From Minisyncoccota bacterium (lineage in GTDB: Bacteria; Patescibacteriota; Minisyncoccia; Moranbacterales; UBA2206): 64,000 nucleotides of DNA. The stretch is from assembly GCA_031291955.1 (NCBI GenBank), contig JARLIA010000005.1:74034-138033 (forward strand), given 5' to 3'. Positions within the stretch are counted from its first letter, which is position 1; every line of letters begins with the position of its first letter. Both the position numbers and the translations under genes were made by a program. This document shows, piece by piece, positions 1 through 64,000 of the stretch. The notes under the pieces are model-generated. The model saw nothing but the letters and a program-made list of their open reading frames with translations. It searched no databases and was not told the DNA's origin.

Positions 1-239
1 AAAGCGGGGAAATAAATTCCGACGTGGCCGATAAGGAGGCGGTAATAGAAAAGCTAAGGGGAAAATATGCCGACGGAAAACTGGATACGCTCGACGGCAT
101 CCGGATCGATTATCCCGACTGGTGGTTTAATGTCCGCCCAAGTAACACCGAACCGAAACTGCGTCTTAATCTGGAAGCCAAGACCGAAAAATTGATGGCG
201 GAGAAAAGAGACGAAGTTTTGGCGATAATACGAAATTAA
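1..239 (+). CDS. Phosphomannomutase/phosphoglucomutase, C-terminal fragment; the gene starts upstream of the window
   Basis: The translation ends ...GIRIDYPDWWFNVRPSNTEPKLRLNLEAKT, which matches the conserved C-terminal domain motif (RPSNTEP) of alpha-D-phosphohexomutases. The reading frame is open to base 1. Confidence 0.6.
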   Translation, partial: SGEINSDVADKEAVIEKLRGKYADGKLDTLDGIRIDYPDWWFNVRPSNTEPKLRLNLEAKTEKLMAEKRDEVLAIIRN

Positions 240-273
240 AAAAATAGCCGTTTCTTTTTAAAGAAACAGCCGG

Positions 274-477
274 CTAGAGGTTGTTGTACACGAAATCCAG
301 TTCGTCTTGGATCTTTTCGGCCACTTTCGGCCAATGAGGTTTCAGATAATTTATAATACCCTCGAAGTTCCAGCCAAGGGCTTCGCCTTCTTCTAAAAAT
401 TTCTGATAGAAAGCCTCATCGTCCAAGTCCCAATAGCGAATACAAAAGAGTTTTATTTTTTCTGCCAGTGTTTGCAT
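274..477 (-). CDS. Hypothetical small protein (67 aa)
   Basis: A complete ORF lies in a gap between convergent genes. No motif was recognised. Confidence 0.3.
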   Translation of the reverse strand: MQTLAEKIKLFCIRYWDLDDEAFYQKFLEEGEALGWNFEGIINYLKPHWPKVAEKIQDELDFVYNNL

Positions 478-498
478 TTCGCATCCCTCTGAAAGATA

Positions 499-1485
499 CT
501 ACAGAACAAATCCGATTTTCTTTTTCACTTCCTCCATTTTGGCGGTCGCCAGCAGCCGGACTTTTTCGGCTCCGGCCCGCAAGATTTCCAGCACTTTTTC
601 GTCGTCGTATTCTTTGAGTTTTTTCTGGAACGGTTCCAAGAAAGCGATCGTCACATCGGCGAGACCGTTTTTGAATTCGGCGTAGCCTTTGCCGGCGTAT
701 TCTTTCTCAATCTCTTCCGGCTTTTTGTCGGCCAGCAAGGAATAAATATTGATCAGATTTTTCAGGGCCGGTTTCTCGTCGGAATAAACTATTTCCGAAC
801 CGGAATCGGTGACGGCTTTTTTGATTTTCCGCCGCACCGTTTCTTCGTCGTCGGTGAGCGCGATGTAATTATATTCGGATTTCGCCGATTTAGACATCTT
901 TTTGGTCGGGTCATCCAAGCCCATAATGTTGGCGCTTTCTTTGGTTGTGTAGCCTTTGGGAAGGATGAAAGTCTCGCCAAATTTATTATTAAACCGGCTG
1001 GCCAAATCTCTTGTCAGCTCAATGTGTTGCATTTGATCTTTGCCGACCGGAACTAAATTAGTATCATAAAGAATAATATCGGCCGCCATGAGTACGGGGT
1101 AGTCAAACAGCCCCATACTAATCTTTGATTTGTCCAGCTTTTCCGATTTATCCTTGAATTGCGTCATTCTTTCCATCTCGGGAATTTTGGTAATCGTATT
1201 TAAAATCCAAGCCAACTCGGTGTGTTCAGAAACGTGCGACTGGATGAAGATAGAACACTTGGACGGATCGATGCCGGCGGCCAGATATATTTTGGCGATT
1301 TCGATGGTTTTTTTCTTGAGGGCTTCCGGATCCTGGGGGACGGTGATGGCGTGGAGATCGACCACGCAAAAAATCGAGTCGTACTCGTCCTGGAGTTTGG
1401 CCCAATTTTTGATGGCGCCCAAATAGTTGCCTAAATGCAGGTTGCCACTCGGCTGGATGCCGGAAAAGATGCGAGGTTTATTCAT
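499..1485 (-). CDS. trpS: Tryptophanyl-tRNA synthetase
   Basis: It is a class I aaRS. The HIGH-like motif (GNLHLGNY) and KMSKS are present. N-terminal MNKPRIFSGIQPSG is typical of TrpRS. I placed the start at the internal ATG (M37 of the listed ORF). Confidence 0.9.
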   Translation of the reverse strand: MNKPRIFSGIQPSGNLHLGNYLGAIKNWAKLQDEYDSIFCVVDLHAITVPQDPEALKKKTIEIAKIYLAAGIDPSKCSIFIQSHVSEHTELAWILNTITKIPEMERMTQFKDKSEKLDKSKISMGLFDYPVLMAADIILYDTNLVPVGKDQMQHIELTRDLASRFNNKFGETFILPKGYTTKESANIMGLDDPTKKMSKSAKSEYNYIALTDDEETVRRKIKKAVTDSGSEIVYSDEKPALKNLINIYSLLADKKPEEIEKEYAGKGYAEFKNGLADVTIAFLEPFQKKLKEYDDEKVLEILRAGAEKVRLLATAKMEEVKKKIGFVL

Positions 1486-1490
1486 ATAGC

Positions 1491-1523
1491 AAGTATAAAG
1501 TATCAAGTATAAAGTATCAAGTA
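1491..1523. repeat. Tandem 14-mer (AAGTATAAAGTATC x2.3) in the divergent trpS/pilin promoter region
   Basis: A direct tandem repeat is visible at 1491-1523. Confidence 0.5.
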
Positions 1524-1616
1524 GAGACGGCGATTCATCGCGCTGTCCGCCGTATCTTGTGTGGAACGGTTTTTTGGAATAGAATAAAAGCATAAATCAA
1601 AACATCAAATCCGGCC

Positions 1617-2099
1617 ATGCAAAATAAAAACAAAAAAGGATTCACCTTGATAGAAATTTTGACAATCGTGGCCATAATTTCTATTTTGGTGTCGATGATT
1701 TTGGTCAGCATCTATGGAGCCAAAGTCAAGGCGGGGGACAACGCCGCTTTTACCAGCATTCAGTCTTCGGCTTCGGCCGCCTACATGTGTCTTTTGGCTG
1801 AATCGTCAGGAGTTAGTCTGACTGTACCACATGACGCGTCTTCGCCCGATGTTTGTTCTGTGGGCGGTTCGTCGTCATGGCCGCCACTGACCAAGGATAG
1901 TTGGCACTACGATGTTTCCGGAAGCGACGGTTTTTTCTGGTGTTCTATAAATGGAAGCAACCCGCCAAATACTTGCAGTTCTCCCGGATCGGGCGGTTGC
2001 GGTTACGTGGCTACGAGTGGCACTTTTTGCTATATTCTGCAAAATGGAACCAAAAAAATGTGGTGCACGGTTGACGGCTGCCGCAAGACGGGATTTTAA
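1617..2099 (+). CDS. Type IV pilin / prepilin-type N-terminal cleavage-methylation domain protein. At 160 aa it is the candidate major pilin. The C-terminus is Cys-rich.
   Basis: MQNKNKKGFTLIEILTIVAIISILV is the class III signal peptide motif (G/FTLIE), followed by a hydrophobic helix. Confidence 0.75.
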   Translation: MQNKNKKGFTLIEILTIVAIISILVSMILVSIYGAKVKAGDNAAFTSIQSSASAAYMCLLAESSGVSLTVPHDASSPDVCSVGGSSSWPPLTKDSWHYDVSGSDGFFWCSINGSNPPNTCSSPGSGGCGYVATSGTFCYILQNGTKKMWCTVDGCRKTGF

Positions 2100-2130
2100 A
2101 ATATATTTCTTTTGGGTGAAAAGAAAAAAA

Positions 2131-2150
2131 CGGACTTAGTCCGTTTTTCT
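2131..2150. terminator. Bidirectional rho-independent terminator between convergent genes
   Basis: A perfect hairpin AAACGGAC-TTA-GTCCGTTT is flanked by an A-run and a T-run. Confidence 0.5.
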
Positions 2151-2156
2151 TTTTAT

Positions 2157-2981
2157 TTATTTGCAAGGTTGGGTGAGGATGGGCATGGCGCCGCCGGAAC
2201 AGTGGGGAGGAAATTTTTTGATAACCTGTCTGGTTTGGATCCCTTGGTTGCAAGTGTTCCAATTGCTGTAGGCAAAATTCTGACACTCAAGCGGGACGTA
2301 GTCGCTGCTTTCCGGGCCGCAACTGACTTGGTTTTTGGTAACAAAAATCAGAGCGATAACCAAGAGAACGACAGCAACGAGACCCAAAAAGGTCAGACCT
2401 TTCCAGGTGCGCACCTTTTTCCGGCTGGCCACCACCACTCCGTTTTGCCAAAAGTTTCCCAGCTCGCCCGCGATCTTGTCAATCTCTCGGTCCGAGTCCT
2501 CCTTGAGGCGGGTTTCCATTTGACGGGAACCTTTTCGGACCGTTCCTAAATAATCGGCCAGCGTTACGATGCCGACAATATTTTTCTCGCTATCCACGAC
2601 CGGAAAAGTAGTGAACTTGGTTTCTTTGACTTTGTCCATCAGTGTTGCCACGTCGTCTTCAACTGAAAGCGTCAAAGGATTGGCAGTCATAATGTCTTCG
2701 GCTTTGGCCGTGGCAAGAGTTTCGATCTTTTTTTTCAAATCACTCGGCAAGTGCTCGGCCACTTGGCTTTCTTCCAAGAATTTCAGATAGGTTGGGAAAT
2801 ATATGTCGTCAAATTTCTTGAGGAAGAAGTCGTCTTCGGTGATAAGGCCGACCACTTTTTTTCCTTCTGTTACCGGCACGCCATGGAAGCGATTGGTGAA
2901 CATCAGATCGGAAACTTTGGCAATAGCGGTTTCCGGCGAAACGGTGACGACGTCCCTGGTCATTATGTCTTTTATTTGCAT
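2157..2981 (-). CDS. Tandem-CBS-domain protein with a C-terminal TM segment and a Cys-rich extracytoplasmic tail
   Basis: A CBS pair is present (DIMTRDVVTV..., IMTANPLTLSVEDDV...). A hydrophobic stretch LTFLGLVAVVLLVIALIFV follows, then a 60-aa tail containing eight Cys. Confidence 0.7.
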   Translation of the reverse strand: MQIKDIMTRDVVTVSPETAIAKVSDLMFTNRFHGVPVTEGKKVVGLITEDDFFLKKFDDIYFPTYLKFLEESQVAEHLPSDLKKKIETLATAKAEDIMTANPLTLSVEDDVATLMDKVKETKFTTFPVVDSEKNIVGIVTLADYLGTVRKGSRQMETRLKEDSDREIDKIAGELGNFWQNGVVVASRKKVRTWKGLTFLGLVAVVLLVIALIFVTKNQVSCGPESSDYVPLECQNFAYSNWNTCNQGIQTRQVIKKFPPHCSGGAMPILTQPCK

Positions 2982-3115
2982 ATTTTTTATTTTGGTACAG
3001 TGACTTAGTCTTTGTTAAATTATAGCAAAAATGAGACAGTAGGACAAATGACTGTTTTTGTGCTAGACTTTATCAGCTGGCCGGAAGGCTTATTTAATTT
3101 TTTAAAAATGAAATT

Positions 3116-3469
3116 ATGCGAGACATCCAAGAAGTTTATAATGAACTGCAGGAGAACAAAAAAGAGCAGAAAAGCATCAAGCGCGAATACAAGGACGCCT
3201 TGGTCAATGCCAACGAATATGAAGAGACGGTCGAGGAGACGAAAAAACTGCGCGAAAAGAAAAAGCAGATCGAGACTATGACTCAATCCCGTCTCGGTGC
3301 CCGCTGGGACGAATTCGAAACACTGAAAGCCAAGGCTGATGAACTGGCCCAAATGATGACCGATATCGCCATGAGCAATTTGGCTGAAGGCAAAACCATC
3401 GCCGTGAAAGACCAATTTGGGAATGACTATGAGCCGGTGTATAAAATTTCTTTCAAGAAGATCGGGTAA
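3116..3469 (+). CDS. Hypothetical charged, coiled-coil small protein (117 aa)
   Basis: It is a complete ORF in a clean intergenic context and is followed by a hairpin terminator. Confidence 0.45.
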   Translation: MRDIQEVYNELQENKKEQKSIKREYKDALVNANEYEETVEETKKLREKKKQIETMTQSRLGARWDEFETLKAKADELAQMMTDIAMSNLAEGKTIAVKDQFGNDYEPVYKISFKKIG

Positions 3470-3587
3470 CTCGGAATCATGGAGCGTGGAACAAAAACAC
3501 TACAGGGGGTAGTGTTTTTTGTTTGGGTGCATATTGAGTAGAGGCCTCTATGGAAGCCTCTATCTTTTAAAATAAAAAAAGTCCAGG

Positions 3588-3612
3588 CGAGACGCGACGC
3601 CTGGACTTTGTG
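3588..3612. terminator. Hairpin terminator (GTCCAGGCG...CGCCTGGAC) between convergent ORFs
   Basis: An inverted repeat with a T/A-rich flank is seen in sequence. Confidence 0.45.
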
Positions 3613-3629
3613 GGAAGGGATAAAACTTT

Positions 3630-3818
3630 TTATCGAACCCAAATTCGCGGAATGACACGTGGACCATCTTCTTTGAGTTTGGCCCGTAAAATTGCATCCT
3701 CTTTGGGATCGAGTTTCAAAATAGATTCTAAAGAACTGTCTTCTGCGAGTAAAAACCGCTTTCCTTTTGGGTCAAACTTTTTTATTGCTCGCTCTAATTC
3801 TTCATCTGTTACAGTCAT
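3630..3818 (-). CDS. Hypothetical small protein (62 aa)
   Basis: ORF only. Confidence 0.3.
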   Translation of the reverse strand: MTVTDEELERAIKKFDPKGKRFLLAEDSSLESILKLDPKEDAILRAKLKEDGPRVIPRIWVR

Positions 3819-3854
3819 GGCAGATCTCCTGTCTTTGGCATAATATATAGTATT

Positions 3855-5654
3855 TTACACTTCGATCACCACTGGCAGAACCATCGGTCGCCGCTCCGTC
3901 TTTTGGAAAAGGTAGAGGCCGACAACTTCGCGGATTTTGTCTTCGATGAATTTCTTTTCGACAGAAGTGTTCTTGGAAGTTGTTTCTTTGATGGCCTTTT
4001 GGATCTTGCGTTTGGCTTCGTTCACCAGGTCGAAGTTATCCTTGACGTAGATGAAGCCGCGGGAAGTGACTTGGATGTTGCCGACCACTTTTTTGGTCTT
4101 GCTGTCCAGAAGGATGGTGATGACAAACATTCCGTCTTCGGAAAGGACTTGGCGGTCGCGGAGAACCACCTGGCCGATGTCGCCGATGCCCAGTCCATCG
4201 ACAAAGACGTAGCTCGTGTCGACTTTTTTAGCCAGCACCCGGGCCACGCCCCGTTGTATTTCCAAAACATTTCCATTATCCAAAACGAAAATATTTTCCT
4301 TCCGAAAGCCGATATGTTCGGCCAGTTTGGCGGCCTCTTTCAGCATATAGTGGTTGGCGTAGACCGGTACGAAAATGTCCGGGCGGACCTGGCGCAGCAT
4401 CTCCTCGATATCCGGGGCGCTACAGTGTCCGCTGGTGTGGAGATCCATCAGATTGCCGTGGATGACATTGTCGCATTTCCGGTAAAGGTTGTCTTTCAGC
4501 CGTTGGATGGTGCGTTCGTTGCCTGGAATGACGGAAGAAGAGAAAATTATTGTGTCGGTCTTTTTTATTTTGACGTGGCGATCATTGTCGGTGATGATCC
4601 GGGAAAGCGCGGCGTTATCTTCACCCTGCGCTCCGGTGCAAATGACCACGATCCGGTTTTCCGGAAACTTTCCGATCTCGGAAACCGGAATGAGCGTCTC
4701 TTTATGCGCCTTGATATAGCCCAGGCTTTTGGCGATCTCCACGTTCATCTTCATGCTATATCCCATAAGCGCCACCTTCTTGCCGATTTTTTCGGAGTAT
4801 TCCAGGATATGCCCGATCCTTTTGATCTGGGAAGAAAACGTGCCGATAATGATTTTTCCGGAAGCGGCGCTGATCAGTTTTTCCAAATTGCGATACATCT
4901 CCGCTTCAGTGGTGCGGTTGGGATTGGTAACGATGGCGCCCAAGCTCTCCAGCATCAGGATGCGCGGACTGGGAAGTCCTGTCAGGTGATGATAGGAAAT
5001 CGTTTTGCCCGAAGCGCTGTCTTTTTCCATTGTCCAGTCCCCGGGATGAATGACCGTTCCATCGGGAGTGCGGATGATCACGCCGACCGCGTCCATGATG
5101 GAATGCTCGACTTCAAAGAACGAAATTTCAAATTTGCCCAAGCGTATTTTGTCATCGGCCGAAGCGACTCGTCTGGTTTTGAGATTTTGAGATGAACCTT
5201 TTTCAAAATCTTCCATCCTTCTTTTTACCATGGCGATAGTCAGGTCGCGGCCGATGATCGGCGGATAGCCCAAGCTCTTGAGCAGGATCGGCGCCGCGCC
5301 GATGTGGTCAAGATGGCCGTGGCTCAAGATGACGCCGCGGATGTTTTTTTCTTTCCCTTTCAGATAGCTGATATTGGGAATGATGTAGTCGATACCGGGC
5401 ATGTCTTCCTCAGGGAATTGGATGCCCATATCTAAAATCACGATATCTCCGGCGTATTCGAAGACCGTCATGTTGCGGCCGACTTCCTCGTTTCCTCCCA
5501 AGGGGATGATGCGCAAAGTATCTCTGGTCGAGCCATGTGCTGGACGTCGAGAAGGGGATGATTGTGATTTGGTTGGCTTATTATCAGTCGCGGGAATTGC
5601 GTCCATGTTGTGTGTCCGGCCATAATGGTCAGGTCTGTTTTTTGGCTTATGCAT
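3855..5654 (-). CDS. rnj: Ribonuclease J (metallo-beta-lactamase / beta-CASP family)
   Basis: Motifs present: HGHLDHIG, RIIPLGGNEEVGRNMTV, and the C-terminal VLPVVIEV. There is an N-terminal extension of about 45 aa. Confidence 0.9.
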   Translation of the reverse strand: MHKPKNRPDHYGRTHNMDAIPATDNKPTKSQSSPSRRPAHGSTRDTLRIIPLGGNEEVGRNMTVFEYAGDIVILDMGIQFPEEDMPGIDYIIPNISYLKGKEKNIRGVILSHGHLDHIGAAPILLKSLGYPPIIGRDLTIAMVKRRMEDFEKGSSQNLKTRRVASADDKIRLGKFEISFFEVEHSIMDAVGVIIRTPDGTVIHPGDWTMEKDSASGKTISYHHLTGLPSPRILMLESLGAIVTNPNRTTEAEMYRNLEKLISAASGKIIIGTFSSQIKRIGHILEYSEKIGKKVALMGYSMKMNVEIAKSLGYIKAHKETLIPVSEIGKFPENRIVVICTGAQGEDNAALSRIITDNDRHVKIKKTDTIIFSSSVIPGNERTIQRLKDNLYRKCDNVIHGNLMDLHTSGHCSAPDIEEMLRQVRPDIFVPVYANHYMLKEAAKLAEHIGFRKENIFVLDNGNVLEIQRGVARVLAKKVDTSYVFVDGLGIGDIGQVVLRDRQVLSEDGMFVITILLDSKTKKVVGNIQVTSRGFIYVKDNFDLVNEAKRKIQKAIKETTSKNTSVEKKFIEDKIREVVGLYLFQKTERRPMVLPVVIEV

Positions 5655-5691
5655 AGTTAGGTAATAATTTTTTAATTTAAAATTTTATTTG

Positions 5692-7506
5692 TTAAACTTC
5701 TATTACAACCGGCAGAATCATGGGTCTTCTTTCCGTTTTTTGGTAGAGATATTGGCCGACGACTTCCCGGATGTTGTTTTTGACGTAGTCCCAGTTGACG
5801 GCTTGGTCGGGAGAAGTTTTTTGGGCCACTACTTCTTCGACTTTTTTCTTGGTGGCGTTCACGAGATCAAAGTTTTCTTTCACAAAAATAAATCCGCGAG
5901 AAGTGACTTGAGGTTTCCCGATGATCTTTTTCGTTTTGCTGTCGATAACCACGGTGATGACAAACATCCCGTCTTTGGCCAGGAGCTGGCGGTCGCGCAG
6001 CACTACTTGTCCCACGTCGCCCACTCCCAGTCCGTCCACCATGACGTTGGAAAGCGGAATTTTTTCGTTGGTCACCTTGCCGTTGCTGCGATAATCTAAT
6101 TCGATGACCCGGCCGTTTTCGCCAATGAGAATTTTGTCTTCTTTCATTCCGACCGCGAGTCCCAGTTCGCCGTGGAGTTTCAGCATGAAATAGTTGCCAT
6201 GGACGGGAATCAAGTATTTCGGCCGGATGAGATTGATCATCATCTTGAGATCTTCCTGGCGCGCGTGACCGCCAGCGTGGACATCCATCATTTTATAGTT
6301 GATGACTTTGGCGTCGTGGCGATAGATCGTGTCCATAATTCCTTGGACCGTCCGTTCATTTCCCGGAATGACCGAAGACGAAAGGACGAAGGTGTCATTT
6401 TTGTGGACTTTTACGAACCGGTGTTCGCCATTGACGATCCGCATGAGGACCGCATTGGATTCGCCTTGCGAGCCGGTGCAGAGAATGGCCACTTTGTTGT
6501 CGGGATATTCATTGACTTTGGAAATAGGAATGAACGTATTCTTTTTAGTCTGGAGATATCCGAGCGAGCGGGCGATTTCTACATTGGTTTTCATGGAATA
6601 GCCGTCCACGGCCACTTTTCGGCCGTGTTTTTCGGCGGCCGCTACCACCGATTGGATGCGGCTAATGAGCGAGGAGAAGGTGGCAAAAATAAGGCGCCCC
6701 TCCCGGGTCTGTTCAAAGATCTCATCCAGGGTTTTGGCAATCTTGGATTCGGACAGGGAATATCCGGGTGTGCGCGAATCGGTCGAGTCGCTCATGAGGG
6801 CTAGGACATTTTCGCTGCCGAGCCGGGCGATCTTGGCCACGTCGGCCGGTGCGTCAGAGATGGGGGAATGATCGAACTTGAAATCACCAGTGTGGACCAC
6901 GGTGCCGACCGGCGTAGTGATGGCCAGGCCCACCGCGTCGGGGATGGTATGGTTGACGTGGAAAAATTCTATGGAAAACGACCCGAGCCGGATGCGGTCG
7001 ATTTTTTTGACGGTGTGAATATTGAGCGGAGCCTTGTCTTGGTAATCCTCTTGGCGTTTCATAACGATGCCGCGGGTCAGTTCGGTCATATAGATCGGAG
7101 GATTGCCGAGTTTTTCCATCAGGTGCGGAATGGCGCCGATGTGGTCATAGTGTCCATGGGTGATTAAAACGCCGCGGATGTTATTTTCTTTGCCTTTCAA
7201 GTACGTTACGTCCGGGATGAGATAATCGATGCCGGGCATGTCCTCGTCCGGGAATTGCAGTCCCATGTCGACGATGATGATGTCCTGGCCATACTCAAAA
7301 ACGGTCATATTGCGGCCAATCTCCTCGAGGCCACCGAGCGGAATGATCCGGAGACTAGGGTTGCCACGGCCAAAAACGTGCGCCGCTGGCTTTCTCTGGG
7401 CGATGACGCCGGTTTTTATGACCGGGGCAACAGCTAAACCAGTCTGGCCAAAGTCGGCCGGTTCCTTCGGTTTTCTGAACATAAATTTGGAAGTGAAGTT
7501 GCTCAT
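5692..7506 (-). CDS. rnj: Ribonuclease J, second paralog in tandem
   Basis: Motifs present: HGHYDHIG, RIIPLGGLEEIGRNMTV, and the same C-terminal ...ILPVVIEV. The listed ORF begins with TTG, so I placed the start at the first in-frame ATG. Confidence 0.9.
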   Translation of the reverse strand: MSNFTSKFMFRKPKEPADFGQTGLAVAPVIKTGVIAQRKPAAHVFGRGNPSLRIIPLGGLEEIGRNMTVFEYGQDIIIVDMGLQFPDEDMPGIDYLIPDVTYLKGKENNIRGVLITHGHYDHIGAIPHLMEKLGNPPIYMTELTRGIVMKRQEDYQDKAPLNIHTVKKIDRIRLGSFSIEFFHVNHTIPDAVGLAITTPVGTVVHTGDFKFDHSPISDAPADVAKIARLGSENVLALMSDSTDSRTPGYSLSESKIAKTLDEIFEQTREGRLIFATFSSLISRIQSVVAAAEKHGRKVAVDGYSMKTNVEIARSLGYLQTKKNTFIPISKVNEYPDNKVAILCTGSQGESNAVLMRIVNGEHRFVKVHKNDTFVLSSSVIPGNERTVQGIMDTIYRHDAKVINYKMMDVHAGGHARQEDLKMMINLIRPKYLIPVHGNYFMLKLHGELGLAVGMKEDKILIGENGRVIELDYRSNGKVTNEKIPLSNVMVDGLGVGDVGQVVLRDRQLLAKDGMFVITVVIDSKTKKIIGKPQVTSRGFIFVKENFDLVNATKKKVEEVVAQKTSPDQAVNWDYVKNNIREVVGQYLYQKTERRPMILPVVIEV

Positions 7507-7867
7507 AACGAGCAAACTTTGTTAGTTGCTGCGAATTGAAAATAATACGCGGCAATTTTGATTAAAGACTTTATTAATTCAAATCAAGCTATGATTTTTG
7601 AAGCAAAAGATTCAGAAATATTTTCCGAATTGAAGTGAAATAAAAAAAGTGGCGCCTTGATGAAGAGTTGAACTTCAAAGCCAAAAACTATTTTTTGACT
7701 ACTAACCTGTAAGGCAAAAGATTTTGCGAATAATACAAATAATACTAAAGAAGAAAACAAAAAGAAGACAAAAAGCGAAAGACGGAAGAAGAAGCTGATG
7801 AAGCTATTGTATCACAAGAGTATACACGAGGACAGGGAGAAAGTCAAGTCAAGTAGGATAATCAGGC

Positions 7868-9259
7868 TTATTTAGAGGTTTTTTTGTCCCGGTTGTAGAC
7901 GTCTTCATAGCGGATAATGTCATCTTCGCCCAGGTAGCTTCCGGTTTGGACTTCGATGATTTCCAGATTTATTTTGCCGGGGTTGCTGAGGCGATGTTTG
8001 TTGCCCATCGGAATAAAAGTACTTTCGTTTTCATGGAGGGTGATTTCTTTTTCACCGTTGACGATTTGGGCCGTCCCATAGACCACGATCCAGTGTTCGG
8101 CCCGGTGATTGTGGGACTGCAGGCTCAATTTGGCGCCGGGGTAAACCGTGATTTTTTTCACCTGGTGCTGCGAGCCGGCGATCAAGACTTCATATTTCCC
8201 CCAGGGGCGGTGGACGATGATGTTATGCTCCAGTTCCGGCATCTTGTTTTCCTTGAGATAATCAACTATCTTTTTGACGTCCTGGCCGCAGCCTTTCCGG
8301 TGGACCAGGATGCTGTCGGTGTTTTCCACAATAACCAAGTCTTTCACGCCAACGGTGGCAATCAGTTTGTTGCCGGCCGAAAGGGCGTAGATGTTGTCGG
8401 AATCGACGGCGACAGTGCGGGTGCGGTTGTCTTTGCCTTGGATCTCGCTCAAGTTTTCGAACGAGCCGATGTCGCTCCAACCGAAGTTGCCTTCAAAAAC
8501 GACCATGGTTGTAGATTTTTCACTGATAGCGTAGTCGATGGAAGTGGACGGAAGGTTAGAAAAATTTTTAAGCAGTTCAGAGAGACTTCCTGCGGCAATT
8601 TTGGAAATTTCCGGCGCGTGAAGAGCCAGTTCCCGCCAGAAGGCGGCCGGTGTAAAGAGATACATCCCGCCGTTCCAGACGTAAGCGCCCGAGGCTAAAT
8701 ATTTTTCGGCCGTTTCCTTATCTGGTTTTTCGGAAAAACCGGAAACAGTGGAATAGGCACCCTTGTCTTGGTCTTTTTTAATGTAACCGTAGCCGGTTTC
8801 CGGTCGGGTGGGCGTGATGCCGATGGTGCCGATGTTGGCGCCGACGTTTTCAAAGGCGTTTTTTAGGACGGCTAGATATTTCTCCCGATCGCCGATGTAG
8901 TGGTCGGAAGGCAAAAATGCGATCGGTTCGTTTTTCCCGACGCCGAATTTTTCTTCCATATATTTAACAGCGAGCGTGATAGCCGGCGCGGTATTGAGGC
9001 TTTCTGGTTCCACGATGATTTGCGTTTCGTTGAAATCTCCGTTTTCCATTTCCTTGATCTGGTTGGCCACATTGAAAAAACTTTCGTAATTAGTGATGAA
9101 AAAAATGTGGTCGGCCGGCATGAGAGCCCGCATCCGGGAGTATGTTTCCTGGATGAGTGAACGATCGCTGAAAAGGTCGAGGAATTGCTTGGGGAAATTT
9201 TTTCGGGAAAGCGGCCAGAGGCGCGAGCCCGATCCGCCGCAAAGAATGACGCTATACAT
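7868..9259 (-). CDS. manC: Mannose-1-phosphate guanylyltransferase / mannose-6-phosphate isomerase (bifunctional, type II PMI cupin C-terminus)
   Basis: MYSVILCGGSGSRLWPLSRKNFPKQF is the nucleotidyltransferase signature. A cupin domain with HxH occurs near the C-terminus. Confidence 0.85.
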   Translation of the reverse strand: MYSVILCGGSGSRLWPLSRKNFPKQFLDLFSDRSLIQETYSRMRALMPADHIFFITNYESFFNVANQIKEMENGDFNETQIIVEPESLNTAPAITLAVKYMEEKFGVGKNEPIAFLPSDHYIGDREKYLAVLKNAFENVGANIGTIGITPTRPETGYGYIKKDQDKGAYSTVSGFSEKPDKETAEKYLASGAYVWNGGMYLFTPAAFWRELALHAPEISKIAAGSLSELLKNFSNLPSTSIDYAISEKSTTMVVFEGNFGWSDIGSFENLSEIQGKDNRTRTVAVDSDNIYALSAGNKLIATVGVKDLVIVENTDSILVHRKGCGQDVKKIVDYLKENKMPELEHNIIVHRPWGKYEVLIAGSQHQVKKITVYPGAKLSLQSHNHRAEHWIVVYGTAQIVNGEKEITLHENESTFIPMGNKHRLSNPGKINLEIIEVQTGSYLGEDDIIRYEDVYNRDKKTSK

Positions 9260-9279
9260 ATCGATAAATTTATTTGTTA

Positions 9280-10839
<1,560 letters not shown>

Positions 10840-10850
10840 TTACTTAGCCT

Positions 10851-12665
10851 ATGTCGCCAAAACATATCGCCATTTTGGATTTCGGTTCGCAATATACCCA
10901 TCTTGTCGCCAGAAACATTCGCGAGTTTGGCGTTTTAGCCAAAATTTATCCGACCGACGTGCCGGTTGAAGACTTGAAAGACGCCGAGGGAGTGATTCTT
11001 TCCGGCGGTCCGCAGGCAGTGTATGTCGAAAATTCACTTACTATTGATCCGGATATTTTGAACTTAGGCGTGCCGGTCCTGGGGCTTTGTTACGGACATC
11101 AGTTGTTGGCGCATATCCTGGGCGGGGAAGTGTCGTTGGGAAAAGTAAAAGAGTTTGGTAAGGCAAAATTGACCATCTTAAAGGACAGCCTCATTTTCAG
11201 AGACATCGTCCAAGAGTCGCAGGTCTGGATGAGTCACGGTGACGCAGTCGTCAAAGTGCCGGCTGGATTTGAAATCATCGGAACGACCGTCGATTGTCCG
11301 GTGACGGCTATGGTCGATCCGGCGCGGAAATTTTACGGATTTCAATTTCATCCGGAAGTGGCGCATACGCAAGAAGGCAAAGTCATGTTGTCTAATTTTG
11401 TCCTGGATATTTGCCAAGCGGAAAAAAACTGGCGCGTTGAGAATCTGGTTGACGATCTTTTGGAGAGAATAAAAAAGCAAGTGGGTGAAAAAAAAGTTTT
11501 CATTCTTATGAGCGGCGGCGTCGATTCCAATGTGGCTTTTGCTCTCCTCACTCGGGCGCTCGGTGCTGAGCGGGTGTTGGGACTCTACATCGACACTGGT
11601 TTTATGCGGCAAGACGAGTCGGCGGAAATAAAGCGAGGGTTTGCGCTGGCCGGATTTGAAAACATTCGGACGGTGGACGCCAGCGCCGATTTTTATGCCA
11701 AATTGGAAAATATTTATGAACCGGAGAAGAAAAGAAAAATTATCGGACAAGCCTTTTTGGAAGTTAAGGATAAAATTTCTCAGAACTTAGGACTTAATCC
11801 GGACGAGTGGCTGTTGGGCCAGGGGACGATTTATCCTGACACCATCGAATCGGGCGGCACCCGAAACGCTGACAAGATCAAGACCCACCACAATCGGGTG
11901 GACGCCATTGCCGAAATGATCGAAAAAAGCTTGGTGGTGGAACCCTTGGTGGATTTCTATAAAGATGAAGTGCGGCGCTTGGGGAAATTGCTGGGTCTTC
12001 CGGCGGACCTGATCAACCGCCATCCTTTTCCCGGACCAGGATTGGCCATTCGGACGCTTTGCCGTTCATTGGACCAGGAAGAAAATCTGGTTTTAGTCGA
12101 GCGGAAAGCGGAAGAATTTATTCACAAGAATTTCAAAAATATTTTCAACCGCGTTCTGCCGGTCCGCTCAGTCGGTGTCCAGGGAGACAATCGCACTTAT
12201 TCCCATCCCGTGGCGATCTGGGGCGAGTGCGACTGGCAAAAACTCGGAGAAATTTCCGCGGCGATCACCAATAGCACTCCGGAGATAAATCGGGTGCTCT
12301 TGCTTTTGAACCCGGGAGAAAAAAACGAACTCTTGTCGTCCGGAGAAAATTCATATCTTACTCGGGAAAGAGTGGAAAAATTGCGCCGCATCGATGAAAT
12401 AGTCAATCGGAGCATTAGAGAAGTGGGAATTTACGATTCCATCTGGCAGTTTCCGGTTGTCCTAATCCCAGTCACGGACGAAAGAAAAAAAGAATCAATC
12501 GTGCTTCGGCCGATCAATTCCCGGGATGCCATGACCTTGGATTTTTTTCAAATGGATAAAAAATTGCTGGAAAAAATTACCCAAGATATCTTAGCCACCG
12601 GAGAGATTGGCTATGTCTTTTATGATCTTACTAATAAGCCGCCAGGTACGGTGGAATGGGAATAA
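10851..12665 (+). CDS. guaA: GMP synthase (glutamine-hydrolysing)
   Basis: An N-terminal GATase is present (LGLCYGHQLL), followed by the ATP pyrophosphatase P-loop SGGVDSNVAF and a C-terminal dimerisation domain ending TVEWE. Confidence 0.9.
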   Translation: MSPKHIAILDFGSQYTHLVARNIREFGVLAKIYPTDVPVEDLKDAEGVILSGGPQAVYVENSLTIDPDILNLGVPVLGLCYGHQLLAHILGGEVSLGKVKEFGKAKLTILKDSLIFRDIVQESQVWMSHGDAVVKVPAGFEIIGTTVDCPVTAMVDPARKFYGFQFHPEVAHTQEGKVMLSNFVLDICQAEKNWRVENLVDDLLERIKKQVGEKKVFILMSGGVDSNVAFALLTRALGAERVLGLYIDTGFMRQDESAEIKRGFALAGFENIRTVDASADFYAKLENIYEPEKKRKIIGQAFLEVKDKISQNLGLNPDEWLLGQGTIYPDTIESGGTRNADKIKTHHNRVDAIAEMIEKSLVVEPLVDFYKDEVRRLGKLLGLPADLINRHPFPGPGLAIRTLCRSLDQEENLVLVERKAEEFIHKNFKNIFNRVLPVRSVGVQGDNRTYSHPVAIWGECDWQKLGEISAAITNSTPEINRVLLLLNPGEKNELLSSGENSYLTRERVEKLRRIDEIVNRSIREVGIYDSIWQFPVVLIPVTDERKKESIVLRPINSRDAMTLDFFQMDKKLLEKITQDILATGEIGYVFYDLTNKPPGTVEWE

Positions 12666-12748
12666 ACAAGTTGAAAGTTAAAAAGTAAAAGGTAAAAGTT
12701 CTATTGCCTTTATTTTTAACTTTTATCTTTTATCTTTTAACTAACCTT

Positions 12749-14182
12749 ATGCCATATAAAAAACTTCACGCCAAAATAAAAAAGTCTGTTCGGGCGACTA
12801 ATCTTTTGGAAGACGACGAGCATAGCCGGTTTCGGGTGAATAATCCGCGCTATCGAACCGTGCTCATTGAGAATATTCCATTCATTTTTACCTGCGATGA
12901 GAAGAATAAATTGGTCTGCCGCAAAAACTATTCCCTCATTATCAAAGGTGACACTATCGCCGAAGTTTTGCCGTCACAAAAAGTGACCGGCCGCAATTTT
13001 GACTTGATTTATGACGCCGGCCGGCGGGGCGGCATCGTGGTGACGCCGGGCCTCATCAACGCTCACGCCCATCCGCCGATGTATCTTCTGCGGAGCGCCA
13101 TGATGCTGGACGAAGGGGAAAGCGTGGACGAGACGATCGCAGCCATGCCTCTCTGGGAGCGGGCCATGACCGAGGAAGACTACGCTTTGGCGGCTGTTGG
13201 CGATCTCACTGAAGAACAAAAAAGCGGCATCACTACTACTTTGAGTCACTTCGCCGCTTTTGCTCCGATCGAAGCGGCTGCTCGGGCGACTAAACAAAAC
13301 ACCATTAACGCCGTCAGCGTTGCTTCCAACACCCATCCGCAAAATTCGCCCCGCCTCATCCGGGAAATTCTTGAGAAACACGGAGATGATTTGGAGGCGC
13401 GGCTGGCCATGGCCATCCACTATGTCTATCGGGCCGACGACAAAATATTGGAAGAAGTGAAAGCGCTTTCTGAAGAATATAACCTCCTTCTGACTTGCCA
13501 CATGGCCGAAAGCGAAGGCGTAGCCAGAAAGTGCGTCGAGCGGCACGGCTCGCGGGAAGTGGCGACTTTAGAGCGTAGCGGCCTTTTGAATTCCCGGACA
13601 ATTGTCTCTCATGCTGTCCACATCAACGAACGGGAAATCGAAAAACTGATTGAAAACAAAGTCGGGATCGTCCATCTGCCCACCTCCAACGTCATCCATA
13701 AATCCGGTACCTTCCCGCTCTGGAAATTTTTCGATCTGGAAAAACTCTCGTCGGTAGCGCTTGGGACCGACAGTGTGGTCAGCAAAAGCCGCCTGGATCT
13801 TTTGACGGAAGCCTACCAAGCCCGCCTCACCCATATCTATTCCCGGACGGTAAAATTCGGCACCCTTTTCAAAATGATGACGGTTAATGGCGCCCGTGTG
13901 TTGAATATGCCTGACCGCGGCAAGGTTTTGCCCGGCCTGAAAGCCGACCTGGCTTTTTGGAAGCTGAAAGACCGCGGTTTCATTCCGTTTGACGAGAAAA
14001 ATCCCATGAGCCTTCTCGGGAATCTCATTACCCACGGCGGCCGGACAGTGAGAGACTTGATGATAAATGGCCGTTTTGTCATCAAGGGCCGGCGCCATCA
14101 GCTCATCGACGAATCGAAACTCTTGGAGACGCTCCAGGAAAAACATATGCAAATGCGCCGAAGAGTAAAAAAAGAAAAATAA
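12749..14182 (+). CDS. Amidohydrolase-family deaminase (MtaD/TRZ-ATZ/guanine-deaminase-like)
   Basis: TPGLINAHAHPPMY carries the metal-binding HxH. HMAES and VSHAVH are present. Start placed at the internal ATG (MPYKKLH). Confidence 0.75.
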   Translation: MPYKKLHAKIKKSVRATNLLEDDEHSRFRVNNPRYRTVLIENIPFIFTCDEKNKLVCRKNYSLIIKGDTIAEVLPSQKVTGRNFDLIYDAGRRGGIVVTPGLINAHAHPPMYLLRSAMMLDEGESVDETIAAMPLWERAMTEEDYALAAVGDLTEEQKSGITTTLSHFAAFAPIEAAARATKQNTINAVSVASNTHPQNSPRLIREILEKHGDDLEARLAMAIHYVYRADDKILEEVKALSEEYNLLLTCHMAESEGVARKCVERHGSREVATLERSGLLNSRTIVSHAVHINEREIEKLIENKVGIVHLPTSNVIHKSGTFPLWKFFDLEKLSSVALGTDSVVSKSRLDLLTEAYQARLTHIYSRTVKFGTLFKMMTVNGARVLNMPDRGKVLPGLKADLAFWKLKDRGFIPFDEKNPMSLLGNLITHGGRTVRDLMINGRFVIKGRRHQLIDESKLLETLQEKHMQMRRRVKKEK

Positions 14183-14190
14183 AAAATGAT

Positions 14191-14799
14191 TTAACCAACC
14201 ACCGGCAGTCCGTCTAAGTCTTCTTTGGCGATCGATTTGTAGAGCGGATTTTTCTTGAGAGCCGGCTGGCCGTCGTGCTCGACGACGTAATAGGCAAATC
14301 CCCGCATCTTTTTCACCAAAGTGTAATCGGCGTGACCGGGAAAACTGGTCGGATCGCGTTCTTCAAAATCGACCGGACTGTCGTCGGCCGTGACAAAATA
14401 AGTTTCACCGGTGTTAACCAGGAGATGGCCATATCCTGGCGCCATGTAGATCCGGTTGCCGGGTTTTGTGACAATCGCTTTAAATTCTTCGACCTTGTCG
14501 GCGATCATTTCGCCATTTTCATCCATAGCCAGTTTTTGCACGAGGGCGATGCCTTGGCCGAATAAAATATCATAGTTCTCGTCCAATTGTCCGACGTGAT
14601 AGTGGCCATAGGTTTTGATGTATTCGCCCGAAACGGTGCCTGGCTCCCAGACGGTGATGTTTTTCTGGTTCTTACCGCCGCGGATCATATAGTAGTGGAT
14701 GGAGGGACCGACGCCATTGGGATCCATCAAAACGTCTTCCATCTTTTCGTGCGTTCGGGCTGCGTAGTGCTTAGGGACATTTTTAAAATCGATGTCCAT
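14191..14799 (-). CDS. Candidate cupin-type (archaeal-like) glucose-6-phosphate isomerase
   Basis: YGHYHVGQLDENY and APGYGHLLVNTGE align with the metal-binding motifs of Pyrococcus cupin PGI (GHFHAKLDRAEVY and PPYWAHRTVNIG). The gene sits next to manC and a phosphohexomutase. Confidence 0.5.
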   Translation of the reverse strand: MDIDFKNVPKHYAARTHEKMEDVLMDPNGVGPSIHYYMIRGGKNQKNITVWEPGTVSGEYIKTYGHYHVGQLDENYDILFGQGIALVQKLAMDENGEMIADKVEEFKAIVTKPGNRIYMAPGYGHLLVNTGETYFVTADDSPVDFEERDPTSFPGHADYTLVKKMRGFAYYVVEHDGQPALKKNPLYKSIAKEDLDGLPVVG

Positions 14800-14835
14800 G
14801 GGTTTTTGTTTTAATAATTATTTTGTAAAACAAGA

Positions 14836-16479
14836 CTATTTCCATATTCTCTTTGTCGCGATGTACCATTGATCTACGTTCCAGAAGCGGTCTTCCGGAG
14901 AAATGAGGGTTTGAGCATCAAGGCCATGGAGATTTGTGCTGGTTGGATAGACGTATTCGGGACTATAAAGGAAGACGGCCGGAACCTCTTTTTCCAGAGC
15001 TTGTTGGAATTGGATATAATCCTCCGCACGCTTTTTTTGATCTACTTCTGTCCGGCCATTTTCAATCAGGGTGTCACTGGTGGAGTCGCCATAAAGGGAC
15101 AAGTTTAGTCCGGGATCTTTTTTGTTGTCGGAATGCCAGAAAGAATAGGGGTCAGGATCAGCGCCGACCACTTGGCCGAAAAGGAGGGCATCGTATTCCC
15201 GCGGCCGGATATAATTCTGTTGGATGTCGGAAATAGTATAGGTGCTGACGTTTACCTTGGCTCCGACTTTCTCCCATTGATTTTTCAGGATATCGGCTGT
15301 CTGCGACAACTGGTCCCAGTCGGTTGTAACCAGATTTATAACGAGAGCCGTTCCGTTCTTGGCTCGGAAGCCGTCTTTCCCGCGAGCCCAGCCGGAAGAA
15401 TCGAGAATCTGATTGGCTTTTTCTAAATTAAACGTGCGCGCGCCAATGTCGGTCGAGTAACCAAGCATGCCGGGCAGAAACGGCGAATAAGCCGGCTGAC
15501 CGTCGCCGTTCAGAACTTGGTTGACGATGCCTTGCCGGTCAGTGGCATAATCCAGCGCCAATCTGACGTTGTCGTCGGCCAGCGGCAGGCTTTTGGTCTG
15601 ATTGAAAAAGACGGCATAATAGCGCGGGATGTTATATTTATAGACCGTTACACTTTTTTGGTTTTTGATATTGGCGACATTTTGTGAAGACAAGACACTG
15701 ATGCCCATGATCTTTTTGCTGTTGAGATCAGTTAGGGCCGAATTTTCGTCAGTATAGAAATTGAAAGTGATTTTAGCGATATTGGGCCGGCCACCGAAGT
15801 AGGCCGGATTGGCGTCTAGCGTATAGGCAAGGATATTCCCGCTGTTATCTTTTTGGAGTGAGTCGAATTTGTAGGGACCTGATCCAATCGGCTCCAGATT
15901 GAGTGGGTTAAGGCTGAAACTGTCGGAGGTAACCGAATCCCAGAGATGTTTTGGCAGGATGCTAAAAGTCAGATTATTGAGGAAAGCGGCGTAAGGCGTC
16001 GTAATCTTAAATTGCAACGTGTGATCGTCCACCTTGGTAGTGGTAATGCCTTGCCAATTTGAGCGAAGGGGAGATTTATAGGCCGGATCAGAAAGCAGGT
16101 TGATGGTGAAGACAACATCATTAGCGGTTACCGGCTGGTTGTCTTGCCAAGCGGCATTCTTTTGAAGGCGGACTGTATAAGTGGTGTGGTCGGAAGACAG
16201 GTCATAGCCCTCAGCCAGATCGGGCACAAGCTTTCCTTGCCCGTCATACTTAAAAAGACTGGAGTAAACCAGGCCGGAGATATCGGCGTCTGTCTGATTG
16301 GTTTCGGCCAAAAGCGGATTGATGTTTCGCGGTTGGCCGACGATGCCTTCGATATATTGCCCGCCGTAAGCGGCTACCGGCTTTGTTTTTGAATAATAAT
16401 AAAAAAGGCCCCAGCTGACGACCGAGCCGAGGAACACTAAAACAAGAAAATAAAAAAGCAATTTTTCCTTAAAACTCAT
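14836..16479 (-). CDS. ABC-transporter solute-binding protein, family 5 (Opp/Dpp-like), membrane-anchored. No permease gene is adjacent.
   Basis: An N-terminal TM anchor is followed by GGQYIEGIVGQPRNINPLL...DLAEGYDLSSDHTTYTVRL, which is typical of SBP_bac_5. Confidence 0.8.
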   Translation of the reverse strand: MSFKEKLLFYFLVLVFLGSVVSWGLFYYYSKTKPVAAYGGQYIEGIVGQPRNINPLLAETNQTDADISGLVYSSLFKYDGQGKLVPDLAEGYDLSSDHTTYTVRLQKNAAWQDNQPVTANDVVFTINLLSDPAYKSPLRSNWQGITTTKVDDHTLQFKITTPYAAFLNNLTFSILPKHLWDSVTSDSFSLNPLNLEPIGSGPYKFDSLQKDNSGNILAYTLDANPAYFGGRPNIAKITFNFYTDENSALTDLNSKKIMGISVLSSQNVANIKNQKSVTVYKYNIPRYYAVFFNQTKSLPLADDNVRLALDYATDRQGIVNQVLNGDGQPAYSPFLPGMLGYSTDIGARTFNLEKANQILDSSGWARGKDGFRAKNGTALVINLVTTDWDQLSQTADILKNQWEKVGAKVNVSTYTISDIQQNYIRPREYDALLFGQVVGADPDPYSFWHSDNKKDPGLNLSLYGDSTSDTLIENGRTEVDQKKRAEDYIQFQQALEKEVPAVFLYSPEYVYPTSTNLHGLDAQTLISPEDRFWNVDQWYIATKRIWK

Positions 16480-16587
16480 TACCCGAACTATTCTCGGCCA
16501 TTGGCTGATCTTGAAATGGGACTGGTTTTGGGAAATGGGGTTACGAATATTTTTTGGAATTAATGATAAAACGCGCGAATAAGTTTA

Positions 16588-16809
16588 TTATTTGGCTAGG
16601 AACAGGCTGGCGATGGCCAACAGGATGAAAATGACCGAGAGAACAACGGAGAAAGTGGTCAAGAATTTCTCAAATCCGCGTCGGGTATAATAGCCGCCAA
16701 AACTGCCGCCGAAAGTGCCAGAAAGCCCAGCCCCGCGGTTTTGCAAGAGTATTGAAATGATAAGGAGGGCGGCAATGATGATTTCGGCAAGGTTGATTAT
16801 TTTAGCCAT
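16588..16809 (-). CDS. secG: Preprotein translocase subunit SecG
   Basis: It has two TM helices with the Gly-rich loop LLQNRGAGLSGTFGGSFGG, and is 73 aa long. Confidence 0.75.
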   Translation of the reverse strand: MAKIINLAEIIIAALLIISILLQNRGAGLSGTFGGSFGGYYTRRGFEKFLTTFSVVLSVIFILLAIASLFLAK

Positions 16810-16826
16810 TTTTTTATTCTTATTTC

Positions 16827-17180
16827 TTATTCTTTAATAACAGACAATATGACGTAATTTACTAATCCAATGACAACCGTTCCCCACAGCGCCGCCCAGA
16901 AGCCGGCAATGGATAGGGTTGGGAGGAGCCAGGCCACAAAAAGGAGACATGCAATGTTGACGATAACTGTGAATAAGCCGAGCGTCAGAAGTATTACCGG
17001 CAGAGTCACTAATTTTAAAATCGGTCGGACGAACGAGTTGACAATGCCCAGTACCAAGCCGGCCGCGAGCAGATCCCACATGCCGCCGTGAAAATTAAAG
17101 CCGGGGACGAGCCGCCCGGCCGCCCAGATGGCAGCCGCGTTGGCCAAAATCATGACAATGAGCTTTCCAATCAACTTCAT
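16827..17180 (-). CDS. Holin-like 4-TM membrane protein (DUF360 / phage-holin-4 family)
   Basis: LVPGF...GLVLGIVNSFVRPILKLVTLPVILLTLGLF matches the DUF360/YvlD signature. Confidence 0.55.
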   Translation of the reverse strand: MKLIGKLIVMILANAAAIWAAGRLVPGFNFHGGMWDLLAAGLVLGIVNSFVRPILKLVTLPVILLTLGLFTVIVNIACLLFVAWLLPTLSIAGFWAALWGTVVIGLVNYVILSVIKE

Positions 17181-17208
17181 AGAATGGTAGCAAAGCCAAA
17201 GATAAAAG

Positions 17209-17457
17209 TCAACGGCTTTTATCGCTGGCCCTTGGTTTTGTTTTCTTAATGATTATTTCTCTAATTTTCAGGACGCTTTTGCCCGAGACTGGCATTTTCG
17301 GTTTCTTCTTGTTTTCTCGCTTCTCAGCCCCGCCTGCCGCGCTATGCCGCCAATAATCATTTTCATATTGACTGGCAAAGTTTTTGTCTAGCATTAACCC
17401 TTTGAAGTTATCCCCAGACGCGGCATTGCGGGCAGGTTTTGTTTTTTTGGCAGACAT
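17209..17457 (-). CDS. Hypothetical basic small protein (82 aa)
   Basis: ORF only. Confidence 0.3.
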   Translation of the reverse strand: MSAKKTKPARNAASGDNFKGLMLDKNFASQYENDYWRHSAAGGAEKRENKKKPKMPVSGKSVLKIREIIIKKTKPRASDKSR

Positions 17458-17506
17458 GATTTAATTATAGCACAAGTCGTGGAACGCAAAACACGAAAGC
17501 GAAAAC

Positions 17507-17534
17507 TTGACGAGGATGGCGGTAGTGTTATAAT
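17507..17534 (+). promoter_or_regulatory. Near-consensus sigma-70-type promoter (TTGACG, 16-nt spacer, TATAAT)
   Basis: TTGACG lies at 17507-17512 and TATAAT at 17529-17534. It lies upstream of the 17554 ORF and uvrB. Confidence 0.45.
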
Positions 17535-17553
17535 AACATGCGATTTTAATCTT

Positions 17554-17838
17554 ATGGAATTCCATAACATTAAAAACGAAGCCGGTTCTAATGGTTTTAT
17601 TCTCTCATCTTCGCGCTGGATAAAAAAGAATCCGAAACTGGCCGGGAATGTTCGCGACTGCGCGGATGTGACGCAATTGGTGTGCTTAGCTAATCTTGAA
17701 AATCTTAACGCCGAATATATCCGCGCCGGATTGCCGCAAAAAGAGCGATTGCTAAACCTGAACCAAAGCGCCATTTCCCAAATGAAATCGTTGGCGGACA
17801 GTCCGGGAATCAGGAAGTTGGAAAACAAAAAATTTTGA
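17554..17838 (+). CDS. Hypothetical protein (94 aa)
   Basis: The listed ORF was trimmed to the first ATG downstream of the predicted promoter. Confidence 0.35.
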   Translation: MEFHNIKNEAGSNGFILSSSRWIKKNPKLAGNVRDCADVTQLVCLANLENLNAEYIRAGLPQKERLLNLNQSAISQMKSLADSPGIRKLENKKF

Positions 17839-17845
17839 CAAGTTT

Positions 17846-20068
17846 ATGGAAAACAAATTCAAAATATCCTCCAAATTCAAGCCCGAAGGCGATCAGCCGC
17901 AGGCGATTGAAAAATTGACCGCGGGGCTTGAGGCTGGAAAAAAGTTCCAGACGCTTTTGGGCGTGACGGGGTCGGGGAAGACTTTTACCATTGCCAACGT
18001 CATTGAAAATATCCAAAAACCGACTTTGGTCATTGCGCCCAACAAGACTTTGGCGGCGCAACTGGCGCAGGAATTTCGGACTTTCTTTCCCAAAAGCGCG
18101 GTGGAATATTTCGTTTCCTATTATGATTATTATCAGCCGGAAGCCTACATCGCTTCCTCCGACACATACATCGAAAAGGAATCCCAGATCAACGACGAGA
18201 TCGACCGGCTTCGCCACGCGGCCACCGCGGCGCTCATGAGTCGCCGCGATGTCATCATTTGCGCTTCGGTGTCGTGTATCTACGGTTTGGGCAGCCCGGA
18301 ATATTATCGGAATATTACGCTGGAATTGGCGGTGGAGGACGGTTATTCGCAGGTTCGGGCGTCCACGCCCGAACCGCATAGTCCTGGTAAAACAAAATTA
18401 TCAGTCAAATCTGAATCGAAAATTTCCGCAGATAATAAAAAATTACCAGAAATGGCAGGTTCAATCGGGACGATTGAACCTGCAAAAAAAAATAATAGGG
18501 ACGAGATTGTAAAAAAATTGATCGACATGCAATATAATCGGAGCGATGTTTTGGCGCGGGGGAAATTCCGGCTGACCGGGAATACTCTGGAAATTATGCC
18601 GCCCGGACGGGAAATTGTAACGAGGATTGAAATGGAAGGGGGCAGTATTAAAAAAATATTCGAGTACGATTTTCTTACCGGCGAGGAACTGGGAAAGCTG
18701 GAAAAAGCGGTCATCTATCCAGCCAAACATTTCGTGGTGCCCGAACCGGTGATGGAAGGCGCTTTGGAAAAAATTCAAAAAGAAATGGAAGAGCAAGTGG
18801 AATTTTTCAAGCGTCAGGGAAAGATTCTGGAAGCGGAAAGGATTTCCCGTCGGACGCGCCAGGACATTGAAATGATGAGGGAAATCGGCTACTGCAATGG
18901 AATTGAAAACTATTCCCGCTTTCTCACTGAACGCCAGCCCGGTGAACCCCCCTACACTTTGATCGATTATTTTCCCGACGATTTTCTCATGGTGATTGAC
19001 GAATCGCATGTGACCGTGCCGCAACTCAACGGAATGTATAACGGCGACCACGCCCGGAAAGTCTCACTGATCGACAACGGCTTCCGCCTGCCTTCGGCTT
19101 TTGATAACCGCCCGCTTAAATTTCCGGAGTTCGAGAAAAAAATAAACCAGCTGATTTTCACGTCGGCGACACCGGCAAAATATGAAATGGAAAAATCAAA
19201 AATAGACCCCCTCTCCCGTAATCGGGAGAGGGTTGGGGAGAGGGCAACGCGGAACTCGGCGCCCTCTCTGTCGCGAGTACGCGACATCTCTCCCGAGTAC
19301 GGGGGAGAGGGAAATATTGTGGAACAAATTATTAGGCCGACCGGACTGATTGATCCAGAGCTGGAAATCAAGCCGACCAGAGGACAGGTGAAAGATGTGA
19401 CGGAGGAGATCAAAAAAATAATCGCCCGGAAGGAGCGGGTGCTTATCACCACGCTGACTAAAAAAATGGCCGAAGACTTGTCGGATTTCTTGAAAGAGAG
19501 CGAAGTGAAAGCTGAATATCTCCATTCCGGCGTGGACACTTTGGACCGGGTGCGGATTTTGGAACAATTGCGCCGGGGAAAATTTGATGTTCTGGTCGGA
19601 GTAAATTTGCTGCGGGAAGGGCTCGATCTTCCCGAAGTTTCTTTGGTGGCGATTCTCGACGCGGACAAAGAAGGATTTTTGCGGAGCGAAACGTCGCTCA
19701 TCCAAACCATCGGCCGCGCCGCGCGGAATGTCAAAGGAAAAGTTATTCTCTACGCCGACACCATTACCGGTTCGATGAAACGAGCTATCGACGAGACAAA
19801 CCGTCGCCGGGCAATCCAGACGGAATATAACAAAAAACATCGTATCACTCCAAAAACCATCAAGAAGAAAATCCAGTCGATCGTCGACCATGAAATCAAA
19901 CCTCAGGTGACGCGCGACTTTTCCCAATTGGAATCATTGGAGGATATGGCCGGCTACATTAAACAACGCGAGCGCGAAATGAAAGACGCGGCCCGGAATT
20001 TGGAATTTGAAAAAGCGGCGATCATCCGGGACGAGATAAGTGAGTTGAGGAAGCTGCAGATAAAATAG
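17846..20068 (+). CDS. uvrB: Excinuclease ABC subunit B, with two in-frame palindrome-bearing insertions
   Basis: Motifs present: GVTGSGKTF, the beta-hairpin region YVSYYDYYQPEAY, the helicase motifs, and the C-terminal UVR domain AAIIRDEISELRKL. The protein is 740 aa, against a typical ~660. Confidence 0.95.
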   Translation: MENKFKISSKFKPEGDQPQAIEKLTAGLEAGKKFQTLLGVTGSGKTFTIANVIENIQKPTLVIAPNKTLAAQLAQEFRTFFPKSAVEYFVSYYDYYQPEAYIASSDTYIEKESQINDEIDRLRHAATAALMSRRDVIICASVSCIYGLGSPEYYRNITLELAVEDGYSQVRASTPEPHSPGKTKLSVKSESKISADNKKLPEMAGSIGTIEPAKKNNRDEIVKKLIDMQYNRSDVLARGKFRLTGNTLEIMPPGREIVTRIEMEGGSIKKIFEYDFLTGEELGKLEKAVIYPAKHFVVPEPVMEGALEKIQKEMEEQVEFFKRQGKILEAERISRRTRQDIEMMREIGYCNGIENYSRFLTERQPGEPPYTLIDYFPDDFLMVIDESHVTVPQLNGMYNGDHARKVSLIDNGFRLPSAFDNRPLKFPEFEKKINQLIFTSATPAKYEMEKSKIDPLSRNRERVGERATRNSAPSLSRVRDISPEYGGEGNIVEQIIRPTGLIDPELEIKPTRGQVKDVTEEIKKIIARKERVLITTLTKKMAEDLSDFLKESEVKAEYLHSGVDTLDRVRILEQLRRGKFDVLVGVNLLREGLDLPEVSLVAILDADKEGFLRSETSLIQTIGRAARNVKGKVILYADTITGSMKRAIDETNRRRAIQTEYNKKHRITPKTIKKKIQSIVDHEIKPQVTRDFSQLESLEDMAGYIKQREREMKDAARNLEFEKAAIIRDEISELRKLQIK

Positions 20069-20217
20069 TGAAAAAAGTTATCCACAGGAGGGCGCTTGCT
20101 CATTCTTGTCGGAGTTCTATAATTGAAACAGGCAAGGTTTGGAAACAAAGATACAATTAATGTTTCCGCGTATGAAATGCTATTTGGCTGGAAAATTAAA
20201 TGGCATTGCAATCATAA

Positions 20218-20244
20218 TGAACACGTTTTAGGCGTGTTTTTTTG
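20218..20244 (+). terminator. Rho-independent terminator downstream of uvrB
   Basis: AACACG-TTTTAGG-CGTGTT is followed by TTTTTTTGTT. Confidence 0.45.
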
Positions 20245-20257
20245 TTCCCCGAAAACC

Positions 20258-20286
20258 CCTTGCAATTTTTCTCGAAACGTGCTATA
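20258..20286 (+). promoter_or_regulatory. Candidate promoter (TTGCAA, 17-nt spacer, TATAGT)
   Basis: The elements are visible in sequence. It would drive the ~330-nt structured region below. Confidence 0.35.
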
Positions 20287-20292
20287 GTCGGC

Positions 20293-20620
20293 CGTTAGGA
20301 TAGGAAGATGGTTCTTTCAAAACTTGGTGCGTTTCAATTCTTAAATTAAACTTAGCTGTCTCACTAAAGACAATATGTATGGATGTTATTTTTAGCGAGG
20401 CAGTTAAGTTCTCAATATAAATTTTGCTCGCAGGAGCCACTTGAGCGAAGCACTCGTGGCATTTATCCGAAAGGATTTATACCATGCGCTCGGGAAAGGC
20501 CACTTCTGGGAAGCACTCGCGGCGGAAATCTCACCGTGCCCTAAAGGAGAGAAAAATTTATCTCTGCCAAGCCTCCGGGAAAGAAAGACATGTCTTTCTT
20601 TCCCATCCTCATTTTTGTTT
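20293..20620 (+). other. Candidate structured RNA or riboswitch-like leader: promoter, internally repeated ~60-nt unit, GNRA hairpin, terminator hairpin
   Basis: Two copies of GCCACTT..G.GAAGCACTCG.GGC are present. There is a GAAA-tetraloop hairpin ATCCGAAAGGAT. A perfect 14-bp hairpin GGGAAAGAAAGACA/TGTCTTTCTTTCCC with a T-rich tail lies at 20582-20615. No protein homology is evident for ORF 20441-20653. Confidence 0.3.
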
Positions 20621-20677
20621 GATTATACGGAAAAAGCAGTTATGCAGTTATAAAGTTTATTAGGAAAGGAGTTTGCC

Positions 20678-20890
20678 ATGTACGCTGCAAATGCGATGAG
20701 TGAGAGTCTGGTTTTGGCGGCAGTAACACTGGCGCCTCAGCCTGAGATGGCAGCAGTTCAGGGGATGTTCTTGTGTCGCCGCTGCGATGATTGTGGCGTT
20801 AGAGCTGATTTAAAATCAGCGGAGGGCAGCAGAGTAGTTCTTCAATGCCCCCGGTGTCAGAGGGAGTACACCTTTTTCAGTAGGGAGTAA
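20678..20890 (+). CDS. Small zinc-ribbon protein (70 aa)
   Basis: Two CxxC pairs are present (CRRCDDCG...CPRCQ). A good RBS (AGGAAAGGAG) lies 7 nt upstream of the ATG. Confidence 0.45.
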   Translation: MYAANAMSESLVLAAVTLAPQPEMAAVQGMFLCRRCDDCGVRADLKSAEGSRVVLQCPRCQREYTFFSRE

Positions 20891-21027
20891 TAAAAATGAA
20901 AACATTGAGGATTGAGACCGTGCCGGTAATCGGGACTTGTCAAAAGCATTGCTGACGAGTCCCTTTAAATTTGTCTAAAAATAAATACTAATGTAGAATA
21001 TGGCAGTAACTAATAAGAATAAAATAA

Positions 21028-22065
21028 ATGACGAACATGACGAAAAAAATAATCCTCATCGTGGTGATTGTGATTGTCGCGCTGGGGCTGGCGGGGTATA
21101 AATTTGCCAAGCCGGATTTTTCCAAGATTTTTGCCAAAAGCCAGACGACTAAGGTTCTGACGCCAGACCAGGCTAAAGTCAAAGCCCTGGATTATATCGA
21201 CAATAATCTGGTGCAAAAGGGCACAAAAGTAAGCGTGAAAAACATTGCTGAAGCGAACGGTCTTTATAAATTGGACCTGGATGTCAGCGGCCAGACCATT
21301 ACAGCCTATATGACCGAGGACGGTTCGCAGTTTTTTCCGAACGCTATGGACATGAATGCCGCGCCGGCCAAGCCAGCGGCGGCCGATCAGCAGCAAGCCG
21401 CCCAACAGCCGATTCCCAAAACAGACACGCCAAGCGTTCAACTTTTTGTGATGAGCTATTGTCCTTATGGCACGCAGATAGAAAAAGGGATTTTGCCGGC
21501 TCTTTCCGCTTTGGGAAGCAGTGTGAAATTTAATCTTGAATTTGTCGATTATTCCATGCACAACGATGCTTCGACCGGCGATCAGAAAGAACTCAACGAA
21601 AATTTGCGTCAGTATTGCATCCAGAAGCTCCAGCCGGATAAATTGGGAACTTACTTGAATTGCTTTTTGCAAAAAGGCCAGGGCACGGAAAGCGCTTGTA
21701 TGACCCAAGCCGGTGTGGACGCGGCGCCGGTCGCGACTTGTATGACAGCGACCGACAACCAATACAGCGTCAGTAAGAACTTTAAAGATCAAAGCACCTA
21801 CAATGGTCAGTTCCCGACGTTCAAAGTCGACGAAGCGGATAATCAGAAATATAACGTTCAAGGCTCGCCGACTTTGGTGATCAATGGAGTGGTTGATCAG
21901 GCTGGAAACCGTGATTCGGCTTCGCTGCTTAAGGATATTTGTTCAGCTTTCAATACAGCACCGGCCGCTTGCAGTACCGCTAAACTTTCTTCCACCGCGC
22001 CGTCGCCGGGATTCGGCACCGGTACGGACACGAGCGGTTCAAGCGCTAGTTGCGCGACGAAATAG
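21028..22065 (+). CDS. Membrane-anchored thioredoxin-fold (DsbA-like) thiol-disulfide oxidoreductase
   Basis: There is an N-terminal TM helix. The CPYG active-site motif occurs in VMSYCPYGTQ. Further Cys pairs lie downstream. Confidence 0.6.
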   Translation: MTNMTKKIILIVVIVIVALGLAGYKFAKPDFSKIFAKSQTTKVLTPDQAKVKALDYIDNNLVQKGTKVSVKNIAEANGLYKLDLDVSGQTITAYMTEDGSQFFPNAMDMNAAPAKPAAADQQQAAQQPIPKTDTPSVQLFVMSYCPYGTQIEKGILPALSALGSSVKFNLEFVDYSMHNDASTGDQKELNENLRQYCIQKLQPDKLGTYLNCFLQKGQGTESACMTQAGVDAAPVATCMTATDNQYSVSKNFKDQSTYNGQFPTFKVDEADNQKYNVQGSPTLVINGVVDQAGNRDSASLLKDICSAFNTAPAACSTAKLSSTAPSPGFGTGTDTSGSSASCATK

Positions 22066-22103
22066 AGTCGCGAAAGCAGAGCGAATGGTTAGCGAATAAG
22101 AGC

Positions 22104-22150
22104 GAATCCTTAAAGATTCGCTCTTATTATTATTCGCTTTAATTCGCTCA
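22104..22150 (+). terminator. Hairpin terminator after the dsbA-like gene
   Basis: AATAAGAGCGAATC-CTTAAA-GATTCGCTCTTATT. AGCGAAT/ATTCGCT repeats recur around it. Confidence 0.4.
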
Positions 22151-22241
22151 TCATTTGCGATTAGTTATCCACAGCCGGCGCTTGCGATGATATTTAATCA
22201 GTGCTAGAATAACACTGTAATAAACTTAGATAATAAAAAAT

Positions 22242-22919
22242 ATGCAAAACACACAATCGCTTACCGGAAAGCAAAAGAACCTGCTCGAAACGATCCGGGA
22301 ATATGTTGACCAGCGAAATGAAAATCCGACCAGTTATCGCCTGCATAAATACTTGGAAGCGCAGGGCGTGAGAGACAGTTTGAAGTCTGTCATGCAAGTC
22401 ATTGAAGCTTTGGAGAAAAAAGATCTGGTGAAACGTGACGGCGACAAGCGGCTCTATCTCATTGAGAACGGCAATTATGCCAATCTGAAAAACATTTTTT
22501 CCGTGCCGGTCTATGGCTTGGCCTCTTGCGGCGAAGCCTTGGCCTACGCCGAGGACAACGTGGATGGGTTTTTGCAAATCTCCAAAGCCTTGTTTCGCGG
22601 GGCCGACTCGGCCAAACTTTTCGCCGTCAAAACTTTGGGTGATTCGATGGACAAAGATGGCATAAACGATGGCGATTACGTTATCTTTGAAAAATACGAA
22701 TACGACAAAGGAGAGGAGCTGGAAGGGAAAATCGTGGTGGCGGTCATCAATGGAATGGCGACGATCAAGAGATATAAAAAAGTGAGCGACGAAATCATCG
22801 GTCTTTTCCCGCGCTCGAAAAACACCGTCCACCAGCCGATCTTCATCCATTCTTCCGACTCGATCCTGGTCGCCGGGATTTTCCGGAAAGTGCTGCCGGT
22901 GAAATACGTAAGTTTGTAG
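22242..22919 (+). CDS. lexA: LexA repressor (S24 peptidase)
   Basis: An N-terminal winged-helix DNA-binding domain is present. The catalytic Ser lies in GDSM and the catalytic Lys in ATIKRYKK. A cleavage-site-like LASCG is present. Confidence 0.85.
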   Translation: MQNTQSLTGKQKNLLETIREYVDQRNENPTSYRLHKYLEAQGVRDSLKSVMQVIEALEKKDLVKRDGDKRLYLIENGNYANLKNIFSVPVYGLASCGEALAYAEDNVDGFLQISKALFRGADSAKLFAVKTLGDSMDKDGINDGDYVIFEKYEYDKGEELEGKIVVAVINGMATIKRYKKVSDEIIGLFPRSKNTVHQPIFIHSSDSILVAGIFRKVLPVKYVSL

Positions 22920-23014
22920 GCTTGCTTAAAATATTTTTCCGTACTACCCTGTATTAGATAAAAGTAAATACTAAGTACCCGATCTGGGGAAATTTTTGGC
23001 GTTGGGAAATTTTT

Positions 23015-26000
23015 ATGGACAAAATCATCATAAAAGGCGCGCGGGAGCATAATTTGAAGAACGTCGACTTGGAGCTGCCGCGGAATAAATTTATCGTTTT
23101 TACGGGAATTTCTGGGTCAGGGAAGTCGACCATGGCTTTTGATACTATTTTTGCCGAGGGGCAACGGCGCTATCTCGAAAGTCTTTCCAGTTACGCTCGG
23201 CAGTTTTTGGGGCAAATGAATAAGCCTGACGTGGACTATATTGAAGGTCTGTCGCCGGCCATTTCCATCGACCAGAAAGCGGCGTCCCACAATCCGCGTT
23301 CGACGGTTGGAACGGTGACGGAAATCCACGATTATTTGCGATTGCTATATGCCAAGATCGGCCGGCCACATTGTCCGATCTGCTCCCGGGAAATTACGAA
23401 GTTGTCGACAGATGAGATTGTTGATCGGATTTTGGAGATGTGCGCCGCGAAACCTCATCCGCCCCGGAGTACTGGGGCACCTTCTCCTTATAAAGGAGAA
23501 GGAGATAATGGAAGGGGCTGTTCTATCGAAATTCTATCGCCGGTGGTTCGCCAGCGGAAAGGGGAATATTCGACGATGCTGGCTGAGATGTTCCGGCGGG
23601 GGTTTTCCCGCGCTTACGTCAATGGGGAAAAATACGAACTGTCGGCCAAGATCGGAGACGAGTTGGAATTGGCCCGCTACAAAAAACATAATATTGATAT
23701 CGTGGTAGATGAGGTGGAGATATCTAGCGACAACATTTCGCGAATATTTGAAGGAGTGGAAAAGGCGCTGAAGTTGTCGGACGGACTGGTCAAGATAAGA
23801 TCCGAAATCCGAAATACGAAATCCGAAACAATGTCAAAATCAAAAATTAAAAATTCAAAACAAAACAATACGGAAATTGTTTTCAACCAAAAACTTTCTT
23901 GTCCGATCCATGAGATTGAGTTTCCGGAGTTGGAGCCGCGTTTGTTTTCTTTCAACAGTCCGTTTGGCGCTTGTCCGGCTTGCGAAGGATTGGGAACGAA
24001 AAAAGAAATCGACCCGGCGCTGGTGGCGCCGGATAAAAACAAAACGATTGCTGAGGGTGGCATCTTCCCTTGGAGCTACAAACGGAATAACTGGCAAGGG
24101 TCGGTTCTCCGGGCGGTTTGCAATCATTTCCACATCAAAGACAATGTGCGCCTCCGTGACCTTTCGGAAGATGACCTCAACATCTTAATGTTCGGCGGAC
24201 CGGATGCGACCGATATGATAGATAAGGAAGAAGCGGAAGAAATACCCGTCACTTTGAAATCAAAAACCGGTTCAAGCTGGAAATATTACATGACCTGGCG
24301 CGGAGCGGTCGGATATCTTCAAGATCGATATTTCAAGACCGATTCGGATGCGGTGCGGGCGGATATTGAAAAATATATGTCGCAAAATCCGTGTTCGGTC
24401 TGTCACGGCGCGCGTTACAAAAAAGAAGTCTTGCTGGTGACGGTCGGCGAATCCCGCCCGCAACGCTTCGCTAACGCAAGTGTTAGCTTGCGTAGCGATG
24501 CGGGCGGGAAAAATATTGTCGAAGTCTCAAATGTGTCTGTGGCTGAGACGCTTAAATTTTTCGAAAGACTGGAATTGAATAAAAATGAGCAGATCATCGC
24601 CGGGAGAATTTTGAAGGAAATTATTAATCGCCTAGGCTTTTTGGAAAACGTGGGACTGGGATATTTGACTTTGGCCAGATCCGCGGCGACACTAGCCGGC
24701 GGGGAAGCGCAACGGATCCGCTTGGCATCGCAAATCGGTTCGGGTCTCACCGGCGTTTTGTATATTTTGGACGAACCGTCGGTCGGTCTTCACTCGCGCG
24801 ACAACACTAAATTGCTCGAGACGCTTTTTCATCTGCGCGATCTGGGAAACACGCTAATCGTGGTTGAGCACGATGAAGAGACGATGCGGGAGGCCGACTA
24901 TTTGGTTGACATCGGACCGGGAGCGGGAAAATTGGGAGGTAAAATTGTGGCGCATGGCACGCCGGTAGAAGTTATTCGCGATAAAAAATCTTTAACCGCG
25001 GCATATTTGCGGGGTGACGCGAAAATAGAAATGCCGAAATTCCGCCGGCCAGTCAAGAATAAAAAAACGATTGTTGTCCGCGGCGCGCGCGAACACAATT
25101 TGAAAAACATTACCGTCGAGTTTCCTTTAAAAGTTTTGACGTGTGTGACGGGCGTGTCCGGCTCGGGGAAATCCACATTGGTAGAGGACATCCTTTATAA
25201 AGCCTTGGCGTCAAAAATCATGCGGACGCTCGACCGGCCGGGGAAACATTCGGAGATTGTCGGCACGCAATATGTTAACAAAGTGATCATGATCGACCAG
25301 TCGCCGATCGGTCGGACGCCGCGCTCCAATCCGGCGACTTATACCGGGCTCTTTACGCCGATCCGGGAATTATTTTCCCAGACCCGGGACGCCAAATCCA
25401 AGGGTTATGGTCCGGGGCGCTTTTCGTTCAACATCCGGGGCGGACGCTGTGACAACTGCCAAGGCGACGGCCAGCTTAAAATTGAGATGCAGTTCATGCC
25501 GGATGTCTATTTGCCTTGCGATGTCTGTCACGGAAAAAGATACAACAGTGAGACCTTGAAAGTGAAATACAAGGACAAAAACATTTCCGAAGTTTTGGAC
25601 ATGACGGTCAGCGAAGGGCGCGAGTTTTTTGAGAATTTTCCGGCTATTCACGACAAGCTGGCGGTTTTGGAAGACGTCGGCTTGGGCTATATCCAACTCG
25701 GGCAGTCCGCCACCACACTTTCCGGCGGGGAAGCGCAAAGGATAAAACTGGCCACGGAACTGGCAAGGAGGGCGACCGGCGACACTTTGTATATTCTGGA
25801 CGAACCGACGACTGGCCTCCATTTTGACGACATTAAAAAACTTTTGAATGTTTTGAACCGCTTGGTCGATGCCGGCAACACAGTGGTGGTGATCGAACAC
25901 AATTTGGACGTCGTCAAAACCGCCGATTGGATCATTGACTTGGGTCCGGAAGGCGGAGAAGGCGGCGGAAAAATTATCGTTACCGGTCCGCCGGAAGAAG

Positions 26001-26062
26001 TGGCGAAATATCATAAGGAAAGCTGGACGGGAAAGTATCTGAGAGATGTATTGAAAAAGTAG
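23015..26062 (+). CDS. uvrA: Excinuclease ABC subunit A, with two in-frame palindrome-bearing insertions
   Basis: Both ABC modules are present ([18 protein letters not shown]) with LSGGEAQRI signatures and Zn-finger Cys pairs. Length is 1015 aa. Confidence 0.95.
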   Translation: MDKIIIKGAREHNLKNVDLELPRNKFIVFTGISGSGKSTMAFDTIFAEGQRRYLESLSSYARQFLGQMNKPDVDYIEGLSPAISIDQKAASHNPRSTVGTVTEIHDYLRLLYAKIGRPHCPICSREITKLSTDEIVDRILEMCAAKPHPPRSTGAPSPYKGEGDNGRGCSIEILSPVVRQRKGEYSTMLAEMFRRGFSRAYVNGEKYELSAKIGDELELARYKKHNIDIVVDEVEISSDNISRIFEGVEKALKLSDGLVKIRSEIRNTKSETMSKSKIKNSKQNNTEIVFNQKLSCPIHEIEFPELEPRLFSFNSPFGACPACEGLGTKKEIDPALVAPDKNKTIAEGGIFPWSYKRNNWQGSVLRAVCNHFHIKDNVRLRDLSEDDLNILMFGGPDATDMIDKEEAEEIPVTLKSKTGSSWKYYMTWRGAVGYLQDRYFKTDSDAVRADIEKYMSQNPCSVCHGARYKKEVLLVTVGESRPQRFANASVSLRSDAGGKNIVEVSNVSVAETLKFFERLELNKNEQIIAGRILKEIINRLGFLENVGLGYLTLARSAATLAGGEAQRIRLASQIGSGLTGVLYILDEPSVGLHSRDNTKLLETLFHLRDLGNTLIVVEHDEETMREADYLVDIGPGAGKLGGKIVAHGTPVEVIRDKKSLTAAYLRGDAKIEMPKFRRPVKNKKTIVVRGAREHNLKNITVEFPLKVLTCVTGVSGSGKSTLVEDILYKALASKIMRTLDRPGKHSEIVGTQYVNKVIMIDQSPIGRTPRSNPATYTGLFTPIRELFSQTRDAKSKGYGPGRFSFNIRGGRCDNCQGDGQLKIEMQFMPDVYLPCDVCHGKRYNSETLKVKYKDKNISEVLDMTVSEGREFFENFPAIHDKLAVLEDVGLGYIQLGQSATTLSGGEAQRIKLATELARRATGDTLYILDEPTTGLHFDDIKKLLNVLNRLVDAGNTVVVIEHNLDVVKTADWIIDLGPEGGEGGGKIIVTGPPEEVAKYHKESWTGKYLRDVLKK

Positions 26063-26067
26063 AAATT

Positions 26068-27327
26068 ATGACGACCATCCTCCAAAAGCTGAAAAACCTG
26101 CCTCAATCACCGGGGGTGTATATTTTCTATGATAAAAATAGAAATATTTTGTACGTGGGAAAAGCGACGTCGCTTAAAGATAGGGTTGGTTCGTATTTTC
26201 AGAATAAGATTGGGGCGGTGCGGACGATTGAGATGTATATGAATGAAGTGACGGATCTGGAGATCAAGAAAACCGACACGGTTTTGGAAGCGTATATTTT
26301 GGAACAATCTTTGATCAAAAAACTTCAGCCGAAATATAACGCGATGGGGAAAGACGATAAGTCATTTACGTACGTACTTCTTTCTAAGGAAGAATTTCCG
26401 AGATTCGCGGTGGTACGGGAAACTGATTTGGATAGTGTAAAATCATCGCCCCGTGGGGGGCAAAAATCTTTGCCCCCCACGGCGAAGGTTTATGGTCCGT
26501 ATACGTCGAAACGGCAAATTGAGGCGGCCTTGAAAATCTTACGGAAAATTTTTCCCTATCACAACCGGCCGGAACATTCGGAGTCCCGGTGTTTTGATTA
26601 TCATCTTGGGCTTTGCCCCGGACCGTATGACGGGAAGATTTCCAAAAAAGAATACGTCAAAAATATCCGGGCGATAAAAATGATCTTGGAAGGGAAGAAG
26701 AAAGGACTTATAAACCGGATGAAAAAAGAGATGGAAGAATGTTCAGACAAGGCTGAATTTGAAAAGGCGGCGGAGGTGCGGAACAGGATTTTTGCGTTGC
26801 AACACATCCAGGACGTGGCGCTGATATCTGATCATAGAGACGCAATTAATCGCGTCTCTGTGGACGACGCAATGATGCGCATCGAAGGTTATGATATTTC
26901 CAATATTTCCGGGAAATTTGCGACTGGTTCGATGGTGGTGTTTGATAATTCAGACGGTGAAATGCAGCCGAATAAATCGCAATATCGTAAATTCAAAATC
27001 AAAAATGTTGAAGGCGCCAATGACGTGGGGGCAATGGAAGAAATGCTTACCAGGAGATTTCGGAACAATTGGCCGCGGCCGAATTTGATTTTGCTCGACG
27101 GCGGAGCCGGGCATTTGAATATGGCGCGGAAAGTCCTGCGGAATCACAAAATAGAAATTCCCTTGCTGGCGGTGGCCAAAGGGCCGGCGCGGAAAAAACT
27201 GGATCTGCGAAGTTTCGGGACCGTGCCGGAACTGCCAAAAAATATCATCGAACAAGTGAGAAACGAAGCGCATCGCTTCGCGATCAGTTATCATAGGAAA
27301 TTGAGAGGTAAATCGTTCACGGATTAA
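26068..27327 (+). CDS. uvrC: Excinuclease ABC subunit C, short form lacking the C-terminal (HhH)2 domain
   Basis: A GIY-YIG N-terminus is present (PGVYIFYDKNRNILYVGKA). A UVR motif (FEKAAEVRNRIFALQ) follows. The RNase-H-like endonuclease domain is present (ILLDGGAGHL). The protein ends at 419 aa. Confidence 0.8.
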   Translation: MTTILQKLKNLPQSPGVYIFYDKNRNILYVGKATSLKDRVGSYFQNKIGAVRTIEMYMNEVTDLEIKKTDTVLEAYILEQSLIKKLQPKYNAMGKDDKSFTYVLLSKEEFPRFAVVRETDLDSVKSSPRGGQKSLPPTAKVYGPYTSKRQIEAALKILRKIFPYHNRPEHSESRCFDYHLGLCPGPYDGKISKKEYVKNIRAIKMILEGKKKGLINRMKKEMEECSDKAEFEKAAEVRNRIFALQHIQDVALISDHRDAINRVSVDDAMMRIEGYDISNISGKFATGSMVVFDNSDGEMQPNKSQYRKFKIKNVEGANDVGAMEEMLTRRFRNNWPRPNLILLDGGAGHLNMARKVLRNHKIEIPLLAVAKGPARKKLDLRSFGTVPELPKNIIEQVRNEAHRFAISYHRKLRGKSFTD

Positions 27328-27407
27328 GCCTTGAAGTGGCCAATGCTTTGACATCTCTTGCCAAATCCTCTACAATACATCTCTAGTAAGCAATCTTCTT
27401 TCAAACT

Positions 27408-30221
27408 ATGCCCACTCAAAAATCTTCTCCTAAAAATACTTTCTCACTGAAGGATAAAATCGTCATCCGTGGCGCGCGGGTGAATAATTTGAAGAACATC
27501 GACGTGGACATTCCGCGGGATAAATTGGTCGTAGTGACAGGTCTTTCCGGGTCGGGGAAATCTTCTTTGGCTTTTGACGTGGTCTACGCCGAAGGCAATC
27601 GGCGGTATCTGGAAGGCATGTCGAGCTACGCCCGGCAGTTTTTGGATGTTTCGGCTAAACCGGACGTGGACAAAATAGAGAATTTGAGCCCGACCATCTC
27701 AATTGATCAAAAAAGCTTGAGTCGTTCACCTCGCTCGACGGTCGGGACGCTCACGGAAATTTACGATTATTTGCGAGTGCTCTACGCCAAAGTGGGAACG
27801 CCCTATTGTCCTCATTGTCTCTTGCCGATGGGGCGCAAAAAGAACCAGGAAATTTTGGAGGAAATTTTGGTTTTGCCGGAAAATACCCAAGTGGCGGTCC
27901 TGGCTCGGATAAAAAATGAAGGTCAGAGTGTTAAGGATATTCTCAAAAACATCAGTCAGCTTGGTTATGCCCGGGCGCGGGTTGGCGGTAAAATCGTCTT
28001 GATTGCCGACGCCTTGCTTTTTCCGGAAGAAAACTTGAGCGGCAACGTCGAAATCGTGGTTGACCGGATCAATCTCAAGAAAAAAAATCCCGATCACGAA
28101 CGGATGTTGGATTCTATTGAGACTGCTTTTAAATTGGGGAAAGGTTTTATGGCGGTCGCAATCGATAATGGTGAGAGCCGGATTTATAATCAAAATTTTG
28201 TTTGCAGCAACTGCTATTTCAAAATTTCGGAAATCACGCCCAAGAATTTTTCTTTCAACAGTCCCGAAGGCGCCTGCGAACATTGCGCGGGAATGGGTAC
28301 TATCCAGGAAGTGGACGAGGATCTGATCATTCCTAACAGAAATCTCACTTTGGCCGAAGGAGCTATTATGCCGCTCGCCAAGTCCGGCGGCCGGGCTGGG
28401 TATCTCGATACTCTCACCAAGATCGGCGAGAAAGCGGGTTTTTCCGTGAATGAACCGGCGCGGAACATTTCCAAGGAAAATTTGAAAGTTATTTTTCATG
28501 GTTTTGGTGTGCCTGGTACTCCTGGTTATTTTGAGGGAGTGGTGCCGATGATTCGAAAAAAATATACCGAAGCGGCCACTCAGACGGCCCGGACCGACAT
28601 CGAAAAATATATGCTGGAAAAAGATTGTCCCGAGTGTGGAGGCAAGCGTTTGAAAAAAGAATATTTATCCGTCTTGATGAGCGGGAAATCGATCGACGAT
28701 TTGGTCCGGATGGATATCGATACTCTCATTTTATTTTTAGAAAATTTACGGACTGCCGATTTGAGTGCCGCCAAAGCGGAAATCGTGGCGCCATTGGCAA
28801 AAGAAATGATCGCCAAAGCCAAGGCGCTCAAGAACGTCGGCTTGGAATATCTGTCACTTTCCCGCCGGGCCGATTCCATTTCCGGCGGCGAAGGTCAGCG
28901 CATCCGGCTCGCAACTCAAATTGGATCGGAACTTTCCGGTATTATCTATGTTCTGGACGAACCGTCTATCGGTCTCCATTCCCGAGACAATGAAAAGTTG
29001 ATCGACACGATGGAAAAGCTGAAAGAGAACGGCAATTCTCTGATCGTGGTCGAGCATGACAAAGACATTATCGAGTGCGCCGATTGGGTGATCGACATGG
29101 GTCCCGGGGCAGGGGAGTTCGGCGGGGAAGTTATCTTTTCCGGTTCGGTGAAAAAAATGGAGAGCGTCGCGACATCCACTGCCAAGTTCCTTTCCGGCCG
29201 GGAAAAAGTAACGGTTAAGAAGAAACCGCGAACGGCATCGAAGAACTTTTTGGAAATCCTGGGTGCCGCAGAACACAATTTGAAAAATATCGACGTCCGG
29301 ATTCCACTCGGCCGTTTTGTTGCCGTCTCGGGCGTGTCCGGTTCGGGGAAATCCACTTTGGTAACCGACATTCTGGCTCGAGAGCTGGCCCGGCATTTTT
29401 GGAAGGCTAAGAAAAATCCCGGAAAGCATGATAAAATCACTGGTCTTAACCGCTTGGATAAAGTGATTAATATCGATCAATCGCCGATCGGCCGGACGCC
29501 GCGTTCCAATGCCGCCACCTACACCGGTGTCTTTTCACTTATTCGGGAACTTTTCTCCGCCACCGAAGAGGCGAAAAAACGGGGCTACGATGCCAGTCGC
29601 TTCAGTTTTAATGTCCGGGGCGGCCGTTGCGAAGATTGCCAAGGCGACGGAACAAAAAAGATCGAGATGCATCTTTTGCCGGATATGTATGTCAAATGCG
29701 AAACTTGCCAGGGAACGCGCTATAACGCCAAGACGCTTGATATTGAATATCAGGGTGCTACCGTCGCCCAGGTGCTGGATATGAGTGTTTCCTACGCGCT
29801 TCGCTTTTTCCATAAATCGCCGCTTATCGCGGCTAAACTGAAAACGCTGGAAGAAGTCGGCCTGGGCTACATCAAACTGGGACAGAGCGCCACAAATCTT
29901 TCCGGCGGAGAAGCGCAGCGGATAAAATTGGCTACCGAGCTCGCCCGGAAATCGACCGGCAAGACTTTGTATATTTTAGATGAACCGACCATCGGGTTGC
30001 ACTTTGAAGATGTGCGGAAATTGCTTCAGGTGCTGGACGCGCTGGTCGAAAAAGGCAACACTGTTCTTGTGGTGGAACATAATTTGGACGTCATCAAGAA
30101 CGCCGACTGGGTGATTGATCTCGGGCCGGAAGGCGGAAACGGGGGCGGCGAAATTGTTTACGCCGGCGAACCGAAGGGGCTGAAGAAAGCGAAGAGGAGT
30201 TGGACAGGAAAATATCTGTAA
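27408..30221 (+). CDS. uvrA: Excinuclease ABC subunit A paralog (937 aa) without palindromic insertions
   Basis: Full two-module UvrA architecture is present ([18 protein letters not shown], two LSGGE signatures). Confidence 0.9.
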
Positions 30222-30223
30222 AA

Positions 30224-30290
30224 AATTTTCAATTTTCAATTTTCAATTTACAATCAATTTTCAATGATTCAATTTTCAATTCAGAAGACG
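30224..30290. repeat. (TTTTCAATT)n tandem array
   Basis: AAAATTTTCAATTTTCAATTTTCAATTT...; a near-identical array recurs at 56738-56870. Confidence 0.6.
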
Positions 30291-30360
30291 ATGCGGACTT
30301 GAAAATTGATAATTATTTGAGTTGATCATTCATTGATGATTGATTATTGTAAATTGATAA

Positions 30361-31326
30361 TTGATGACCAATGGATTATCAAAAAAAATTCTCGCTACTA
30401 TTATTTATTACGATATTTTAGATTATCCGCTCACTTCCTTTGAAGTCTGGAAGTATCTTCTGGCAGTGAACGGTGAGCAGGAATCAGTGAATAATAAAAA
30501 GGAGAAAATGAGTTTGGCTGAGGTCATGAAAGAGTTGGAAAGTGAAGACTTGCAAAAACATACTGAGGAATATCGCGGATTCTATTTTTTAAAAGGAAGA
30601 AGAGATCTTGTTGCCCAAAGACTGGAGCGGAACAAAATTTCCGAGCGGAAGCTTAAAAAAATACAGCAGACGGTTTTTTGGCTGCGAATGGCGCCGTTTG
30701 TCCGGATGGCGGCGGTCACGGGACGAGTGGCCATGAAGAACGCCACTAGAAAAAGCGATCTGGATCTTCTGATCGCGCTTAAAAACAATCGCATTTTTAC
30801 CGGGCGACTGCTGGTTACGCTTCTGGTGCATGCTTTGGGTCGGCGGCGTCATGGAAGCAAAATGACTGATCGGATCTGCCTCAACTATTTTATTACCGAT
30901 GGTTCGCTTGAAATCGGATCGCACGATATTTTTTCCGCTCACGAATATTCTTTCACCGTGCCGGTCTTTGGCGGCGAAGTTTTTCAGGAGTTTCAAAAAG
31001 AGAACAGCTGGATCGCGGAACATAAACCCGCTTTCGCGCCGGACGTGGTTTTGGGGATAAAAATTTTGGAAGATACTTCTTGGGTTAGGGCGGTCAGGGA
31101 GTTTGGGGAAAAAATATTCAACTCTGACAAACTGGAGGCGCGCCTCAAAAAATGGCAGATGGACCGGATTGTCGCTGACCCGCGGACTTATCAAAAAGGG
31201 AGCGGGGTGACGGCTGGTAGCGACGCGTTGGTTTTTCTGCCCGATCCGCAGGGACCGCGGGTTTATGAAAAATATCGTGAGAGGGTTGACGCTTTGGCGG
31301 AATCAGCTACAATATATAGTGGTTAG
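30361..31326 (+). CDS. Hypothetical protein with a possible nucleotidyltransferase (Pol-beta-like) motif
   Basis: GRVAMKNATRKSDLDLLIAL resembles the G[SG]x9-13DxD NTase motif. Confidence 0.4.
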   Translation: MMTNGLSKKILATIIYYDILDYPLTSFEVWKYLLAVNGEQESVNNKKEKMSLAEVMKELESEDLQKHTEEYRGFYFLKGRRDLVAQRLERNKISERKLKKIQQTVFWLRMAPFVRMAAVTGRVAMKNATRKSDLDLLIALKNNRIFTGRLLVTLLVHALGRRRHGSKMTDRICLNYFITDGSLEIGSHDIFSAHEYSFTVPVFGGEVFQEFQKENSWIAEHKPAFAPDVVLGIKILEDTSWVRAVREFGEKIFNSDKLEARLKKWQMDRIVADPRTYQKGSGVTAGSDALVFLPDPQGPRVYEKYRERVDALAESATIYSG

Positions 31327-31349
31327 CACTCTTCGAGCGCGACTGCTAA
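31323..31349 (+). promoter_or_regulatory. CIRCE operator (HrcA-binding inverted repeat) upstream of groEL
   Basis: TTAGCACTC-N9-GACTGCTAA differs from the consensus TTAGCACTC-N9-GAGTGCTAA at one position. Confidence 0.7.
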
Positions 31350-31435
31350 CGGTTCATGTAAACATATTAACATTTAAACATATTAACATGTTAAAAAAGT
31401 CTTTTGTTAACATGCTAATATGCTAACAGGCGAAC

Positions 31436-33073
31436 ATGAGTAAAATAATCAAGTACGACGAAGAAGCCCGGGAAAAAATCAAGGCCGGCATCGATGCTGT
31501 AGCCGACGCGGTAAAAATCACGCTTGGGCCGCGAGGACGGAATGTTCTTTTGGATAAGGGTTTTGGAACGCCGATTGTCACCAATGACGGCGTTTCTATA
31601 GCCAAGGAAATCGAACTGGAAGACAAGTTTGAGAATATGGGAGCGGAACTTATCAAAGAAGTAGCCAATAAGACCAATGATGTGGCTGGTGACGGAACAA
31701 CAACTGCGACGGTCCTTACCCAAGCTATTATCGCGGAAGGTCTGAAACTGATGGCGGCCGGTATGAATCCAATTATGGTACGCCAGGGAATCGAAGAAGC
31801 CAAAAATGAAATAATAAAAGAACTCAAGAATAATTCCAAGGCTGTCTCCGGGCGTGAAGAGATTGCACAGGTAGCCACCATCTCGGCCGAAAATCCAGAA
31901 ATGGGTAAAATGATTGCCGACGTGATGGCTGAGACCGGACGGGACGGCGTCATTACTGTTGAAGAATCACAGACCTTCGGGTTGTCCAGGGAAATCGTAG
32001 AGGGGACCAGTTTTGACAAAGGCTACATTTCTCACTATATGATGACCGACAGCGAATCTTTGAAAGCGGAATTGAAAGATCCGTATATCATCATCACTGA
32101 CAAGAAAATTTCCAGCATTCAGGACATCCTGCCGCTTCTGGAAAAGATCGCGGCCTCCGGGAAAAAGGAAATTGTCATCATTGCCGATGACGTGGAAGGG
32201 GAGGCGCTGACGACCTTGGTGTTGAATAAATTGCGAGGTATTTTGAATGTTTTAGCGGTCAAAGCCCCCGAATTCGGCGACACCAAAAAGGAAATGTTGG
32301 AAGATATTGCTATTCTCACCGGCGGGAAAGTAATTACTGAAGAGCGCGGAATGAAAATTGAAAACGCCACACTCTCTGACCTTGGCCAAGCGACTAAAGT
32401 TATTGCTACAAAGGACTTGACCACTGTTGTCAGCGGAAAAGGCAAGAAGAAAGAAATTGAAGCGCGTATCTTGCAACTCAAAACTCGGATCGAAAAATCG
32501 GACAGCAAGTATGACAAGGAAAAACTGCAAAAGCGTTTGGCGAAAATTTCCGGCGGCGTAGCGGTCATTAAAGTCGGGGCGGCCACCGAAACAGAACTGA
32601 CTTATATGAAACACAAAATGGAAGACGCGCTGGCAGCGACGCGCGCGGCTTACGCCGAAGGGGTGGTGGCCGGCGGCGGGACGGCTCTTTTCAAAGCGGC
32701 GGTCGCGGTCGCCAGCAAAATGGAAAACAGCCGGAAAAGCGACGAATACAAAGCTGGCTTTGCCATCCTGGTGAGAGCTTTGGAAGAACCGCTTCGCCAG
32801 ATTGCCAAAAATGGCGGGAAAAAAGATCCGGGCGTAGTGGCCAATGAAGTTTCTAAAAATAAAGGCAAGAACTATGGCTACAATGCTCGAGAAGATCAAT
32901 ATGTTGAAGATATGATAAAGGCTGGTATTATTGATCCGCTGAAAGTGACGCGGACGGCGCTTGAAAACGCGGTGAGCGTGGCAGCTATTCTACTCACCAC
33001 CGAAGCAGCTGTGGCCGAAAAGCCGGCGGAAAAACACGAGTCAGGCATGCCATCGATGCCGATGGGAATGTAA
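31436..33073 (+). CDS. groEL: Chaperonin GroEL (60 kDa)
   Basis: AREKIKAGIDAVADAVKITLGPRGRNVLL and DGTTTATVL are present. The C-terminus is Met/Gly-rich (MPSMPMGM). No groES gene lies immediately upstream. Confidence 0.95.
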   Translation: MSKIIKYDEEAREKIKAGIDAVADAVKITLGPRGRNVLLDKGFGTPIVTNDGVSIAKEIELEDKFENMGAELIKEVANKTNDVAGDGTTTATVLTQAIIAEGLKLMAAGMNPIMVRQGIEEAKNEIIKELKNNSKAVSGREEIAQVATISAENPEMGKMIADVMAETGRDGVITVEESQTFGLSREIVEGTSFDKGYISHYMMTDSESLKAELKDPYIIITDKKISSIQDILPLLEKIAASGKKEIVIIADDVEGEALTTLVLNKLRGILNVLAVKAPEFGDTKKEMLEDIAILTGGKVITEERGMKIENATLSDLGQATKVIATKDLTTVVSGKGKKKEIEARILQLKTRIEKSDSKYDKEKLQKRLAKISGGVAVIKVGAATETELTYMKHKMEDALAATRAAYAEGVVAGGGTALFKAAVAVASKMENSRKSDEYKAGFAILVRALEEPLRQIAKNGGKKDPGVVANEVSKNKGKNYGYNAREDQYVEDMIKAGIIDPLKVTRTALENAVSVAAILLTTEAAVAEKPAEKHESGMPSMPMGM

Positions 33074-33105
33074 GAAAGAAAAATTAAACACGGATTTAAT
33101 TTTGC

Positions 33106-33129
33106 AAAACCCCGTTTAGGCGGGGTTTT
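33106..33129 (+). terminator. groEL rho-independent terminator
   Basis: AAAACCCCG-TTTAGG-CGGGGTTTT plus a T-run. Confidence 0.55.
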
Positions 33130-33229
33130 TGATTTTTAAAATTGGCTGTGGATAACTTTTTTTGGCAAGATATGACAAAACTGAATTTTTGTTATATAAT
33201 TCAAGCAATAAAAAATAAAATAAAAAACA

Positions 33230-35971
33230 ATGAGAAAAATAAAACTTCTAGTTGTCTTAATGGTGCTGTCTTTTTTGGCGGTCTCGCCGGCTCTCGCGCA
33301 GACAGCCGCGCCGAATCAACCGGACGACACTGGTGTTGTAGTTATGCAAACAGTGTCGATTGCCAATGCTAAAATAGTTTCGCAAGATAAGAACAATGTG
33401 AAAGTTTCTTTCGATATCTATGCCGGACCGCAAGTCCAATCGGATGTGCGCTATGGAATAAGTCTGGAACCATTAGACGGGTCTGCTGTTTATGAAAAAG
33501 CGTTCCCAGACAACCTTACTATAGGAGCAAGTAAATCCGTTCACGAAGAAATCACTTATCAGGCTCCGGACTTCCTCGTTGGAGACTATCAACTGTATGT
33601 TGTCAGCAAAAATTCCCGCGGACTGCTTTTGAGCGAGAGATTGGCGGGCCAAGTAAATTTCAGCGGAACCGGCCAATGGATCGAGTTGGGGGATTGTTAC
33701 ATGACAATTCAAGGAGAAGCTGCTGCTACCCACTATGATCTTAATCAGGGCGTAGACATTAAACCCAGCGAAGTTTTGAAGGCTCATTGCAGTGCGACAA
33801 GTCATCTGTCTTCCCAGGCGACACTTCAGCCGTCTTTCGAAATAATGAGGCGGGGAAGTTACGGAGAAAGCGTACTAGTTCCTCAGGATGCTCTCCAGCC
33901 GCTTACCATCGCTCCAAATGAGACCAAAACATTGGATTTCGTCCTGCCGAAAGCTATGGAGCCTCAGGCTTATGATACGATTCTGACCTACAAAAATGCC
34001 AGCGGAGCGTCGGTGTCCAACGACATCGCTTTTCATTATGTTATTTTCGGAGAAAGCGCCACAATTCAAGGCGTTCAGCTTGACAAAAATTCCTACGCCG
34101 CCGGCGATACGGCCCAGGTGAGTTTCTTTTGGACGCCTTCCGCTGATATTTTTTCCGGCTCGCGATTTGGGGGAACTCCGGATAAAACAGCTCAAATAAA
34201 AATATCCATAACCGATTCTAATGGCCAAAAATGCGCCAATGATGTCGAGAAGGCGCTTGTGGATGTTTCGGGACTAGACAAGATGACTGTTTCAGTGGCG
34301 ATATCCAGCGCTTGCGCTAGTCCCAATGTCGCGGTGTCCATCGTGGACAGCACTGGCAATCAAACACTGGACGCGCTTTCTTTTGATATGACTCGCGGAA
34401 AGAATCCAACCACCGCCTCTCCTTCGCCATCCGCGAAAACATCCGGCAGTGATCTGAAAAAAGCAATCGCCCTTATTGTCGGCTTGCTGTTTCTCATTTC
34501 AATTATCTTTATTATCATAAAAAGAAACAACAAAGCGCGGATGATGATTTTTGTCTGCGGCCTCCTGGGAAGCGCGGCTATGTTCTTGGGAGTCGGCAGT
34601 GCCCGGGCGGATACACTGTTCAGTGTTGACAGGCGTTGCACAAAGGTAAATGGCGTAAACCATTGTGACGGTCCTACTGAATATCTTGTGCATATTGATG
34701 GTGTTAATAACGATATAATTGGCTATAATGCTAACGGTTGGCCGGAATTCACGCCAAATTCAAAAATAGATGTTTACGGAGAAACAGAATATAACACCAA
34801 CTGCAGCAATGGCCGCATACAAGGATCAATTTTGGATGTAACAATGAATAAAGGTTCCCAAGGCACCAATTCGTTTAATCTTTATGATACGATATATAGT
34901 TCATCCGGGGCCAATGCCCAAGGCCGTGTCACTCTTTATAACTCCACCAGCCAAAAGGTTACCTTAAGCTATGATTTTAGTACGATGATTACTGACGGGT
35001 CGGGGAAGAGTTATTATTTGTACGGTGAGCGTAGCGCCAAGGTAGCGCCTACTTTGATCATTCCGGCAGCCACCACCAGTAGGAAAGGAATAATAATTCC
35101 GGGTAAAAAAGTTGCAAATGTAATTGCGACAGATTCAGGCCCCAGCTATAACATATCAGGACCGGATAATTTTACGGTCAGCCAGGCTCTAGATGATGGA
35201 TGGTGGGGCGACGATTCTCAATCCGGTAATTACCAACCTGTCTCAGGCGTCACGGCGGAACTAGCTAATAAGGCAAAAATATCAGGCGGAAATTACAAGG
35301 ATTACGCTAAAGGAGACAGCATTGTGAATGCTCCAAGTACTCCAAATATGCTTACTGAGTGGGGCCATTTGTTTAATTATCCGTATTATGTTAAGTTTAC
35401 AGGCCATTTGGGATCAGTGGGCGGAACGCGGAATTATACAAACTCAACTGATATTTCTTATCTTGTCGTGGTCCCTGGCGTCTGCGACAGTGCTACTAAC
35501 GGCAAAACTCTTCCTTCTGTCCCAGCCACTAATTTATGCAGCGCTGGCACCGCTAGTCCAGTTGTTACCAGCACAAGTCCCTGGACGTGGACCTGCCAAG
35601 GAACTGTCGGAACTGCTCCGGCTAAATGCTTCGCCAACCAAACAGCATCCACTTCCTGCACCAACTCAACCCCCCCGGATTCTCATAGTTTAAAGTGCAA
35701 CAATAAAGCTCCGCTCACTAACACTTCCACTAATAAATTAGTTTCCAGTTGTAGCGGCTCAGACAATAATGGATATTGTGAATATTATTGCAATGGATAC
35801 AAATACCAAAACGGAAAATGTGTCCCTAAAGATCCTTCCTGCAGTCCGACCACTTGTCCGCCAGCGAATCAGATATGTTCCGGCGCATCATGCACCGAAA
35901 TCGACAAGTATTGCCATTCGACAAACATTCCCGGCACTAAAACTTGCAATTGGAGAGAAGTAGCGCCGTAA
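33230..35971 (+). CDS. Large secreted/surface protein (913 aa) with an internal TM plus signal-peptide-like pair and a Cys-rich C-terminus
   Basis: An N-terminal signal peptide is present (MRKIKLLVVLMVLSFLAVSPALAQ). An internal hydrophobic helix plus KRNNKAR is followed directly by MMIFVCGLLGSAAMFLGVGSARA. The C-terminal ~150 aa contain more than 20 Cys. Confidence 0.7.
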   Translation: MRKIKLLVVLMVLSFLAVSPALAQTAAPNQPDDTGVVVMQTVSIANAKIVSQDKNNVKVSFDIYAGPQVQSDVRYGISLEPLDGSAVYEKAFPDNLTIGASKSVHEEITYQAPDFLVGDYQLYVVSKNSRGLLLSERLAGQVNFSGTGQWIELGDCYMTIQGEAAATHYDLNQGVDIKPSEVLKAHCSATSHLSSQATLQPSFEIMRRGSYGESVLVPQDALQPLTIAPNETKTLDFVLPKAMEPQAYDTILTYKNASGASVSNDIAFHYVIFGESATIQGVQLDKNSYAAGDTAQVSFFWTPSADIFSGSRFGGTPDKTAQIKISITDSNGQKCANDVEKALVDVSGLDKMTVSVAISSACASPNVAVSIVDSTGNQTLDALSFDMTRGKNPTTASPSPSAKTSGSDLKKAIALIVGLLFLISIIFIIIKRNNKARMMIFVCGLLGSAAMFLGVGSARADTLFSVDRRCTKVNGVNHCDGPTEYLVHIDGVNNDIIGYNANGWPEFTPNSKIDVYGETEYNTNCSNGRIQGSILDVTMNKGSQGTNSFNLYDTIYSSSGANAQGRVTLYNSTSQKVTLSYDFSTMITDGSGKSYYLYGERSAKVAPTLIIPAATTSRKGIIIPGKKVANVIATDSGPSYNISGPDNFTVSQALDDGWWGDDSQSGNYQPVSGVTAELANKAKISGGNYKDYAKGDSIVNAPSTPNMLTEWGHLFNYPYYVKFTGHLGSVGGTRNYTNSTDISYLVVVPGVCDSATNGKTLPSVPATNLCSAGTASPVVTSTSPWTWTCQGTVGTAPAKCFANQTASTSCTNSTPPDSHSLKCNNKAPLTNTSTNKLVSSCSGSDNNGYCEYYCNGYKYQNGKCVPKDPSCSPTTCPPANQICSGASCTEIDKYCHSTNIPGTKTCNWREVAP

Positions 35972-36094
35972 AAATTGCACCGATCTTTGCTAAAAATAAA
36001 AGAGAACGCTTCCGCGTTCTCTTTTTTTACAGGAGTTGCTGCTGCTGTTTTTGTTCTTTGATTTATGGTATAATAATTTCAGAAATAAAAAGCA

Positions 36095-37078
36095 ATGCCC
36101 AAAAACAAAATGCGATTTATCAATGATATTAATTTAAAAAAACAAGCCGATGATTTGGGGGTGAAGGTTTGGCAGACACCCAGTTTTCTTTTTATAATGA
36201 TGGGCTTAATCGCTGTTATCGTAATGACGGCTACCTATTATATTTCCGAAAGATACAATGATCCGCGGATAGTGGTTGTTTCTGAAAGTATTGTCGTGTC
36301 AGTGATTCTTATTATCGGCACGATTATCACTCGGATGGTAGACGAAATCATTCGATTGGACAAAATGAAAAGCGATTTCGTGTCTGTGGCTTCCCATCAA
36401 CTCCGGACGCCTCTTTCAGCGGTCAAATGGGAGACGGAAATTTTATTAGAAAAAGAAAATAAAGGTCTGACCGACAAACAGTTGAAAAATATTGAAAGTA
36501 TCGCGTTTCTCAACCAAAGGATGATCCGGTTGGTAAATGACCTGCTGGATGTAGCCCGTATCGAACAAAAGCGTTTGATCATCCGACAGCGCCGCTTTGA
36601 TTTTGCTAAATTGGTCGGGGATGTGTTTCGCCAGTTTCAGCCGACTTTTGAAGAGAGACATTTGGAAGTGGTTTTGAATGTAAAAAAGAATCTTCCCTGG
36701 GCAGTGGCCGATCCGGAAAAGATAAAAATCGTGGTGGAGAATCTGATCGGGAATGCCGTAAAATATACCACCAGCGGAGGGAAGGTGGAAACTTTGATTT
36801 ATTCTAAAGACGGATTTCTGATTTTTGAAGTCAAAGACAACGGAGTTGGCATTCCCGAGGAGCAGATTAGTCGGATTTTCAACAAGTTTTTCCGATCTGA
36901 CAACGCTGTCAAATATCAGACCGAAGGAACAGGCCTGGGTCTTTACATTGCTAAAAATATCGTGGAGCAATCCAGGGGGAAAATATGGTTTCAGTCTATT
37001 GAAAATGTCGGTTCGCTGTTTGCTTTTTCCATACCGGAAGCCAAAGAAGAACCCGATAAAACCGGGAAAAATGATTGA
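36095..37078 (+). CDS. Sensor histidine kinase (2 TM, HisKA and HATPase_c)
   Basis: The H-box is SHQLRTPLSAV. The N and G boxes are present (GNAVKYT, DNGVGIP, GTGLGL). Confidence 0.85.
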   Translation: MPKNKMRFINDINLKKQADDLGVKVWQTPSFLFIMMGLIAVIVMTATYYISERYNDPRIVVVSESIVVSVILIIGTIITRMVDEIIRLDKMKSDFVSVASHQLRTPLSAVKWETEILLEKENKGLTDKQLKNIESIAFLNQRMIRLVNDLLDVARIEQKRLIIRQRRFDFAKLVGDVFRQFQPTFEERHLEVVLNVKKNLPWAVADPEKIKIVVENLIGNAVKYTTSGGKVETLIYSKDGFLIFEVKDNGVGIPEEQISRIFNKFFRSDNAVKYQTEGTGLGLYIAKNIVEQSRGKIWFQSIENVGSLFAFSIPEAKEEPDKTGKND

Positions 37079-37124
37079 TCCGCAAAGTTATCAAACATAA
37101 TTTTAAAACGGGGGAAAACCAATT

Positions 37125-37502
37125 ATGAACGAGCAAAAAAAAATATTAATCATTGAAGATGAGGCGGCGCTTCAACAGGCCTTGATCGAGTTTTTGGGCG
37201 CGGAAAATTTTGCGGTGGTAAGCGCAGTTGATGGGCAGCAGGGGTTGGAATTGGCCAAATCAGAGGATCCCGATCTAGTACTTTTGGATATAATCCTGCC
37301 CAAGCTGGATGGTTACGCGGTTTTGGAAGAATTGAAAAAAAATGCTGTCACTAAAAACACCCCCGTTATTCTGCTGACGAATTTGGAAAGTGCCGAAGAT
37401 ATCCAAAAAGCATTCGATAAAGGAGCGACGACTTATCTGGTAAAATCGGAATATAGATTGGAAGATATTGTGAAAAAAATAAAAGAAACATTAAAGATGT
37501 AA
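37125..37502 (+). CDS. Single-domain response regulator (CheY-like receiver)
   Basis: ILIIEDE...DLVLLDIILPKLDG...LLTNLES...K. The conserved Asp and Lys positions are present. Confidence 0.85.
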   Translation: MNEQKKILIIEDEAALQQALIEFLGAENFAVVSAVDGQQGLELAKSEDPDLVLLDIILPKLDGYAVLEELKKNAVTKNTPVILLTNLESAEDIQKAFDKGATTYLVKSEYRLEDIVKKIKETLKM

Positions 37503-37503
37503 C

Positions 37504-39270
37504 ATGCGAATCAGCAATACGCAACTTAGGGATTTTATCAAAGACTCCTCCCTGGTCAAGGATGACGAGCTGGAGGCGTCTTTTGCGGAAGCCGAGAGGG
37601 ACAAGAAGAAGTTGGGGGATGTAATGCTTGAGAAAAAACTGGTTGACGGAATCCAACTAAGGAAACTTTACGCGTATATTTTAGGCGTGCCTTACGTGGA
37701 AATTTCCAAGGAAGTCATTCCGCGTGAAATTTTGCAGATCATTCCCGAACCAATCGCTAAAAAATACAAAATCGTGGCTTTTGAAAAAAGCGGCCATGAA
37801 TTGAAAGTGGCCATGCTTAGCCCGGACGATATCCAGACAATTGACTTTATTCGCAAAAAAACCGGCCTCCGGATCGTTTCCTGTTTGACGTCGGAAGAAA
37901 GCATTGAAACGGTGCTTAAGCAATACAGCAAAAGCTTGAAGGCGGAATTTGGAGATATTATAAGCAAAAACGCGGAAGAAATTTCCGAAGCAGAAGATGG
38001 GGAAGATGAACAGGATTCGGAAGATTTGGAGAAAGTGGCCCAGGGACTTCCCATTATTCGGATTGTTGATACACTCATAAAACACGCCATTTTGCAAAAC
38101 GCCAGCGATATCCACATTGAGCCGGACGAAAAAGAAGTGCGGGTCCGGTATCGCATCGACGGGATTTTGCACGAAGCCATGATTCTTCCCAAGCAAGTGC
38201 GCGACGGGATCATTGCCCGCATTAAGGTGCTTTCCAATTTGAAGTTGGACGAGCATCGCGTGCCGCAAGACGGCCGATTCAAAATTGAGCAGGATGGTCT
38301 CAAAATTTCTTTTCGGGTCAGTATTTTGCCAATTTTCGATGGAGAGAAAATTGTGATGCGGTTGCTCAACGAATCATCCAAGGGATTGACACTGGAAGCG
38401 ATGGGACTCTCTGGAGATGGCTTGGAGGCTATTCATCGCGAGATCAAACGTCCCAATGGCATGATTTTGGTAACTGGACCGACCGGTTCAGGCAAAACCA
38501 CCACCTTGTATACGATTATGGATATTCTCAACACGCCCGACGTCAACATCAGCACTGTGGAGGACCCGGTGGAATATCGGATGCCGCGCATTAATCAGAC
38601 CCAGGTCCACCCGCAAGTTGGTCTCACTTTTGCTGCGGGCTTGCGTTCGCTGTTGCGGCAGGACCCGGATATCATCATGGTTGGCGAAATCCGTGACAAA
38701 GAGACGATGGAAATGGCTGTTCAAGCAGCCATGACCGGACACTTGGTGCTTTCAACGCTCCACACCAACAGCGCCGCCGGAACTTTGCCGCGGCTTATTG
38801 ATATGGGAGCCGAACCGTTTTTGGTGGCTTCGACTGCCAACGTGATTATGGCTCAGCGTCTGGTGCGGAAACTTTGCCACGATTGCAAGAAAGAATATGT
38901 GATGAACGACAAAGAACTCAAGACGCTCAAAGACAATTACGATATGGATGACATTCTGGAAAAGATAAAAGGAAACGATTTGCTGGTCGGCAAGCTGAAA
39001 GCCAAGGATGGTTGGGAGGACGTCAAGTTTTATCAACCGGTCGGCTGTGAGCAATGTAATCACGAGGGTTATCATGGCCGGAGCGGAATTTTCGAAGTAC
39101 TGCCGGTGGATGACGATATCAAAAAAATGATCACTCAAAAAGCCACCTCGGAAGAATTGGAGACAAAGGCCAAGGAAAAGGGGATGCTGACCATGATCGA
39201 TGACGGTTTTATTAAAGCCATTCTGGGAGTAACATCAGTGGAGGAAATTTTGCGAGTGACGAAAGAATAG
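37504..39270 (+). CDS. pilB: Type IV pilus assembly ATPase PilB (GspE family)
   Basis: A T2SSE_N domain is present. Walker A is GPTGSGKTTTLY. The tetracysteine motif CHDC...CEQC is present. Confidence 0.9.
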   Translation: MRISNTQLRDFIKDSSLVKDDELEASFAEAERDKKKLGDVMLEKKLVDGIQLRKLYAYILGVPYVEISKEVIPREILQIIPEPIAKKYKIVAFEKSGHELKVAMLSPDDIQTIDFIRKKTGLRIVSCLTSEESIETVLKQYSKSLKAEFGDIISKNAEEISEAEDGEDEQDSEDLEKVAQGLPIIRIVDTLIKHAILQNASDIHIEPDEKEVRVRYRIDGILHEAMILPKQVRDGIIARIKVLSNLKLDEHRVPQDGRFKIEQDGLKISFRVSILPIFDGEKIVMRLLNESSKGLTLEAMGLSGDGLEAIHREIKRPNGMILVTGPTGSGKTTTLYTIMDILNTPDVNISTVEDPVEYRMPRINQTQVHPQVGLTFAAGLRSLLRQDPDIIMVGEIRDKETMEMAVQAAMTGHLVLSTLHTNSAAGTLPRLIDMGAEPFLVASTANVIMAQRLVRKLCHDCKKEYVMNDKELKTLKDNYDMDDILEKIKGNDLLVGKLKAKDGWEDVKFYQPVGCEQCNHEGYHGRSGIFEVLPVDDDIKKMITQKATSEELETKAKEKGMLTMIDDGFIKAILGVTSVEEILRVTKE

Positions 39271-39348
39271 TCAGAACCACTGATTAACACTGATTATGCT
39301 GATTACACGTGAATTAATTTTTTTAATAAGAAATATAAACAACTTAGA

Positions 39349-40569
39349 ATGAAAGTTTTTTATTCGGCTAAAAGTTTCTCCGGCGAAACCAAGAGCGGAG
39401 AAATGGAAATCAAGGACGAGCGGGATCTGGCCATGCAGCTGCGCGCTGATGGTTATATTTTGACGTCCTTTAAAGAACTGAAAAGCAATAAGGAAAAAAC
39501 GGGGCGGATAAAATTCATGAACCGCTTTATTCGAATTTCGCTCACGGACAAACTCATGTTTACCCGTAATTTGAGCGTTATGGTTTCTTCGGGCTTGCCG
39601 CTTTCCAAGGCGTTGAAAAATATCGCCCTGCAGACCAAGAAAAAAAAGTTCGCCTCCATCCTTAATAAAGTATATGATGAAATCCAAGCCGGCAATTCCT
39701 TGGCCGACGGATTGAAGGAATATCCGGGAATTTTCAACGATCTTTTCGTCAATATGATCCGGGTCGGTGAAGCTAGCGGCAACTTGGACGAAGTGTTGGA
39801 CATTCTGGCCATTCAACTGGAAAAAGAACATGATCTGATCAGCAAGATCAAAGGCGCCCTGACTTATCCGGCCGTTATTCTTGTGGCCATGTTTGGAATA
39901 GGAATCATTATGTTGACCTATGTTCTGCCAAAAATTCTTGGGGTCTTTGCGGGGATGAATGTAGAGTTGCCAGAATCGACGAAGGTCGTGATAGCCATCA
40001 GCGATTTCTTGCGCTTCCATAGCATTTTGGCGATTTCTCTTTTTGTGGGCGTGATAGTTTTTCTGAAGTTCTATTTCATGACCGAGTCTGGCAAAAAAAC
40101 CTTGGGATTTCTGGCTATAAACACTCCGCTAGTCAGCAATATGGTCATCAAAATCAATTGCGCCAGATTCGCCAGGATCTACAGCTCACTTCTCAAATCT
40201 GGCGTGTCGGTGGTTGAATCGCTGCGCATTATTTCCGACACTCTGAATAATTATTATTATCATAACGCTTTTTTGGATGGCATGGACAAAGTGCAAAAAG
40301 GAATTCCGCTTTCCGATGTGATCGCCAAAAATACGAAAATCTTTCCCGTTCTGGTGTCTCAGATGATCCAAGTGGGGGAGGAAACCGGCAAGACCGACAT
40401 GGTGCTTTTGAAGCTGGCTGAATTTTATGAAGCGGAAGTTGATCAGCTGTCCAAAAACATGTCTTCCATCATTGAACCGGTGCTGATGATCGTTATCGGT
40501 TCAGCGGTTGGCTTTTTTGCTGTTTCCATGCTTGAGCCGATGTATTCCATCATGAACCAGATACAATAA
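39349..40569 (+). CDS. pilC: Type IV pilus platform protein PilC (GspF family)
   Basis: Two T2SSF repeats and three TM segments are present. The characteristic EAGNSLADGL and EETGKTD motifs are present. Confidence 0.9.
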   Translation: MKVFYSAKSFSGETKSGEMEIKDERDLAMQLRADGYILTSFKELKSNKEKTGRIKFMNRFIRISLTDKLMFTRNLSVMVSSGLPLSKALKNIALQTKKKKFASILNKVYDEIQAGNSLADGLKEYPGIFNDLFVNMIRVGEASGNLDEVLDILAIQLEKEHDLISKIKGALTYPAVILVAMFGIGIIMLTYVLPKILGVFAGMNVELPESTKVVIAISDFLRFHSILAISLFVGVIVFLKFYFMTESGKKTLGFLAINTPLVSNMVIKINCARFARIYSSLLKSGVSVVESLRIISDTLNNYYYHNAFLDGMDKVQKGIPLSDVIAKNTKIFPVLVSQMIQVGEETGKTDMVLLKLAEFYEAEVDQLSKNMSSIIEPVLMIVIGSAVGFFAVSMLEPMYSIMNQIQ

Positions 40570-40608
40570 TCGCAAAACGCAAAACGTGGAACGTAAAACG
40601 AAAACAAA

Positions 40609-42012
40609 ATGAGGAAAAAAATTAAAAAAATAAACAGCGCTCCACGCTCCACGCTCCACGCCCCACGATTTTCGGGGTTTACTCTCATCGAAGCCATGAC
40701 CTTGCTTTTTCTTTTTACCGTTATTGTTCTGACTTTTTATCAAGTATTAACGAAAGGAACGGGGTATATGGATTATTCCAAAAACCGCCTGGGGGCTTTG
40801 GCGGTGGCCAACGAGAAAATGGAAATCGCCCGGAACCTGGATTATGCCGATGTCGGCGCGACAGGAGAAGTTGCAAGTGGCAACATTCCCCAAGACGAAG
40901 ACGTGACCCAGAATGGCCATACTTATCACGTCCACACATTGGTGACTTATGTGGACGATCCGTTTGACGGAAAACTGGGCGGATCGCCCAATGATATGAT
41001 ACCCGAAGATTATAAATTGGTGGAAATTACTGTTTCCTGGAACACTGGCGGAGCGAATGCCGGAAGCGTTTCGCTCTCGTCCCGTTTCGTGCCGAATGGA
41101 TTGGAAATAGCCGATCCGAACACCGGCATTTTGTCGATCAATGTTATCGGGAGCGATGGTTCGGCTGTGACTGGTGCGGCCGTTCATATCGTCAATTCCA
41201 ATGTCGGCATCAATGAAACGCTCCAAACTGACGCGAGCGGAAACGCGATGCTGGTGGGCGCTCCGGCCATCCAAGATTATCAGATCATGGTTTCAAAATC
41301 TGGCTATGAAACCGTGGCAACTTTGCCGCCCTATCCGACTACGCCCTACAATCCAACCTATCCGTATCAGTCGGTGATAGCCGGTTCGCTCAACATAGCC
41401 AATATTATCGAAGATAAAACGTCCAATCTCACCGTCTCAACCACGGACCAATCCGGAAGTCCCGTGCCAGGTGTCGCTTTCAAGCTCTCCGGCGGACGCG
41501 TGCTGGGAACGCAGGCAATACCGCCGTTCGCGTCGGTCTATGATACTGATAATGTCAGCAACCAGACCGGGACGAACGGAACAAAGGAGTATGATGCCAT
41601 CAGTCCGGGCCAGTATACTTTTTCGCTCTCCGGTCCAGTGAGCGGCTACACGCTGGTTGGTATCGAGCCGACCTCGCCGTTCCCGCTGGCGCCAGGACAG
41701 AGTCTTAGTTTGAATGTGGGGCTGGCCAGTACGTCTGTCACCTCTGCTTTGATCAGCGTGTTCGACAGTGTGACTAACAAGGCTCTATCTGGTGCCAGTG
41801 TGGAATTGTCTAGTGCTTCCGGCTATGACAAAACGGTGACCACGGACAGTAATGGTACGGCTTATTTTCCCGTGACTGCCGGAGACGCGACATTTATCGC
41901 TGGCAACTATACGCTTAAAGTCAGCGCCAGCAGCTACCAAGCTGACACGGAGACAGTCATGGTGAGCAATGGCACACTTTTAAACAAATCGGTTTCACTG
42001 GTTGGCAATTAA
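40609..42012 (+). CDS. Large prepilin-type protein (467 aa) with carboxypeptidase-regulatory-like beta-sandwich repeats
   Basis: RFSG|FTLIEAMTLLFLFTVIVL is a class III signal. Downstream are repeated SxxGxAVxGAxVxI... beta-sandwich modules. Confidence 0.7.
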   Translation: MRKKIKKINSAPRSTLHAPRFSGFTLIEAMTLLFLFTVIVLTFYQVLTKGTGYMDYSKNRLGALAVANEKMEIARNLDYADVGATGEVASGNIPQDEDVTQNGHTYHVHTLVTYVDDPFDGKLGGSPNDMIPEDYKLVEITVSWNTGGANAGSVSLSSRFVPNGLEIADPNTGILSINVIGSDGSAVTGAAVHIVNSNVGINETLQTDASGNAMLVGAPAIQDYQIMVSKSGYETVATLPPYPTTPYNPTYPYQSVIAGSLNIANIIEDKTSNLTVSTTDQSGSPVPGVAFKLSGGRVLGTQAIPPFASVYDTDNVSNQTGTNGTKEYDAISPGQYTFSLSGPVSGYTLVGIEPTSPFPLAPGQSLSLNVGLASTSVTSALISVFDSVTNKALSGASVELSSASGYDKTVTTDSNGTAYFPVTAGDATFIAGNYTLKVSASSYQADTETVMVSNGTLLNKSVSLVGN

Positions 42013-42014
42013 AT

Positions 42015-42653
42015 ATGATTATTAACCGAAAAAAAATATTTCAAAACCGTTCCGGTTTGACGCTTGTGGAAATGATGATGGCCATTCTGATTTTTGTCAT
42101 TGGCATGGTCGGTTTCACGTTGCTTTTTTCCCGGACCTGGCAGATAAATTCCTACACGCTCCAGTTGGGCCAGGCTTCTCTCCAGGCTTCTCAAGGGATA
42201 AACAAATTAACCGATTATATCCGGGAAGTCAGCCAGGCGGACAGCGGCGCTTATCCGATTGTGTCGGCCAATAGCAATGATCTGGTGGTTTATTCCGATT
42301 ACAATAATGACGGCGCAGTAGAGCGGCTTCATTTTTATAAATCCGGCTCGAATATTCTTATGGGCGTTACCAATCCGACAACAACTCTGCCAAAAACCTA
42401 TCCGGTTGGCGATCAGCAGACATTTACGCTGGTATCCAATGTCGTCAATAGCGGCGTTCAACCGATCTTTTCTTATTACAACAATAATTATCCCGGCGAT
42501 ACGACCAATAATCCATTGGCCGTCCCCGCTGCGGTGGCCAATATCAGGCTGGTGGAAGTGCACTTGGAAATAAACACCAATCCTGCCCGGATGGCAAATA
42601 ATGTCGAAATGCAAACATTTGTGGAAATGCGGAATATGAATGACTATGATTGA
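42015..42653 (+). CDS. Minor pilin / pseudopilin
   Basis: QNRSGLTLVEMMMAILIFVIGMVG is the prepilin motif. Confidence 0.7.
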   Translation: MIINRKKIFQNRSGLTLVEMMMAILIFVIGMVGFTLLFSRTWQINSYTLQLGQASLQASQGINKLTDYIREVSQADSGAYPIVSANSNDLVVYSDYNNDGAVERLHFYKSGSNILMGVTNPTTTLPKTYPVGDQQTFTLVSNVVNSGVQPIFSYYNNNYPGDTTNNPLAVPAAVANIRLVEVHLEINTNPARMANNVEMQTFVEMRNMNDYD

Positions 42654-42667
42654 TCATATAGCGCACA

Positions 42668-44311
42668 ATGCGAAATCCGAATATGAAGAAAAAAAATAAC
42701 ACAATAAAAAACGTTCCACGTTTTACGCTACGCGTTTCGCGACGCGAAGGATCGGCTTTGGCATACGCTTTAATTATTATGTTGGCTGTGATGATTATTC
42801 TGACGTCCCTTATCAGTTATATCGTGAGCCAAATGAACTACAGTTCCAACCAGGCGGAGAGGCAGGAAGCTTTCGAAGTGGCGGAAGCGGGCGTCTCTTG
42901 GTATAACTGGTATCTGGCCCACCAAACCGACGGCAAAACGGCCCAGCAGATCAATAACTTTTGGCAGGGAACAAGTCCCAGTCCTTTAGGCATTGGTTCT
43001 CTCTATCAGCAAACCTTTACCGCTCCGGACGGACAGACGCTGGGAAGTTACAGTCTGGATGTTCAGCGCCCCGTTCTTGGCTCGACGATCGTGATAGTTA
43101 AATCGACCGGTTGGACCAATCGGGCGCCGAATGAAAAGCGGACGATCCAAGTTCGGTTTCGTCGTCCTTCCTGGAGTGAATATGCTGTTCTGGCTAACGA
43201 TGTGATGAGGTTCGGACAAGGAACGGTGATCAATGGAAAGATCCAATCCAATTATGGTATTCGTATGGATGGAACGGCTAATAACGTCGTCTCCAGTTCA
43301 GTGGCTTCCTATGACGATCCCGACCACAGCGGCAAAGTGGAGTATGGGGTGCATACGCATCTCATTCCGCCGGCAGATACAAGCCTGGCCGATCCTTATC
43401 TTAATAACGAAGCCCCGGCCAACAACGGTCTCATCCCGCCGGATCGGCCGGATGTTTTCAAGGCCGGCCGTAAATTTCCAGTGCCGACAGTGAGCTTTAC
43501 CGGCGTAACTTCCGATTTGGCTTATATGAAAACTCAAGCGCAATCCGGTAGCGGGAAATATTTTGACAATACCGGCAAAGGGCGTCAAATAATCTTGAAT
43601 TCGAACGGTACCTATACGGTTTATACTGTCAATTCTTATGACGCGCCGCCCTCTCCCTTGCCTTCTTCAACTTCCAACACCAATTCCATCACTGGTTACG
43701 CGGGTACCAAAAATTCCAACGGAACCGGCTCGGCTTGCACGGCGTTAGTAACAATGAACGGGCCAAACACGCAATGCAAAAACAAAACAACCGGCTCTAC
43801 TTGCTATTGTTCTTCAGCGACTTATACTATTCCCAATAATGGCATTATTTTCGTAGAGGACAATATTTGGCTGGAGGGCACAATCAATAAAGAAAAGGTG
43901 ACGATTGTGGCCGCCAATATGGGCAGCGGAACGCAGGCCAATATTTTTGTCGGCAACAACAATATTCTTTATACCAATTTTGACGGGCAAGATATTCTGG
44001 GCGTGATTGCTCAAGATGACGTGGAAGTGATCAAAAACAGTCAGACCACTCTGACTTTGGACGGTGCCTTCATCGCTCAGAACGGCCGGGTGGGGCGCGA
44101 TAACTACGGCACTTCTGACTATAAAAATTCCATCACTGTCAATGGCTCCATCGCGACCAATCAGCGTTATGGTTTTTCTTGGACAGATGGATTTAATAGC
44201 TGGGGATATGACGATCGCATCCTGAACTTCGACAACAATTTGATCTATTATCCGCCGCCCTATTTTCCGACCGGTACCGAGTATTCCATAGATCTATGGA
44301 AAGAGCTGTGA
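42668..44311 (+). CDS. PilX-like pilus-associated protein (N-terminal hydrophobic helix, large extracellular domain)
   Basis: GSALAYALIIMLAVMIILTSLISYIV followed by ...EVAEAGVSWYNWYL resembles the PilX N-terminal region. It lies within the pilus locus. Confidence 0.5.
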   Translation: MRNPNMKKKNNTIKNVPRFTLRVSRREGSALAYALIIMLAVMIILTSLISYIVSQMNYSSNQAERQEAFEVAEAGVSWYNWYLAHQTDGKTAQQINNFWQGTSPSPLGIGSLYQQTFTAPDGQTLGSYSLDVQRPVLGSTIVIVKSTGWTNRAPNEKRTIQVRFRRPSWSEYAVLANDVMRFGQGTVINGKIQSNYGIRMDGTANNVVSSSVASYDDPDHSGKVEYGVHTHLIPPADTSLADPYLNNEAPANNGLIPPDRPDVFKAGRKFPVPTVSFTGVTSDLAYMKTQAQSGSGKYFDNTGKGRQIILNSNGTYTVYTVNSYDAPPSPLPSSTSNTNSITGYAGTKNSNGTGSACTALVTMNGPNTQCKNKTTGSTCYCSSATYTIPNNGIIFVEDNIWLEGTINKEKVTIVAANMGSGTQANIFVGNNNILYTNFDGQDILGVIAQDDVEVIKNSQTTLTLDGAFIAQNGRVGRDNYGTSDYKNSITVNGSIATNQRYGFSWTDGFNSWGYDDRILNFDNNLIYYPPPYFPTGTEYSIDLWKEL

Positions 44312-44414
44312 GTCATATTAGCATGTTAACATTTAAACATGTTAACAAGAAATTTTTTCAATAAAAATGTTAATATGCTAAAATAATAATGTGCTAAAAT
44401 GTTAAAATGATCCC

Positions 44415-45482
44415 ATGGCTTTTTGGAATAGAAAAATAATTAATTTGGAAGACGAGTATGTCGGAATCGAGCTGGGTGATTCTTCGGTAAAGATTTTCGA
44501 ATTGGAAAAAAATGGCAATCTGGATCGGATCAGAAGTTTCAGTTCAAAAATCATTCCTGCTGGCTGCGTCAAGGATGGAAAGATTTTGGAAAAAGAAAAG
44601 GTGGCCCGGATCATAAAGGAGGCTTTCGAACAGTCGGGGCCGAAGAAAATAAAAACTAAGAAAGTGGTCTGCTCAGTACCGGAATCAAAAGTTTTTTTGC
44701 GCATCATCAGCATTCCAAAAGTCAGCGAAGAAGAAGCTGCTGAGGCGGTCAAGTGGGAAATCGAGTCCAGTATTCCCTTGGCAGTCGACCAGGTCTATTA
44801 CGACTGGCAGTTTTTGGGAATTGCCGGCGGGAAACAGAATGTCTTGACAGTGGCGGTTGTGAAAGACGTGGCAGACCAACGGCTTGAAGTGCTCAAGCTG
44901 GCCGGATTGTCGGTTTATGGGCTGGAAATGGAGTCAATAGCTGAGACGAGAAGCCTGATACCGAGAAATGCGTCTCCCGAACAAATATTTCTGATTGTCG
45001 ACATTGGAGAAGAAAAGACCAGTTTTATAATCAGCGAAGGATCTGTCCCATATTTTACTTCGAGTATCCCATTTTCTTCGGCCGGGCTGACCGATGTCAT
45101 ATCCAAAGCCACTAGTTCCAGCATGGAAGACGCGGAAAAAATTAAGGCTACTCAAGGAATCGAACATTCTTTCGAAAACAATTCCATTTTTAAGTCAGTC
45201 CAGCCACTTCTGGAAAACCTGTCGGTGGAAATAGAAAAGACTATTGATTTTTATCAAAATATTTCCCAACAGCCGGGTGAAATAGGGCGGATAATTATTT
45301 CTGGAGGCGGTGCCGGCCTGAAAGGATTGTTGCCCTATCTTACTACTCGATTGGAAAAGGAAGTGGTTTTGGGCGATCCTTGGATAAATCTGAATCTGGG
45401 AAAAAACCTGCCGCCCATTAGTAAAGAGGATTCGTTGCGCTTCGCGACTGTCATCGGGCTGGCCATGCGCCGTCCGGACTAA
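44415..45482 (+). CDS. pilM: Type IV pilus assembly protein PilM (actin-like ATPase fold)
   Basis: YVGIELGDSSVKIFELEK... shows PilM family architecture. Confidence 0.85.
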   Translation: MAFWNRKIINLEDEYVGIELGDSSVKIFELEKNGNLDRIRSFSSKIIPAGCVKDGKILEKEKVARIIKEAFEQSGPKKIKTKKVVCSVPESKVFLRIISIPKVSEEEAAEAVKWEIESSIPLAVDQVYYDWQFLGIAGGKQNVLTVAVVKDVADQRLEVLKLAGLSVYGLEMESIAETRSLIPRNASPEQIFLIVDIGEEKTSFIISEGSVPYFTSSIPFSSAGLTDVISKATSSSMEDAEKIKATQGIEHSFENNSIFKSVQPLLENLSVEIEKTIDFYQNISQQPGEIGRIIISGGGAGLKGLLPYLTTRLEKEVVLGDPWINLNLGKNLPPISKEDSLRFATVIGLAMRRPD

Positions 45483-45522
45483 GGTATTGTTACAAATTTT
45501 GATTTTTTTAATTTAAATCCCC

Positions 45523-46077
45523 ATGGATATTCGTTTAAATCTTATCCCACCCAGAGAAAAGGAGGGTATTCTTAAAAAGAAACGGTTGAAGATGGTTATC
45601 CGCCTCGAAATTTCCGCGTCGGTCTTTTTGGTGATGTTTTTCGGCGTGCTGGTAAGTTTCAGATATATTTTGAATACGGGCTTGGCGGCTGATCAGCGCG
45701 CCCAGCAACAAAGTGAAGAAAGTTCCCAATATGGCCAGATCAAGCAGTATGACCAACAGTTCACCAAGATCAACGCGCAAGTTTCCCAGCTGACGGGAAT
45801 TGACCGGGAGCAGCTCTATTGGTCAAGGCTTTTAGACAAATTGGATAATCTTGTTTTTCCCGGCATCACACTTTCCTCGCTCACGACCAATGACTATGTC
45901 GTCAGCATGGGCGGCGTGGCCGATAACCGGGATGACCTGGTGCTTCTCAAGGAAAAACTGGGAAGTGAAAAATGTTTTTCAAATGTTGATCTGCCGCTTT
46001 CAGACCTGGTGGATCGGAACAATGTGTCGTTTCAGATCAATTTCGATATTCAACCAAGCTGTTTGGAAAACAAATAA
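45523..46077 (+). CDS. pilN: PilN-like bitopic membrane protein
   Basis: The N-terminus LNLIPPREKE followed by a TM segment is the PilN pattern. It lies directly after pilM. Confidence 0.65.
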   Translation: MDIRLNLIPPREKEGILKKKRLKMVIRLEISASVFLVMFFGVLVSFRYILNTGLAADQRAQQQSEESSQYGQIKQYDQQFTKINAQVSQLTGIDREQLYWSRLLDKLDNLVFPGITLSSLTTNDYVVSMGGVADNRDDLVLLKEKLGSEKCFSNVDLPLSDLVDRNNVSFQINFDIQPSCLENK

Positions 46078-46127
46078 TTCAAAAGAGTTATCCCAGGGCA
46101 AGTCCTTGGAATGAGCTTTTAAAAAAA

Positions 46128-46811
46128 GTGAAAAATATTTGGACAAATCATAGAATATCGGTCATTGTTCTAGGTTATGCTGTCGCGGTCGCGGTTGTCA
46201 GCTATTTTGTTTTTTGGCCGCTGGTGGCGGACATTCGGAACACTGCGGACGCGATTCAGGAAAATCTGCTTGATCAGCAGATCGACAAAACGCGCCTTCA
46301 AAATCTAGCTGGAATGCAAAAAGACGGAGTGGACTATCAAGCTGAAAAAAATTCTTTGAATGTTATTTTGGATCCGGGCAGTGAGGTGGGTTTTATTGAA
46401 GGCGTGGAAGCGATCGCTTCCAACACTAAAAATGCCATCAATCTTCAAATCGGTGATCATTCCGATCCAGCTCAAATCGCCAAAATGGGGAAAGTCAATG
46501 CCGCTGCCAGTAAGTCGAAAGCTCCCCAGGGTATCTTGGACAGTCTAACCCACAATAACTATTATCCGGTCCAAATAAATCTGACTGGCGATTATTCGGG
46601 TCTGGTTAATTTCATCCACGCTTTGGAAAATATGCAGTTTTATGTCAACATTGTTTCGATCAGTGTTAATAAAAATCAGGTTCCGGCCGATTCTTCCGGG
46701 AGCGTGTCGGGCAATATTTTCTCCAGCCAGCCAAATGCCGGAAATAGCAATGCCGATCAAAAAGAAGTTTTAAATACAATTATAAACGCGGTAGTTTACA
46801 CGCAAAAATAA
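46128..46811 (+). CDS. pilO: PilO-like bitopic membrane protein
   Basis: A TM segment is followed by a coiled coil. It lies at the pilO position after pilN. Confidence 0.55.
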   Translation: MKNIWTNHRISVIVLGYAVAVAVVSYFVFWPLVADIRNTADAIQENLLDQQIDKTRLQNLAGMQKDGVDYQAEKNSLNVILDPGSEVGFIEGVEAIASNTKNAINLQIGDHSDPAQIAKMGKVNAAASKSKAPQGILDSLTHNNYYPVQINLTGDYSGLVNFIHALENMQFYVNIVSISVNKNQVPADSSGSVSGNIFSSQPNAGNSNADQKEVLNTIINAVVYTQK

Positions 46812-47296
46812 TGGACCTCAATATAAACGGCGAAAATTTAAAAAATTTTTTCAAGTGGAGCAACGTCCGGGAAGGTTTTTTCGACTTTTTGGGACGCTGG
46901 GCTAAGTTGCTCTTACTTCTTCTGGCTGTTGCAGGCACGGCCTATTGTGTTTATCTTTGGTATATTTTTATTTATAATCCCGGTTGGAGCGATGTCCAAA
47001 AGCAGCACTATATCCAGACGAAAGGCCAGGGAGTTGTTTTTGACCAAGCCAAATTCAACGCTCTGGTGACGGTTGCCAAGAACCGGGACGTCGCCGAAAA
47101 ACAAGCGCTGACTAACGTGCTGGACATCTTTCGCCTGAAGTCGCTGATTGTGCCGCCCGGCGCGTCTGATTCCAGCACTACTCCCGCCGCCAATCCGCCC
47201 GCCAATTCCGCCACCACGTCCGACTCCAGCGCTGCTCCAGTCGCCAAGTCGCCAGCTTCCAGCCCGCCAGTCGTGGCGAGTCCTTCCGGAAACTAA
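46811..47296 (+). CDS. Hypothetical membrane protein with a Pro/Ser/Ala-rich tail (possible PilP-like component)
   Basis: One TM segment is followed by a low-complexity PAS-rich C-terminus. Position alone suggests a pilus role. Confidence 0.4.
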   Translation: MDLNINGENLKNFFKWSNVREGFFDFLGRWAKLLLLLLAVAGTAYCVYLWYIFIYNPGWSDVQKQHYIQTKGQGVVFDQAKFNALVTVAKNRDVAEKQALTNVLDIFRLKSLIVPPGASDSSTTPAANPPANSATTSDSSAAPVAKSPASSPPVVASPSGN

Positions 47297-47330
47297 AAAA
47301 CAATCCCGCCATGGAATTGTTTTTTTGTCG

Positions 47331-47620
47331 CGTGCGCCCTGAGGGATTCGAACCCCCGACCCCTTGGTCCCCCGCCTGCCACGCCGTGCCCTCGTCAGGA
47401 CTCGAACCTGAAACGCTTGTTCCGAAGACAAGTGTGATATCCCCGCCTGCCTACGCCTGTGCCCCCTAAAGGAATCGAACCTTTAACCTTCTGGTCCGAA
47501 GCCAGACGCTCTATCCATTGAGCTAAAGGGGCGCAGGCATAGGCGGGCACGGCGTTTCACCACGAGGGCGTGTACGGCGGGCAGGGAAGCCAAGTACTCT
47601 ATCCACTGAGCTAAGGGCGC
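47331..47620 (-). other. Nested tRNA-like array: two matched 5'/3' tRNA half pairs bracket tRNA-Arg(TCG) and are joined by long GC-rich helices
   Basis: The outer 5' half GCGCCCTTAGCTCAGTGGATAGAGTACTTGG (47619 downward) matches the 3' half CCAAGGGGTCGGGGGTTCGAATCCCTCAGGGCGCA (47368-47333). A middle pair has acceptor GCCCTCG / CGAGGGC, D-stem GTGA/TCAC, and anticodon arm CTTGTCTTCGGAACAAG. GC-rich inverted repeats flank each layer. Confidence 0.3.
47459..47531 (-). tRNA. tRNA-Arg (anticodon TCG)
   Basis: It is a canonical 73-nt cloverleaf: acceptor GCCCCTT/AGGGGGC, D-arm GCTCAATGGATAGAGC, anticodon loop CTTCGGA, T-loop TTCGATT. Confidence 0.8.
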
Positions 47621-47705
47621 ATAAATACATTCTGGCATTTCTTGGTAATTCCGTCCAGCGCGGATACGTAATTAATTACGTACGCAGTTGATAAGACTAA
47701 TAAAA

Positions 47706-47730
47706 ATGACCGGCAGTCCGGTCATTTTAT
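47706..47730. terminator. Bidirectional hairpin terminator (GACCGG-CAGT-CCGGTC) inside the tRNA cluster
   Basis: An inverted repeat with T/A-rich flanks lies between tRNA-His and the nested tRNA array. Confidence 0.4.
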
Positions 47731-47740
47731 CATGCTCTAT

Positions 47741-47813
47741 GGGCGGTCACTGGGAGTTGAACCCAGCTTCTCGGTACCACAAACCGATGTCTTACCGATA
47801 GACGATGACCGCC
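47741..47813 (-). tRNA. tRNA-His (anticodon GTG)
   Basis: An 8-bp acceptor including G-1 (GGCGGTCA/TGACCGCC) is present. The anticodon loop is TTGTGGT, the T-loop is TTCAACT, and the discriminator is C. Confidence 0.8.
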
Positions 47814-47819
47814 ATATTG

Positions 47820-47892
47820 TGCGCCCACCAGGGCTCGAACCTGGGACCGTTTGCTTAAGAGGCAACTGCTCTACCAACTGAGCTATGGGCGC
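47820..47892 (-). tRNA. tRNA-Lys (anticodon CTT)
   Basis: Acceptor GCGCCCA/TGGGCGC. D-arm GCTCAGTTGGTAGAGC. Anticodon loop CTCTTAA. T-loop TTCGAGC. Confidence 0.85.
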
Positions 47893-47937
47893 GAAAAATA
47901 AAACATTTTAATATGTTCGAATGTTAATATGCTTTTG

Positions 47938-48010
47938 TGCGCCGAGCAGGAATCGGACCTGCGACCAAAAGGTTAGAAACCTTCTGCTCTATCCACTGAG
48001 CTACCGGCGC
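47938..48010 (-). tRNA. tRNA-Arg (anticodon TCT)
   Basis: Acceptor GCGCCGG/TCGGCGC. Anticodon loop TTTCTAA. The T-loop TCCGATT is atypical. Confidence 0.8.
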
Positions 48011-48082
48011 GGGATTCCCGACACACTCAAAATACTAGCGCATTTTAAGCCATTAGTCAACATCGGGACGTTTTCACAATTA

Positions 48083-49393
48083 TTACAAACCGTGCGCTTT
48101 TTTGTAAGCGTTCCACTGTTTGACTGACCAGGCGACCGGTTTTTCAGTTATGATGGTTGGTTGTTGGCCGGGATGGGGATAAAGGGAGGGCGATTTGTAA
48201 TTGCTTTTGAAATCATCCTGGAACATCAGCGCTCCGGTCTTGTCATAGACTTCCTGGGTCCAGACGGTCTTCATGGAGCCATCCGGGTTGCGCTCCAGGA
48301 TGGTTGGCCCGACGGTTTTAACTGTCCGTCCGTCATTGGTCCCATAAAAATCGAAAATCAATTGGGTGCCGACGACCCTTGTTTGGATAAGAATATAACC
48401 GGGTGTGTTGTTGACAAATTTAAGATCCGGAGCGGGGATATAGACAGTGGCGTCGGTACCTTGAGGACTATAATATCCGACTGGATAAGCGTGGTTTTCG
48501 CGCGCGGTTATTTTGAGGCCGGTATTGACGGCTGCTCGGAAAGCGGTAGTGGAAACTTGGCACATGCCGCCGCCGTATTCGGGGATGGTGGCGTTGCCGA
48601 CGATGGAAAGTTCCGGCAGATAGCCGTGCTCGGCGTCCACTGGCCCCAAGGTATTCAAGAAAGAAAATTCTTCATTCGGCTTTATCAATGTTCCGTTGAA
48701 TTTGGCGGCCCCGGTTTCAAGATTGATCACCCTGTTATGCGGAGAGCCGACGAAGTTGGATACGCCTTCACCGATGAGGCTGGTAACGCCCATTTTGCCG
48801 GCTAGGTCGGCAGTGACGGTCGGTTGGGTGGTTATAAAGGGCAAAGTCAGGGCGGTGGCCGGATGGTCTTCTTGCAAATAATTTTCGAGAATGGCGACAG
48901 TTTTGGTTTGGTCAATGGCGATACCGGAACTGCTCAAGGAAAAGGCGGTTATTTTTCCGTCAGTCACCTCGAAGGTGGCGTTCTGGGCGGCCTTGTCGGT
49001 TTCTTTGGTTAAAGTATTTTTCACATAATCAGTCAGTTTGTTTTTATCAAGACTTAACGTTGTAATTTTTTGGATGTGACTTTGGTTCGCGTAGGAAAAA
49101 GTCAGTTGACAGATGGCGCTATTTTCATATGGGCAATAGGCGGTGTCAGCCATCTCGCTTGAATATTCCGGATTATATTTAAGTTCAGTCTTTTCGTTGA
49201 GCCAACCCAGAATAGCGGCTTTGTTTGTGGCGTACGGCGTTTTGTTGACACTCAAGGTGATTTTGTCCGGCAGTTTGGCGGCAAAAGTTTCCTCGTCCAT
49301 TTTGCCGAGAGTGATTTCCTGGGCGCGGCAAAATCCTGGTGAAAGGGCCAGGCAAACAAACAAAACAGCCAAAGTGTGCTTCGCTAATTTCAT
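48083..49393 (-). CDS. VanW-family secreted protein
   Basis: A signal peptide is present (MKLAKHTLAVLFVCLALSPGFCRA). The VanW core GGGMCQVSTTAFRAAVNTGLKITARENH is present. Start trimmed to the internal ATG. Confidence 0.8.
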   Translation of the reverse strand: MKLAKHTLAVLFVCLALSPGFCRAQEITLGKMDEETFAAKLPDKITLSVNKTPYATNKAAILGWLNEKTELKYNPEYSSEMADTAYCPYENSAICQLTFSYANQSHIQKITTLSLDKNKLTDYVKNTLTKETDKAAQNATFEVTDGKITAFSLSSSGIAIDQTKTVAILENYLQEDHPATALTLPFITTQPTVTADLAGKMGVTSLIGEGVSNFVGSPHNRVINLETGAAKFNGTLIKPNEEFSFLNTLGPVDAEHGYLPELSIVGNATIPEYGGGMCQVSTTAFRAAVNTGLKITARENHAYPVGYYSPQGTDATVYIPAPDLKFVNNTPGYILIQTRVVGTQLIFDFYGTNDGRTVKTVGPTILERNPDGSMKTVWTQEVYDKTGALMFQDDFKSNYKSPSLYPHPGQQPTIITEKPVAWSVKQWNAYKKAHGL

Positions 49394-49479
49394 GCTTTCA
49401 ATATACCACAGAACGGGGAGTAAGAAAAACACGGAAGCGCTTCCGTGTTTTGCTTATATCTTTTGTGTTTTTTTGGATA

Positions 49480-50031
49480 TTAGAATCCGCGTACTTGGAT
49501 TTTCTTGGACCGGGTGTGATCGGCTTTAGGCATCCGAATGGTGAGAATTCCGTTTTTCATGGAGGCTTCAATCTTGTCGGCCAAAACGTCCACTGGAAGG
49601 ATCACCGAACGGGAAAAGCCGCCCCAATAACATTCCTGGTAATAATAATTCTCTTCAATCACTTCTTCGTCTTGGCGCCGTTCGCCGCGGATGGTGATCA
49701 TGTCGTTGGAAATGCTCACGTCCAAATCTTCCGGTTTCACGCCGGCAATGGTGGATTTGATGACGATGTCGTTGTCGGTTTGATAGACGTCAATGGTCAG
49801 CTGGCCCTCGCCGTCTTCCTGCGCCGGAGTGTTATAACTCATGCTTTCGCGCGGTCCGGTCTGGTGGTTGGTGGGAGTGATTATCATCTCTTCCTCGACG
49901 TCCTCGGTGTAGATGTTGGGGGATTGGTTAGACTGGTTGGGGGAGAAGCGCTGTTCTCTTTCAAACTCTTCTTCGTCCATTCGCCGGGCGCCGGTTAGTT
50001 TTTCGAAAAACGATTTTTTGACTTTGGTCAT
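49480..50031 (-). CDS. Small heat-shock protein (Hsp20/alpha-crystallin)
   Basis: The alpha-crystallin domain is present (DVYQTDNDIVIKSTIAGVKPEDLDVSI...GILTIRMPK). Confidence 0.85.
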   Translation of the reverse strand: MTKVKKSFFEKLTGARRMDEEEFEREQRFSPNQSNQSPNIYTEDVEEEMIITPTNHQTGPRESMSYNTPAQEDGEGQLTIDVYQTDNDIVIKSTIAGVKPEDLDVSISNDMITIRGERRQDEEVIEENYYYQECYWGGFSRSVILPVDVLADKIEASMKNGILTIRMPKADHTRSKKIQVRGF

Positions 50032-50121
50032 ACTTTTTACAAATTTTATTTTTATCCGGTCGGATAAAATTTCCGCCGGGAGAAATTATTAGTGGGCTGA
50101 TTTCATTATAGGGGAGAATGA

Positions 50122-50688
50122 TTATTTTGACAAGGATTTTGTTTTCAAATATCGCAAGCAGAGAAAAACGCCGAAGATAAGAAGGATTCCGTCAAGCAGC
50201 CAATAGTTGACGTTACCGATAATGGCCGCGTTAAAAAGGAAATGAATGACGATGCCGATGAGGAAAGCCGGCCAAGTCTTCGTTATCGATATTCCTCGGA
50301 GCATGAAAGTGTAGCCGTAAACCAGCGCCGTGACAGTGTGGACAAGAAGAAGGCCGGCGTAAACGCTTAGGAGGAATGATGAAAGATAAGGATAGAGGGC
50401 GGCGTTCTGGATTATTTCGGCCGCGGAAAAGCCTAGGCCGATGAGCATGGCTTGGGGGAAGATAAGATTTTTTTCTGACGCCTGGGCGGCCATTTTCCAG
50501 ACGAAGATGAATGCTAGAATCTCCTCAACCAAAACCAAGACAATCAGAGTGGAACTTAGCTGGGTCTCGAGCGCGGGGTTTATCATTGATGGAAAAATAA
50601 TACTCAAGAGAATCTCCAGAACCAAAGCTCCGGCGGCCGCAAGTATTCCCCAGAAGAAAAATTTGATGTTTGATTTCATAAGTTGCAT
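50122..50688 (-). CDS. Intramembrane metalloprotease of the CPBP/PrsW type
   Basis: It is polytopic and carries EE (VEEILAF), a conserved His (HTVTAL) and HxxxN (HFLFN), consistent with CPBP/PrsW active-site signatures. Confidence 0.5.
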   Translation of the reverse strand: MQLMKSNIKFFFWGILAAAGALVLEILLSIIFPSMINPALETQLSSTLIVLVLVEEILAFIFVWKMAAQASEKNLIFPQAMLIGLGFSAAEIIQNAALYPYLSSFLLSVYAGLLLVHTVTALVYGYTFMLRGISITKTWPAFLIGIVIHFLFNAAIIGNVNYWLLDGILLIFGVFLCLRYLKTKSLSK

Positions 50689-50699
50689 TCCAATGCGGG

Positions 50700-51854
50700 T
50701 TACTTCAACTCCAAATTGGCGTCAGTTTCCAATTTTTTCCAGTTAGCTTTGCATATTTTTTTATCCGGCGCCAGCTTGTGCCGGTAATAGGCGGCGGCAG
50801 CGATCATGGCGGCGTTGTCTAAAGAGTAGCATGTATCAGGCATGATGTATAAAGTATTTTTTAATCCTTCTTTTATTTTTTCGCCGAGCTGGTGGCGTAA
50901 TTCGGAATTGGCGCTGACGCCGCCGGCCAAGAGGATTGTTTTAGGATTATATTTTTTGGCGGCGGAAATTGTTTTGGAAACCAGAACGTCACAGACTGCT
51001 TGCTGGAATTCGCGGCAAACTTCGGCCACAAATTTTTTATCCCCCAGCAATTTTTCATTTTTCTTCACCAAGTATAGCACGGCCGTCTTCAGTCCGGAAA
51101 AGGAAAAATTAAAATTCTTGGAGTTTATCATGGGCCGGGGAAGGGATATCGCATATCGCATATCGCGTAACGTGGAACCTGTATTTATTTTGCGCTCTGC
51201 GTTTTGCGCTTCATGCTCCACGCTTTGCGTTGCGCGTTTTGCGATTTCTGGTCCGCCGGGATAGCTCAAATTTAAGATGCGAGCCACTTTGTCAAAAGCT
51301 TCGCCGGCCGCGTCGTCCAGCGTCTGGCCGATGATTTCATAAACCAAATGTTTTTTCATCAGCACCAACTGCGTATGCCCGCCGGAAACGACGAGGCAGA
51401 GAATGGGGAATTGAATGGAAGAATTTTGAATTTGTTTGGGATTTGAGATTTTGGATTTAGTGCTTACGCGAATTTTGTCTTCGATAAAATTCGCGTAGAT
51501 GTGTCCTTCGATGTGATGGATGCCGATGAGCGGTGTGCGCCAAAGATAGGATAAAGTCTTGGCGGCTGTCGTTCCGACCAGAAGGGCGGGAATCAACCCT
51601 GGGCCGTTGGTGACAGCGATGAGATCGATGTCGCGCGAGGTTATGCCAGCTTCTTTCAGCGCGGCTTCGATTACGGGCGTAATATTTTTGAGATGTTCCC
51701 GGGCAGCCAGGTTCGGCACCACGCCGCCCCATTTGGCGTGGAGTTTGACTTGGGAAGAGACAATGCTCGAAAGCACCGTTAGATTATCTTTTTCTCCCGC
51801 CAAAACGGCCGCCGCCGTTTCATCGCAGGAAGTTTCAAGGCCGAGGATAAGCAT
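50700..51854 (-). CDS. tsaD: tRNA N6-threonylcarbamoyladenosine synthase TsaD, with a ~30-aa repeat-encoded insertion
   Basis: MLILGLETSCDETAAAVL and the metal-binding GIHHIEGH are present. The protein is 384 aa against a typical ~340. The insertion is encoded by a GCGTTTTGCG/CTCCACGCT repeat tract at 51120-51250. Confidence 0.9.
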   Translation of the reverse strand: MLILGLETSCDETAAAVLAGEKDNLTVLSSIVSSQVKLHAKWGGVVPNLAAREHLKNITPVIEAALKEAGITSRDIDLIAVTNGPGLIPALLVGTTAAKTLSYLWRTPLIGIHHIEGHIYANFIEDKIRVSTKSKISNPKQIQNSSIQFPILCLVVSGGHTQLVLMKKHLVYEIIGQTLDDAAGEAFDKVARILNLSYPGGPEIAKRATQSVEHEAQNAERKINTGSTLRDMRYAISLPRPMINSKNFNFSFSGLKTAVLYLVKKNEKLLGDKKFVAEVCREFQQAVCDVLVSKTISAAKKYNPKTILLAGGVSANSELRHQLGEKIKEGLKNTLYIMPDTCYSLDNAAMIAAAAYYRHKLAPDKKICKANWKKLETDANLELK

Positions 51855-52072
51855 AAATTTAACTTATGATTCGTAGTAGTTACTATAGACCAAGGAAAAT
51901 ATTTTTGCAATTTGTCAACATGGCATAACAATCTTTTTTATTTTAATCAGAACAAGATATATTCAATCTGTCAATAAATAATGACTTTATTTTTATCCGA
52001 TCATGTGCTTTAATGGGGACGAATCCGGCGCTTGCCCAGTGAAAGATTGGGCGGCTGTCCGGAGTAATAGCT

Positions 52073-52690
52073 ATGTCTAAAAAATCACAAAAAGAAATAA
52101 TGCGGCCGGTCCTTGAAGTGGAGAAAGAGGATTTGTCCGACAATGAGCTGATAAAGCTCATTCGGCAGGATAATTCCGAGAGATACGCCGAAATTATCGA
52201 ACGCTATCAGGGCAAGCTTTTTGCTTATATTTACCGCCTGGTTGGTTCTCGCGATGAGGCGGAGGATTTGTTGCAGGATGTTTTCATCAAGGCTTACCGG
52301 AATCTCAAAAGTTATGACGCTGAACGGAAATTTTCTTCCTGGATCTATCGTATCGCCCATAATGAAGCCGTTAACCATATCAAGCGCCGGTCGCTGAAGC
52401 GGTTTATTCCTTGGGAGGATGTGACGGCTACCAAGGATAAGTTGGAAATGTCAAGTGCGGAAGAGGATGCCCAATCCAGTTGGATCCGGAAAGAAACCAG
52501 CCAGGAAGTGGACCAGGCTATCAACCGTCTGCCCTTCAAATACAAACAAGTGCTGGTCTTGCGCTACTATTCCGACAAATCTTATGAAGAAATCAGTGCC
52601 ATTCTCAGCCGTCCAGTCAACACGGTTGGAACCCTTATTAATCGAGCCAAGAAAAAGCTGGCGGAAGAATTGAAAGACAGGAAGAACTAA
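52073..52690 (+). CDS. ECF-type RNA polymerase sigma factor (sigma-70 regions 2 and 4)
   Basis: Region 2 is DLLQDVFIKAYRNLKSYD...FSSWIYRIAHNEAVNHIKRR. Region 4 is VLVLRYYSDKSYEEISAILSRPVNTVGTLINRAKKKL. Confidence 0.85.
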   Translation: MSKKSQKEIMRPVLEVEKEDLSDNELIKLIRQDNSERYAEIIERYQGKLFAYIYRLVGSRDEAEDLLQDVFIKAYRNLKSYDAERKFSSWIYRIAHNEAVNHIKRRSLKRFIPWEDVTATKDKLEMSSAEEDAQSSWIRKETSQEVDQAINRLPFKYKQVLVLRYYSDKSYEEISAILSRPVNTVGTLINRAKKKLAEELKDRKN

Positions 52691-52711
52691 GAAATTAAGA
52701 AATTAGAAACT

Positions 52712-52912
52712 ATGAGTGGTAATTCAACTGAAAACGATCCTCAAAAAAATGTCCCAGATGTCAGGGGTAAGGTGATGGAAAAGATAAAATGCCGGGAAAT
52801 AAAAATGAAGAGCCGCCTGGCTTGCGTCACGGGAATTTTCGCGTGGTATTTTCTGGTGGCAGTGGTTATTCTCGGAGCGATGTTTGTCGTTTTGGGAATG
52901 ATGCGGCGTTGA
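52712..52912 (+). CDS. Putative anti-sigma factor (small membrane protein)
   Basis: It is a 66-aa ORF starting 20 nt after the ECF sigma gene stop, with one C-terminal TM helix (VTGIFAWYFLVAVVILGAMFVVLGMM). Assignment is by position only. Confidence 0.4.
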   Translation: MSGNSTENDPQKNVPDVRGKVMEKIKCREIKMKSRLACVTGIFAWYFLVAVVILGAMFVVLGMMRR

Positions 52913-53005
52913 GGTTGACTGGTTGATTTTTTCATGCTAACATATTCTTGACTTTGAAAGATAAAGTGAGCCGGAAGGCCGCTTTATTTGTTATTGTTCC
53001 AATAT

Positions 53006-53077
53006 GGCCTCATCGTCTAGCGGCTAGGACGCCAGGTTTTCATCCTGGTAACAGGGGTTCGATTCCCCTTGAGGCTA
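53006..53077 (+). tRNA. tRNA-Glu (anticodon TTC)
   Basis: A Glu-type 3-bp D-stem is present (TCGTCTAGCGGCTAGGAC). Anticodon loop TTTTCAT. T-arm AGGGGTTCGATTCCCCT. Acceptor GGCCTCA/TGAGGCT. The ends are approximate to 1-2 nt. Confidence 0.75.
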
Positions 53078-53115
53078 CGAAAAATAAGACTCTTCTCGAG
53101 TCTTATTTTTTATTT
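53078..53115 (+). terminator. Terminator after tRNA-Glu
   Basis: AAGACTC-TTCTCG-AGTCTT followed by TTTTTTATTT. Confidence 0.5.
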
Positions 53116-53131
53116 GGCTTAAGTTCTAATT

Positions 53132-53551
53132 TTAATTCCGGCTCAAATTGCGGATGAAGTTTGGAGAGAACGTGCCGTCTGAAAAATGGCCGTAGGCGAC
53201 GAGGTGATCGTTCTTATTGATGTCGCTGATCTTAATTAGCGAACCGTTGCGGCCGACGATCCGGGCCGAGGAGACGTTGAAATAATAATCATTGTTTTGC
53301 GTTTGGATTTTCAAGTGGGACGGGCCGGCGTAAGTGACTGTCCCCATAAGAACCGTCATGTTTTGCCAGTGGTTATTTCCGGATTGGCTATTGTTCCAGT
53401 GCGAACGGTTGATCTGGGGATAATTATTCCGAGAAGCGGCGCTGGCTCCGCTGACGCTGAATGCTCCGGCGCCGAGAATGGCCAGTGTGGCCGCGAGAGC
53501 GAAGGGAGAGATGGCGCTTGTTCGATTTTTTTTCTTGGGATTCTTTTCCAT
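53132..53551 (-). CDS. Hypothetical secreted protein (signal peptide, Asn/Ser/Gln-rich region)
   Basis: The N-terminus is positive and hydrophobic (AISPFALAATLAILGAGAFSVSGASAA). Confidence 0.5.
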   Translation of the reverse strand: MEKNPKKKNRTSAISPFALAATLAILGAGAFSVSGASAASRNNYPQINRSHWNNSQSGNNHWQNMTVLMGTVTYAGPSHLKIQTQNNDYYFNVSSARIVGRNGSLIKISDINKNDHLVAYGHFSDGTFSPNFIRNLSRN

Positions 53552-53777
53552 ATTGTTGTTTTTTTAACATTTAAAAACGGAAAAACTTCGGGCAATTGTA
53601 TATTAATACGCAAATTCTTTTTTGATTCTGTCATCAAGGCCATCCATTTATTTGACAAGGGCGAACTTTTACCAAATTGAAATAAGTGGTATAATAAAGT
53701 CAACGAAACTTTTAGAATGCGACCAGCTTAACGCAACGCTTTCTCCGGCCCGGCGAAGGATGTTTTGCGCCATAAAA

Positions 53778-55469
53778 ATGAAAAACAAAAAAGACATCGC
53801 CCCGATCGATGTGGCTTACTTTTCCATGGAGTTCGCTCTCTCAAGCGATATCCCCAACTATGCCGGGGGACTGGGAGTGCTCGCGGCCGACATGATGTAT
53901 TCGGCGACTGACTTGGGACTTCAAGCCGTCGGTGTTTCTTTGATTTATCATCAGAACGACGACCCGAAGCTGGCCTTCCCGCTCGCGAAATATCTTCAGC
54001 GTTGCCCGGAAACTATCGAGGTTAAGATTGAGAGCCGCGTTGTTAAGGTGGCGATTTGGAAAAAGGAAATCAAATCCGGGCGGCATCGCTTGCCGATTTA
54101 TTTTTTGAGCACTTATCTGCCGGAGAACGAACGCTGGGATCGCGATCTAACTAAGAATCTCTATTCTGATAATGCCTACACCCGGCTTTGTCAGGAAACA
54201 CTTTTGGGTGTGGGCGGCGTACGCGCGCTAGAGGCTTTGGGGTACACCGATATCCGGCGCTATCACATGAACGAAGGCCATTGCTCGCTTCTGACTTTGG
54301 AACTTTTGAAAAAGAACAATTACGACGAAAATAAAGTCCGCTCACTCTGTTCATTCACCACGCACACCCCGATCGCTTCCGGTCATGACTATTTCGACTA
54401 TGATCTGGCCTATCGGACGATCGGCGACGTGCTCACTTGGGACATCCGGCAGTTGGCTGGCAATGATCGGTTAGGCATGACTCAGCTTGGTCTGGCGCTC
54501 TCCGCTAAGGCCAACGCGGTTTCCCGGCGACACACCCAAGTGTGTCGGGAGATGTTTCCCGATCATAAATTTGAGAGCATTACTAACGGCGTCTATCATC
54601 CGCATTGGGCCGGCCGGCACATGCGCAATCTTTTGGATGAAAATTTCCCCGATTGGCGCGAGCGGCCGGAAGTTTTGGCGGACGCGCCCAGCCGACTGGC
54701 TGACAAGGAATTGCTCCGGGCGCGTAGAAGAGAGAAGGAAGATCTGGTTGAATGGATCAACTCAAATCCTGAATTTTTTCCTTTCCGAGATGTGACGGAT
54801 GAAGATTATTTTTCCGAAGACGTGCTGACGATCGGATTCGCCCGCCGTTTCGTGCCATACAAGCGGCCGGAACTGATTTTCCGCCAAGCAGAGGCACTCC
54901 GGAATATCGGAAACAAGAAACTTCAGTTGGTTTTTGCCGGTCATTGCGGGCCGACTGACAATTTTTGCAACAACATCATGCATACTATCGAGGATTATAC
55001 GCAAAAATTCCGCGGTGAGATCAAAGTGGCTTTGGTTCCGGATTATAAACTAGACATCGCTTTTCGCCTCGTCAGCGGTTGTGATGTTTGGCTCAATACA
55101 CCCATCCCGCCGAGAGAAGCCAGTGGAACGTCCGGCATGAAAGCGGCGCTCAATGGATGTCTCAATTTATCCATTCCGGACGGTTGGTGGGTCGAGGGAA
55201 TCAAAAAATATCCCGCATCTGGTTGGGCTTTTGGCAGTCGGACCGCGAGTCTGGACGAAGTCTGCCGGGACGATGAAGACGCGAAGGACCTCATTGCCAA
55301 GCTGCAGAATGTTATTTATTGCTATTATGAAAAAAAGGAAGAGTGGACCGAACGCATGAAATATTCCATCGCCCTTTTGTCATATTTTAATACCCACCGG
55401 GTCGTTCGCGAATATTGTGAAAAGATGTGGAATGTGGAAAATGCTTCGATAACGGATGAAGTGGATTAA
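53778..55469 (+). CDS. glgP: Alpha-glucan phosphorylase (GT35, short archaeal/bacterial type)
   Basis: YFSMEFALSSDIPNYAGGLGVLAAD is present. The PLP lysine context is EASGTSGMKAALNG. Start placed at the ATG giving MKNKKDIAPID. Confidence 0.85.
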   Translation: MKNKKDIAPIDVAYFSMEFALSSDIPNYAGGLGVLAADMMYSATDLGLQAVGVSLIYHQNDDPKLAFPLAKYLQRCPETIEVKIESRVVKVAIWKKEIKSGRHRLPIYFLSTYLPENERWDRDLTKNLYSDNAYTRLCQETLLGVGGVRALEALGYTDIRRYHMNEGHCSLLTLELLKKNNYDENKVRSLCSFTTHTPIASGHDYFDYDLAYRTIGDVLTWDIRQLAGNDRLGMTQLGLALSAKANAVSRRHTQVCREMFPDHKFESITNGVYHPHWAGRHMRNLLDENFPDWRERPEVLADAPSRLADKELLRARRREKEDLVEWINSNPEFFPFRDVTDEDYFSEDVLTIGFARRFVPYKRPELIFRQAEALRNIGNKKLQLVFAGHCGPTDNFCNNIMHTIEDYTQKFRGEIKVALVPDYKLDIAFRLVSGCDVWLNTPIPPREASGTSGMKAALNGCLNLSIPDGWWVEGIKKYPASGWAFGSRTASLDEVCRDDEDAKDLIAKLQNVIYCYYEKKEEWTERMKYSIALLSYFNTHRVVREYCEKMWNVENASITDEVD

Positions 55470-56739
55470 TCCGGATAAATTTTTTGACATGAATCGACCG
55501 AAGCTCCTTATGTTCGGATGGGAATTTCCGCCGCATAACAGCGGCGGCTTAGGTGTAGCCTGTTTTGGTCTTTCCCGGGCTTTGTCCCGTCTGAACACTG
55601 AAATAATTTTCGTCCTGCCGCAAAAGATTCCGACCACAGCTGATTTTATGCGGGTAGTTTTTCCGGAAGATTATTTGAGCGAAGAGATTATCCGTCAGAG
55701 CCGCTTAACTGGAGATTTAATGTTGCACGCATATGTTACTTCCCAAGAATATCAAACCCAACTTGAGAAAGTCTCCTTGCTAAAAGGTGCGGTAACCTAC
55801 GCCAGTGATCTTTACGGCGAAGTGCGCCGCTACGGGGTGTTGGCTCGGGCGATCGCCAAAAAAGAAACTTTTGATGTTATTCATGCGCATGACTGGCTCT
55901 CTTTTCCTGCTGGCATCGAAGCTAAAAGAGTGAGTGGAAAACCGCTGATTGTCCATGTCCATGCTACAGAATTTGATCGCTGTGGCGGACCTGACATCAA
56001 TCGGCAGGTATTTGAAATCGAAAAAGAAGGTTTGGAGAAAGCGGATGGTATCGTGGCGATCAGTGAATTTGTGAAAAACAATATTATCCGAAATTACGGA
56101 GCTGATCCAAAAAAGATCCGGGTCATTCATAATGGCGTGGACGAAGAAGATTATGCGACTGATCCGGGCGCCCACGAAGGCTTCGAAGCGCTCAAGGCGG
56201 CCGGTAAAAAAATAGTTCTTTTCTTGGGACGGATTACTATTCAAAAAGGACCGGACTATTTTATTGAGGCAGCCAAAATTGTTCTCAACTACAATCCCGA
56301 TGTCATTTTTTTGGTGGCCGGCTCGGGCGACATGGAGCGGCAGATGATTCGGAAAGCCGCCGAACTGGGGATCGGAGACAAAGTTATTTTCACTGGATTT
56401 TTGCGCGGCAAGGAATGGCTCCAGGTTTTCCGCTCCGCCGATCTTTTCGTCATGCCATCCGTTTCCGAACCGTTTGGCCTTGTGGCGCTGGAATCGATGG
56501 TCAATGGTACGCCGGTTTTGATTTCCAAACAATCCGGAGTGTCGGAAGTGGCGCGAAATGTCCTCAAAACTGATTTTTGGGACACGGAAGAAATGGCTAA
56601 TAAGATTCTAGCAGTCTTGGGCAGCGAAGGCTTGCCGGCCGTGCTTAAAAAAGAAGGTTTTTCTGAAGCGCGCGAGATTAGCTGGAAAGAGGCGGCCAAA
56701 AAATGTATCGAATTTTATAACCAATTGGCACAGACATAA
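55456..56739 (+). CDS. Glycogen (alpha-1,4-glucan) synthase-like GT4 glycosyltransferase
   Basis: LLMFGWEFPPHNSGGLGVA resembles the archaeal-type GlgA N-terminus. The GT4 C-terminal motif is present (FVMPSVSEPFGLVALESM). An alternative ATG lies at 55489. Confidence 0.8.
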   Translation: MKWINPDKFFDMNRPKLLMFGWEFPPHNSGGLGVACFGLSRALSRLNTEIIFVLPQKIPTTADFMRVVFPEDYLSEEIIRQSRLTGDLMLHAYVTSQEYQTQLEKVSLLKGAVTYASDLYGEVRRYGVLARAIAKKETFDVIHAHDWLSFPAGIEAKRVSGKPLIVHVHATEFDRCGGPDINRQVFEIEKEGLEKADGIVAISEFVKNNIIRNYGADPKKIRVIHNGVDEEDYATDPGAHEGFEALKAAGKKIVLFLGRITIQKGPDYFIEAAKIVLNYNPDVIFLVAGSGDMERQMIRKAAELGIGDKVIFTGFLRGKEWLQVFRSADLFVMPSVSEPFGLVALESMVNGTPVLISKQSGVSEVARNVLKTDFWDTEEMANKILAVLGSEGLPAVLKKEGFSEAREISWKEAAKKCIEFYNQLAQT

Positions 56740-56870
56740 AATTTTCAATTTTCAATTTTCAATTTCTAAACAATTTCCAATGTATGAATTGATAAATTTT
56801 AAAATTGGTAAATTAAATAATTGTTTGAAAATTAAAAATTAGAAATTGAAAATTTAAATAATATGCCTTC
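56738..56870. repeat. (TTTTCAATT)n tandem array plus inverted GAAAAT copies
   Basis: ATTTTCAATTTTCAATTTTCAATTT...AATTGAAAATTT; the first 30 nt are identical to 30224-30253. Confidence 0.6.
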
Positions 56871-58071
56871 CATCTGTTTCTATTTCCAGGTCCATCAACC
56901 CATGCGGATTAAAAAATACCGCTTTTTTGACATCGGTCAGGATCATAATTATTTCAACGACCATAGCGACACCAACTTGAATAATGTCAAAATACTGAAA
57001 AAAGTGTCGGATAAATGTTATCTGCCAGCCAATCGGATCCTGCTGGAAATGATCAGGCAGCATCCGGAATTTAAGATTTCCTTTTCTTTTTCTGGCGTTT
57101 TTTTGGAACAGTTGGAAATGTTTATGCCGGAAGTTTTAGCATCCTTTCAAGAATTGGTGGCCACTGGCAATGTGGAAATTCTGGACGAAACCTACTATCA
57201 TTCTTTGTCTTTTCTTTATTCGCCGGAGGAATTCAAACATCAAGTGGGAAAGCACAAAAAAATGATCCGAAGACTGTTCGGTCTCACTCCGCGGGCTTTT
57301 CGGAATACCGAACTTATTTATAACAATGACCTGGCTCGAGCAGTGGAAGAAATGGGCTACAAAGTTATTCTGGCCGAAGGAGCCGACCACATCCTGGGCT
57401 GGCGCAGTCCCAATTTTCTCTATCGGCCGCAAGGCTTGGATAAAATTAAATTATTAGTTAAAAATTACAAACTGTCAGACGACATCGCCTTTCGTTTTTC
57501 GGAGCGTAGCTGGAAGGAACATCCGCTGACAGCCGGAAAATTCGCCCATTGGGTGGCTGAGCATAACGGCAATGGAGAAGTCATCAATCTCTTTATGGAT
57601 TATGAAACTTTCGGCGAGCACCAGTGGGCCGACACCGGTATTTTTGAATTTCTGCGCCATTTGCCCGCCGAATTGGCCCAAAAATCTGATATCGATTTTG
57701 TCACCCCGAGCGAGGCGGCCGCGCGCTACCGCCCGGTAGGTGAGTTGGACGCGCCGCATTTTGTTTCCTGGGCCGACACCGAGCGCGATCTCTCCGCCTG
57801 GCTCTCCAATGATATGCAACGGGAAGCGATGGAAAAAATCTATGCCCTGGAAGAGGAAATTAAAAATATTAATGACGATCGTTTGCTCGAAGACTGGCGG
57901 CGACTCCAGACTTCCGACCATTTCTATTACATGTGCACCAAATGGTGGAACGACGGGGACGTCCATAAATATTTCAATCCGTACGATTCTCCCTATGATG
58001 CTTTCATCGCTTTCATAAACGCCCTAAATGATGTAAAATTAAGAAGTCAGAACTTGGTCGCGAAAAAATAA
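56863..58071 (+). CDS. Glycoside hydrolase family 57 (alpha-amylase / glucanotransferase / branching-enzyme type)
   Basis: The N-terminal ICFYFQVHQPMR (GH57 HQP motif) and the downstream catalytic region are present. Confidence 0.85.
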   Translation: MPSICFYFQVHQPMRIKKYRFFDIGQDHNYFNDHSDTNLNNVKILKKVSDKCYLPANRILLEMIRQHPEFKISFSFSGVFLEQLEMFMPEVLASFQELVATGNVEILDETYYHSLSFLYSPEEFKHQVGKHKKMIRRLFGLTPRAFRNTELIYNNDLARAVEEMGYKVILAEGADHILGWRSPNFLYRPQGLDKIKLLVKNYKLSDDIAFRFSERSWKEHPLTAGKFAHWVAEHNGNGEVINLFMDYETFGEHQWADTGIFEFLRHLPAELAQKSDIDFVTPSEAAARYRPVGELDAPHFVSWADTERDLSAWLSNDMQREAMEKIYALEEEIKNINDDRLLEDWRRLQTSDHFYYMCTKWWNDGDVHKYFNPYDSPYDAFIAFINALNDVKLRSQNLVAKK

Positions 58072-58111
58072 AGACACCTATAAAAATAAATAATTATTAA
58101 AAAACAAACCT

Positions 58112-58474
58112 ATGCTTGATATGATCTTTGGACGATCGAGAAAGCAGACGGTCGATCTCAAGCCGATGAGAGCCAAAACAAAACCGGTGGTCAAAAGAAC
58201 CGCCGCCAAGGCGCCGACGCGTATTTTCATGGAAGCGACGGATGACATGTGCTTCTGGGTGAATAACGGTCCGGTGCTGAAGAATCTTCATGATCTGGCG
58301 AACGCGCTCGAAACCATGAGCGATGAGCAGTATGATTATCATACGCTCCGCGATGGCAACGATTTTGCCCGTTGGACAGAAGGCGTTTTGGGTGACAAGG
58401 ATTTGGCCAAAAAGATCGCTCGTGCCAAGAACTGTTCGGCGGCCGCGGCTGTGCTTCAAAAATATCTGGCCTAA
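58112..58474 (+). CDS. Hypothetical protein (120 aa) embedded in the glucan locus
   Basis: ORF only. Confidence 0.4.
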   Translation: MLDMIFGRSRKQTVDLKPMRAKTKPVVKRTAAKAPTRIFMEATDDMCFWVNNGPVLKNLHDLANALETMSDEQYDYHTLRDGNDFARWTEGVLGDKDLAKKIARAKNCSAAAAVLQKYLA

Positions 58475-58548
58475 AACATTCATTTAATCAAAACACGTCC
58501 AGTTCTCTGATATTGGGAAATGGAAATGTTTTGGTGTAACTGAAAACA

Positions 58549-60234
58549 TTGGTTAATAACATGCTTGGCAGTAAAAAAAAATATAATGGCCGGCAATGGT
58601 GGAAAGAAGCCGTGTTCTATCAGGTATATCCGCGCAGTTTTCGCGATACCAACGGCGACGGCAACGGAGATTTGGCGGGGATAATTGAAAAATTGGATTA
58701 CCTTCATGATTTGGGTGTGGATGCCATATGGCTGACGCCGATTTACGCTTCTCCTATGGCGGATAACGGTTATGATGTTTCTGATTACTATGCTGTCAAT
58801 CCGATGTTTGGCGCCATGGCTGATTTCGAGAAATTGCTCGAAGGTCTTCATTTCCGCGGGATGAAACTGATGATGGATCTGGTAATTAATCACACCTCCG
58901 TTTTTCATCCTTGGTTTTTAGAGTCGCGATCGAGCCTGGATAATCCGAAGCGTGATTGGTATATTTGGAGATATGGCCGCGATGGACACGAGCCGAACAA
59001 TTGGGCAAGTCACTTTATGACCTCAGCTTGGGAATTTGACGAAAAAACAAATCAATACTATTTACATATGTTTTCCAAAGAGCAAGCAGATTTGAATTGG
59101 AGAAATGCGGAAGTGAAGGAAGAAATTTTCCAGATGGTCAGATTTTGGCTGGGAAAAGGAGTGGATGCATTTCGCATGGATATGGCGAACTATCTCATGA
59201 AATCGGAAAGTCTGCCGGACGCTCCGCGGCGTGAGGGAGACACGCGTCCCTATGTCCATGGCGAAGGCTTGTATGCCAATCAGCCTGGGATGCGCGAGCT
59301 CCTGACTGAGCTTCGCTCTGAAGTTTTGGACAAATACGGCGCTGTCATTTTCGGCGAGATGTATTTTTTGACGCCGGAAACCGCCTTGGAATATGCGGCT
59401 TATGATCAGCGGAGGATGGACATGCTTTATCAATATGAAATCGTGGGCGCGAGAGGTGACTGGGAAAAAGTCAAAAAATCCGTCCGTGTTTGGTATGAGG
59501 CTTTTAAAGGGAAAGCGTGGAGCTCAATCACGTTTTCCAATCATGATTCGCCGCGGCCGGTTTCGATTTTTGGTGATGACAAAAACGCGCGCGCGGAGTC
59601 GGCCAAGTGCTTGGCAACTTTTCTTCTGACCGCTCCGGGGACGCCGTTTTTTCTGGAAGGGGAAGAGCTTGGCATGACCAATGTGACCTATCCTGATTTG
59701 GCCAGCTATTCTGATATCGAAATGAAAACCAAGTATGCGGAGCGGGTTTCCCGCGGTGAGGATCCGGGTTCTATTTTAATAGATCTTGCGCGTTGGAGCC
59801 GGGATAACGCCCGGACGCCGATGCAATGGAATGCTGAAACCGAGGCGGGCTTCACGACCGGACGGCCGTGGCTTCCCGTTAACCCGAATTATCCCGAAGT
59901 AAATGTTGATTTCGAACAGGAGGATACGGATTCAGTCTTGAATTTTTATAAAAAGCTCATCGCCCTCCGCCGCAAACACCGGGCGCTTATTTACGGCGAA
60001 TATGTTCCGCTCACGCCTGATGATTGGGAAACTTACGCTTATAAGCGCGTCTTGGGGGCGGACGTTTATATTATTATTCTCAACACTTCTCCCCGGGAAT
60101 GGCATATGAAGATACCGGACGAACTGAAAAACCACCGTCACAAGCTTCTGCTTTCTAGTCTCGCGCCAAACAGCGACATGGAAGAAGAATTTCTGCTCAA
60201 GCCGTGGGAAACAAGGATCTACAAGTCATCTTGA
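58549..60234 (+). CDS. GH13 alpha-glucosidase (oligo-1,6-glucosidase / trehalose-6-P hydrolase subfamily)
   Basis: Motifs present: WWKEAVFYQVYPRSFRDTNGDGNGDLAGI, DAIWLTPIY, GVDAFRMD, and the EE/HD catalytic regions. Confidence 0.9.
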   Translation: MVNNMLGSKKKYNGRQWWKEAVFYQVYPRSFRDTNGDGNGDLAGIIEKLDYLHDLGVDAIWLTPIYASPMADNGYDVSDYYAVNPMFGAMADFEKLLEGLHFRGMKLMMDLVINHTSVFHPWFLESRSSLDNPKRDWYIWRYGRDGHEPNNWASHFMTSAWEFDEKTNQYYLHMFSKEQADLNWRNAEVKEEIFQMVRFWLGKGVDAFRMDMANYLMKSESLPDAPRREGDTRPYVHGEGLYANQPGMRELLTELRSEVLDKYGAVIFGEMYFLTPETALEYAAYDQRRMDMLYQYEIVGARGDWEKVKKSVRVWYEAFKGKAWSSITFSNHDSPRPVSIFGDDKNARAESAKCLATFLLTAPGTPFFLEGEELGMTNVTYPDLASYSDIEMKTKYAERVSRGEDPGSILIDLARWSRDNARTPMQWNAETEAGFTTGRPWLPVNPNYPEVNVDFEQEDTDSVLNFYKKLIALRRKHRALIYGEYVPLTPDDWETYAYKRVLGADVYIIILNTSPREWHMKIPDELKNHRHKLLLSSLAPNSDMEEEFLLKPWETRIYKSS

Positions 60235-60304
60235 ATTGTGTCGAATTTGAGTTGAAAGATAATTCAAGCTTGTTAATTTTTCATATTCTTCCTACAATAT
60301 ATTC

Positions 60305-60922
60305 ATGCTTGAACTCGGACAAGACATTTTTCAGTTTCTTCATCAATACGGCTATTTCGTCATGCTACCGCTTATGGTGATTGAGGGGCCGGTAGTGACG
60401 ATCATTGCCGCCATGTTGGCCTCGCTCGGCGCGTTCAATGTTTTCGCGGTTTTCGGTTTTTCCGTTTTGGGAGATCTTATTGGTGACGTAATTTTCTATT
60501 CTTTAGGCTGGAAATTCGGGATGGAGTTTGTGCGCGGATTCGGAAAATATTTGGGAATTACCGAAAGTCTAGTGCTCAAAATGGAAAAATATTTTGCCCG
60601 GCATGGCGGAAAAACCATCTTCGCCGTCAAATCTACGACCGGTCTTTGCTGGGCCACTTTCACGGCGGCGGGCATCGTGAAGATGGATTTCAAAAAATTC
60701 CTGAAATATTCTTTTTACGGCGGCTTGGTCTGGAGCGCTCTTTTGGTGGCTCTGGGGTATTTCTACGGCTATCTCTGGCGGGAAATTAAAACGTACATTG
60801 AATGGATCGGGTATGTGATTTTCTTTGCCGGCATCGCCACTATCGTGATTGTCAATATTTGGAAAGGCCGGGAGGCCAAACGGATTTTGGCGGAAAAAAA
60901 TAACGCCGAAGAAAATGAATAA
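60305..60922 (+). CDS. DedA-family (VTT/SNARE-associated) membrane protein
   Basis: GYFVMLPLMVIEGPVVTIIAAMLASLG is present and the topology is polytopic. Confidence 0.8.
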   Translation: MLELGQDIFQFLHQYGYFVMLPLMVIEGPVVTIIAAMLASLGAFNVFAVFGFSVLGDLIGDVIFYSLGWKFGMEFVRGFGKYLGITESLVLKMEKYFARHGGKTIFAVKSTTGLCWATFTAAGIVKMDFKKFLKYSFYGGLVWSALLVALGYFYGYLWREIKTYIEWIGYVIFFAGIATIVIVNIWKGREAKRILAEKNNAEENE

Positions 60923-62057
60923 TCTTCAAAAAATCCGGGGCATTATTCTTTCGGATTTCAGGGCTTGCTATCGTCCGCAAGGCATTTTGGCTTCCAATCT
61001 TAACTTCAGCGATTTCTGGGCCCGGGACAGTTTTTGGGCATCGCTTGGAATGCTTCATGCCGGCGTCGACGTGGAAAAAGTGCGGGACTCGCTAGAACTT
61101 TTTTTGAAATATCAAAGAGAGGACGGCAAGATTCCGCGGAAAATCGTTCTGGACTACAATGGCCTGAAATACCTCGGCGCGAGAATCAAGCGGCGCGTGC
61201 CGCGCCCGATTTATTCCTCTTCGCTCAAATGGAATTTTTCGGTCGATGATAACCTGCTTTTCGCCATCGCTTTTTGCCGCTGGGTCGAAAAAACAGGGGA
61301 CACGGCTTTTGCCGAAAAATATTTTTCCCATGTGGCGCGTGCTTTGGAATTTTACGCGAAAAAGAATCTGCTCCGGGAGGATCTGATCTTTGAGACCGGT
61401 TTTGCCAATTGGGAGGATACGATTTATAAAAAGGGTTTCGTTTTATATTCCAACTGTCTTTGGTACGAAGCGGTGCGGAGTTTTGAAAAATTATGTGATA
61501 GATTAGAAAAAAATCACGAAAGCAAGATTCCGAATTCAGCTATGATTGTTTTTCAGATCCGAGACAAATTCTGGTTGGACGACAAAAATTATTTTGCTGA
61601 CAGTACCGTTGAAAATAAACCGGAGAAATATTTCGATCTGGCCGGAAATGCATTGGCAATCATTTTTGATATCGCCCATCCAGAGCAGGCGGAAAAAATA
61701 TTGCAGAATATAAATAATGAAAATGTTCTGCATCCCATAAATTATCCGCACTATCCATGGCATAAAATCAGCCCAGTGCTGTTTCTTTTCGGCATCCAAG
61801 ATTATCAGAACGGCATCTCTTGGTCCTGGATTGAAGCGCTTCTTATTCTCGCTCAACTCAAAGTGGGCAAAACGGAAGAAGCGAAAAAAACTTTTGAAAA
61901 CTTCGCGGAAATAATTTCCAAAAATAATCACATCCACGAAACTTACTTTCTCGACGGCCGACCGTTCGATCACTTGTTTTGGAAATCAGCCGTTCCCTTC
62001 GCCTGGGGCGCCGGGCTTCTACTTTGGACAATCTCCGAGTTGGAAAAAATCGCTTAA
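60915..62057 (+). CDS. (alpha/alpha)6-barrel glycoside hydrolase (GH15/GH63/glycogen-debranching-like)
   Basis: FSDFWARDSFWASLGM and multiple W/F-rich hairpin repeats are present. The start overlaps the dedA stop (ATGAATAATC). Confidence 0.6.
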   Translation: MNNLQKIRGIILSDFRACYRPQGILASNLNFSDFWARDSFWASLGMLHAGVDVEKVRDSLELFLKYQREDGKIPRKIVLDYNGLKYLGARIKRRVPRPIYSSSLKWNFSVDDNLLFAIAFCRWVEKTGDTAFAEKYFSHVARALEFYAKKNLLREDLIFETGFANWEDTIYKKGFVLYSNCLWYEAVRSFEKLCDRLEKNHESKIPNSAMIVFQIRDKFWLDDKNYFADSTVENKPEKYFDLAGNALAIIFDIAHPEQAEKILQNINNENVLHPINYPHYPWHKISPVLFLFGIQDYQNGISWSWIEALLILAQLKVGKTEEAKKTFENFAEIISKNNHIHETYFLDGRPFDHLFWKSAVPFAWGAGLLLWTISELEKIA

Positions 62058-62143
62058 GAATTTCCGCCGCCGGAATATTTCGGGAAATGGTTCTTCTTTT
62101 GGGCGGCGGCCATCGCGCATTATCTGGATGGCTGACTGCAGCT

Positions 62144-62189
62144 AAGTCCGGGCGAGGAATTTCCTCTGCCCGGACTTGTTTTATTTTTT
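62144..62189 (+). terminator. Rho-independent terminator
   Basis: AAGTCCGGGC-gaggaatttcctc-GCCCGGACTT followed by GTTTTATTTTTT. Confidence 0.55.
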
Positions 62190-62266
62190 GGATATAGTAG
62201 GCTTTAAAAAGCCTATCAAACCCTAGCCCGGTTGCTTAAACCGCGCTTTGGGGTAGAATATAAAGT

Positions 62267-63088
62267 ATGGTCGAACGATTATTTAAGAAAGTCAAAAGCG
62301 TGCTCCTGGCGGACCCGGAGCTTTTATATAAGGAAGAGCGTAAATTGGCCAATCAGCCTTTTTATTTTCCCGGTGAAAACGGCCAGGCGGTCCTGTTGAT
62401 TCATGGCTGGACATCGGTGCCGTATGAAGTGCGGCGACTGGGGATATATCTCAATGAAAACGGCTACACCGTTTCCGGCCCGATGCTTCGCGGTCACGGG
62501 ACTGTGCCTAAAGACTTGGAGCGCGTCAAATGGACGGAATGGCTCCACGACGTGACGGCCGCTTACGACGAGCTCAAAAAAAACCATGAGAAAGTTTACG
62601 TGATCGGGACTTCCATCGGCGCTAGCCTTGCTGTCATCCTGGCTAAGAACCGTCAAGATGTCGCCGGAATGGTTCTTTTGGCCATGCCATACAAGATCCG
62701 GTTGGAGCGGACGGCTATTCTCCTCGCGAAACTTTCAAGTCTTTTTAGGAAGTACAACAAAAAATATTACCCGCCCACTTTCGGCGTCTCCACTACCATC
62801 ACCCGCGTCATTTCCTATCAGACCTACCCTATAAAATCCGCTTTGGAAGTTTTCGAACTGATAAAAATCTCGAGAAAAGAATTGCCCAAAGTCAAACAGC
62901 CATGTCTTCTTATGGAGTCGACCAGCGACCATATCACCGCCCGGAAAAATCTTGATATAATCCATAAAAAGATCGGTTCTAAAGTGAAAGAGAAAAAATA
63001 CATTCCGCGGGCGTACCACACTTTCATTTCGGACATTAAGAATGAAGGAGTGTTTGAAGATATATTGAATTTTATTGAAGAGAATTAA
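62267..63088 (+). CDS. Alpha/beta-hydrolase (carboxylesterase / lysophospholipase type)
   Basis: The nucleophile elbow GTSIGAS (GxSxG), the HGWTS oxyanion region, and a C-terminal His are present. Confidence 0.8.
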   Translation: MVERLFKKVKSVLLADPELLYKEERKLANQPFYFPGENGQAVLLIHGWTSVPYEVRRLGIYLNENGYTVSGPMLRGHGTVPKDLERVKWTEWLHDVTAAYDELKKNHEKVYVIGTSIGASLAVILAKNRQDVAGMVLLAMPYKIRLERTAILLAKLSSLFRKYNKKYYPPTFGVSTTITRVISYQTYPIKSALEVFELIKISRKELPKVKQPCLLMESTSDHITARKNLDIIHKKIGSKVKEKKYIPRAYHTFISDIKNEGVFEDILNFIEEN

Positions 63089-64000
63089 TGAATATTGCCA
63101 TCTTCACCAACAACTATCTTCCCAATCCCTATGGCGTAACTGGATCGGTTGAATCTTTTAGGAAAGAATTTGAAAAACGGGGGCACGCCGTTTTTATTTT
63201 CGCGCCGCGTTTTCCGGAATATGTTGATCGGAATCCGAATGTTTTCCGCTATCCGGCCATCGAAACCAATTTTAAATTCCGCTTTCCGTTGGCCATTCCG
63301 TATTCGTTCAGGATTCATAAAATTCTCAAAGATCTTGAAATCGACATTATCCATGCCCAGCATCCCAATCTTTTGGGCTCGGCGGCGGCGCGTTGGGCGA
63401 GAAAATTTACCCGCCGGCGAGGCGGGAAGAAAGTCCCACTGGTTTTTACCTGGCACACGCTCTACGACCACTACGCCCATTTTGCCAAATTCGTGCCGAA
63501 AAAATTGGCAGCCGGCTACATGATTAAAAAAGCCGCCCGTTATGCCAACCAGGCCGACGCGGTGGTGGTGCCAACTGATTCGATCATACCCATCCTGCGG
63601 AAATGGGGCGTAACGAATAAAAATATAATCCCGGTCGCGACGGGTGTGATTGAGGAAGAATTTGAAAATCCCGACCGCGAAGTTATCCGGAAAAAATATA
63701 ATATATCCAATGAAAATATTGTTTTGATTTTGATCACCCGGCTGACCGCCGAAAAAAATATCGAGTTTTTGTTTAGGGCAGTGAAAGATATTCTCAAGAA
63801 AAATAAAAATATTAAATTCATTCTGGGCGGCGGCGGGTATCTCCTGCCGGAAATAGAAAAACTGGCGCGGGAGGAAAATATTTCCGCGCAAGTGATTTTG
63901 CCAGGCGTGATTGCGCGAAACGAACTGAAAAACTATTTCGCGGCCGGCGATATTCTGGTGGACGCGTCACTTTCGGAAACGCAAGGGATGCATCTTTCTG
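63088..64000 (+). CDS. GT4 (group 1) glycosyltransferase, N-terminal part; the gene runs off the window
   Basis: I translated from the ATG at 63088. It reads MNIAIFTNNYLPNPYGVTGSV...IDIIHAQHP...ILITRLTAEKNIEFLF...GGGGYL... with no stop before position 64000. The listed antisense ORF 63085-63891 is therefore spurious. Confidence 0.8.
   Translation, partial: MNIAIFTNNYLPNPYGVTGSVESFRKEFEKRGHAVFIFAPRFPEYVDRNPNVFRYPAIETNFKFRFPLAIPYSFRIHKILKDLEIDIIHAQHPNLLGSAAARWARKFTRRRGGKKVPLVFTWHTLYDHYAHFAKFVPKKLAAGYMIKKAARYANQADAVVVPTDSIIPILRKWGVTNKNIIPVATGVIEEEFENPDREVIRKKYNISNENIVLILITRLTAEKNIEFLFRAVKDILKKNKNIKFILGGGGYLLPEIEKLAREENISAQVILPGVIARNELKNYFAAGDILVDASLSETQGMHLS

Follow-up and report, generated by a model that had tools for sequence, protein, structure and literature searches.

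Two in-frame insertions at interdomain linkers of UvrB in a Moranbacteria-like bacterium are probably palindromic repeats of the REP/REPIN type

The UvrB protein encoded in the 64-kb window (the whole stretch of DNA that was analyzed) possesses two additional segments. Both are probably non-autonomous palindromic repeats of the REP/REPIN type that inserted into uvrB and persist in frame at interdomain linkers. What probably allows them to remain is that they preserve the reading frame, contain no stop codon, and are located in linkers, where a disordered loop spares the fold; their effect on UvrB would be neutral or nearly neutral. The preliminary description of this DNA had proposed selfish palindromic elements inserted in frame, and two lines of evidence support this: the turnover of the inserts among orthologues and the dispersal of their copies at unrelated loci.

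The uvrB gene and its two insertions

The uvrB gene encodes a protein of 740 amino acids that is similar to UvrB over its full length (best PDB match 9gy7_E, E 1.7e-249 with phmmer, in three blocks that break only at the two inserts). It comprises the complete set of Pfam domains ResIII, UvrB_inter, Helicase_C, UvrB, and UVR and is therefore assigned as UvrB. The nearest proteins are those of Moranbacteria/Parcubacteria; the host is a Moranbacteria-like CPR bacterium. The features discussed below are as follows.

17846-20068, + strand: uvrB coding sequence, 740 amino acids, host of both insertions (ORF list, phmmer against PDB, Pfam)
18343-18489, + strand: insertion 1 as extra protein segment, residues ∼166–214, 147 nt (gap against PDB UvrB and orthologues)
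18349-18483, + strand: core of insertion 1, a REPIN-like inverted doublet GCAGGTTC...GAACCTGC, 135 nt (family copies with the same ends)
18349-18390, + strand: left terminal repeat of insertion 1, 42 nt, containing the hairpin 18352-18375 (alignment of 15 ends)
18443-18483, − strand: right terminal repeat of insertion 1, an inverted copy, 41 nt, containing the hairpin 18455-18483 (reverse complement aligns)
19199-19312, + strand: insertion 2 as extra protein segment, residues 452–489, 114 nt (gap against PDB UvrB and orthologues)
19207-19247, + strand: module A of insertion 2, CCCCCTCTCCCG-TAAT-CGGGAGAGGG-TT-GGGGAGAGGGC, with hairpin H1 at 19209-19232 (Moranbacteria copies)
19261-19311, + strand: module B of insertion 2, CCCTCTCTGTCGCGAGTACGCGACATCTCTCCCGAGTACGGGGGAGAGGG, with hairpins H3 at 19270-85 and H4 at 19288-19309 (inverted repeat I1, identity to L002 and L074)

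The protein is indeed about 80 residues longer than usual, as claimed from the sequence at the outset (740 residues versus 652–661 in the shortest orthologues and the PDB chains). The extra segments also lie where canonical UvrB was said to run unbroken, because both sites are gaps against the PDB chains: residues ∼162–209/216 and 452–489 are unmatched by solved structures, whereas UvrB from B. caldotenax continues without a break through both sites (residues 161–168 and 403–405). The inserts (∼147 and 114 nt) are multiples of three, keep the reading frame, and contain no stop codon, in line with the earlier reading. Peptides that would span the insert junctions include ...VEDGYSQVRASTPEPH... 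and ...EKSKIDPLSRNRER....

According to the PDB alignment and Pfam, both insertion sites are at domain boundaries. Insertion 1 immediately precedes the UvrB_inter domain (Pfam start at residue 211), and insertion 2 is part of the linker upstream of the second helicase domain (Helicase_C starts at residue 520). AlphaFold assigns a pLDDT below 50 and no secondary structure to residues 166–214 (insertion 1) and 459–488 (within insertion 2), and both inserts are predicted to form disordered loops at two flexible linkers.

An identical uvrB gene with both inserts is found in the independent Logan assembly SRR23300978 (a 2.7-kb contig, the sole Logan contig with an identical UvrB). The inserts are therefore not an artefact of assembly.

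Hairpins and folding

Insertion 1 features the hairpin GGTTCGGGCG-TCCA-CGCCCGAACC exactly where it had been described (18352-18375), followed by GCAGGTTCAATCG-GGA-CGATTGAACCTGC. The latter had been placed at 18456-18482; it is present but extends over 18455-18483, with a stem that is 1 bp longer (13 bp). Insertion 2 contains four hairpins: H1 (CCCTCTCCCG-TAAT-CGGGAGAGGG, 19209-19232), a second one with the arms GAGAGGGC/GCCCTCTC (19238-45/19261-68), H3 (GTCGCG-AGTA-CGCGAC, 19270-85), and H4 (CTCTCCCG-AGTA-CGGGGGAGAG, 19288-19309). The statement that each insertion is built from perfect hairpins applies to most of them but slightly overstates the case, as H4 is imperfect (8 nt against 10). Likewise, “GC-rich” is appropriate for insertion 2 (67% GC versus 49% for the whole uvrB) and, within insertion 1, for the first hairpin, but not for insertion 1 overall (44% GC).

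Folding as single-stranded DNA, a check suggested beforehand, yields strong hairpins in both inserts (−35.3 kcal/mol and z −8.4 for insertion 1, −39.4 kcal/mol and z −7.7 for insertion 2), and none of 200 shuffles matches either value. These z-scores, the perfect 10–13-bp stems, and the covariation within the stem of insertion 1 (see below) agree with the short imperfect palindrome and stable hairpin that characterize REPs.

Counting stems of 9 bp or longer, the window as a whole contains 18 perfect hairpins, compared with ∼2 in shuffles. Three of the 18 are inside uvrB, and most of the others are terminator-like (A-run, stem, T-run). A terminator was rejected for the inserts: the second hairpin of insertion 1 is followed by an A-run rather than a T-run on the coding strand. 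The uvrA and uvrC genes of the same window have in-frame hairpins too; the genes for IMPDH and phosphorylase contain 8-bp hairpins (9909 and 54528) that display no sign of insertion.

Turnover of the inserts among UvrB orthologues

We compared the protein with the 120 closest UvrB orthologues from Moranbacteria/Parcubacteria (652–739 residues). An insert is found at site 1 in 41 of them and at site 2 in 55. At least nine unrelated sequence families are represented at the two sites, and even orthologues with 92–96% identical cores may have an insert in one protein and none, or one of another family, in the next. The nearest relative (P0001, core identity 92.8%) exhibits other elements at both sites, whereas P0010 has neither insert, and its DNA supplies the empty sites. 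In P0021, the same 52-nt element occupies both sites of uvrB; this family is also found in frame in the uvrA gene of the window. Turnover of the inserts is fast, and they are no conserved feature of UvrB. A conserved UvrB domain was ruled out, as the inserts are absent or of other families in close orthologues.

The preliminary description had also considered that the inserts might be conserved in UvrB proteins of unrelated lineages, or that their units might be unique to uvrB. Neither is the case: close orthologues lack the inserts or carry other palindromes, and both families recur at unrelated loci, intergenic as well as in frame. Within the 64-kb window, searches with exact patterns and patterns allowing 1–3 mismatches gave no second copy of either unit outside uvrB; the 9-mer CCCTCTCCC at 43649 occurs as a single isolated match. 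Among the copies of both elements, neither a target-site duplication nor a defined target was seen.

Insertion 1 and a linked transposase gene

Insertion 1 is organized as two inverted units with a short spacer, as in a REPIN doublet. The right end, when reverse-complemented, aligns over ∼42 nt with its left counterpart, and it also aligns with the termini of the other copies. The inverted repeat I2 spans 18343-64/18468-89. A 26-nt stretch of the right repeat exactly matches positions 7588-7613 of L002. Copies with the same ends, 105–138 nt long, were found at L002, L125 (at least two), L128, and L129, and also at L126 and L124; contig L125 contains at least four units. GCAG is invariant as the 5′ start of all 15 aligned ends, none of which has a GTAG or CGTC tag. 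The terminal hairpin has a 10-bp stem that is 98.7% paired across these ends. Three of its ten pairs are substituted on both sides (matched by 0 of 500 shuffles), and the stem is maintained by compensatory changes.

At two of these loci (125-748 in L124 and 10585-11209 in L125), the ends of insertion 1 flank a gene for a protein of 180 amino acids with the HUH motif NHIHLII (10662-11204 in L125). Both are other metagenomic contigs, and the insertion 1 family is the only one for which such flanking was found. The protein reaches 24.7 bits with Pfam Y1_Tnp (cut-off 23) and 76.6 bits with NCBIfam REP_Tyr_transpos (E 1.7e-21), slightly under the curated threshold of 80. Homologues of the protein bear the name RayT, some of them from Moranbacteria/Patescibacteria. 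Because the same units flank this transposase gene elsewhere, the most likely agent to mobilize insertion 1 is a RAYT-family (Y1/HUH) tyrosine transposase, which would act in trans on single-stranded DNA hairpins. Insertion 1 itself is an inverted doublet of the 42-nt unit with its GCAG start and 10-bp hairpin. The 64-kb window contains no RAYT gene, and RAYT-mediated transposition in this genome is inferred.

The copy at L129 is located within the gene of an unrelated 715-residue membrane protein, in frame and in the same reading frame as in uvrB (QVQASTPEP...GSIETIEPA). Insertion 1 in uvrB is open in the frame used (+1), as are the genic copies in general, whereas every one of the six frames is interrupted by stops in the intergenic copies at L002 and L128. 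Only translation of the insert would lead one to expect such a pattern, and both inserts are probably translated. It also bears on the idea that the segments are intervening sequences (of a mini-intron or intein-like kind) that are removed before the mature protein, leaving a canonical functional UvrB. CPR bacteria harbor unusual intervening sequences in their rRNA genes, and the strong folding of both segments, exactly where the canonical sequence is unbroken, would suit such a process. However, besides the open frames of the genic copies, the segments (49 and 38 residues) are far below the size of inteins and lack intein end motifs. A permissive Rfam scan of 18200-19450 returned three weak matches, all far below the gathering scores, and thus no intron or other RNA family. 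An intein or intron identity was rejected on these grounds, and we regard removal of the segments as highly improbable.

Insertion 2 and its family

Insertion 2 consists of clustered GGGAGAGGG-type hairpins, its ends are in inverted orientation, and it belongs to a family that resides in other housekeeping genes of Moranbacteria. Module B ends in a sequence that repeats the left end of the insertion in inverted form (inverted repeat I1, 19207-30/19288-311, 24 nt, 88% complementary). Module A recurs at the Moranbacteria loci L018/L002, L046, L053, L073 (two copies), and L074 with 91–97% identity, and its 23-nt core is present in many other phyla too. For module B, the identity is 92% with L002 and 91% with L074. 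H3 features a compensatory change (GTCGCG/CGCGAC in the window versus GTCACG/CGTGAC in L002). A tag of the GTAG/CGTC type is not found in the units of insertion 2. At the protein level, a word-indexed search with the 41-residue peptide of insertion 2 gave no hit, as no candidate had three 5-residue words in common with it; this reflects the limits of the method and does not argue for absence.

In other genes, insertion 2 is located in frame within those for a MiaB-like protein (L074 and L046, reverse orientation), PriA (L073), and PolA (L053), and both orientations are used in Moranbacteria; one further copy is intergenic. L074 and the insertion 2-bearing uvrB of P0003 are from the same genome, and in genome bin-5474 the element is present in uvrB as well as in miaB. 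When the window is compared with P0003, insertion 2 is 86% identical overall and 91–92% identical in the hairpin modules, compared with 76% for the host uvrB genes (54% at third codon positions). Insertion 2 is thus better conserved than its host gene.

This conservation, far above that of synonymous uvrB sites, is what one might expect if the segments were lineage-specific UvrB loops that diversified in place and whose hairpins are kept adaptively, not selfishly, for example for mRNA stability, translational pausing between domains, or protein–protein contacts. The position of both sites at domain boundaries and the high frequency of inserts there within the clade point in the same direction. 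However, a repeat family that is constrained by its transposase or was recently inserted would be equally well conserved. Adaptive loops are also difficult to reconcile with unrelated families at the same sites, with the many close relatives devoid of any insert, with the same elements in unrelated genes and intergenic regions, and with the predicted disorder. We consider adaptive loops improbable.

A heuristic search (HUH and Y..NP motifs) found no RAYT beside the core motif of insertion 2 at any of 120 loci from many phyla. This result would be consistent with classical MITEs, i.e. deletion derivatives of DDE insertion sequences that move via their terminal inverted repeats as double-stranded DNA and not as RAYT-mobilized REP/REPIN elements, a reading that suits insertion 2 best. 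Terminal inverted repeats are present in both elements (42 nt in insertion 1, 24 nt at 88% complementarity in insertion 2), which are 105–147 nt in size and non-coding by themselves. They resemble the intragenic MITEs (ERIC, Correia/NEMIS, and Coxiella QMITE; PMC10969869), which are small and non-autonomous, have inverted ends, and can form in-frame fusions. In contrast to MITEs, however, neither a target-site duplication nor a related DDE insertion sequence with matching ends was seen for the copies found here; the only gene found between matching ends encodes a Y1/HUH transposase. Moreover, the compensatory changes and G-T pairs in the ends indicate selection on a single-stranded hairpin and not on a duplex binding site. 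A MITE origin is therefore unlikely, if somewhat less so than adaptive loops, and we favor REP/REPIN-type repeats for both segments.

Relation to known palindromic repeats

The REPIN concept is due to Bertels and Rainey. Like intragenic REPs and REPIN/RAYT systems (REPtron/TIRtron), the elements described here are short hairpin repeats in inverted doublets, and the units of the insertion 1 family also flank a Y1/HUH RAYT-type gene. The TIRtron is the nearer likeness of the insertion 1 unit, a 42-nt terminal repeat that holds a hairpin. As with intragenic REPs, copies are both intergenic and in frame within genes, and the hosts are often replication or repair genes (here uvrA, uvrB, polA, and priA). 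Intragenic REPs are enriched in such genes and have been described in uvrA, uvrB, and polA, REPs or TIRs border the RAYT/TIRYT genes, and a single uvrB gene of R. conorii contains two insertions (Di Nocera et al. 2013, PMC3733652).

Three differences stand out: the host is a CPR bacterium (Moranbacteria-like), a group for which we found no description of such elements in the literature; the 5′ tag of insertion 1 is an invariant GCAG and not GTAG or CGTC; and two fixed linker sites are filled by many families across orthologues. Intragenic REPs in uvrB have been known since 2013 (PMC3733652), and what is new is their presence in a CPR lineage and their fast turnover.

A resemblance to Rickettsia palindromic elements (RPEs) had been noted initially. 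It holds for the mode of in-frame insertion but not for the sequence families. As far as the work of Ogata et al. (2000 and 2002) is summarized in PMC10969869, RPEs are palindromic repeats of 100–150 bp that are found in frame in unrelated housekeeping genes and add peptide segments at fold-compatible positions, with the mobilizing mechanism undemonstrated, as it is here. In-frame, fold-compatible insertion of this kind is found here in UvrB, the MiaB-like protein, PriA, PolA, and the membrane protein. The uvrB inserts belong to another host phylum, one of their families is linked to a candidate RAYT-type transposase, and their peptides are unlike those given for R. conorii in the supplement of PMC3733652 (compared by eye only). 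Judged by their sequences, they are not members of the RPE families.

Implications

The finding indicates that protein-coding genes in the small, reduced genomes of CPR bacteria are colonized in frame by hairpin repeats, as in Rickettsia. The RAYT-type link of one family provides a handle on the spread of in-frame palindromes, which is still unexplained for RPEs. With at least nine families in close orthologues, the two UvrB linkers form a natural system that separates targeting from selection and can address why repair genes are favored hosts, a question left unexplained in 2013. In metagenome-assembled genomes of CPR bacteria, such inserts also make proteins longer and more variable in length, and they can mislead annotation and alignment.

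A more speculative extension, to which we give a rather low probability, is that the UvrB linkers (and similar linkers of UvrA and UvrC) are active landing pads and not merely tolerant sites, where a resident hairpin repeat would draw RAYT-mediated insertions and replacements. If so, the excision-repair proteins of Moranbacteria would carry rapidly renewed, hairpin-encoded disordered loops, and the reason for the enrichment in repair genes would be a connection, mechanistic or selfish, of hairpin DNA with excision repair, and not tolerance alone.

Two in-frame segments at domain linkers of UvrB

The UvrB encoded in the window aligns to solved UvrB chains in three blocks, leaving residues ∼162–216 and 452–489 unmatched. 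The reference is unbroken at both sites (about 161–168 and 403–405 in B. caldotenax). The unmatched residues correspond to two hairpin-bearing segments, insertion 1 and insertion 2, the latter consisting of two modules.

17846–20068, + strand: uvrB, 740 aa
18349–18483, in uvrB: insertion 1 element, 135 nt, GCAGGTTC...GAACCTGC
19207–19247, in uvrB: module A of insertion 2, CCCCCTCTCCCG-TAAT-CGGGAGAGGG-TT-GGGGAGAGGGC
19261–19311, in uvrB: module B of insertion 2, CCCTCTCTGTCGCGAGTACGCGACATCTCTCCCGAGTACGGGGGAGAGGG

Site 1 immediately precedes the UvrB_inter domain (Pfam start at residue 211), and site 2 precedes the Helicase_C domain (Pfam). AlphaFold modeling with 73 orthologues predicts the normal UvrB fold; exactly residues 166–214 and 459–488 have a pLDDT below 50 and are devoid of secondary structure.

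The hairpins listed for uvrB in the preliminary description were recovered at the coordinates given there, with two small corrections. The second hairpin of insertion 1 has a stem of 13 bp (18455–18483), and in insertion 2 the stem of the fourth hairpin is imperfect. We counted 18 perfect hairpins with stems of 9 bp or more in the window, compared with ∼2 in shuffled sequence; three of them lie in uvrB, and most others are terminator-like. Folded as single-stranded DNA, insertion 1 reaches −35.3 kcal/mol (z = −8.4) and insertion 2 −39.4 kcal/mol (z = −7.7). An independent assembly (Logan SRR23300978) contains an identical uvrB with both inserts.

Directly 5′ of uvrB lies a 119-amino acid ORF (17479–17838, + strand) without a Pfam match. 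It is missing from the otherwise syntenic loci of three orthologues (P0001, P0010, and P0021), where the gene order is SBP_bac_5, SecG, a holin-like gene, a small ORF, and uvrB. Elsewhere in the window, an intergenic hairpin with a 12-bp stem (3578–3609, AAAGTCCAGGCG...CGCCTGGACTTT) is similar to the CCAGGCG/CGCCTGG stems of insertion-1-type units (e.g. the right end of the copy in contig L128). This hairpin may represent a single isolated unit or just a terminator.

Turnover of the inserts among UvrB orthologues

The 120 closest UvrB orthologues, proteins of 652–739 amino acids assigned by name to Moranbacteria, Parcubacteria, or Patescibacteria, were jointly aligned. Almost all length variation is confined to sites 1 and 2, with at least five extra residues at site 1 in 41 and at site 2 in 55 of the 120 proteins. 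The inserted peptides belong to many unrelated families (PLSRxRERxGERA...SPEYxGEG, SPRERM...SQRERG, VETRHASSL, PSPYKGEG, VIASEAKQS...LPRNDN, NPKSQINSKS, GHPLPxxGEG, and others), and one family can occur at site 1 or site 2.

Wherever orthologue DNA was fetched, the inserts were palindromic. At site 1, P0001 and P0003 carry a hairpin with a 22–25-bp stem that differs between them by a compensatory change; site 2 of P0001 is occupied by GAGACGAGGCACGCCTCGTCTC. In P0021, sites 1 and 2 hold the same 52-nt two-hairpin element. P0010 lacks both inserts and shows the empty sites. The presence or family of the insert varies among UvrBs with 92–96% identical cores; P0001, the nearest relative of the window protein (92.8% core identity), has other inserts at both sites. 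Insert turnover therefore outpaces the evolution of the UvrB protein by far. The reuse of two sites by many families could result from selection alone or from preferential insertion at or beside existing hairpins.

Insertion 1 belongs to a dispersed family that shares its ends with a transposase unit

Insertion 1 has inverted ends of 42 nt, each containing a 10-bp hairpin, around an AT-rich spacer. A 26-nt exact match located a full copy 0.7 kb upstream of the P0003 uvrB (contig L002), and a pattern scan of metagenome contigs revealed more in L124–L130. Intergenic copies include two in L125 and one in L128. Another (L129, 7746–7883) is inserted in frame in an unrelated 715-amino acid membrane protein and uses the same reading frame as in uvrB (QVQASTPEPRVSGK...GSIETIEPA versus QVRASTPEPHSPGK...GSIGTIEPA). 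In L126, a copy provides the C terminus and stop codon of an ORF. The intergenic L002 and L128 copies have stops in all six frames, whereas no stop interrupts the frame used in the genic copies.

Every one of the 15 aligned ends has GCAG on its 5′ side, and the stem is 98.7% paired. Three stem pairs vary on both sides (GGGCG/CGCCC, AATCG/CGATT, AGGCG/CGCCT, and AAGCG/CGCTT), and the observed covariation was reached in none of 500 shuffles. This pattern in the aligned sequences points to selection acting on the intrastrand hairpin.

The same ends, inverted, bracket a ∼625-bp unit (L124, 125–748; L125, 10585–11209), so that the insertion 1 family has its ends in common with a RAYT-type (Y1/HUH tyrosine) transposase unit. 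The unit codes for a 180-amino acid protein with the HUH motif MINHIHLII and the tyrosine region YINDNP. The protein exceeds the cut-off of Pfam Y1_Tnp (24.7 bits; cut-off 23) and scores slightly below that of the NCBIfam model "REP-associated tyrosine transposase" (76.6 bits, E = 1.7e-21; cut-off 80). Its homologues are labeled RayT by JGI and NCBI, and some occur in Moranbacteria, Patescibacteria, and Paceibacterota MAGs. No gene like it was found within the 64-kb window. A different Y1_Tnp protein of 191 amino acids, with other small hairpins on its flanks, is encoded on a Moranbacteria contig (L073, 1883–2458, − strand).

Insertion-1-type repeats seem to be associated with duplicated gene 5′ ends. 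In the P0003 genome, a stretch of 48 nt upstream of uvrB repeats the 5′ end of the gene (44 of 48 nt identical; L002, 7537–7584 versus 8259–8306). It is 0.7 kb away from uvrB, and an insertion-1-type doublet directly follows it. L125 contains a ∼470-nt duplication that includes the first 114 mreB codons (about 9321–9789 versus 11200–11669), beside doublets and the RAYT unit.

Insertion 2 represents a second dispersed family

The ends of the insertion 2 element are mutually inverted copies, and five of its six frames are open. The P0003 uvrB carries the element at the identical place, with a different spacer and a compensatory change in the third hairpin. The two copies are 86% identical overall and 91–92% in the modules, whereas the uvrB genes share 76% identity (54% at third codon positions). 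The element is thus under constraint, or else it is younger than the split between the two genes.

We scanned species-representative genomes with a 23-nt core of the element. The P0003 genome has a reverse-oriented, in-frame copy in a MiaB-like gene (L074; PSPQPSPEYGRGG...), and another Moranbacteria genome has one in the orthologous gene (L046). Further Moranbacteria copies lie in PriA (L073), PolA (L053), and at one intergenic site (L073). The L046 MiaB-like gene (1921–3237, − strand) has a second in-frame insert, VIASVAKQSRN...LPRNNK, and GltX of L073 (214–1827, − strand) contains the in-frame segment RSTGHPLPVTGEEG.

The loci with the core (L004–L123) extend beyond Moranbacteria to very distant phyla. 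There it takes mostly the form CCCTCTCCCG-CTTG-CGGGAGAGGG-NN-GGGGAGAGGGC, with examples including Cupriavidus, Pseudomonas, Bradyrhizobium, Planctomycetota, Myxococcota, Chloroflexota, and Bacteroidota. A heuristic search found no RAYT-like ORF beside the core in these loci. The core fits the GGGGWSAS motif of repeats flanking TIRYT genes (PMC3733652). Common ancestry, horizontal spread, or convergent evolution of a low-complexity hairpin may explain this wide distribution.

Related hairpins in uvrA and uvrC

23015–26059, + strand: uvrA
23451–23502, in uvrA: in-frame two-hairpin element, AAKPHPPRSTGAPSPYKGEG
about 23800–23870, in uvrA: second extra segment, SEIRNTKSETMSKSKIKNSKQNN
26068–27324, + strand: uvrC
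26451–26482 and 26836–26859, in uvrC: in-frame hairpins

The two-hairpin element in uvrA is of the family found at both uvrB sites of P0021, and both uvrA segments appear as gaps against the UvrA structure (PDB code 2r6f). One uvrC hairpin is CCGTGGGGGGCAAAAATCTTTGCCCCCCACGG (SSPRGGQKSLPPTA), and the other is AGAGACGCAATTAATCGCGTCTCT, of the RDAINRVS type. Each of the three excision-repair genes in the window thus carries in-frame hairpins. In an unbiased scan of the 64-kb window, uvrA, uvrB, and uvrC hold most GC-rich intragenic hairpins, and few other genes show any.

Comparison with known systems and proposed origin

The Rickettsia palindromic elements (RPEs) are known above all for their in-frame insertion (reviewed in PMC10969869). 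The examples of Di Nocera et al. include an R. conorii uvrB homologue with two such insertions and several more in uvrA; the same authors describe RAYT and TIRYT genes with flanking REPs or long inverted repeats (PMC3733652). The uvrB elements of the window are a functional match to that picture (PMC3733652). They fall outside the RPE families and lack the GTAG/CGTC tag of REP units. Literature searches found no description of such elements in CPR/Patescibacteria.

Each of the two uvrB segments belongs to a dispersed family of palindromic repeats. Both occupy linkers without breaking the frame and differ between closely related UvrBs, which bears out their initial reading as selfish in-frame palindromes. 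They would have arrived in uvrB by transposition of single-stranded hairpin DNA, mobilized in trans. Survival would have been limited to insertions that landed in permissive loops, kept the frame, and brought in no stop codon. The inserts are probably translated into disordered loops that would affect UvrB little. The finding is real. It adds a new lineage, ties one family to a candidate transposase, and displays a striking hotspot pattern at two sites.

Follow-up and report, generated by a model that had tools for sequence, protein, structure and literature searches.

Single DnaA-box 12-mers as probable promoter-upstream operator sites at lexA and two other promoters of a Moranbacteria-like CPR bacterium

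The DNA analysed here, a stretch of 64 kb that is referred to as a whole as the window, belongs to an ultra-small, Moranbacteria-like CPR bacterium. Homologues of its LexA (65-92% identity) are all annotated as Candidatus Moranbacteria/Moraniibacteriota or Parcubacteria, and the same sequence is present in the MAG GCA_031291895.1. GC skew is positive throughout the window, with no change of sign, and no dnaA signatures were found when the window and all loci from relatives were searched for them; on both counts, the window is not an origin region. The genes surrounding the sites under study are as follows:

17846-20068, + strand: uvrB (stop codon 20066-20068)
21028-22065: gene of 345 aa without known function
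22242-22919, + strand: lexA, with an S24 peptidase and a LexA DNA-binding domain (NCBIfam/Pfam)
23015-26062, + strand: uvrA, 1015 aa (NCBIfam/Pfam)
26068-27327, + strand: short uvrC-like gene, 419 aa (NCBIfam/Pfam)
27408-30221, + strand: second uvrA, 937 aa (NCBIfam/Pfam)
30361-31326: gene of 321 aa without known function
31436-33073: groEL (terminator 33106-33130)
33230-35971, + strand: signal-peptide protein of 913 aa, no family match

The short gaps between lexA, the first uvrA, the uvrC-like gene and the second uvrA suggest that these four genes (22242-30221, + strand) form one operon. The short UvrC-like protein carries GIY-YIG, UVR and RNase H-like endonuclease domains and is without the C-terminal helix-hairpin-helix region, and the arrangement in which two full-length uvrA genes flank it (23015-30221) is kept in relatives. 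On the 3' side of the 913-aa gene lie a histidine kinase, a response regulator and pilB, pilC, pilM and pilN. Elsewhere in the window, two tandem RNase J paralogues of 599 and 607 aa stand side by side (3855-7515, - strand). Between uvrB and lexA there are also Cys-rich open reading frames of ~60-70 aa with a zinc-ribbon-like CxxC...CxxC pattern (20678-20890, + strand, in the window; 4387-4585 in the relative L004), for which no family match was found in the window or in relatives. A search of the whole window against Rfam at gathering thresholds returned tRNAs only.

An exact search of the window with the 12-mer AGTTATCCACAG gave three matches, which we call copies a, b and c, and perfect TTATCCACA cores occur at no other site in the window. 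All three cores agree with the DnaA-box consensus TTATCCACA at nine of nine positions. The three copies, and one candidate for a weaker site, are located at:

20076-20087, + strand: copy a, exact match to AGTTATCCACAG (core TTATCCACA at 20078-20086)
22163-22174, + strand: copy b, exact match
33146-33157, - strand: copy c, exact match (the + strand reads CTGTGGATAACT)
17405-17417, + strand: candidate weaker fourth site AAGTTATCCCCAG, with one core mismatch and full flanks

An earlier, sequence-only reading of this DNA had proposed that a 12-mer containing a DnaA box recurs at three places, and the exact search bears this out, except that the first copy lies at 20076-20087, one base to the left of the 20077-20088 given there. 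The recurrence goes beyond chance, as had been supposed, since 100 dinucleotide-preserving shuffles of the window yielded no match to AGTTATCCACAG. The three sites are also intergenic, located after the uvrB stop codon, before the lexA ATG, and between the groEL terminator and the 913-aa gene. The further proposal that identity extends into the flanks was only partly correct: copies a and c share a run of A 5' of the 12-mer, whereas copy b reads GCGATT there, and the bases on the 3' side are GA in copy a and CC in copies b and c. When the copies are anchored on the 12-mer, identity ends at ~12-13 bases and the flanks beyond are unrelated; MAFFT alignment of the 300-nt flanks of the three copies found no meaningful homology, and neither terminal repeats nor similarity beyond ~13 nt were found around them. 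The copies are single boxes, spaced 2.1 kb and 11 kb apart. When one mismatch is allowed in TTATCCACA, the window contains 19 sites against 12.5 expected, barely an excess, so that only the perfect sites are conspicuous. The candidate fourth site, AAGTTATCCCCAG, lies ~90 nt upstream of the uvrB -35 and within the first codons of a minus-strand 82-aa open reading frame; it falls within chance expectation (~0.3 per window) and may be a weak site or a chance match.

Copy b is preceded by an intrinsic terminator and ends 68 nt before the lexA ATG, with its core ending 8 nt before the lexA -35. Two elements follow it:

22182-22210, + strand: lexA promoter from the promoter scan (-35 TTGCGA at 22182-22187, 17-nt spacer, -10 TAGAAT at 22205-22210)
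22200-22216, + strand: putative LexA operator AGTGCTAGAATAACACT, a palindrome AGTGNTA-N3-TANCACT over the lexA -10, distinct from the DnaA box

For comparison with relatives, we assembled four loci from species genomes, found with the short UvrC as query, and 80 metagenomic loci, found with a LexA alignment as query; dropping near-duplicates left a non-redundant set of 73 loci (0.89 Mb). The architecture of the lexA promoter could be aligned across 44 relatives. Among 67 non-redundant lexA promoters, the 24 nt before the -35 contain a perfect box in 48 cases and a box with one mismatch in another six. The offset to the -35 is narrow, at 7-10 nt for forward boxes (49 cases) and 5-7 nt for inverted ones (5 cases), so that 54 of the 67 promoters have a box 5-10 nt before the -35, the conserved promoter position expected of a regulon site under purifying selection. 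The link to SOS genes drawn in the sequence-only reading is thus upheld by the box adjoining the -35 in the lexA promoters of these relatives. The six one-mismatch variants at this position include TTATTCACA, TTTTCCACA, TTATCCGCA and TTCTCCACA, four that we take to be within the tolerance of DnaA. The spacer between box and -35 (22175-22181 and 20088-20095 in the window, and at lexA promoters of relatives) is 7-9 nt long and G/C-rich, for example GGGGGGGGC or GGAGGGCGC, in intergenic DNA that is otherwise A/T-rich.

Sequence surrounding the box at lexA promoters is not conserved, box orientation differs between lineages, and the position of the box is kept in species with 65-85% LexA identity although the flanks diverge. 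Because position is kept while the surroundings diverge and orientation varies, the lexA box is maintained by selection rather than by passive inheritance. The changes of orientation fit an asymmetric monomer site that was gained repeatedly. Strength of the -35 also differs with the presence of the box, in that a perfect TTGACA -35 is found in 11 of 13 box-less lexA promoters versus 20 of 54 box-bearing ones (Fisher p=0.004, a comparison confounded by the shared ancestry of the relatives).

The palindrome over the -10 behaves as a separate element. The lexA promoters of relatives carry AGTGATA-N3-TATCACT over the -10 together with a CAGTGATA half-site at the -35, and 73 of the 93 matches to AGTGNTA-N3-TANCACT across the loci are in lexA upstream regions, so this palindrome is likely to be the LexA operator of the lineage. 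It is unchanged in the 13 lexA promoters without a DnaA box, and this persistence where the box is absent argues that another factor binds at the box. A LexA operator would be a dyad or repeat over the core promoter, whereas the 12-mer lacks symmetry and is placed before the -35. The Gram-positive SOS box GAAC-N4-GTTC has two matches in the window, both genic and attributable to chance, and none near lexA. A weaker, operator-like copy, AGTGTTATAATAACATG (17524-17540), overlies the -10 of a promoter upstream of uvrB. Within ±10 kb of lexA the operator is found almost only at lexA itself (L004-L087), which suggests that the SOS regulon is very small.

The first base of copy a lies 8 nt past the uvrB stop codon, there is no terminator in the stretch between uvrB and the box, and the core of the copy ends 9 nt before a -35. 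The features downstream of it are:

20096-20123, + strand: sigma-70-type promoter, read from the sequence (-35 TTGCTC at 20096-20101, 16-nt spacer, -10 TATAAT at 20118-20123)
20130-20243, + strand: candidate small RNA of ~110 nt, its start placed from the -10 and its terminator (20219-20243) taken from the terminator scan

The sequence-only reading had placed this copy just after uvrB; it is not a feature of the uvrB 3' end but an upstream element of the next promoter, which would drive a short, terminated RNA. The candidate RNA folds with a z-score of -2.6 and carries an A-rich motif, AAAYAAAWATAMAAT, and a permissive Rfam search of 20000-21100 returned nothing credible. Its counterparts in relatives (for example 2160-2290 in L004 and ~3740-3860 in L029) are ~110-160 nt long; the terminator stem CACGYTTWRGCGTG is kept in sequence in eight relatives, and RNAalifold applied to eight candidate small RNAs gave support for the terminator hairpin alone. 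The pairing of box and promoter on the 3' side of uvrB recurs in relatives, where the box is mostly inverted and located 4-6 nt before a weak -35, and the -35 hexamers of these small-RNA promoters are all weak, of the form TTGCnn.

A second conserved promoter follows at 20260-20288 (+ strand; TTGCAA-17-TATAGT), from which an untranslated-looking transcript of ~320 nt would extend (promoter and transcript together cover 20260-20616). The motif GCCACTT..GAAGCACTCG.GGC occurs twice in this transcript, which also has a boxA-like GGTTCTTTCAAAAC (relatives have GTTCTTTGAAAAC) and, at 20577-20604, a terminator hairpin; it may be an uncharacterised structured RNA or a leader.

Copy c is inverted and located 15 nt past the groEL terminator (33106-33130), between this terminator and the start of the 913-aa gene at 33230. 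Two -35 elements can be read from the sequence in its promoter region:

33162-33200, + strand: promoter region of copy c, the best promoter having -35 ATGACA at 33172-33177, a 17-nt spacer and -10 TATAAT at 33195-33200
33162-33167, + strand: weaker alternative -35 TTGGCA, 4 nt after the 12-mer

This promoter is predicted to drive the 913-aa secreted protein, which heads the type IV pilus cluster, and not groEL. Coupling of copy c to the chaperone gene, which the sequence-only reading had considered, is therefore not indicated, as the box is 3' of the groEL terminator and 5' of the promoter of the 913-aa gene. In one syntenic relative (L090), the stretch separating groEL from a homologue of the 913-aa protein (44% identity) contains AAGTTATCAACAGG, with one mismatch; more distant homologues (L088, L089 and L091) are found in other gene contexts, and no box was found with them.

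Perfect boxes number 123 across the window and all loci combined (1.02 Mb), where chance would give 8-12; intergenic DNA makes up 12.6% of this sequence but holds 93 of the boxes. No intergenic 12-mer is as frequent in the 73 non-redundant loci as AGTTATCCACAG, which has 50 intergenic and 9 genic occurrences. Intergenic DNA contains it about once per 2 kb, for the most part near lexA, and since all loci were chosen around lexA this is only a rough guide to genome-wide density. The flanks of intergenic boxes are strongly biased, with A at -2 in 93%, G at -1 in 85% and G at +1 in 76%. A strong -35/-10 pair starts 7-11 nt after the core of 42 of the 80 intergenic boxes, in forward orientation, and 3-7 nt after the core of another 12, in inverted orientation; such a promoter is found at 8% of random intergenic positions, versus the 54 of 80 boxes that are phased in this way.

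Most of the non-redundant boxes (77 of ~99) are in the uvrB-lexA-(nrdR) neighbourhood. Away from the lexA cluster, 590 kb contain 22 perfect boxes where ~5-7 are expected, nine of them intergenic and six with the full 12-mer, and these far-off boxes precede assorted genes, such as rpoB and genes for small proteins without known function. Because the box is found at lexA, on the 3' side of uvrB and at nrdR, with only modest enrichment elsewhere, the element appears to be a specific operator with a limited regulon rather than a general promoter component. The two most distant loci obtained with the UvrC query (L006 and L007) have no lexA gene in the cluster, and no perfect boxes were found in them. 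A search of all loci for clusters of at least four relaxed boxes within 400 bp found none, and groups of at least three boxes in a few hundred bp, as in oriC, datA, DARS or the B. subtilis DnaA-box clusters, are likewise missing.

In a sister subclade (L055-L085; for example 10830-11282 in L073 and 11359-13554 in L070), lexA is directly followed by nrdR and nrdD, the latter encoding the anaerobic ribonucleotide reductase. A perfect box is located within 260 nt upstream of 15 of the 17 nrdR genes of this subclade, while in one more the box lies at 280 nt; of the 15, one is an nrdR gene that does not adjoin lexA. Here the box lies ~40-50 nt upstream of the -35, a looser arrangement than the phasing elsewhere. 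The nrdR promoter itself shows a conserved extended -10 (TTGTGGTATAAT), palindromes resembling the NrdR box, and a hairpin with the -35 in its 3' arm. Conservation in orthologous intergenic regions, on which the sequence-only reading had made its proposal depend, is seen before lexA and before the small RNA gene after uvrB, and relatives also keep the box before nrdR.

We consider it likely, from the sequence comparisons above, that the three 12-mers are single high-affinity DnaA boxes that serve as promoter-upstream operator sites, and that DnaA probably helps to control DNA-repair and nucleotide-supply genes in this lineage. The 12-mer AGTTATCCACAG is identical to the E. coli oriC R4 box including its flanks, and the oriC/mioC stretch with GAGTTATCCACAGTAG agreed at 100% with E. 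coli chromosomes. The specificity of DnaA in this lineage is assumed from its conservation in other bacteria, and TTATCCACA is the universal high-affinity DnaA box, common to E. coli, Vibrio, Pseudomonas and Bacillus (PMC4285127). The genes concerned, the lexA-uvrA operon and, in relatives, nrdR-nrdD, are of a kind known to be DnaA targets: E. coli DnaA regulates nrdAB and binds upstream of nrdD, uvrB (DARS1) and polA (PMC11317965; PMC8203912), and it co-regulates uvrB, recN and dinJ together with LexA (PMC6015884).

In the mechanism we propose, DnaA would bind AGTTATCCACAG as a monomer, centred at about -47 to -50, or one helical turn further upstream at copy c, and the bound protein would modulate RNA polymerase at the lexA operon, at the small RNA gene, and at the first gene of the surface-protein/type IV pilus cluster. 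At the lexA promoter the box would work beside the separate palindromic LexA-type operator over the -10, so that the operon could respond to two signals, with LexA reporting DNA damage and DnaA the state of replication. As to direction, activation or some assistance to the promoter seems to us somewhat likelier than repression, since the box is placed outside the core promoter, the -35s after uvrB are weak, and TTGACA is commoner in box-less lexA promoters. The precedent at E. coli SOS genes is repression (PMC6015884), and single perfect boxes in E. coli are often empty in vivo, with 13 of 32 bound and paired boxes favoured (PMC11317965). On our reading, DnaA would share in the regulation of SOS/excision-repair and ribonucleotide-reductase genes, possibly as an activator. 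A stronger version, in which DnaA of Moranbacteria-type CPR bacteria is a required co-activator at lexA, and at nrdR in sister lineages, with the phased box offsetting a weakened -35, is put forward only tentatively and seems to us doubtful. Moranbacteria-type CPR bacteria have very few transcription factors.

Several other explanations of the boxes were weighed against this one. DnaA might bind the boxes and yet use them as roadblocks to read-through at uvrB, lexA and groEL, or as chromosomal titration sites that buffer free DnaA; both activities are described for E. coli (PMC11317965; PMC12371093), many boxes are located 3-30 nt past an upstream stop codon (that of uvrB in the window and relatives, that of lexA in the nrdR subclade), and copy a has no terminator between itself and uvrB. 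However, neither function needs the tight spacing to the -35, 7-10 nt for forward and 5-7 nt for inverted boxes, a spacing repeated at dozens of independent promoters; copies b and c have intrinsic terminators before them in any case, and multi-box clusters like those of datA, DARS and B. subtilis are seen in no locus. We regard this explanation as unlikely. It is similarly improbable that the 12-mer is the site of a different, lineage-specific protein, such as a regulator of the DNA-repair cluster, with a likeness to the DnaA box that is coincidental or convergent. The concentration of 77 of ~99 boxes near uvrB-lexA-(nrdR) and the reach of the selected flanks (A, G ... G) beyond the classical 9-mer would suit such a protein, but a nine-of-nine consensus match with R4-like flanks is improbable as coincidence, boxes are also present at unrelated promoters such as that of rpoB, and the kinds of gene concerned (nrd, excision repair/SOS) are those of known DnaA regulons. 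Of the six boxes with one mismatch at lexA, moreover, four presumably remain within what DnaA tolerates. The sequence-only reading had left room for another factor; this has become less likely given the exact DnaA consensus, the R4-like flanks and the association with nrdR-nrdD, and that the factor is DnaA itself we infer.

An auxiliary LexA half-site, belonging to an extended SOS operator, could account for the box accompanying the lexA promoter, and there is a loose likeness between TATCCACAG and the operator half-site TATCACTG. The two align only with a 1-bp insertion, though, and the box is not palindromic; it is present at promoters that are free of the operator (copies a and c, and nrdR), the operator is unchanged where the box is absent, and the operator stays as it is where the orientation of the box flips, all of which makes a LexA half-site very unlikely. 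We attach next to no weight to the view that the three copies reflect chance recurrence, a dispersed repeat or mobile-element remnant, or a DNA-uptake sequence, despite the fact that three identical 12-mers could be copies of one element and that the organism has genes of the type IV pilus/competence type. Chance is contradicted by the empty shuffles, and both chance and a repeat by a position kept at 65-85% LexA identity while the flanks diverged. A dispersed repeat or mobile-element remnant was ruled out, since identity in the anchored comparison covers only 12-13 nt and terminal repeats are lacking, and with it falls the small dispersed repeat suggested in the sequence-only reading. A DNA uptake sequence was ruled out as well: the density is far too low and the copies are too strictly intergenic, with 9 genic copies in 778 kb where an uptake sequence would be very dense, coding DNA included.

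In the stronger version, with DnaA as a required co-activator, the replication initiator would rank above LexA and NrdR in the network that maintains the genome, how far excision repair and dNTP supply are expressed would depend on replication status, and the small RNA driven by the box after uvrB would add another arm to the circuit. On the reading we favour, the lexA promoter would be a compact two-input promoter, with a DnaA box and a LexA-type operator, and in the tiny genomes of CPR bacteria the link between replication, SOS and dNTP supply would be wired directly into lexA and nrdR. This suggests that the link of replication initiation to SOS and dNTP supply is either ancient or repeatedly re-invented. 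Almost nothing is known of gene regulation in uncultured CPR/Patescibacteria, and a strongly conserved cis-element with a candidate regulator may be of use there, since AGTTATCCACAG beside a -35 could serve as a sequence tag by which DnaA regulons and origins are predicted from CPR metagenome bins. Our literature search found no account of DnaA boxes in Patescibacteria, Parcubacteria or CPR bacteria; an earlier mention in work on the SOS network is possible, and Sanchez-Osuna et al. reportedly studied the SOS network of Patescibacteria in 2017.

Among known systems, the E. coli origin provides a match in sequence, the 12-mer being identical to R4 of the oriC R1/R4 pair with its flanks. In contrast to oriC, the sites described here are isolated, with no box cluster accompanied by an unwinding element and no dnaA nearby. 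E. coli DARS1, in the upstream region of uvrB, and datA are alike in having DnaA boxes outside the origin, in the former case next to uvrB. DARS and datA need at least three boxes in a defined arrangement, whereas only single boxes, and no cluster, are present here. Regulation of nrd genes, as in E. coli nrdAB and nrdD and in the B. subtilis and Caulobacter regulons (PMC8203912; PMC11317965), is similar in that high-affinity boxes lie upstream of nrd promoters. In the relatives, however, the 12-mer precedes the repressor gene nrdR and occurs as a single box, compared with the paired boxes of E. coli, and the window itself, unlike relatives with nrdR-nrdD, has no nrd genes. A functional parallel is the co-regulation of E. 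coli SOS genes (Wurihan et al., 2018; PMC6015884), where a DnaA box and a LexA operator are likewise combined in the promoter region of an excision-repair/SOS gene, so that replication initiator and SOS repressor meet at shared targets. DnaA regulon sites and joint regulation by DnaA and LexA are thus already known from E. coli; what stands out here is that the site is very highly conserved, keeps a fixed phasing, is placed at lexA itself, and occurs in a poorly understood lineage with reduced genomes. E. coli SOS genes have several boxes, one of which overlaps the LexA box, and DnaA represses them, whereas the promoter described here, in a CPR host, has one perfect box upstream of the -35 and clear of the operator, and the genes it would control are lexA itself, the two uvrA genes and the short uvrC.

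Follow-up and report, generated by a model that had tools for sequence, protein, structure and literature searches.

Results

Palindromic segments in uvrA1

The window (the whole 64-kb stretch of DNA analysed) belongs to a genome of Candidatus Moranbacteria (CPR/Patescibacteria) and carries uvrA1, uvrB and uvrC in one cluster, together with the paralog uvrA2 (Table 1). The uvrA1 product matches solved UvrA structures over its full length (E = 0), and its closest database matches are Candidatus Moranbacteria UvrA proteins. Alignment with the paralog and with M. tuberculosis UvrA revealed extra residues at approximately aa 144-167 (site A) and aa 480-498 (site C), which coincide with two palindromic stretches. 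This agrees with the first-pass annotation, which had placed palindromes in two extra UvrA1 segments, and all three palindromes were recovered at the coordinates given there. They had been called perfect, which is true of hairpin 2 at site A and of the outer stem at site C, but not of hairpin 1, where one pair is G·T. The AGTA loop of hairpin 1 is indeed common to two uvrB hairpins.

Two further differences from the paralog are of another kind. Site B consists of four copies of the 7-nt unit TCCGAAA (23802-23829) followed by A-rich low-complexity sequence, does not fold (MFE 0; z = +1.65) and is conserved in the related loci L081 and L082. The fourth difference, at aa ~398-430, is native UvrA sequence missing from the paralog. 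No strong hairpin was found in uvrA2, and across 13 uvrA2 orthologs the hairpin density is at the level of ordinary ORFs; since uvrA2 is free of hairpins, the palindromes were rightly described as specific to the uvrA1 copy. A search of the window against Rfam returned tRNAs and no other structured RNA family. Intragenic terminators were considered and rejected, as neither uvrA hairpin is followed by a T tail.

Table 1. Features of the uvr cluster, in window coordinates
Feature	Position	Strand	Remarks
uvrB insert 1, ~49 aa	18329..18483	+	hairpins 18352-18375 (10-11 bp) and 18455-18483 (13 bp)
uvrB insert 2	19199..19313	+	3-4 hairpins of the same families as in uvrA
uvrB hairpin CCCTCTCCCG/CGGGAGAGGG	19209-19232	+	hairpin-2 type
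uvrB AGTA-loop hairpins	19269-19286 and 19288-19309	+	
uvrA1, class I UvrA, 1015 aa	23015..26062	+	ORF list; matches to solved structures and Moranbacteria UvrA
Site A, composite in-frame element	23453..23502	+	same architecture in relatives' uvrA and uvrC
Site A, tag CCTCATCC	23453-23460	+	
Site A, variable hairpin 1, GCCCCGG-AGTA-CTGGGGC	23461-23478	+	7 pairs, the sixth G·T
Site A, single base between hairpins 1 and 2	A23479		
Site A, conserved hairpin 2, CCTTCTCCTT/AAGGAGAAGG	23480-23502	+	perfect 10-bp stem, 3-nt loop
Site B, third extra segment, aa ~262-285	23802..23870 (nt ~23800-23870)	+	no palindrome; outside the hairpin elements
Site C, 57-nt in-frame palindromic element	24452..24508	+	encodes SRPQRFANASVSLRSDAGG; empty in L082
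Site C, nested 20-nt insert TAACGCAAGTGTTAGCTTGC	24472..24491	+	within the loop of the 36-nt core CCCGCCCGCAACGCTTCGC^GTAGCGATGCGGGCGGG (caret, insertion point)
uvrC palindrome CCGTGGGGGGCAAA-AATC-TTTGCCCCCCACGG	26451..26482	+	perfect 14 bp, in frame; z = -5.9
uvrC hairpin AGAGACGC-AATTAATC-GCGTCTCT	26836..26859	+	peptide RDAINRVS; GTAGAGACGC...GCGTCTCTAC family
uvrA2	27408-30221		strong hairpins absent

A composite element at site A

Compared with insert-free orthologs, the extra coding segment at site A extends from ~23444 to 23515; at ~72 nt it is a multiple of three and contains no stop codon. Folded as single-stranded DNA, 23457-23505 has z = -6.1, and none of 200 shuffled sequences was as stable. 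The same architecture with other hairpin-1 sequences was found in uvrA of L082, L166 and L167 and twice in uvrC of L003, giving the consensus CCTCAYCC + hairpin + CCTTCTCCYT/ARGGAGAAGG. A basic form that lacks hairpin 1 occurs in uvrA of L084 and L008 and in uvrC of L083 and L008. All composite and basic copies (12/12) are in sense orientation.

The stems vary among copies yet remain complementary. In L082 the hairpin-1 arm is CCGGGGC, which pairs fully, and in L166 the stem GCCTCGG/CCGAGGC replaces the GCCCCGG/CCGGGGC of the others, a compensatory change. Eighteen copies of hairpin 2 comprise five arm types with a single mismatch in total, against 22.4 after shuffling (0 of 10,000 shuffles as low). 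Across orthologs, five or more unrelated palindromes occur at site A, many of them unique sequences, and the hairpins are flanked as CATCC^...^ACC and A^...^AGAT (carets, junctions). The composite occupies the same position in orthologs down to ~78-79% protein identity (L166, L167), and this sharing together with the compensatory stem changes indicates that it is old.

A 57-nt insertion/deletion at site C

The element at site C has a perfect outer stem of 10 bp within 24453-24508 (11 bp with T24452/A24509), inner stems of 5 bp and 7 bp and the loop TGTTAG. As single-stranded DNA, 24450-24511 has z = -7.3, again a stability that none of 200 shuffles matched, and 24451-24510 is the strongest 60-nt fold of the window after GC correction (z = -7.35). 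The insert is likewise a multiple of three and stop-free.

In an alignment of the window, L081 and L082 (all ~84% identical in DNA), L082 lacks exactly 24452-24508 and has the empty site GGGGAA^AAAAATATT, so that close relatives differ cleanly by the presence or absence of the 57 nt. Comparison of filled and empty sites shows no target-site duplication (GAA^...^AAAAAT against GAA^AAAAAT; also GCT^...^GAG). The insert of L081, an independent assembly from an ENA sample, is identical to that of the window at 56 of 57 positions. This amounts to 1/57 differences in the insert and ~6/104 in the flanks, with no significant excess likeness, so that the pair gives no date for the event. The earlier suggestion of a recent acquisition fits 24452-24508 only, and even this element is common to L081 at ~84% DNA identity; it does not fit site A, which is shared by orthologs down to ~78%.

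The 36-nt core was found without the nested piece in the high-GC viral contigs L168, L261 and L224; the L168 copy lies in frame in a long ORF (545..2857, minus strand) and reads GPARNASRSDAGGG. Other nested pieces of like design occur in uvrB of L081 and in L163, at the identical insertion point in the core. The CCCGCCCGCAACGCTTCGC...AGCGATGCGGGCGGG family is represented in uvrA of the window and of L081, in uvrB of L081 and at a different uvrA site of L163, two of these copies being in L081. Genic CCCGCCTCG copies share one orientation, and the sole reversed copy is intergenic. The codon boundary before AAAAAT at site C is used by three families, each in different lineages.

Position of the inserts in the protein

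Solved fragments of the UvrB-binding domain align with UvrA1 residues 168-271, and the alignment of constructs deleted for the insertion domain picks up again at residues 496-497. These boundaries place the UvrA1 inserts 144-167, 262-285 and 480-498 at domain junctions, with sites A and B on either side of the UvrB-binding domain. An AlphaFold2 model made from 27 close orthologs predicts coil with pLDDT < 50 at residues 145-167, 266-285 and 480-496; the model is poor (mean pLDDT 59.7) and was applied for coil prediction only.

Hairpins in uvrB, uvrC and beyond

The three genes uvrA1, uvrB and uvrC of the window together hold at least nine hairpins, among them two of the hairpin-2 type (19209, 23480) and three with the AGTA loop. 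One arm of the uvrB hairpin 18455-18483 was considered as native sequence, which was ruled out by an ortholog alignment that puts both arms within the insert. The GTAGAGACGC...GCGTCTCTAC family recurs in relatives at the uvrC position equivalent to 26836-26859. Elsewhere in the window, tsaD contains a 15-bp palindrome (51465-51497) with one arm in native conserved codons (YANFI) and the other at the start of an insert, the mark left by inverted duplication of local sequence.

Genome and metagenome scans with UvrA gave at least 18 Moranbacteria loci. In 425 kb of Moranbacteria DNA, hairpins whose arms reach 10 bp or more occur at 0.24 per kb in uvrA1, 0.29 in uvrB and 0.83 in uvrC, compared with 0.12 in other ORFs and 0.12 in uvrA2. 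With 46 hairpins in 130.5 kb of uvrA1/uvrB/uvrC against 26 in 249 kb, these genes are ~3.4-fold denser in hairpins than other ORFs (p = 6e-7). Six families are distinguished, namely the CCTCAYCC-tagged elements, CCCGCCCGCA...TGCGGGCGGG, CCCGCCTCG...CGAGGCGGG, CCCCCACACC...GGTGTGGGGG, GTAGAGACGC...GCGTCTCTAC and the AGTA-loop hairpins. Of 42 family-pattern matches, 37 lie within uvrA1, uvrB or uvrC. The GC-rich inserts of 20 orthologs each outfold almost all control windows of equal length from their own gene. Some orthologs (P0113, P0119) are free of hairpins, and in some lineages the same UvrA sites are filled by lysine-rich sequence that is not palindromic. Sense and antisense fold energies are nearly equal (Wilcoxon p = 0.054; G·U pairs 30 vs 36).

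Among 142 uvrA loci from other phyla, no hairpin enrichment was found. The basic 19-mer was present at no fewer than 120 viral-contig loci, and element families were also located in phage portal, sheath and capsid genes. A viral scan for the CCCGCCTCGACTCGCGGAGA family gave zero matches, and one with 15-17-nt patterns gave counts at chance level, with a palindromic context in 7 of 118 matches. A protein search with a 68-aa concatenate of four reading-frame peptides yielded four candidates and no match.

Discussion

Probable insertion of hairpin repeats into uvrA1

The families of both uvrA1 inserts also have copies at other uvrA sites, in the uvrB and uvrC genes and in phage-like contigs that are unrelated. 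Elements sit one inside the loop of another, and genic copies of the asymmetric families keep a single orientation. The empty site of L082 and the recurrence of the same architecture at other uvrA, uvrB and uvrC sites argue for insertions of REP/RPE type rather than native loops. The uvrA1 palindromes are therefore probably hairpin repeat elements of this type that were inserted, in frame and free of stop codons, at inter-domain junctions. That the segments were acquired, as the first-pass annotation had proposed, is borne out by the precise 57-nt presence/absence and by family members at further sites, in different genes and even in different phyla. The presence/absence pattern could also come from precise deletion or from recombination between strains.

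The ribosome most likely reads straight through the hairpins, as is assumed from the open frame, and this would add ~19-24 unstructured residues per site. The elements may move as single-stranded hairpins, with an HUH/Y1 tyrosine transposase (RAYT/TIRYT type) supplied in trans by a gene elsewhere in the genome, and mobility of this kind fits the lack of target duplication, the strand bias and the insertion into hairpin loops. The surviving copies would be only those in tolerated linkers with the frame kept open. Neither a Pfam search of 47 ORFs nor tblastn with the Y1 protein of L167 detected a transposase gene in the window, and the tblastn search returned nothing in the other loci either. 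A Y1 transposase gene was detected beside the uvr cluster of one relative only (L167), flanked by other hairpins. The mobilising enzyme is therefore wholly an inference. Why nucleotide-excision-repair genes gather hairpin elements is outside the scope of this explanation.

Alternative origins and possible functions

A rival reading is that the hairpins are retained because they act in cis on uvrA, uvrB and uvrC. They could be mRNA structures that govern translation or decay, or DNA hairpins or cruciforms sensed by UvrA or another factor, with shared control of the three genes; mobility would be the route of arrival only. The hairpin excess in these genes and their share of the family-pattern matches would be expected from such a role, as would the pairing kept through compensatory change, the uniform orientation and the like bias in repair genes of other phyla (PMC3733652). 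Against this, presence, position and family of the hairpins vary among close relatives, some orthologs having none, which makes an essential regulatory site unlikely. Sense and antisense strands fold about alike and thus give no clear RNA-level signal, the same families reside in phage structural genes, and uvrA loci of other phyla are not enriched. Overall, we regard retention for a cis function as unlikely. A related and similarly doubtful proposal is that the concentration of many unrelated families in uvrA1, uvrB and uvrC, as against uvrA2 and the neighbouring genes, reflects functional coupling of hairpin DNA with nucleotide excision repair rather than tolerance. Possibly UvrA recognises hairpins that extrude within its own genes, so that the genes control themselves in response to damage, or possibly elements are inserted or retained by way of repair gaps, which UvrABC would make by preference in cis. 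Were either true, the curiosity of 2013 would become a mechanism, with the Moranbacteria as its densest natural test set.

Template switching, by fold-back synthesis or quasi-palindrome correction, could have made the palindromes on the spot with no mobile element involved. The almost always perfect complementarity of stems that differ in sequence between copies speaks for such a process, as do the one-off palindromes at site A and the tsaD palindrome with its one native arm. Yet in both uvrA inserts both arms are inserted, the empty site of L082 having neither, and the same sequences of 19-36 nt turn up at unlinked loci, in further genes and in further phyla, which local copying cannot yield. 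As the source of the inserts it is thus improbable, but it could still account for stems staying perfect after insertion. Ordinary lineage-specific variable UvrA loops with coincidental palindromy, which would suit the varying site lengths and the lysine-rich fillers in some orthologs, or an assembly artefact, are most improbable given fold z-scores of -6 to -7 that 0 of 200 shuffles equalled, the GC-rich inserts that outfold nearly all control windows in 20 orthologs, the family members elsewhere and the recurrence of the 57-nt insert in the independent assembly.

Comparison with known repeat systems

The preferred reading, in-frame hairpin repeats of REP/RPE type, can be set against several described systems. 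RPEs are in-frame palindromic repeats of ~100-150 bp, spread over many kinds of unrelated genes, translated, judged compatible with the protein fold and regarded as selfish DNA (Ogata et al. 2000 Science 290:347; 2002 Genome Res 12:808; as summarised in PMC10969869). The inserts of 57 nt and ~72 nt resemble them in being palindromic, in frame and open. They are set apart by length, the elements here measuring 18-57 nt (up to ~100 nt for the CCCCCACACC...GGTGTGGGGG family in relatives), and by their restriction, in the DNA sampled, almost only to uvrA, uvrB and uvrC.

REPINs are extragenic doublets of hairpins for which a RAYT is the presumed mobiliser (Bertels & Rainey 2011, PMC3116915), whereas the uvrA1 elements are intragenic. 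TIR repeats, with the motif GGGGWSAS, are inverted repeats that flank tyrosine-transposase (TIRYT) genes (PMC3733652). Both are believed to depend on a single-copy HUH/Y1 tyrosine transposase acting in trans, and both have family-specific covarying stems and no target duplication (PMC3116915, PMC3733652). The tag of the basic form, CTCACCCC or CTCATCC(G), with the reverse complement GGGGTGAG, fits GGGGWSAS, but the window tag CCTCATCC, with the complement GGATGAGG, departs from it at the first positions. No RAYT/TIRYT gene with matching flanking repeats was found in the window or the fetched loci. A classical MITE differs in that the elements have terminal inverted repeats but no target-site duplication.

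Very small dispersed repeats of heterocystous cyanobacteria, described by Elhai and colleagues in Genome Research in 2008, and the GC clusters or double-hairpin elements of mitochondria are reportedly mobile hairpins of ~20-50 nt with loop-in-loop insertion, which may also lie within coding or structural RNA genes. These have other hosts and sequences and are a resemblance only, and to our knowledge no bias towards repair genes has been reported for either.

The closest parallel is the published concentration of intragenic REPs in repair genes, UvrABCD among them (Di Nocera, De Gregorio & Rocco 2013, BMC Genomics 14:522, PMC3733652). These GTAG/CGTC-tagged REPs have stems of 5-13 bp and loops of 2-20 nt, lie inside ORFs as single, dimeric or clustered units, are read in frame and cluster in uvrA, uvrB, uvrC, uvrD, recBCD, polA and dnaE2; in some species repair genes are the sole coding sequences with REPs (PMC3733652). 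Examples include two inserts per uvrA in Opitutus terrae, uvrB of R. conorii and uvrA of Thioalkalivibrio, and GTAG REPs are associated with a RAYT (Y1 tyrosine transposase) that their own genome encodes (PMC3733652). The stems and loops of site A (7 and 10 bp; 4 and 3 nt) and the stems of site C (10, 5 and 7 bp) are of this kind. The uvrC family GTAGAGACGC...GCGTCTCTAC begins with GTAG, but there it is paired with CTAC. Neither uvrA element of the window has an unpaired GTAG/CGTC tag, GTAG in site C occurring only inside a paired region; one carries a CCTCAYCC tag and the other no tag. The present case further differs in its host, a CPR bacterium from a group outside that survey, in its higher density, with at least nine hairpins in three genes, and in the use of one codon boundary by several unrelated families.

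In-frame hairpins in repair genes were described once before, in Proteobacteria, Verrucomicrobia and Rickettsia, and never explained (PMC3733652). Given these intragenic REPs in UvrABCD, the Moranbacteria uvr hairpins are a dense new CPR case of a published but unexplained pattern, and the colonisation of repair genes by in-frame hairpin repeats now reaches the Candidate Phyla Radiation, while the same 19-36-nt cores are present in structural genes of phages whose hosts are unrelated. In CPR proteins, variable length and odd peptides (PSPYKGEG, RSDAGG, PASTRGD, RDAINRVS) can be encoded by repeats and should not be taken for functional motifs. Among the orthologs, sites are filled or empty, insertions are nested and one codon boundary is hit repeatedly, a natural series on which targeting, tolerance and function in repair genes become testable.

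Position and folding of the extra segments in UvrA1

The repair cluster at 17846-30221 is co-oriented and comprises uvrB, unknown ORFs, a LexA-like S24 peptidase, uvrA1, a short uvrC and a second uvrA, an arrangement that is kept in relatives. The top UvrA matches came from Candidatus Moranbacteria (Parcubacteria, CPR) with at most 92% identity, and the orthologs range in length from 944 to 1073 aa. Compared with its paralog and M. tuberculosis UvrA, UvrA1 has extra residues at approximately 144-167, 262-285 and 480-498, and the outer two of these are the palindromic stretches (sites A and C). The middle one (site B, 23802-23870) is A-rich low-complexity sequence after four tandem 7-nt TCCGAAA units (SEIRNTKSETMSKSKIKNSKQNN); it has no fold and is also present, conserved, in the loci of the two nearest orthologs, L081 and L082. 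At residues ~398-430, the difference from the paralog reflects loss of ordinary UvrA sequence from the latter. Fragments of the UvrB-binding domain with solved structures match UvrA1 residues 168-271, and constructs deleted for the insertion domain resume at 496-497; the UvrB-binding domain is therefore bordered by inserts A and B, and C lies at the end of the insertion domain. All three inserts sit at domain junctions. An AlphaFold2 model, itself weak (mean pLDDT 59.7), predicted coil with pLDDT below 50 at 145-167, 266-285 and 480-496.

Genes and hairpins of the repair cluster, with variable hairpins of site-A-type composites in relatives
Feature	Coordinates	Description
uvrB	17846-20068	
LexA-like S24 peptidase	22242-22919	
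uvrA1	23015-26062	full-length UvrA
Site-A hairpin 1	23461-23478	GCCCCGG-AGTA-CTGGGGC; pair six is G·T
Site-A hairpin 2	23480-23502	perfect 10-bp stem, CCTTCTCCTT/AAGGAGAAGG; 3-nt loop
Site-C hairpin	24453-24508	perfect 10-bp outer stem (11 bp including T24452/A24509); inner stems of 5 and 7 bp; loop TGTTAG
uvrC	26068-27327	short, 419 aa, without C-terminal helix-hairpin-helix region
uvrA2	27408-30221	second UvrA, 50% identical to UvrA1
Site-A variable hairpin, window and L082		GCCCCGG-AGTA-CYGGGGC
Site-A variable hairpin, L166		GCCTCGG-AGTA-CCGAGGC; two-sided compensatory change
Site-A-type variable hairpin, L167		GCCCCGACAT-CAGA-ATGTCGGGGC
Variable hairpins, two L003 uvrC composite copies		GCCC-TTCG-GGC and GTCCGC-TGCG-GCGGAC

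The first-pass annotation had described three perfect in-frame palindromes in uvrA1, which suggested recent, copy-specific acquisition. All three were found where it had placed them; perfection holds for site-A hairpin 2 and for the outer stem at site C, whereas site-A hairpin 1 is imperfect because of its sixth pair. Both segments fold far above chance. As single-stranded DNA, 23457-23505 gave z = -6.1 and 24450-24511 gave z = -7.3, with 0 of 200 dinucleotide shuffles equally stable in either case. In a GC-corrected 60-nt sliding fold, the strongest fold of the whole window was 24451-24510 (z = -7.35), and the remaining strong in-ORF signals fell in uvrB and uvrC. Fold strength of the two segments is about equal on both strands, and sense and antisense energies did not differ clearly (p = 0.054); the folds therefore give no pointer to a role in RNA rather than DNA. 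Neither hairpin is terminator-like, and Rfam yielded no match at either.

Several other features of the region were recorded. The long spacer (20080-20900) that separates uvrB from the following ORF contains strong hairpins at 20347-20406 and 20577-20604 (12-bp stem) and a small Cys-rich ORF (20679-20891) with a counterpart in the related locus L167; Rfam had no match in this spacer. In two relatives (L165, 9430-9804, and the P0092 contig), the LexA-like gene is separated from uvrA by a PF05635 gene (23S-rRNA-intervening-sequence protein family). The uvrA of another relative, L008, carries four hairpin inserts and an in-frame TAA at 583-585 (EIDP*LVAPD) in an otherwise intact gene, which may mean that the gene is decaying or that the stop is a sequencing error. 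The 10-mer ATRTTAACAT, with 12 matches (at most one mismatch) versus 1.8 expected, clusters at 31356-31413 and 44323-44408, immediately upstream of groEL and pilM, and may serve both as an operator or promoter element in common.

Filled and empty sites among relatives

The contigs of the two nearest orthologs, L081 (92% aa identity) and L082 (90%), were fetched; the three uvrA genes are ~84% identical in DNA. The 57 nt at 24452-24508 are precisely absent from L082, where the empty site reads GGGGAA followed by AAAAATATT, and comparison of filled and empty site C revealed no duplication. L081 carries this insert with a single difference, within the loop. Site A shows the reverse: the composite is common to the window and L082, and in L081 the hairpin is shorter and unrelated. 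A single gain, loss or exchange is not enough to account for this opposite distribution. The precise empty site in L082, together with insert families at other sites, bears out acquisition of the palindromic segments, but the first insert (site A) is not recent, as orthologs down to ~78% identity share it. Among 20 Moranbacteria uvrA genes, inserts fall into two classes, unstructured lysine/asparagine-rich filler and GC-rich folding segments, and the latter fold better than almost all same-length control windows of their own gene.

Insert families and nesting

The inserts belong to families that recur at different sites of the fetched loci. Copies of the site-C sequence CCCGCCCGCAACGCTTCGC...AGCGATGCGGGCGGG are also present in L081 uvrB and at a different uvrA position in L163. 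CCCGCCTCGACTCGCGGAGA...GTCGACGCGAGGCGGG occupies three distinct uvrA sites, uvrB, uvrC and one intergenic position, and CCCCCACACCAA...TTGGTGTGGGGG, with an A-rich centre of 50-70 nt, two uvrA sites. The codon boundary before AAAAAT at site C hosts three different families, in the window and L081, in L163, and in L164 and L165.

Elements also nest in each other's loops. The window copy at site C consists of a 36-nt core, CCCGCCCGCAACGCTTCGCGTAGCGATGCGGGCGGG, with 20 nt (24472-24491) nested in the core's loop; L081 uvrB and L163 carry other nested pieces of like design at the same point, then a TCGC repeat. A search of viral contigs with the element's 5' half located the core in contigs of high GC. 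One of these, L168, has two copies, 794-829 (-) and 2805-2840, one in frame within a long minus-strand ORF (545..2857) and reading GPARNASRSDAGGG. The core therefore crosses phyla and occurs in phage-like DNA.

The site-A composite is built of a tag (CCTCATCC), a variable hairpin, an A and the conserved hairpin CCTTCTCCYT-loop-ARGGAGAAGG. Other relatives have a basic form that lacks the variable hairpin, located in uvrC and at two sites in uvrA. All 12 composite and basic copies are in sense orientation. Pairing is preserved: 18 copies of the conserved hairpin, with five arm types, contain one mismatch in total versus a mean of 22.4 in shuffled arm pairings (0 of 10,000 as low), although some copies are orthologous and their independence is overstated.

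In uvrC of the window, a perfect 14-bp in-frame palindrome lies at 26451-26482 (peptide SSPRGGQKSLPPTAK), and a AGAGACGC/GCGTCTCT hairpin (26836-26859, RDAINRVS) in the linker preceding the endonuclease domain, where relatives have GTAGAGACGC...GCGTCTCTAC.

Bias toward repair genes and copies in viral contigs

Perfect arms of at least 10 bp with a spacer of at most 40 nt were counted in 26 Moranbacteria sequences (the window and 25 fetched loci; 425 kb). Hairpins per kb amounted to 0.24 in uvrA1, 0.29 in uvrB and 0.83 in uvrC; uvrA2 had the same density as other ORFs, 0.12, bearing out the proposed specificity for the uvrA1 copy. Together, uvrA1, uvrB and uvrC hold 46 hairpins in 130.5 kb versus 26 in 249 kb of other ORFs (binomial p = 6e-7), and those beyond the repair genes are mostly AT-rich. 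Of 42 family-pattern matches, 37 lie within uvrA1, uvrB or uvrC and 3 directly adjoin them. Family members are absent from other annotated window genes, including RNase J (two copies), IMPDH, GuaA, GroEL, type IV pilus genes and glycogen enzymes. Counted in the same manner, 142 uvrA loci of other phyla (2.0 Mb) showed no enrichment (0.06 vs 0.13 per kb), and thus the census is not biased to uvr genes. This lineage is good material on why nucleotide-excision-repair genes collect hairpins.

Two of the families are widespread in viral contigs: the 19-mer CCTCACCCCRACCCTCTCC was found at no fewer than 120 loci (median GC 0.63) and GTAGAGACGC-N2-10-GCGTCTCTAC at 93, with copies of the latter within portal, sheath, capsid and tape-measure genes. 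Its 28-nt form, GTAGAGACGC-N8-GCGTCTCTAC, lies in contigs L572, L528, L544, L553, L573, L523 and L505 in ORFs for Mu-like or lambda-like portal, tail sheath, capsid and tape measure; phage structural genes thus commonly contain in-frame hairpin repeats as well.

Possible routes of movement

Palindromes can also be made by local template switching. This occurs in the window's genome, because a palindrome in tsaD has one native arm; both arms of the uvrA1 inserts are foreign, and so switching cannot have produced them, yet it could help to keep their stems perfect. The tsaD case (gene at 50700-51854, minus strand) is a 15-bp near-perfect AT-rich palindrome at 51465-51497, one side of which codes for the conserved YANFI that follows the HxxxH motif, and the other (KIRV) begins an 18-residue insert that is not present in solved TsaD proteins. 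It has the look of an inverted duplication made locally, not of a family member.

For the uvrA1 elements, transposition is preferred: they would move as single-stranded hairpins through a Y1/HUH transposase acting in trans, and their open frames suggest that ribosomes read through them. Target duplication was absent at the insert sites. The 64-kb window contains no Y1/HUH transposase gene; the only hairpin-specific transposase seen among the fetched Moranbacteria loci is an IS200-like Y1 gene (PF01797) in L167 (94-531), which adjoins the uvr cluster and carries other hairpins of its own at its ends.

Comparison with known elements

A catalogue of GTAG- and CGTC-tagged REPs was published by Di Nocera, De Gregorio and Rocco (2013), who reported that REPs within genes are concentrated in UvrABCD and other repair genes; examples are the uvrA genes of Opitutus terrae, with two inserts apiece, R. 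conorii uvrB and Thioalkalivibrio uvrA (PMC3733652). RAYT tyrosine transposases were proposed to mobilise the GTAG REPs, and no transposase was found for the CGTC REPs (PMC3733652). The same work describes inverted repeats with a GGGGWSAS motif adjoining related transposase genes; the basic site-A tag resembles these, reading GGGGTGAG on the opposite strand. An older parallel is provided by the in-frame Rickettsia palindromic elements (PMC10969869). The uvrA1 elements behave like GTAG and CGTC REPs, but neither carries the published superfamily tag, and they are accordingly not classed with either. They are no new kind of element; they are a new, dense CPR case of a published, unexplained pattern.

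Follow-up and report, generated by a model that had tools for sequence, protein, structure and literature searches.

Why does a perfect GC-rich palindrome lie in frame inside a DNA repair gene, and why do all three uvrABC genes of one locus carry such elements? A first-pass annotation of the 64,000-nucleotide stretch of DNA analysed here (the window) had offered three answers: hairpin-dependent regulation, targeting by an element, or chance. Small palindromic repeats, such as REPs and RPEs, are commonly viewed as extragenic or as neutral decoration. We consider it probable (about 0.7) that the hairpin of uvrC represents, in frame, one copy of a dispersed REP-like repeat, a small palindrome of 28 nt with GT[AG]G and C[TC]AC ends.

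A perfect palindrome within the uvrC reading frame

The uvrC gene (26068-27327, + strand) encodes a 419-residue protein. Positions 26451-26482 form a perfect hairpin, CCGTGGGGGGCAAA-AATC-TTTGCCCCCCACGG. The stem contains 14 Watson-Crick pairs out of 14, including 10 G/C pairs (71% G+C), and the loop has 4 nt. As the first-pass annotation had described, the hairpin is in frame, where it codes for ...SSPRGGQKSLPPT..., and is located between the GIY-YIG (residues 15-91) and UVR (residues 213-246) regions. Its 28-nt core (26453-26480, + strand; GT[AG]GGGnnCAAAAATTTTTGnnCCC[CT]AC), a family-A palindrome as defined below, codes for PRGGQKSLPPT. A decayed 28-nt palindrome of a second family, B, is found further downstream (26834-26861, + strand; ATAGAGACGCAATTAATCGCGTCTCTGT, intact form GTAGAGACGCGATTAATCGCGTCTCTAC). 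It is also in frame, in the linker between the UVR and RNase-H-like domains, and codes for RDAINRVS.

Chance is ruled out as the source of the uvrC hairpin by four shuffle and count tests. Folding of the region as DNA gave z = -6.6, and none of 200 dinucleotide shuffles equalled it. The hairpin scores 38, whereas 30 block shuffles of the whole window never gave more than 30. The window contains 18 hairpins with a score of at least 24 where about 1.15 are expected. Synonymous-codon shuffles of uvrC never exceeded a score of 25 (0/100). Thus, the palindrome is a feature of the nucleotide sequence and not a by-product of the encoded peptide. The source is a metagenome-assembled genome, which could favor an assembly artefact. 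However, NCBI and Logan both contain the exact UvrC protein, which occurs on 2 contigs, making a single-assembly artefact unlikely. Moreover, related copies come from independent samples and the 32-nt element is presumably shorter than one sequencing read. Overall, an origin by chance or misassembly has a negligible probability.

No T-tract follows the stem on the sense strand, where the downstream sequence is CGAAGGTTTATGG, and no + strand terminator was called. An intrinsic terminator was rejected because of this missing T-tract and because terminator-like calls did not rise above the level of the shuffles. A search of Rfam with the hairpins and with the gene-free stretch at 20.1-21.0 kb gave no match.

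Palindromes in uvrB and uvrA

The element announced for every uvrABC gene is indeed present in each of them. uvrB (17846-20068, + strand) encodes 740 residues for a base length of 652 residues in the clade. A first insertion of about 50 residues (insertion A, 18335-18490, + strand), directly before the UvrB_inter domain, has no counterpart in the 652-residue orthologue of locus L084. It contains two hairpins, at 18352-18375 (10 bp) and 18455-18483 (13 bp). Insertion B (19199-19312, + strand; 38 residues) separates the two helicase halves. It forms a compound nested hairpin (about 19205-19312) built on CCCTCTCCC/GGGAGAGGG motifs, with an RNA minimum free energy (MFE) of -72 kcal/mol over 141 nt. 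UvrB of P0123 and of P0124 also contains this element (PLSR.RER...SLSRVRDISPEY).

uvrA (23015-26062, + strand; 1015 residues) is separated by 5 nt from uvrC downstream. Its insertion 1 (23444-23512, + strand) is directly before the UvrA_inter domain and carries the hairpin 23480-23502, CCTTCTCCTT-ATA-AAGGAGAAGG, coding for HPPRSTGAPSPYKGEG. This element is also found in UvrB of several relatives, with an identical hairpin at L090:733-755. Insertion 2 (24449-24509, + strand; 19 residues) is a 58-nt imperfect palindrome (24452-24509) with perfect outer stems of 11 bp; it is absent in L084, L090 and L093. A middle insertion of 18 residues, SEIRNTKSETMSKSKIKN (23801-23854, + strand), is AT-rich and non-palindromic, showing that other repeat types also enter these repair genes.

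When the intragenic hairpins of the window are ranked by strength, the first six all lie in uvrB, uvrA and uvrC, and an independent MFE scan also placed these six at the top. The accompanying statement that only non-palindromic repeats occur elsewhere in the window needs correction, since we found about ten intergenic terminator-like hairpins, a hairpin in tsaD (51465-51497) and one at 17541-17578.

LexA-like boxes and SOS control

A lexA-like gene (Peptidase_S24; 22242-22919, + strand), itself hairpin-free, is located upstream of uvrA, and lexA, uvrA and uvrC look like one operon. A putative LexA box, AGTGCTAGAATAACACT (22200-22216, + strand), overlaps the -10 element of the lexA promoter and is conserved in L084, L090, L091 and L093. 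Using six lexA promoters, we derived the candidate box AGTGNTA-N3-TANCACT. It matches the window only at 22200 and 17524, neither of which is at a hairpin of a uvr coding region. The second match (17524-17540, 2 mismatches) covers the -10 element of a predicted promoter upstream of uvrB (TTGACG-16-TATAAT; 17507-17578, + strand), with the AT-rich hairpin 17541-17578 downstream. This promoter precedes a small + strand ORF (to 17838), then uvrB. A role of the hairpins as LexA operators was rejected, the candidate box of the lexA promoters being unlike every hairpin.

The predicted LexA-like boxes at the lexA promoter and at the promoter upstream of uvrB make the SOS control that had been proposed for these genes plausible. 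The part of the claim that ties the hairpins to SOS genes is weakened by an additional copy in a base-excision gene of the same genome (see below); the relevant category may thus be "repair genes" and not "SOS".

Two families of 28-nt palindromes

GTGGGGGGCAAAAATCTTTGCCCCCCAC, the core of the uvrC hairpin, is one member of family A, made up of perfect 28-nt palindromes with GT[AG]G...C[TC]AC ends. Such palindromes are found in uvrA, uvrB and uvrC of related genomes of the Candidate Phyla Radiation (CPR; Moranbacteria/Pacebacteria). Examples are GTAGGGGGCAAAAATTTTTGCCCCCTAC in uvrC of L090, GTAGGGAACAAAAATTTTTGTTCCCTAC in uvrC of L091 and L092, and GTAGGGGGCGAAAATTTTCGCCCCCTAC in uvrA of L090, a locus where uvrB, uvrA and uvrC each have one GTAG palindrome. 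Decayed copies are observed in L093 and L092, and perfect and decayed copies coexist. In the source genome, about 67 kb were examined, corresponding to the window and a 2.85 kb leftward extension. This DNA contains two family-A copies. The second one, CCGTAGGGAGCAAAAATTTTTGCCCCCTACGG, uses the other open frame; it is located shortly beyond the window, within the gene of a 3-methyladenine DNA glycosylase. The window copy has GTGG at its end, and the relatives and the glycosylase copy have GTAG. In every copy, GTAG is paired with CTAC at the opposite end. In an ungapped set of eight 28-mers (a joint MAFFT alignment of families A and B forced gaps), 7 of the 12 stem pairs vary on both arms, 96% of the cells are paired and no G-U intermediates are seen.

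Family A was revealed only by its translated peptide in UvrC homologues. Of the 120 closest ones, 13 have this peptide, which occupies two sites and is patchily distributed over the UvrC tree. The two closest UvrC relatives, P0002 and P0003, do not have the window's copy and show an AT-rich repeat at that site. Together with the perfect stem, this absence suggests that the copy in the window is a recent gain. In the JGI metagenome collection, the window stem GTGGGGGGCAAA-N4-TTTGCCCCCCAC had no exact match, and the looser pattern GGGGGGCAAA-N4-TTTGCCCCCC had four, all unrelated and terminator-like. The absence of the exact stem from this collection, and the fact that the window's uvrA and uvrB hairpins do not have GTAG ends, both count against a mobile repeat.

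Family B (GTAGAGACGC-N8-GCGTCTCTAC) is dispersed beyond this clade: 80 viral-contig loci together contain 105 copies. Most copies are intergenic, and some are in frame in linkers of portal, tape-measure, capsid and integrase genes. The viral contigs yielded no family-A copy, a further point against a mobile repeat. A search of INPHARED phages with a family-B 30-mer gave no match. GTAG-type palindromes were absent from all intergenic sequence surveyed, in the window as well as in the sampled CPR loci, whereas REPs are mostly extragenic; this observation also goes against a mobile repeat.

Insertion sites and reading frames

The copies are located at domain boundaries, in hypervariable inter-domain linkers whose length is free to vary among orthologues. 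The AlphaFold model of UvrC gives pLDDT values under 50 to residues 126-133 and 251-267 and predicts the hairpin-encoded peptide to be disordered. Both stop-free frames are in use, as shown by VETQNFASLQ versus RDAINRVS, and RGGQKSLPPT versus VGGKNFCSL. The hot spots of UvrB and UvrC host many unrelated inserts, including an AT-rich heptamer repeat located between genes in the window, and other palindrome families are found at the same linkers. With only family-A and family-B signatures counted, about 19 UvrC homologues out of 120 have a palindrome at the UVR/RNase-H point.

Comparison of filled and empty sites revealed no unambiguous target-site duplication; uvrA insertion 2 alone gave a hint, in the form of a possible GGC. 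There, the palindrome reaches into ancestral flank bases (GGGA). Because 28 nt is not a multiple of 3, every surviving insertion requires extra or lost bases. A Pfam scan of the window ORFs found no transposase of any kind, RAYT included. These three features, namely the element's length, the absence of a clear target-site duplication and the absence of a transposase in the window, are difficulties for a mobile repeat.

Preference for repair genes

In the window, 6 of the 8 intragenic hairpins fall within the 12% of coding DNA that corresponds to uvrA, uvrB and uvrC (binomial P = 6e-5). The concentration in these genes noticed by the first-pass annotation was replicated in seven related genomes: using database gene calls, 33 kb of nucleotide-excision repair (NER) genes contained 14 hairpins, while other coding DNA, amounting to 68 kb, contained 3 (P = 4e-5). 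A strong bias to uvrA, uvrB, uvrC and the glycosylase gene is real in the sampled DNA. In this clade of tiny uncultured bacteria, 28-nt palindromes are in frame almost only inside DNA-repair genes. More distant taxa with a short UvrC show a weak enrichment, with 0.116 hairpins per kb in uvrC, 0.030 in uvrA and 0.047 in other genes. There, the other hairpin-bearing genes are ordinary ones (transporters, MurB, MurJ, TyrRS). The bias thus belongs to the Moranbacteria-like clade. It could result from an insertion preference, for example for genes transcribed in the damage response, or from selection.

An internal control is provided by uvrA2 (27408-30221, + strand; 937 residues), a second full-length uvrA paralogue with the same domain architecture as uvrA and its own promoter (TTGACA-17-TACAAT, 27348-27376). 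The two paralogues adjoin, and only the copy in the putative lexA operon has hairpins; uvrA2 has neither hairpin nor insertion. Element-derived peptides were found in none of 120 uvrA2 homologues, and no hairpin was found in lexA and neighbouring genes. A passive trap alone leaves the 0/120 of uvrA2 unexplained despite the same architecture, which also speaks against a simple mobile repeat. Within the clade, hairpins may be missing from the same genes, as in uvrB of L084 (652 residues, no insert) and uvrC of L082.

UvrC lacks the (HhH)2 domain throughout the clade

The window UvrC contains GIY-YIG, UvrC_M, UVR and RNase-H-like endonuclease domains and passes the NCBIfam TIGR00194 equivalog cut-off (317 bits versus 285). 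We observed no Pfam match to HhH, and alignments to the C-terminal halves of UvrC in the PDB (3c65 and 2nrt) stop before the HhH part, in agreement with the earlier description of a 419-residue UvrC without (HhH)2. Among the window ORFs scanned, none was found to encode a separate HhH domain. All of the 120 closest UvrC homologues (363-509 residues) share this domain set, and UvrC is shorter than 520 residues in 65 of 74 related loci. The HhH-less UvrC is a clade-wide trait, separate from the hairpins and not special to the source genome. The protein resembles canonical UvrC by its GIY-YIG, UVR and RNase-H-like endonuclease domains and differs from it by the missing C-terminal (HhH)2. It differs from Cho, a shorter UvrC relative, by retaining the second nuclease domain. 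In E. coli UvrC, the HhH domain helps 5' incision on some substrates.

Origin of the palindromes

Among the three answers offered at the outset, targeting by an element is the best fit, the uvrC hairpin being part of a dispersed family of 28-nt palindromes. Location in linkers, use of two frames, stem changes on both arms and the patchy distribution over the tree fit REP-like mobile palindromes trapped in frame. Such palindromes would spread by copy-and-insert, possibly through a transposase of the RAYT or HUH type that works on hairpins in single-stranded DNA. An insertion would persist only if it preserved the frame, kept out of the frame that contains TAG and fell within a tolerant linker, and the survivors would be near neutral at the protein level.

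An alternative that we hold possible, at clearly lower odds, is a system directed at repair genes. Insertion machinery would home to damage-response genes, for example through single-stranded DNA exposed on induction, or the palindromes would act as cruciform or mRNA signals tuning excision repair. If true, a repair-directed system would explain the carriage by uvrA, uvrB, uvrC and the glycosylase gene, the absence from uvrA2, the repeated use of the same linkers and the bias in distant phyla. In its structure-signal version, nucleotide- and base-excision repair would be jointly tuned under minimal regulatory capacity. The specific proposal that the palindromes are functional cis-elements (cruciform or mRNA hairpin) co-tuning uvrA, uvrB, uvrC and the glycosylase gene appears unlikely. 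They would act via an RNase, a roadblock or translation pausing, for instance, and selection would maintain their palindromic form and keep them in linkers, the sole possible hosts in coding genes. The gene-specific enrichment repeated in relatives, the one-per-gene arrangement of L090, the compensatory changes on both arms, the hairpin-free uvrA2 behind its own strong promoter and the repeated use of the UVR/RNase-H point are all in its favor. However, many close relatives such as L084 (uvrB) and L082 (uvrC) do without a hairpin in the same gene, decayed copies persist, and the stems of the window's uvrA, uvrB and uvrC are wholly unlike. The absence of G-U pairs argues against selection at the RNA level, no hairpin resembles the LexA-like box or has a sense-strand T-tract, and family B also occurs in unrelated phage genes and intergenic DNA. 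Hairpin-dependent regulation, the first of the options offered, is therefore unsupported.

Two other explanations were considered. Hairpins could have arisen in place, by template switching or fold-back synthesis in variable linkers, without a mobile element. Template switching is a documented source of perfect hairpins (bioRxiv 10.1101/2023.04.19.537475); here the arms are perfectly complementary, the window variant is private, and the palindrome of uvrA insertion 2 extends into the ancestral flank. But different genes, sites and genomes share the 28-nt architecture, its ends and the central AAAAATTTTT, the source genome itself having them in a second gene, and identical 28-mers are found within unrelated flanks in the 80 viral loci. 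Local duplication is unable to yield this pattern, and we judge an origin in place improbable. Even less credit can be given to the idea that the palindromes are analogues of DNA uptake sequences, favoring re-acquisition of repair genes in bacteria with a competence pilus. The repair-gene bias does recall the DUS/USS of Neisseria and Pasteurellaceae (PMC2397512, PMC2346458), and the window codes for type IV pilus parts (T2SSE, T2SSF, PilM, PilN, pilins). Against this, uptake sequences are one short motif in hundreds of copies, also in terminators, whereas many different sequences are observed here, GTAG-type copies are missing from the intergenic DNA surveyed, and family A is limited to its two copies in 67 kb.

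The palindromes also matter for annotation. Peptides such as RDAINRVST, VETQNFASLQ and PSPYKGEG, and the length variation of conserved CPR proteins, are translated palindromes and not protein motifs. The well-defined insertion hot spots and the uvrA/uvrA2 control make an old curiosity testable. The choices raised are an insertion preference linked to the damage response, selection on repair capacity or expression, or linkers of essential genes that trap elements lost elsewhere.

Comparison with known repeats

Rickettsia palindromic elements (RPEs) are also palindromes in the reading frame of conserved genes, tolerated through their position on the protein surface, and uvrB of R. conorii is one of their hosts. 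According to a review, the RPEs first described measure about 150 bp (taken here as about 100-150 bp) and encode a conserved, family-specific peptide; the present elements are much smaller (28-60 nt), are read in two frames and do not share a conserved peptide. In comparison with MITEs, the whole element is here an inverted repeat, and it shows no unambiguous target-site duplication. DNA uptake sequences are likewise short repeats enriched in genes for DNA repair, recombination and replication, but they consist of one fixed motif of 9-12 nt at very high copy number, where we observe diverse palindromes in few copies.

The closest likeness is with GTAG-tagged REPs, GC-rich palindromes of 20-40 bp with GTGG variants in Opitutus terrae (Di Nocera et al. 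2013, PMC3733652). Several families of these REPs can be found per genome, with sub-families that differ by complementary stem changes (PMC3733652). The window element, a 28-nt core in a 32-nt GC-rich hairpin, shares the GTRG end and the two-arm stem changes (7/12 pairs). Differences concern the tag, which is unpaired at one end in REPs but pairs with CTAC here, making the whole 28-mer palindromic, and the stems, of 12-14 bp here versus mostly 6-9 bp in REPs. G-T pairs are frequent in REPs and absent here. Extragenic copies or a high copy number were not seen in the sampled CPR DNA, nor a RAYT among the window ORFs. The host belongs to the Candidate Phyla Radiation, which does not appear among the phyla named in the passages of the survey used here (PMC3733652). 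The same survey describes intragenic REPs in uvrA, uvrB and other repair genes of other phyla (PMC3733652). In some species such copies account for all REP-tagged ORFs, and a gene may contain two inserts. The bias of intragenic repeats to replication and repair genes was noted, without explanation, in this one survey of 2013; the present locus shows it in a very distant lineage with a small genome.

A perfect palindrome within uvrC

uvrC (26068-27327, plus strand) encodes a 419-aa protein in which Pfam recognizes GIY-YIG (aa 15-91), UVR (aa 213-246) and UvrC_RNaseH_dom (aa 264-406). The first-pass annotation described a perfect 14-bp GC-rich hairpin in frame within this gene, and we recover it at 26451-26482 as CCGTGGGGGGCAAA-AATC-TTTGCCCCCCACGG, with 10 G/C pairs and a 4-nt loop. 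It encodes the peptide SSPRGGQKSLPPT, at residues ~126-138. Chance, initially entertained as an origin, is excluded. Folded as DNA, the region gives z = -6.6 and none of 200 shuffles was equally stable; the hairpin scores 38, and no whole-window shuffle exceeded 30; and none of 100 synonymous-codon shuffles of uvrC scored above 25. The palindrome is thus a property of the DNA and not of the peptide. The exact UvrC protein is found in NCBI and Logan sources, on 2 contigs, which argues against a single-assembly artefact. The hairpin is best explained as a 28-nt palindrome, similar to repetitive extragenic palindromes (REPs), that was recently inserted in frame into a disordered linker.

The exact UvrC match is recorded under 'Candidatus Pacebacteria', with Moranbacteria as nearest relatives; the host is a bacterium of the Candidate Phyla Radiation (CPR). 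Domain analysis agrees with the earlier observation that this UvrC has no (HhH)2 domain, although it clears the NCBIfam uvrC cut-off. A separate HhH ORF was sought in the window and not found. UvrC proteins shorter than 520 aa are encoded by 65 of 74 related loci, including other CPR groups and Omnitrophota, Elusimicrobia and Lentisphaerae-type genomes. (HhH)2 is missing in all 120 closest homologues as well, and its absence is a lineage trait, unrelated to the hairpin.

Hairpins of the uvr locus

uvrB (17846-20068) is separated from lexA (22242-22919) by a gene-free gap of ~1 kb and a 345-aa ORF. uvrA (23015-26062) comes next, then uvrC. A second full-length uvrA paralogue, uvrA2 (27408-30221), lies directly 3' of uvrC and is followed by an ORF without assigned identity, then groEL. 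The order uvrB - lexA - uvrA - uvrC - uvrA2 - groEL is kept in relatives.

A sequence-only scan of the window found 18 strong hairpins against ~1.15 expected. Ten are intergenic and terminator-like and 8 lie within ORFs as first called. Six of these 8 belong to uvrB (3), uvrA (2) and uvrC (1), so that each uvrABC gene does carry one, as had been proposed. An independent sliding MFE scan returned the same six as the strongest intragenic structures of the window. One of the other two, at 17541-17578, directly follows a promoter-like site (17507-17534). It overlaps what is probably the start codon (ATG) of a small plus-strand ORF preceding uvrB, and the minus-strand ORF that contains it (17394-17828) is probably spurious. 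The small ORF (17479-17838, 119 aa from GTG or ~94 aa from ATG at 17554), located between the promoter with the LexA-like box and uvrB, matches nothing in Pfam or NCBIfam. The gene-free region 20100-20650 contains two promoter-like sites, strong predicted structure near 20351 and two terminator-like hairpins, at 20219-20239 and at 20577-20604, the latter a perfect 28-nt palindrome, GGGAAAGAAAGACATGTCTTTCTTTCCC. It has no Rfam match and may therefore encode unannotated small RNAs. Elsewhere in the window, two RNase J paralogues (599 and 607 aa) are found in tandem at 3855-5654 and 5692-7515, minus strand.

Alignment with structures solved for UvrA, UvrB and UvrC, and with an orthologue set of 86% identity (L084), places every uvr hairpin in a segment absent from the other proteins. 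In UvrB, inserts precede UvrB_inter (aa ~164-215) and the second helicase half (aa 452-489). In UvrA, one precedes UvrA_inter (aa ~144-166), another starts ~25 residues past the UvrA_DNA-bind domain (aa 479-497; domain, aa 333-453), and an AT-rich, non-palindromic insert directly follows UvrA_inter (aa 263-280). The UvrC inserts (aa ~126-138 and 255-268) lie between domains, and AlphaFold2 gives pLDDT <50 at residues 126-133 and 251-267. Among the 120 closest homologues, lengths range over 652-739 aa for UvrB and 363-509 aa for UvrC, with the variation clustered at the same insert points.

Residues 26-352 of TsaD (50700-51854, minus strand, 384 aa), 327 in number, align to 263 Pfam profile positions, hence ~60 extra residues. 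tsaD contains a near-perfect, AT-rich 15-bp hairpin (51465-51497) and short repeats (50827-50857) resembling those of a tRNA-synthetase gene at 1487-1531. In GMP synthase (10851-12665, plus strand, 604 aa), the C-terminal domain is matched as two stretches, which suggests another in-frame insertion.

Two families of 28-nt palindromes

Thirteen of the 120 closest UvrC homologues carry a version of the uvrC peptide RGGQKSLPPT, R(G/E)QKFL(P/F)PT, either at the same site or in the UVR/RNase-H linker. This recurrence is accounted for by palindromes of one family (family A, with GT[AG]G...C[TC]AC ends) in the DNA of five relatives. Copies occur in uvrC of L090 (GTAGGGGGCAAAAATTTTTGCCCCCTAC) and of L091 and L092 (GTAGGGAACAAAAATTTTTGTTCCCTAC), besides that of the window (GTGGGGGGCAAAAATCTTTGCCCCCCAC); L090 also has copies in uvrA (GTAGGGGGCGAAAATTTTCGCCCCCTAC) and uvrB (GTAGGGGTAATTCATGAATTACCCCTAC). 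All are 28 nt long, and slightly decayed copies are present in L093 and L092. When eight copies are aligned without gaps, both sides are changed in 7 of 12 stem pairs, 96% of cells are paired and G-U intermediates are absent, which points to symmetry maintained at the DNA level.

A second family, B (GTAGAGACGCGATTAATCGCGTCTCTAC, translated as RDAINRVS or VETRLIASL), occupies the UVR/RNase-H linker of uvrC in L001 and L081, and is decayed in the window (26834-26861). Family B is also widespread beyond this clade: its 28-mer, GTAGAGACGC-N8-GCGTCTCTAC, has 105 copies in 80 loci of IMG/VR viral contigs (37-63% G+C). Many of these copies are identical amid unrelated flanks. Most fall between genes, sometimes in clusters, and some are read in frame as part of linkers in Mu-like portal, tape-measure, capsid and integrase proteins.

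From these sequences we infer mobility rather than ancient conservation for these elements. A neighbour-joining tree of the 120 UvrC homologues shows a scattered distribution of the element families, at either uvrC site. At the position of the window's hairpin, the two closest UvrC relatives (79% and 74% identity) have an AT-rich heptamer repeat; the only element they have in common with the window is that of family B, at the other site. Together with the perfect stem, this suggests that the hairpin at 26451 is a recent gain. L092 carries the same sub-family twice, one copy decayed and one perfect. Elements are also shared across genes: HPPRSTGAPSPYKGEG, present in uvrA of the window, recurs in the UvrB of several relatives, and VGVQFIEP...GLINQTPT turns up among UvrB as well as UvrC relatives. 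On a Logan contig of the same genome (L094), 100% identical to window 1-10444 and reaching 2.85 kb past the window start, a family-A palindrome (CCGTAGGGAGCAAAAATTTTTGCCCCCTACGG, L094:12198-12229) lies ~2.3 kb outside window position 1. It is in frame in a gene for a 181-aa DNA-3-methyladenine glycosylase (L094:11991-12536, minus strand), read in the other stop-free frame as VGGKNFCSL. Family A is thus present in more than one copy in this genome, and the second gene to carry it likewise acts in repair.

The heptamer, (AATTTTC)n, forms arrays between genes in the window (30222-30274 and 56738-56790) and is in frame at the first uvrC site of the closest relatives (L081, L082), encoding QFSIFNQF. 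At this site, L084 has a composite palindrome (L084:10370-10425, GTAGGGGCAATTCATGAATTG...GGGCGGTTCATGAACCGCCCCTAC) with the appearance of a 28-nt element into which another has broken, or to which another has been fused.

Bias towards repair genes

The proposed concentration of hairpins in repair genes holds within the sampled DNA around the uvr locus. In the window and eight related loci, all sampled around that locus, hairpins with a score of at least 28 number 5 in uvrB (11.3 kb coding), 5 in uvrA (20.5 kb), 6 in uvrC (10.3 kb), 0 in uvrA2 (22.7 kb), 0 in lexA (4.0 kb) and 1 in all other genes (94.4 kb). In the relatives only, using the database's own gene calls, this threshold gives 10 hairpins in nucleotide-excision-repair (NER) genes versus 1 in other coding DNA. 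At a score of at least 24, the counts are 14 in 33.1 kb versus 3 in 68.1 kb (P = 3.7e-5). The events in these counts are not phylogenetically independent. Intact GT[AG]G-ended palindromes of 28-29 nt in ~1.5 Mb of fetched loci all lie in uvrA, uvrB or uvrC (8/8). The bias is weak in more distant taxa with the short UvrC.

uvrA2 has neither insertions nor hairpins. Element peptide signatures, defined on UvrB and UvrC inserts, occur in 39/120 UvrC, 19/120 UvrB and 0/120 UvrA2 homologues, and length spread (sd/median, 120 homologues each) is 0.055, 0.034 and 0.013, respectively. Both UvrA and UvrA2 clear a single UvrA equivalog model, and uvrA2 has its own near-consensus promoter, TTGACA-17-TACAAT (27348-27376), kept in relatives. 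The difference in hairpins is therefore more than a matter of protein architecture.

At 22200-22216, the -10 of the lexA promoter is overlapped by a palindromic candidate LexA box (AGTGNTA-N3-TANCACT) that is conserved in four relatives. Upstream of uvrB, by ~300 nt, the best promoter-like site has a copy with 2 mismatches (17524-17540) across its -10. uvrA comes after lexA, and uvrC starts 5 nt after uvrA. SOS-type control of uvrA, uvrB and uvrC is thus plausible, though unproven. None of the uvr hairpins resembles the candidate box or has a sense-strand T-tract. A DnaA-box-like motif, TTATCCACAG (22134-22143), lies a few bases upstream of the lexA promoter -35, as it does in 5/5 relatives read (L084, L090-L093), and recurs directly after uvrB (20078-20087), preceding another promoter-like site. 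Some relatives have small nuclease-type genes between lexA and uvrA (NYN domain; DUF559/Vsr-like; L090:5591-6106 and L091:5284-5643) that are absent in the window.

The repair-gene bias is real in the sampled DNA and agrees with an earlier unexplained report. It may stem from insertion preference, selection or differential retention.

Comparison with known palindromic repeats

Di Nocera et al. 2013 (PMC3733652) define GTAG- and CGTC-tagged REPs, with GTGG variants and sub-families showing complementary stem changes. Intragenic examples given there include R. conorii uvrB, Thioalkalivibrio uvrA and both Opitutus terrae uvrA genes, and further tagged genes encode UvrD, RecBCD, Pol I and DnaE2. 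Repair and replication genes are often the sole REP-tagged ORFs of a species, and the authors speculated on mutator effects (PMC3733652). The present elements share with GTAG-tagged REPs the GTGG variant, the complementary stem sub-families and intragenic copies in repair genes. They differ in that their GTAG end is paired and their stems are longer. No extragenic GTAG-type copy was seen in the sampled CPR DNA, nor any gene for a RAYT (Y1/HUH-type REP transposase) among the ORFs of the window scanned with Pfam. In their in-frame insertion into conserved genes they also resemble the Rickettsia palindromic elements, but they are far shorter.
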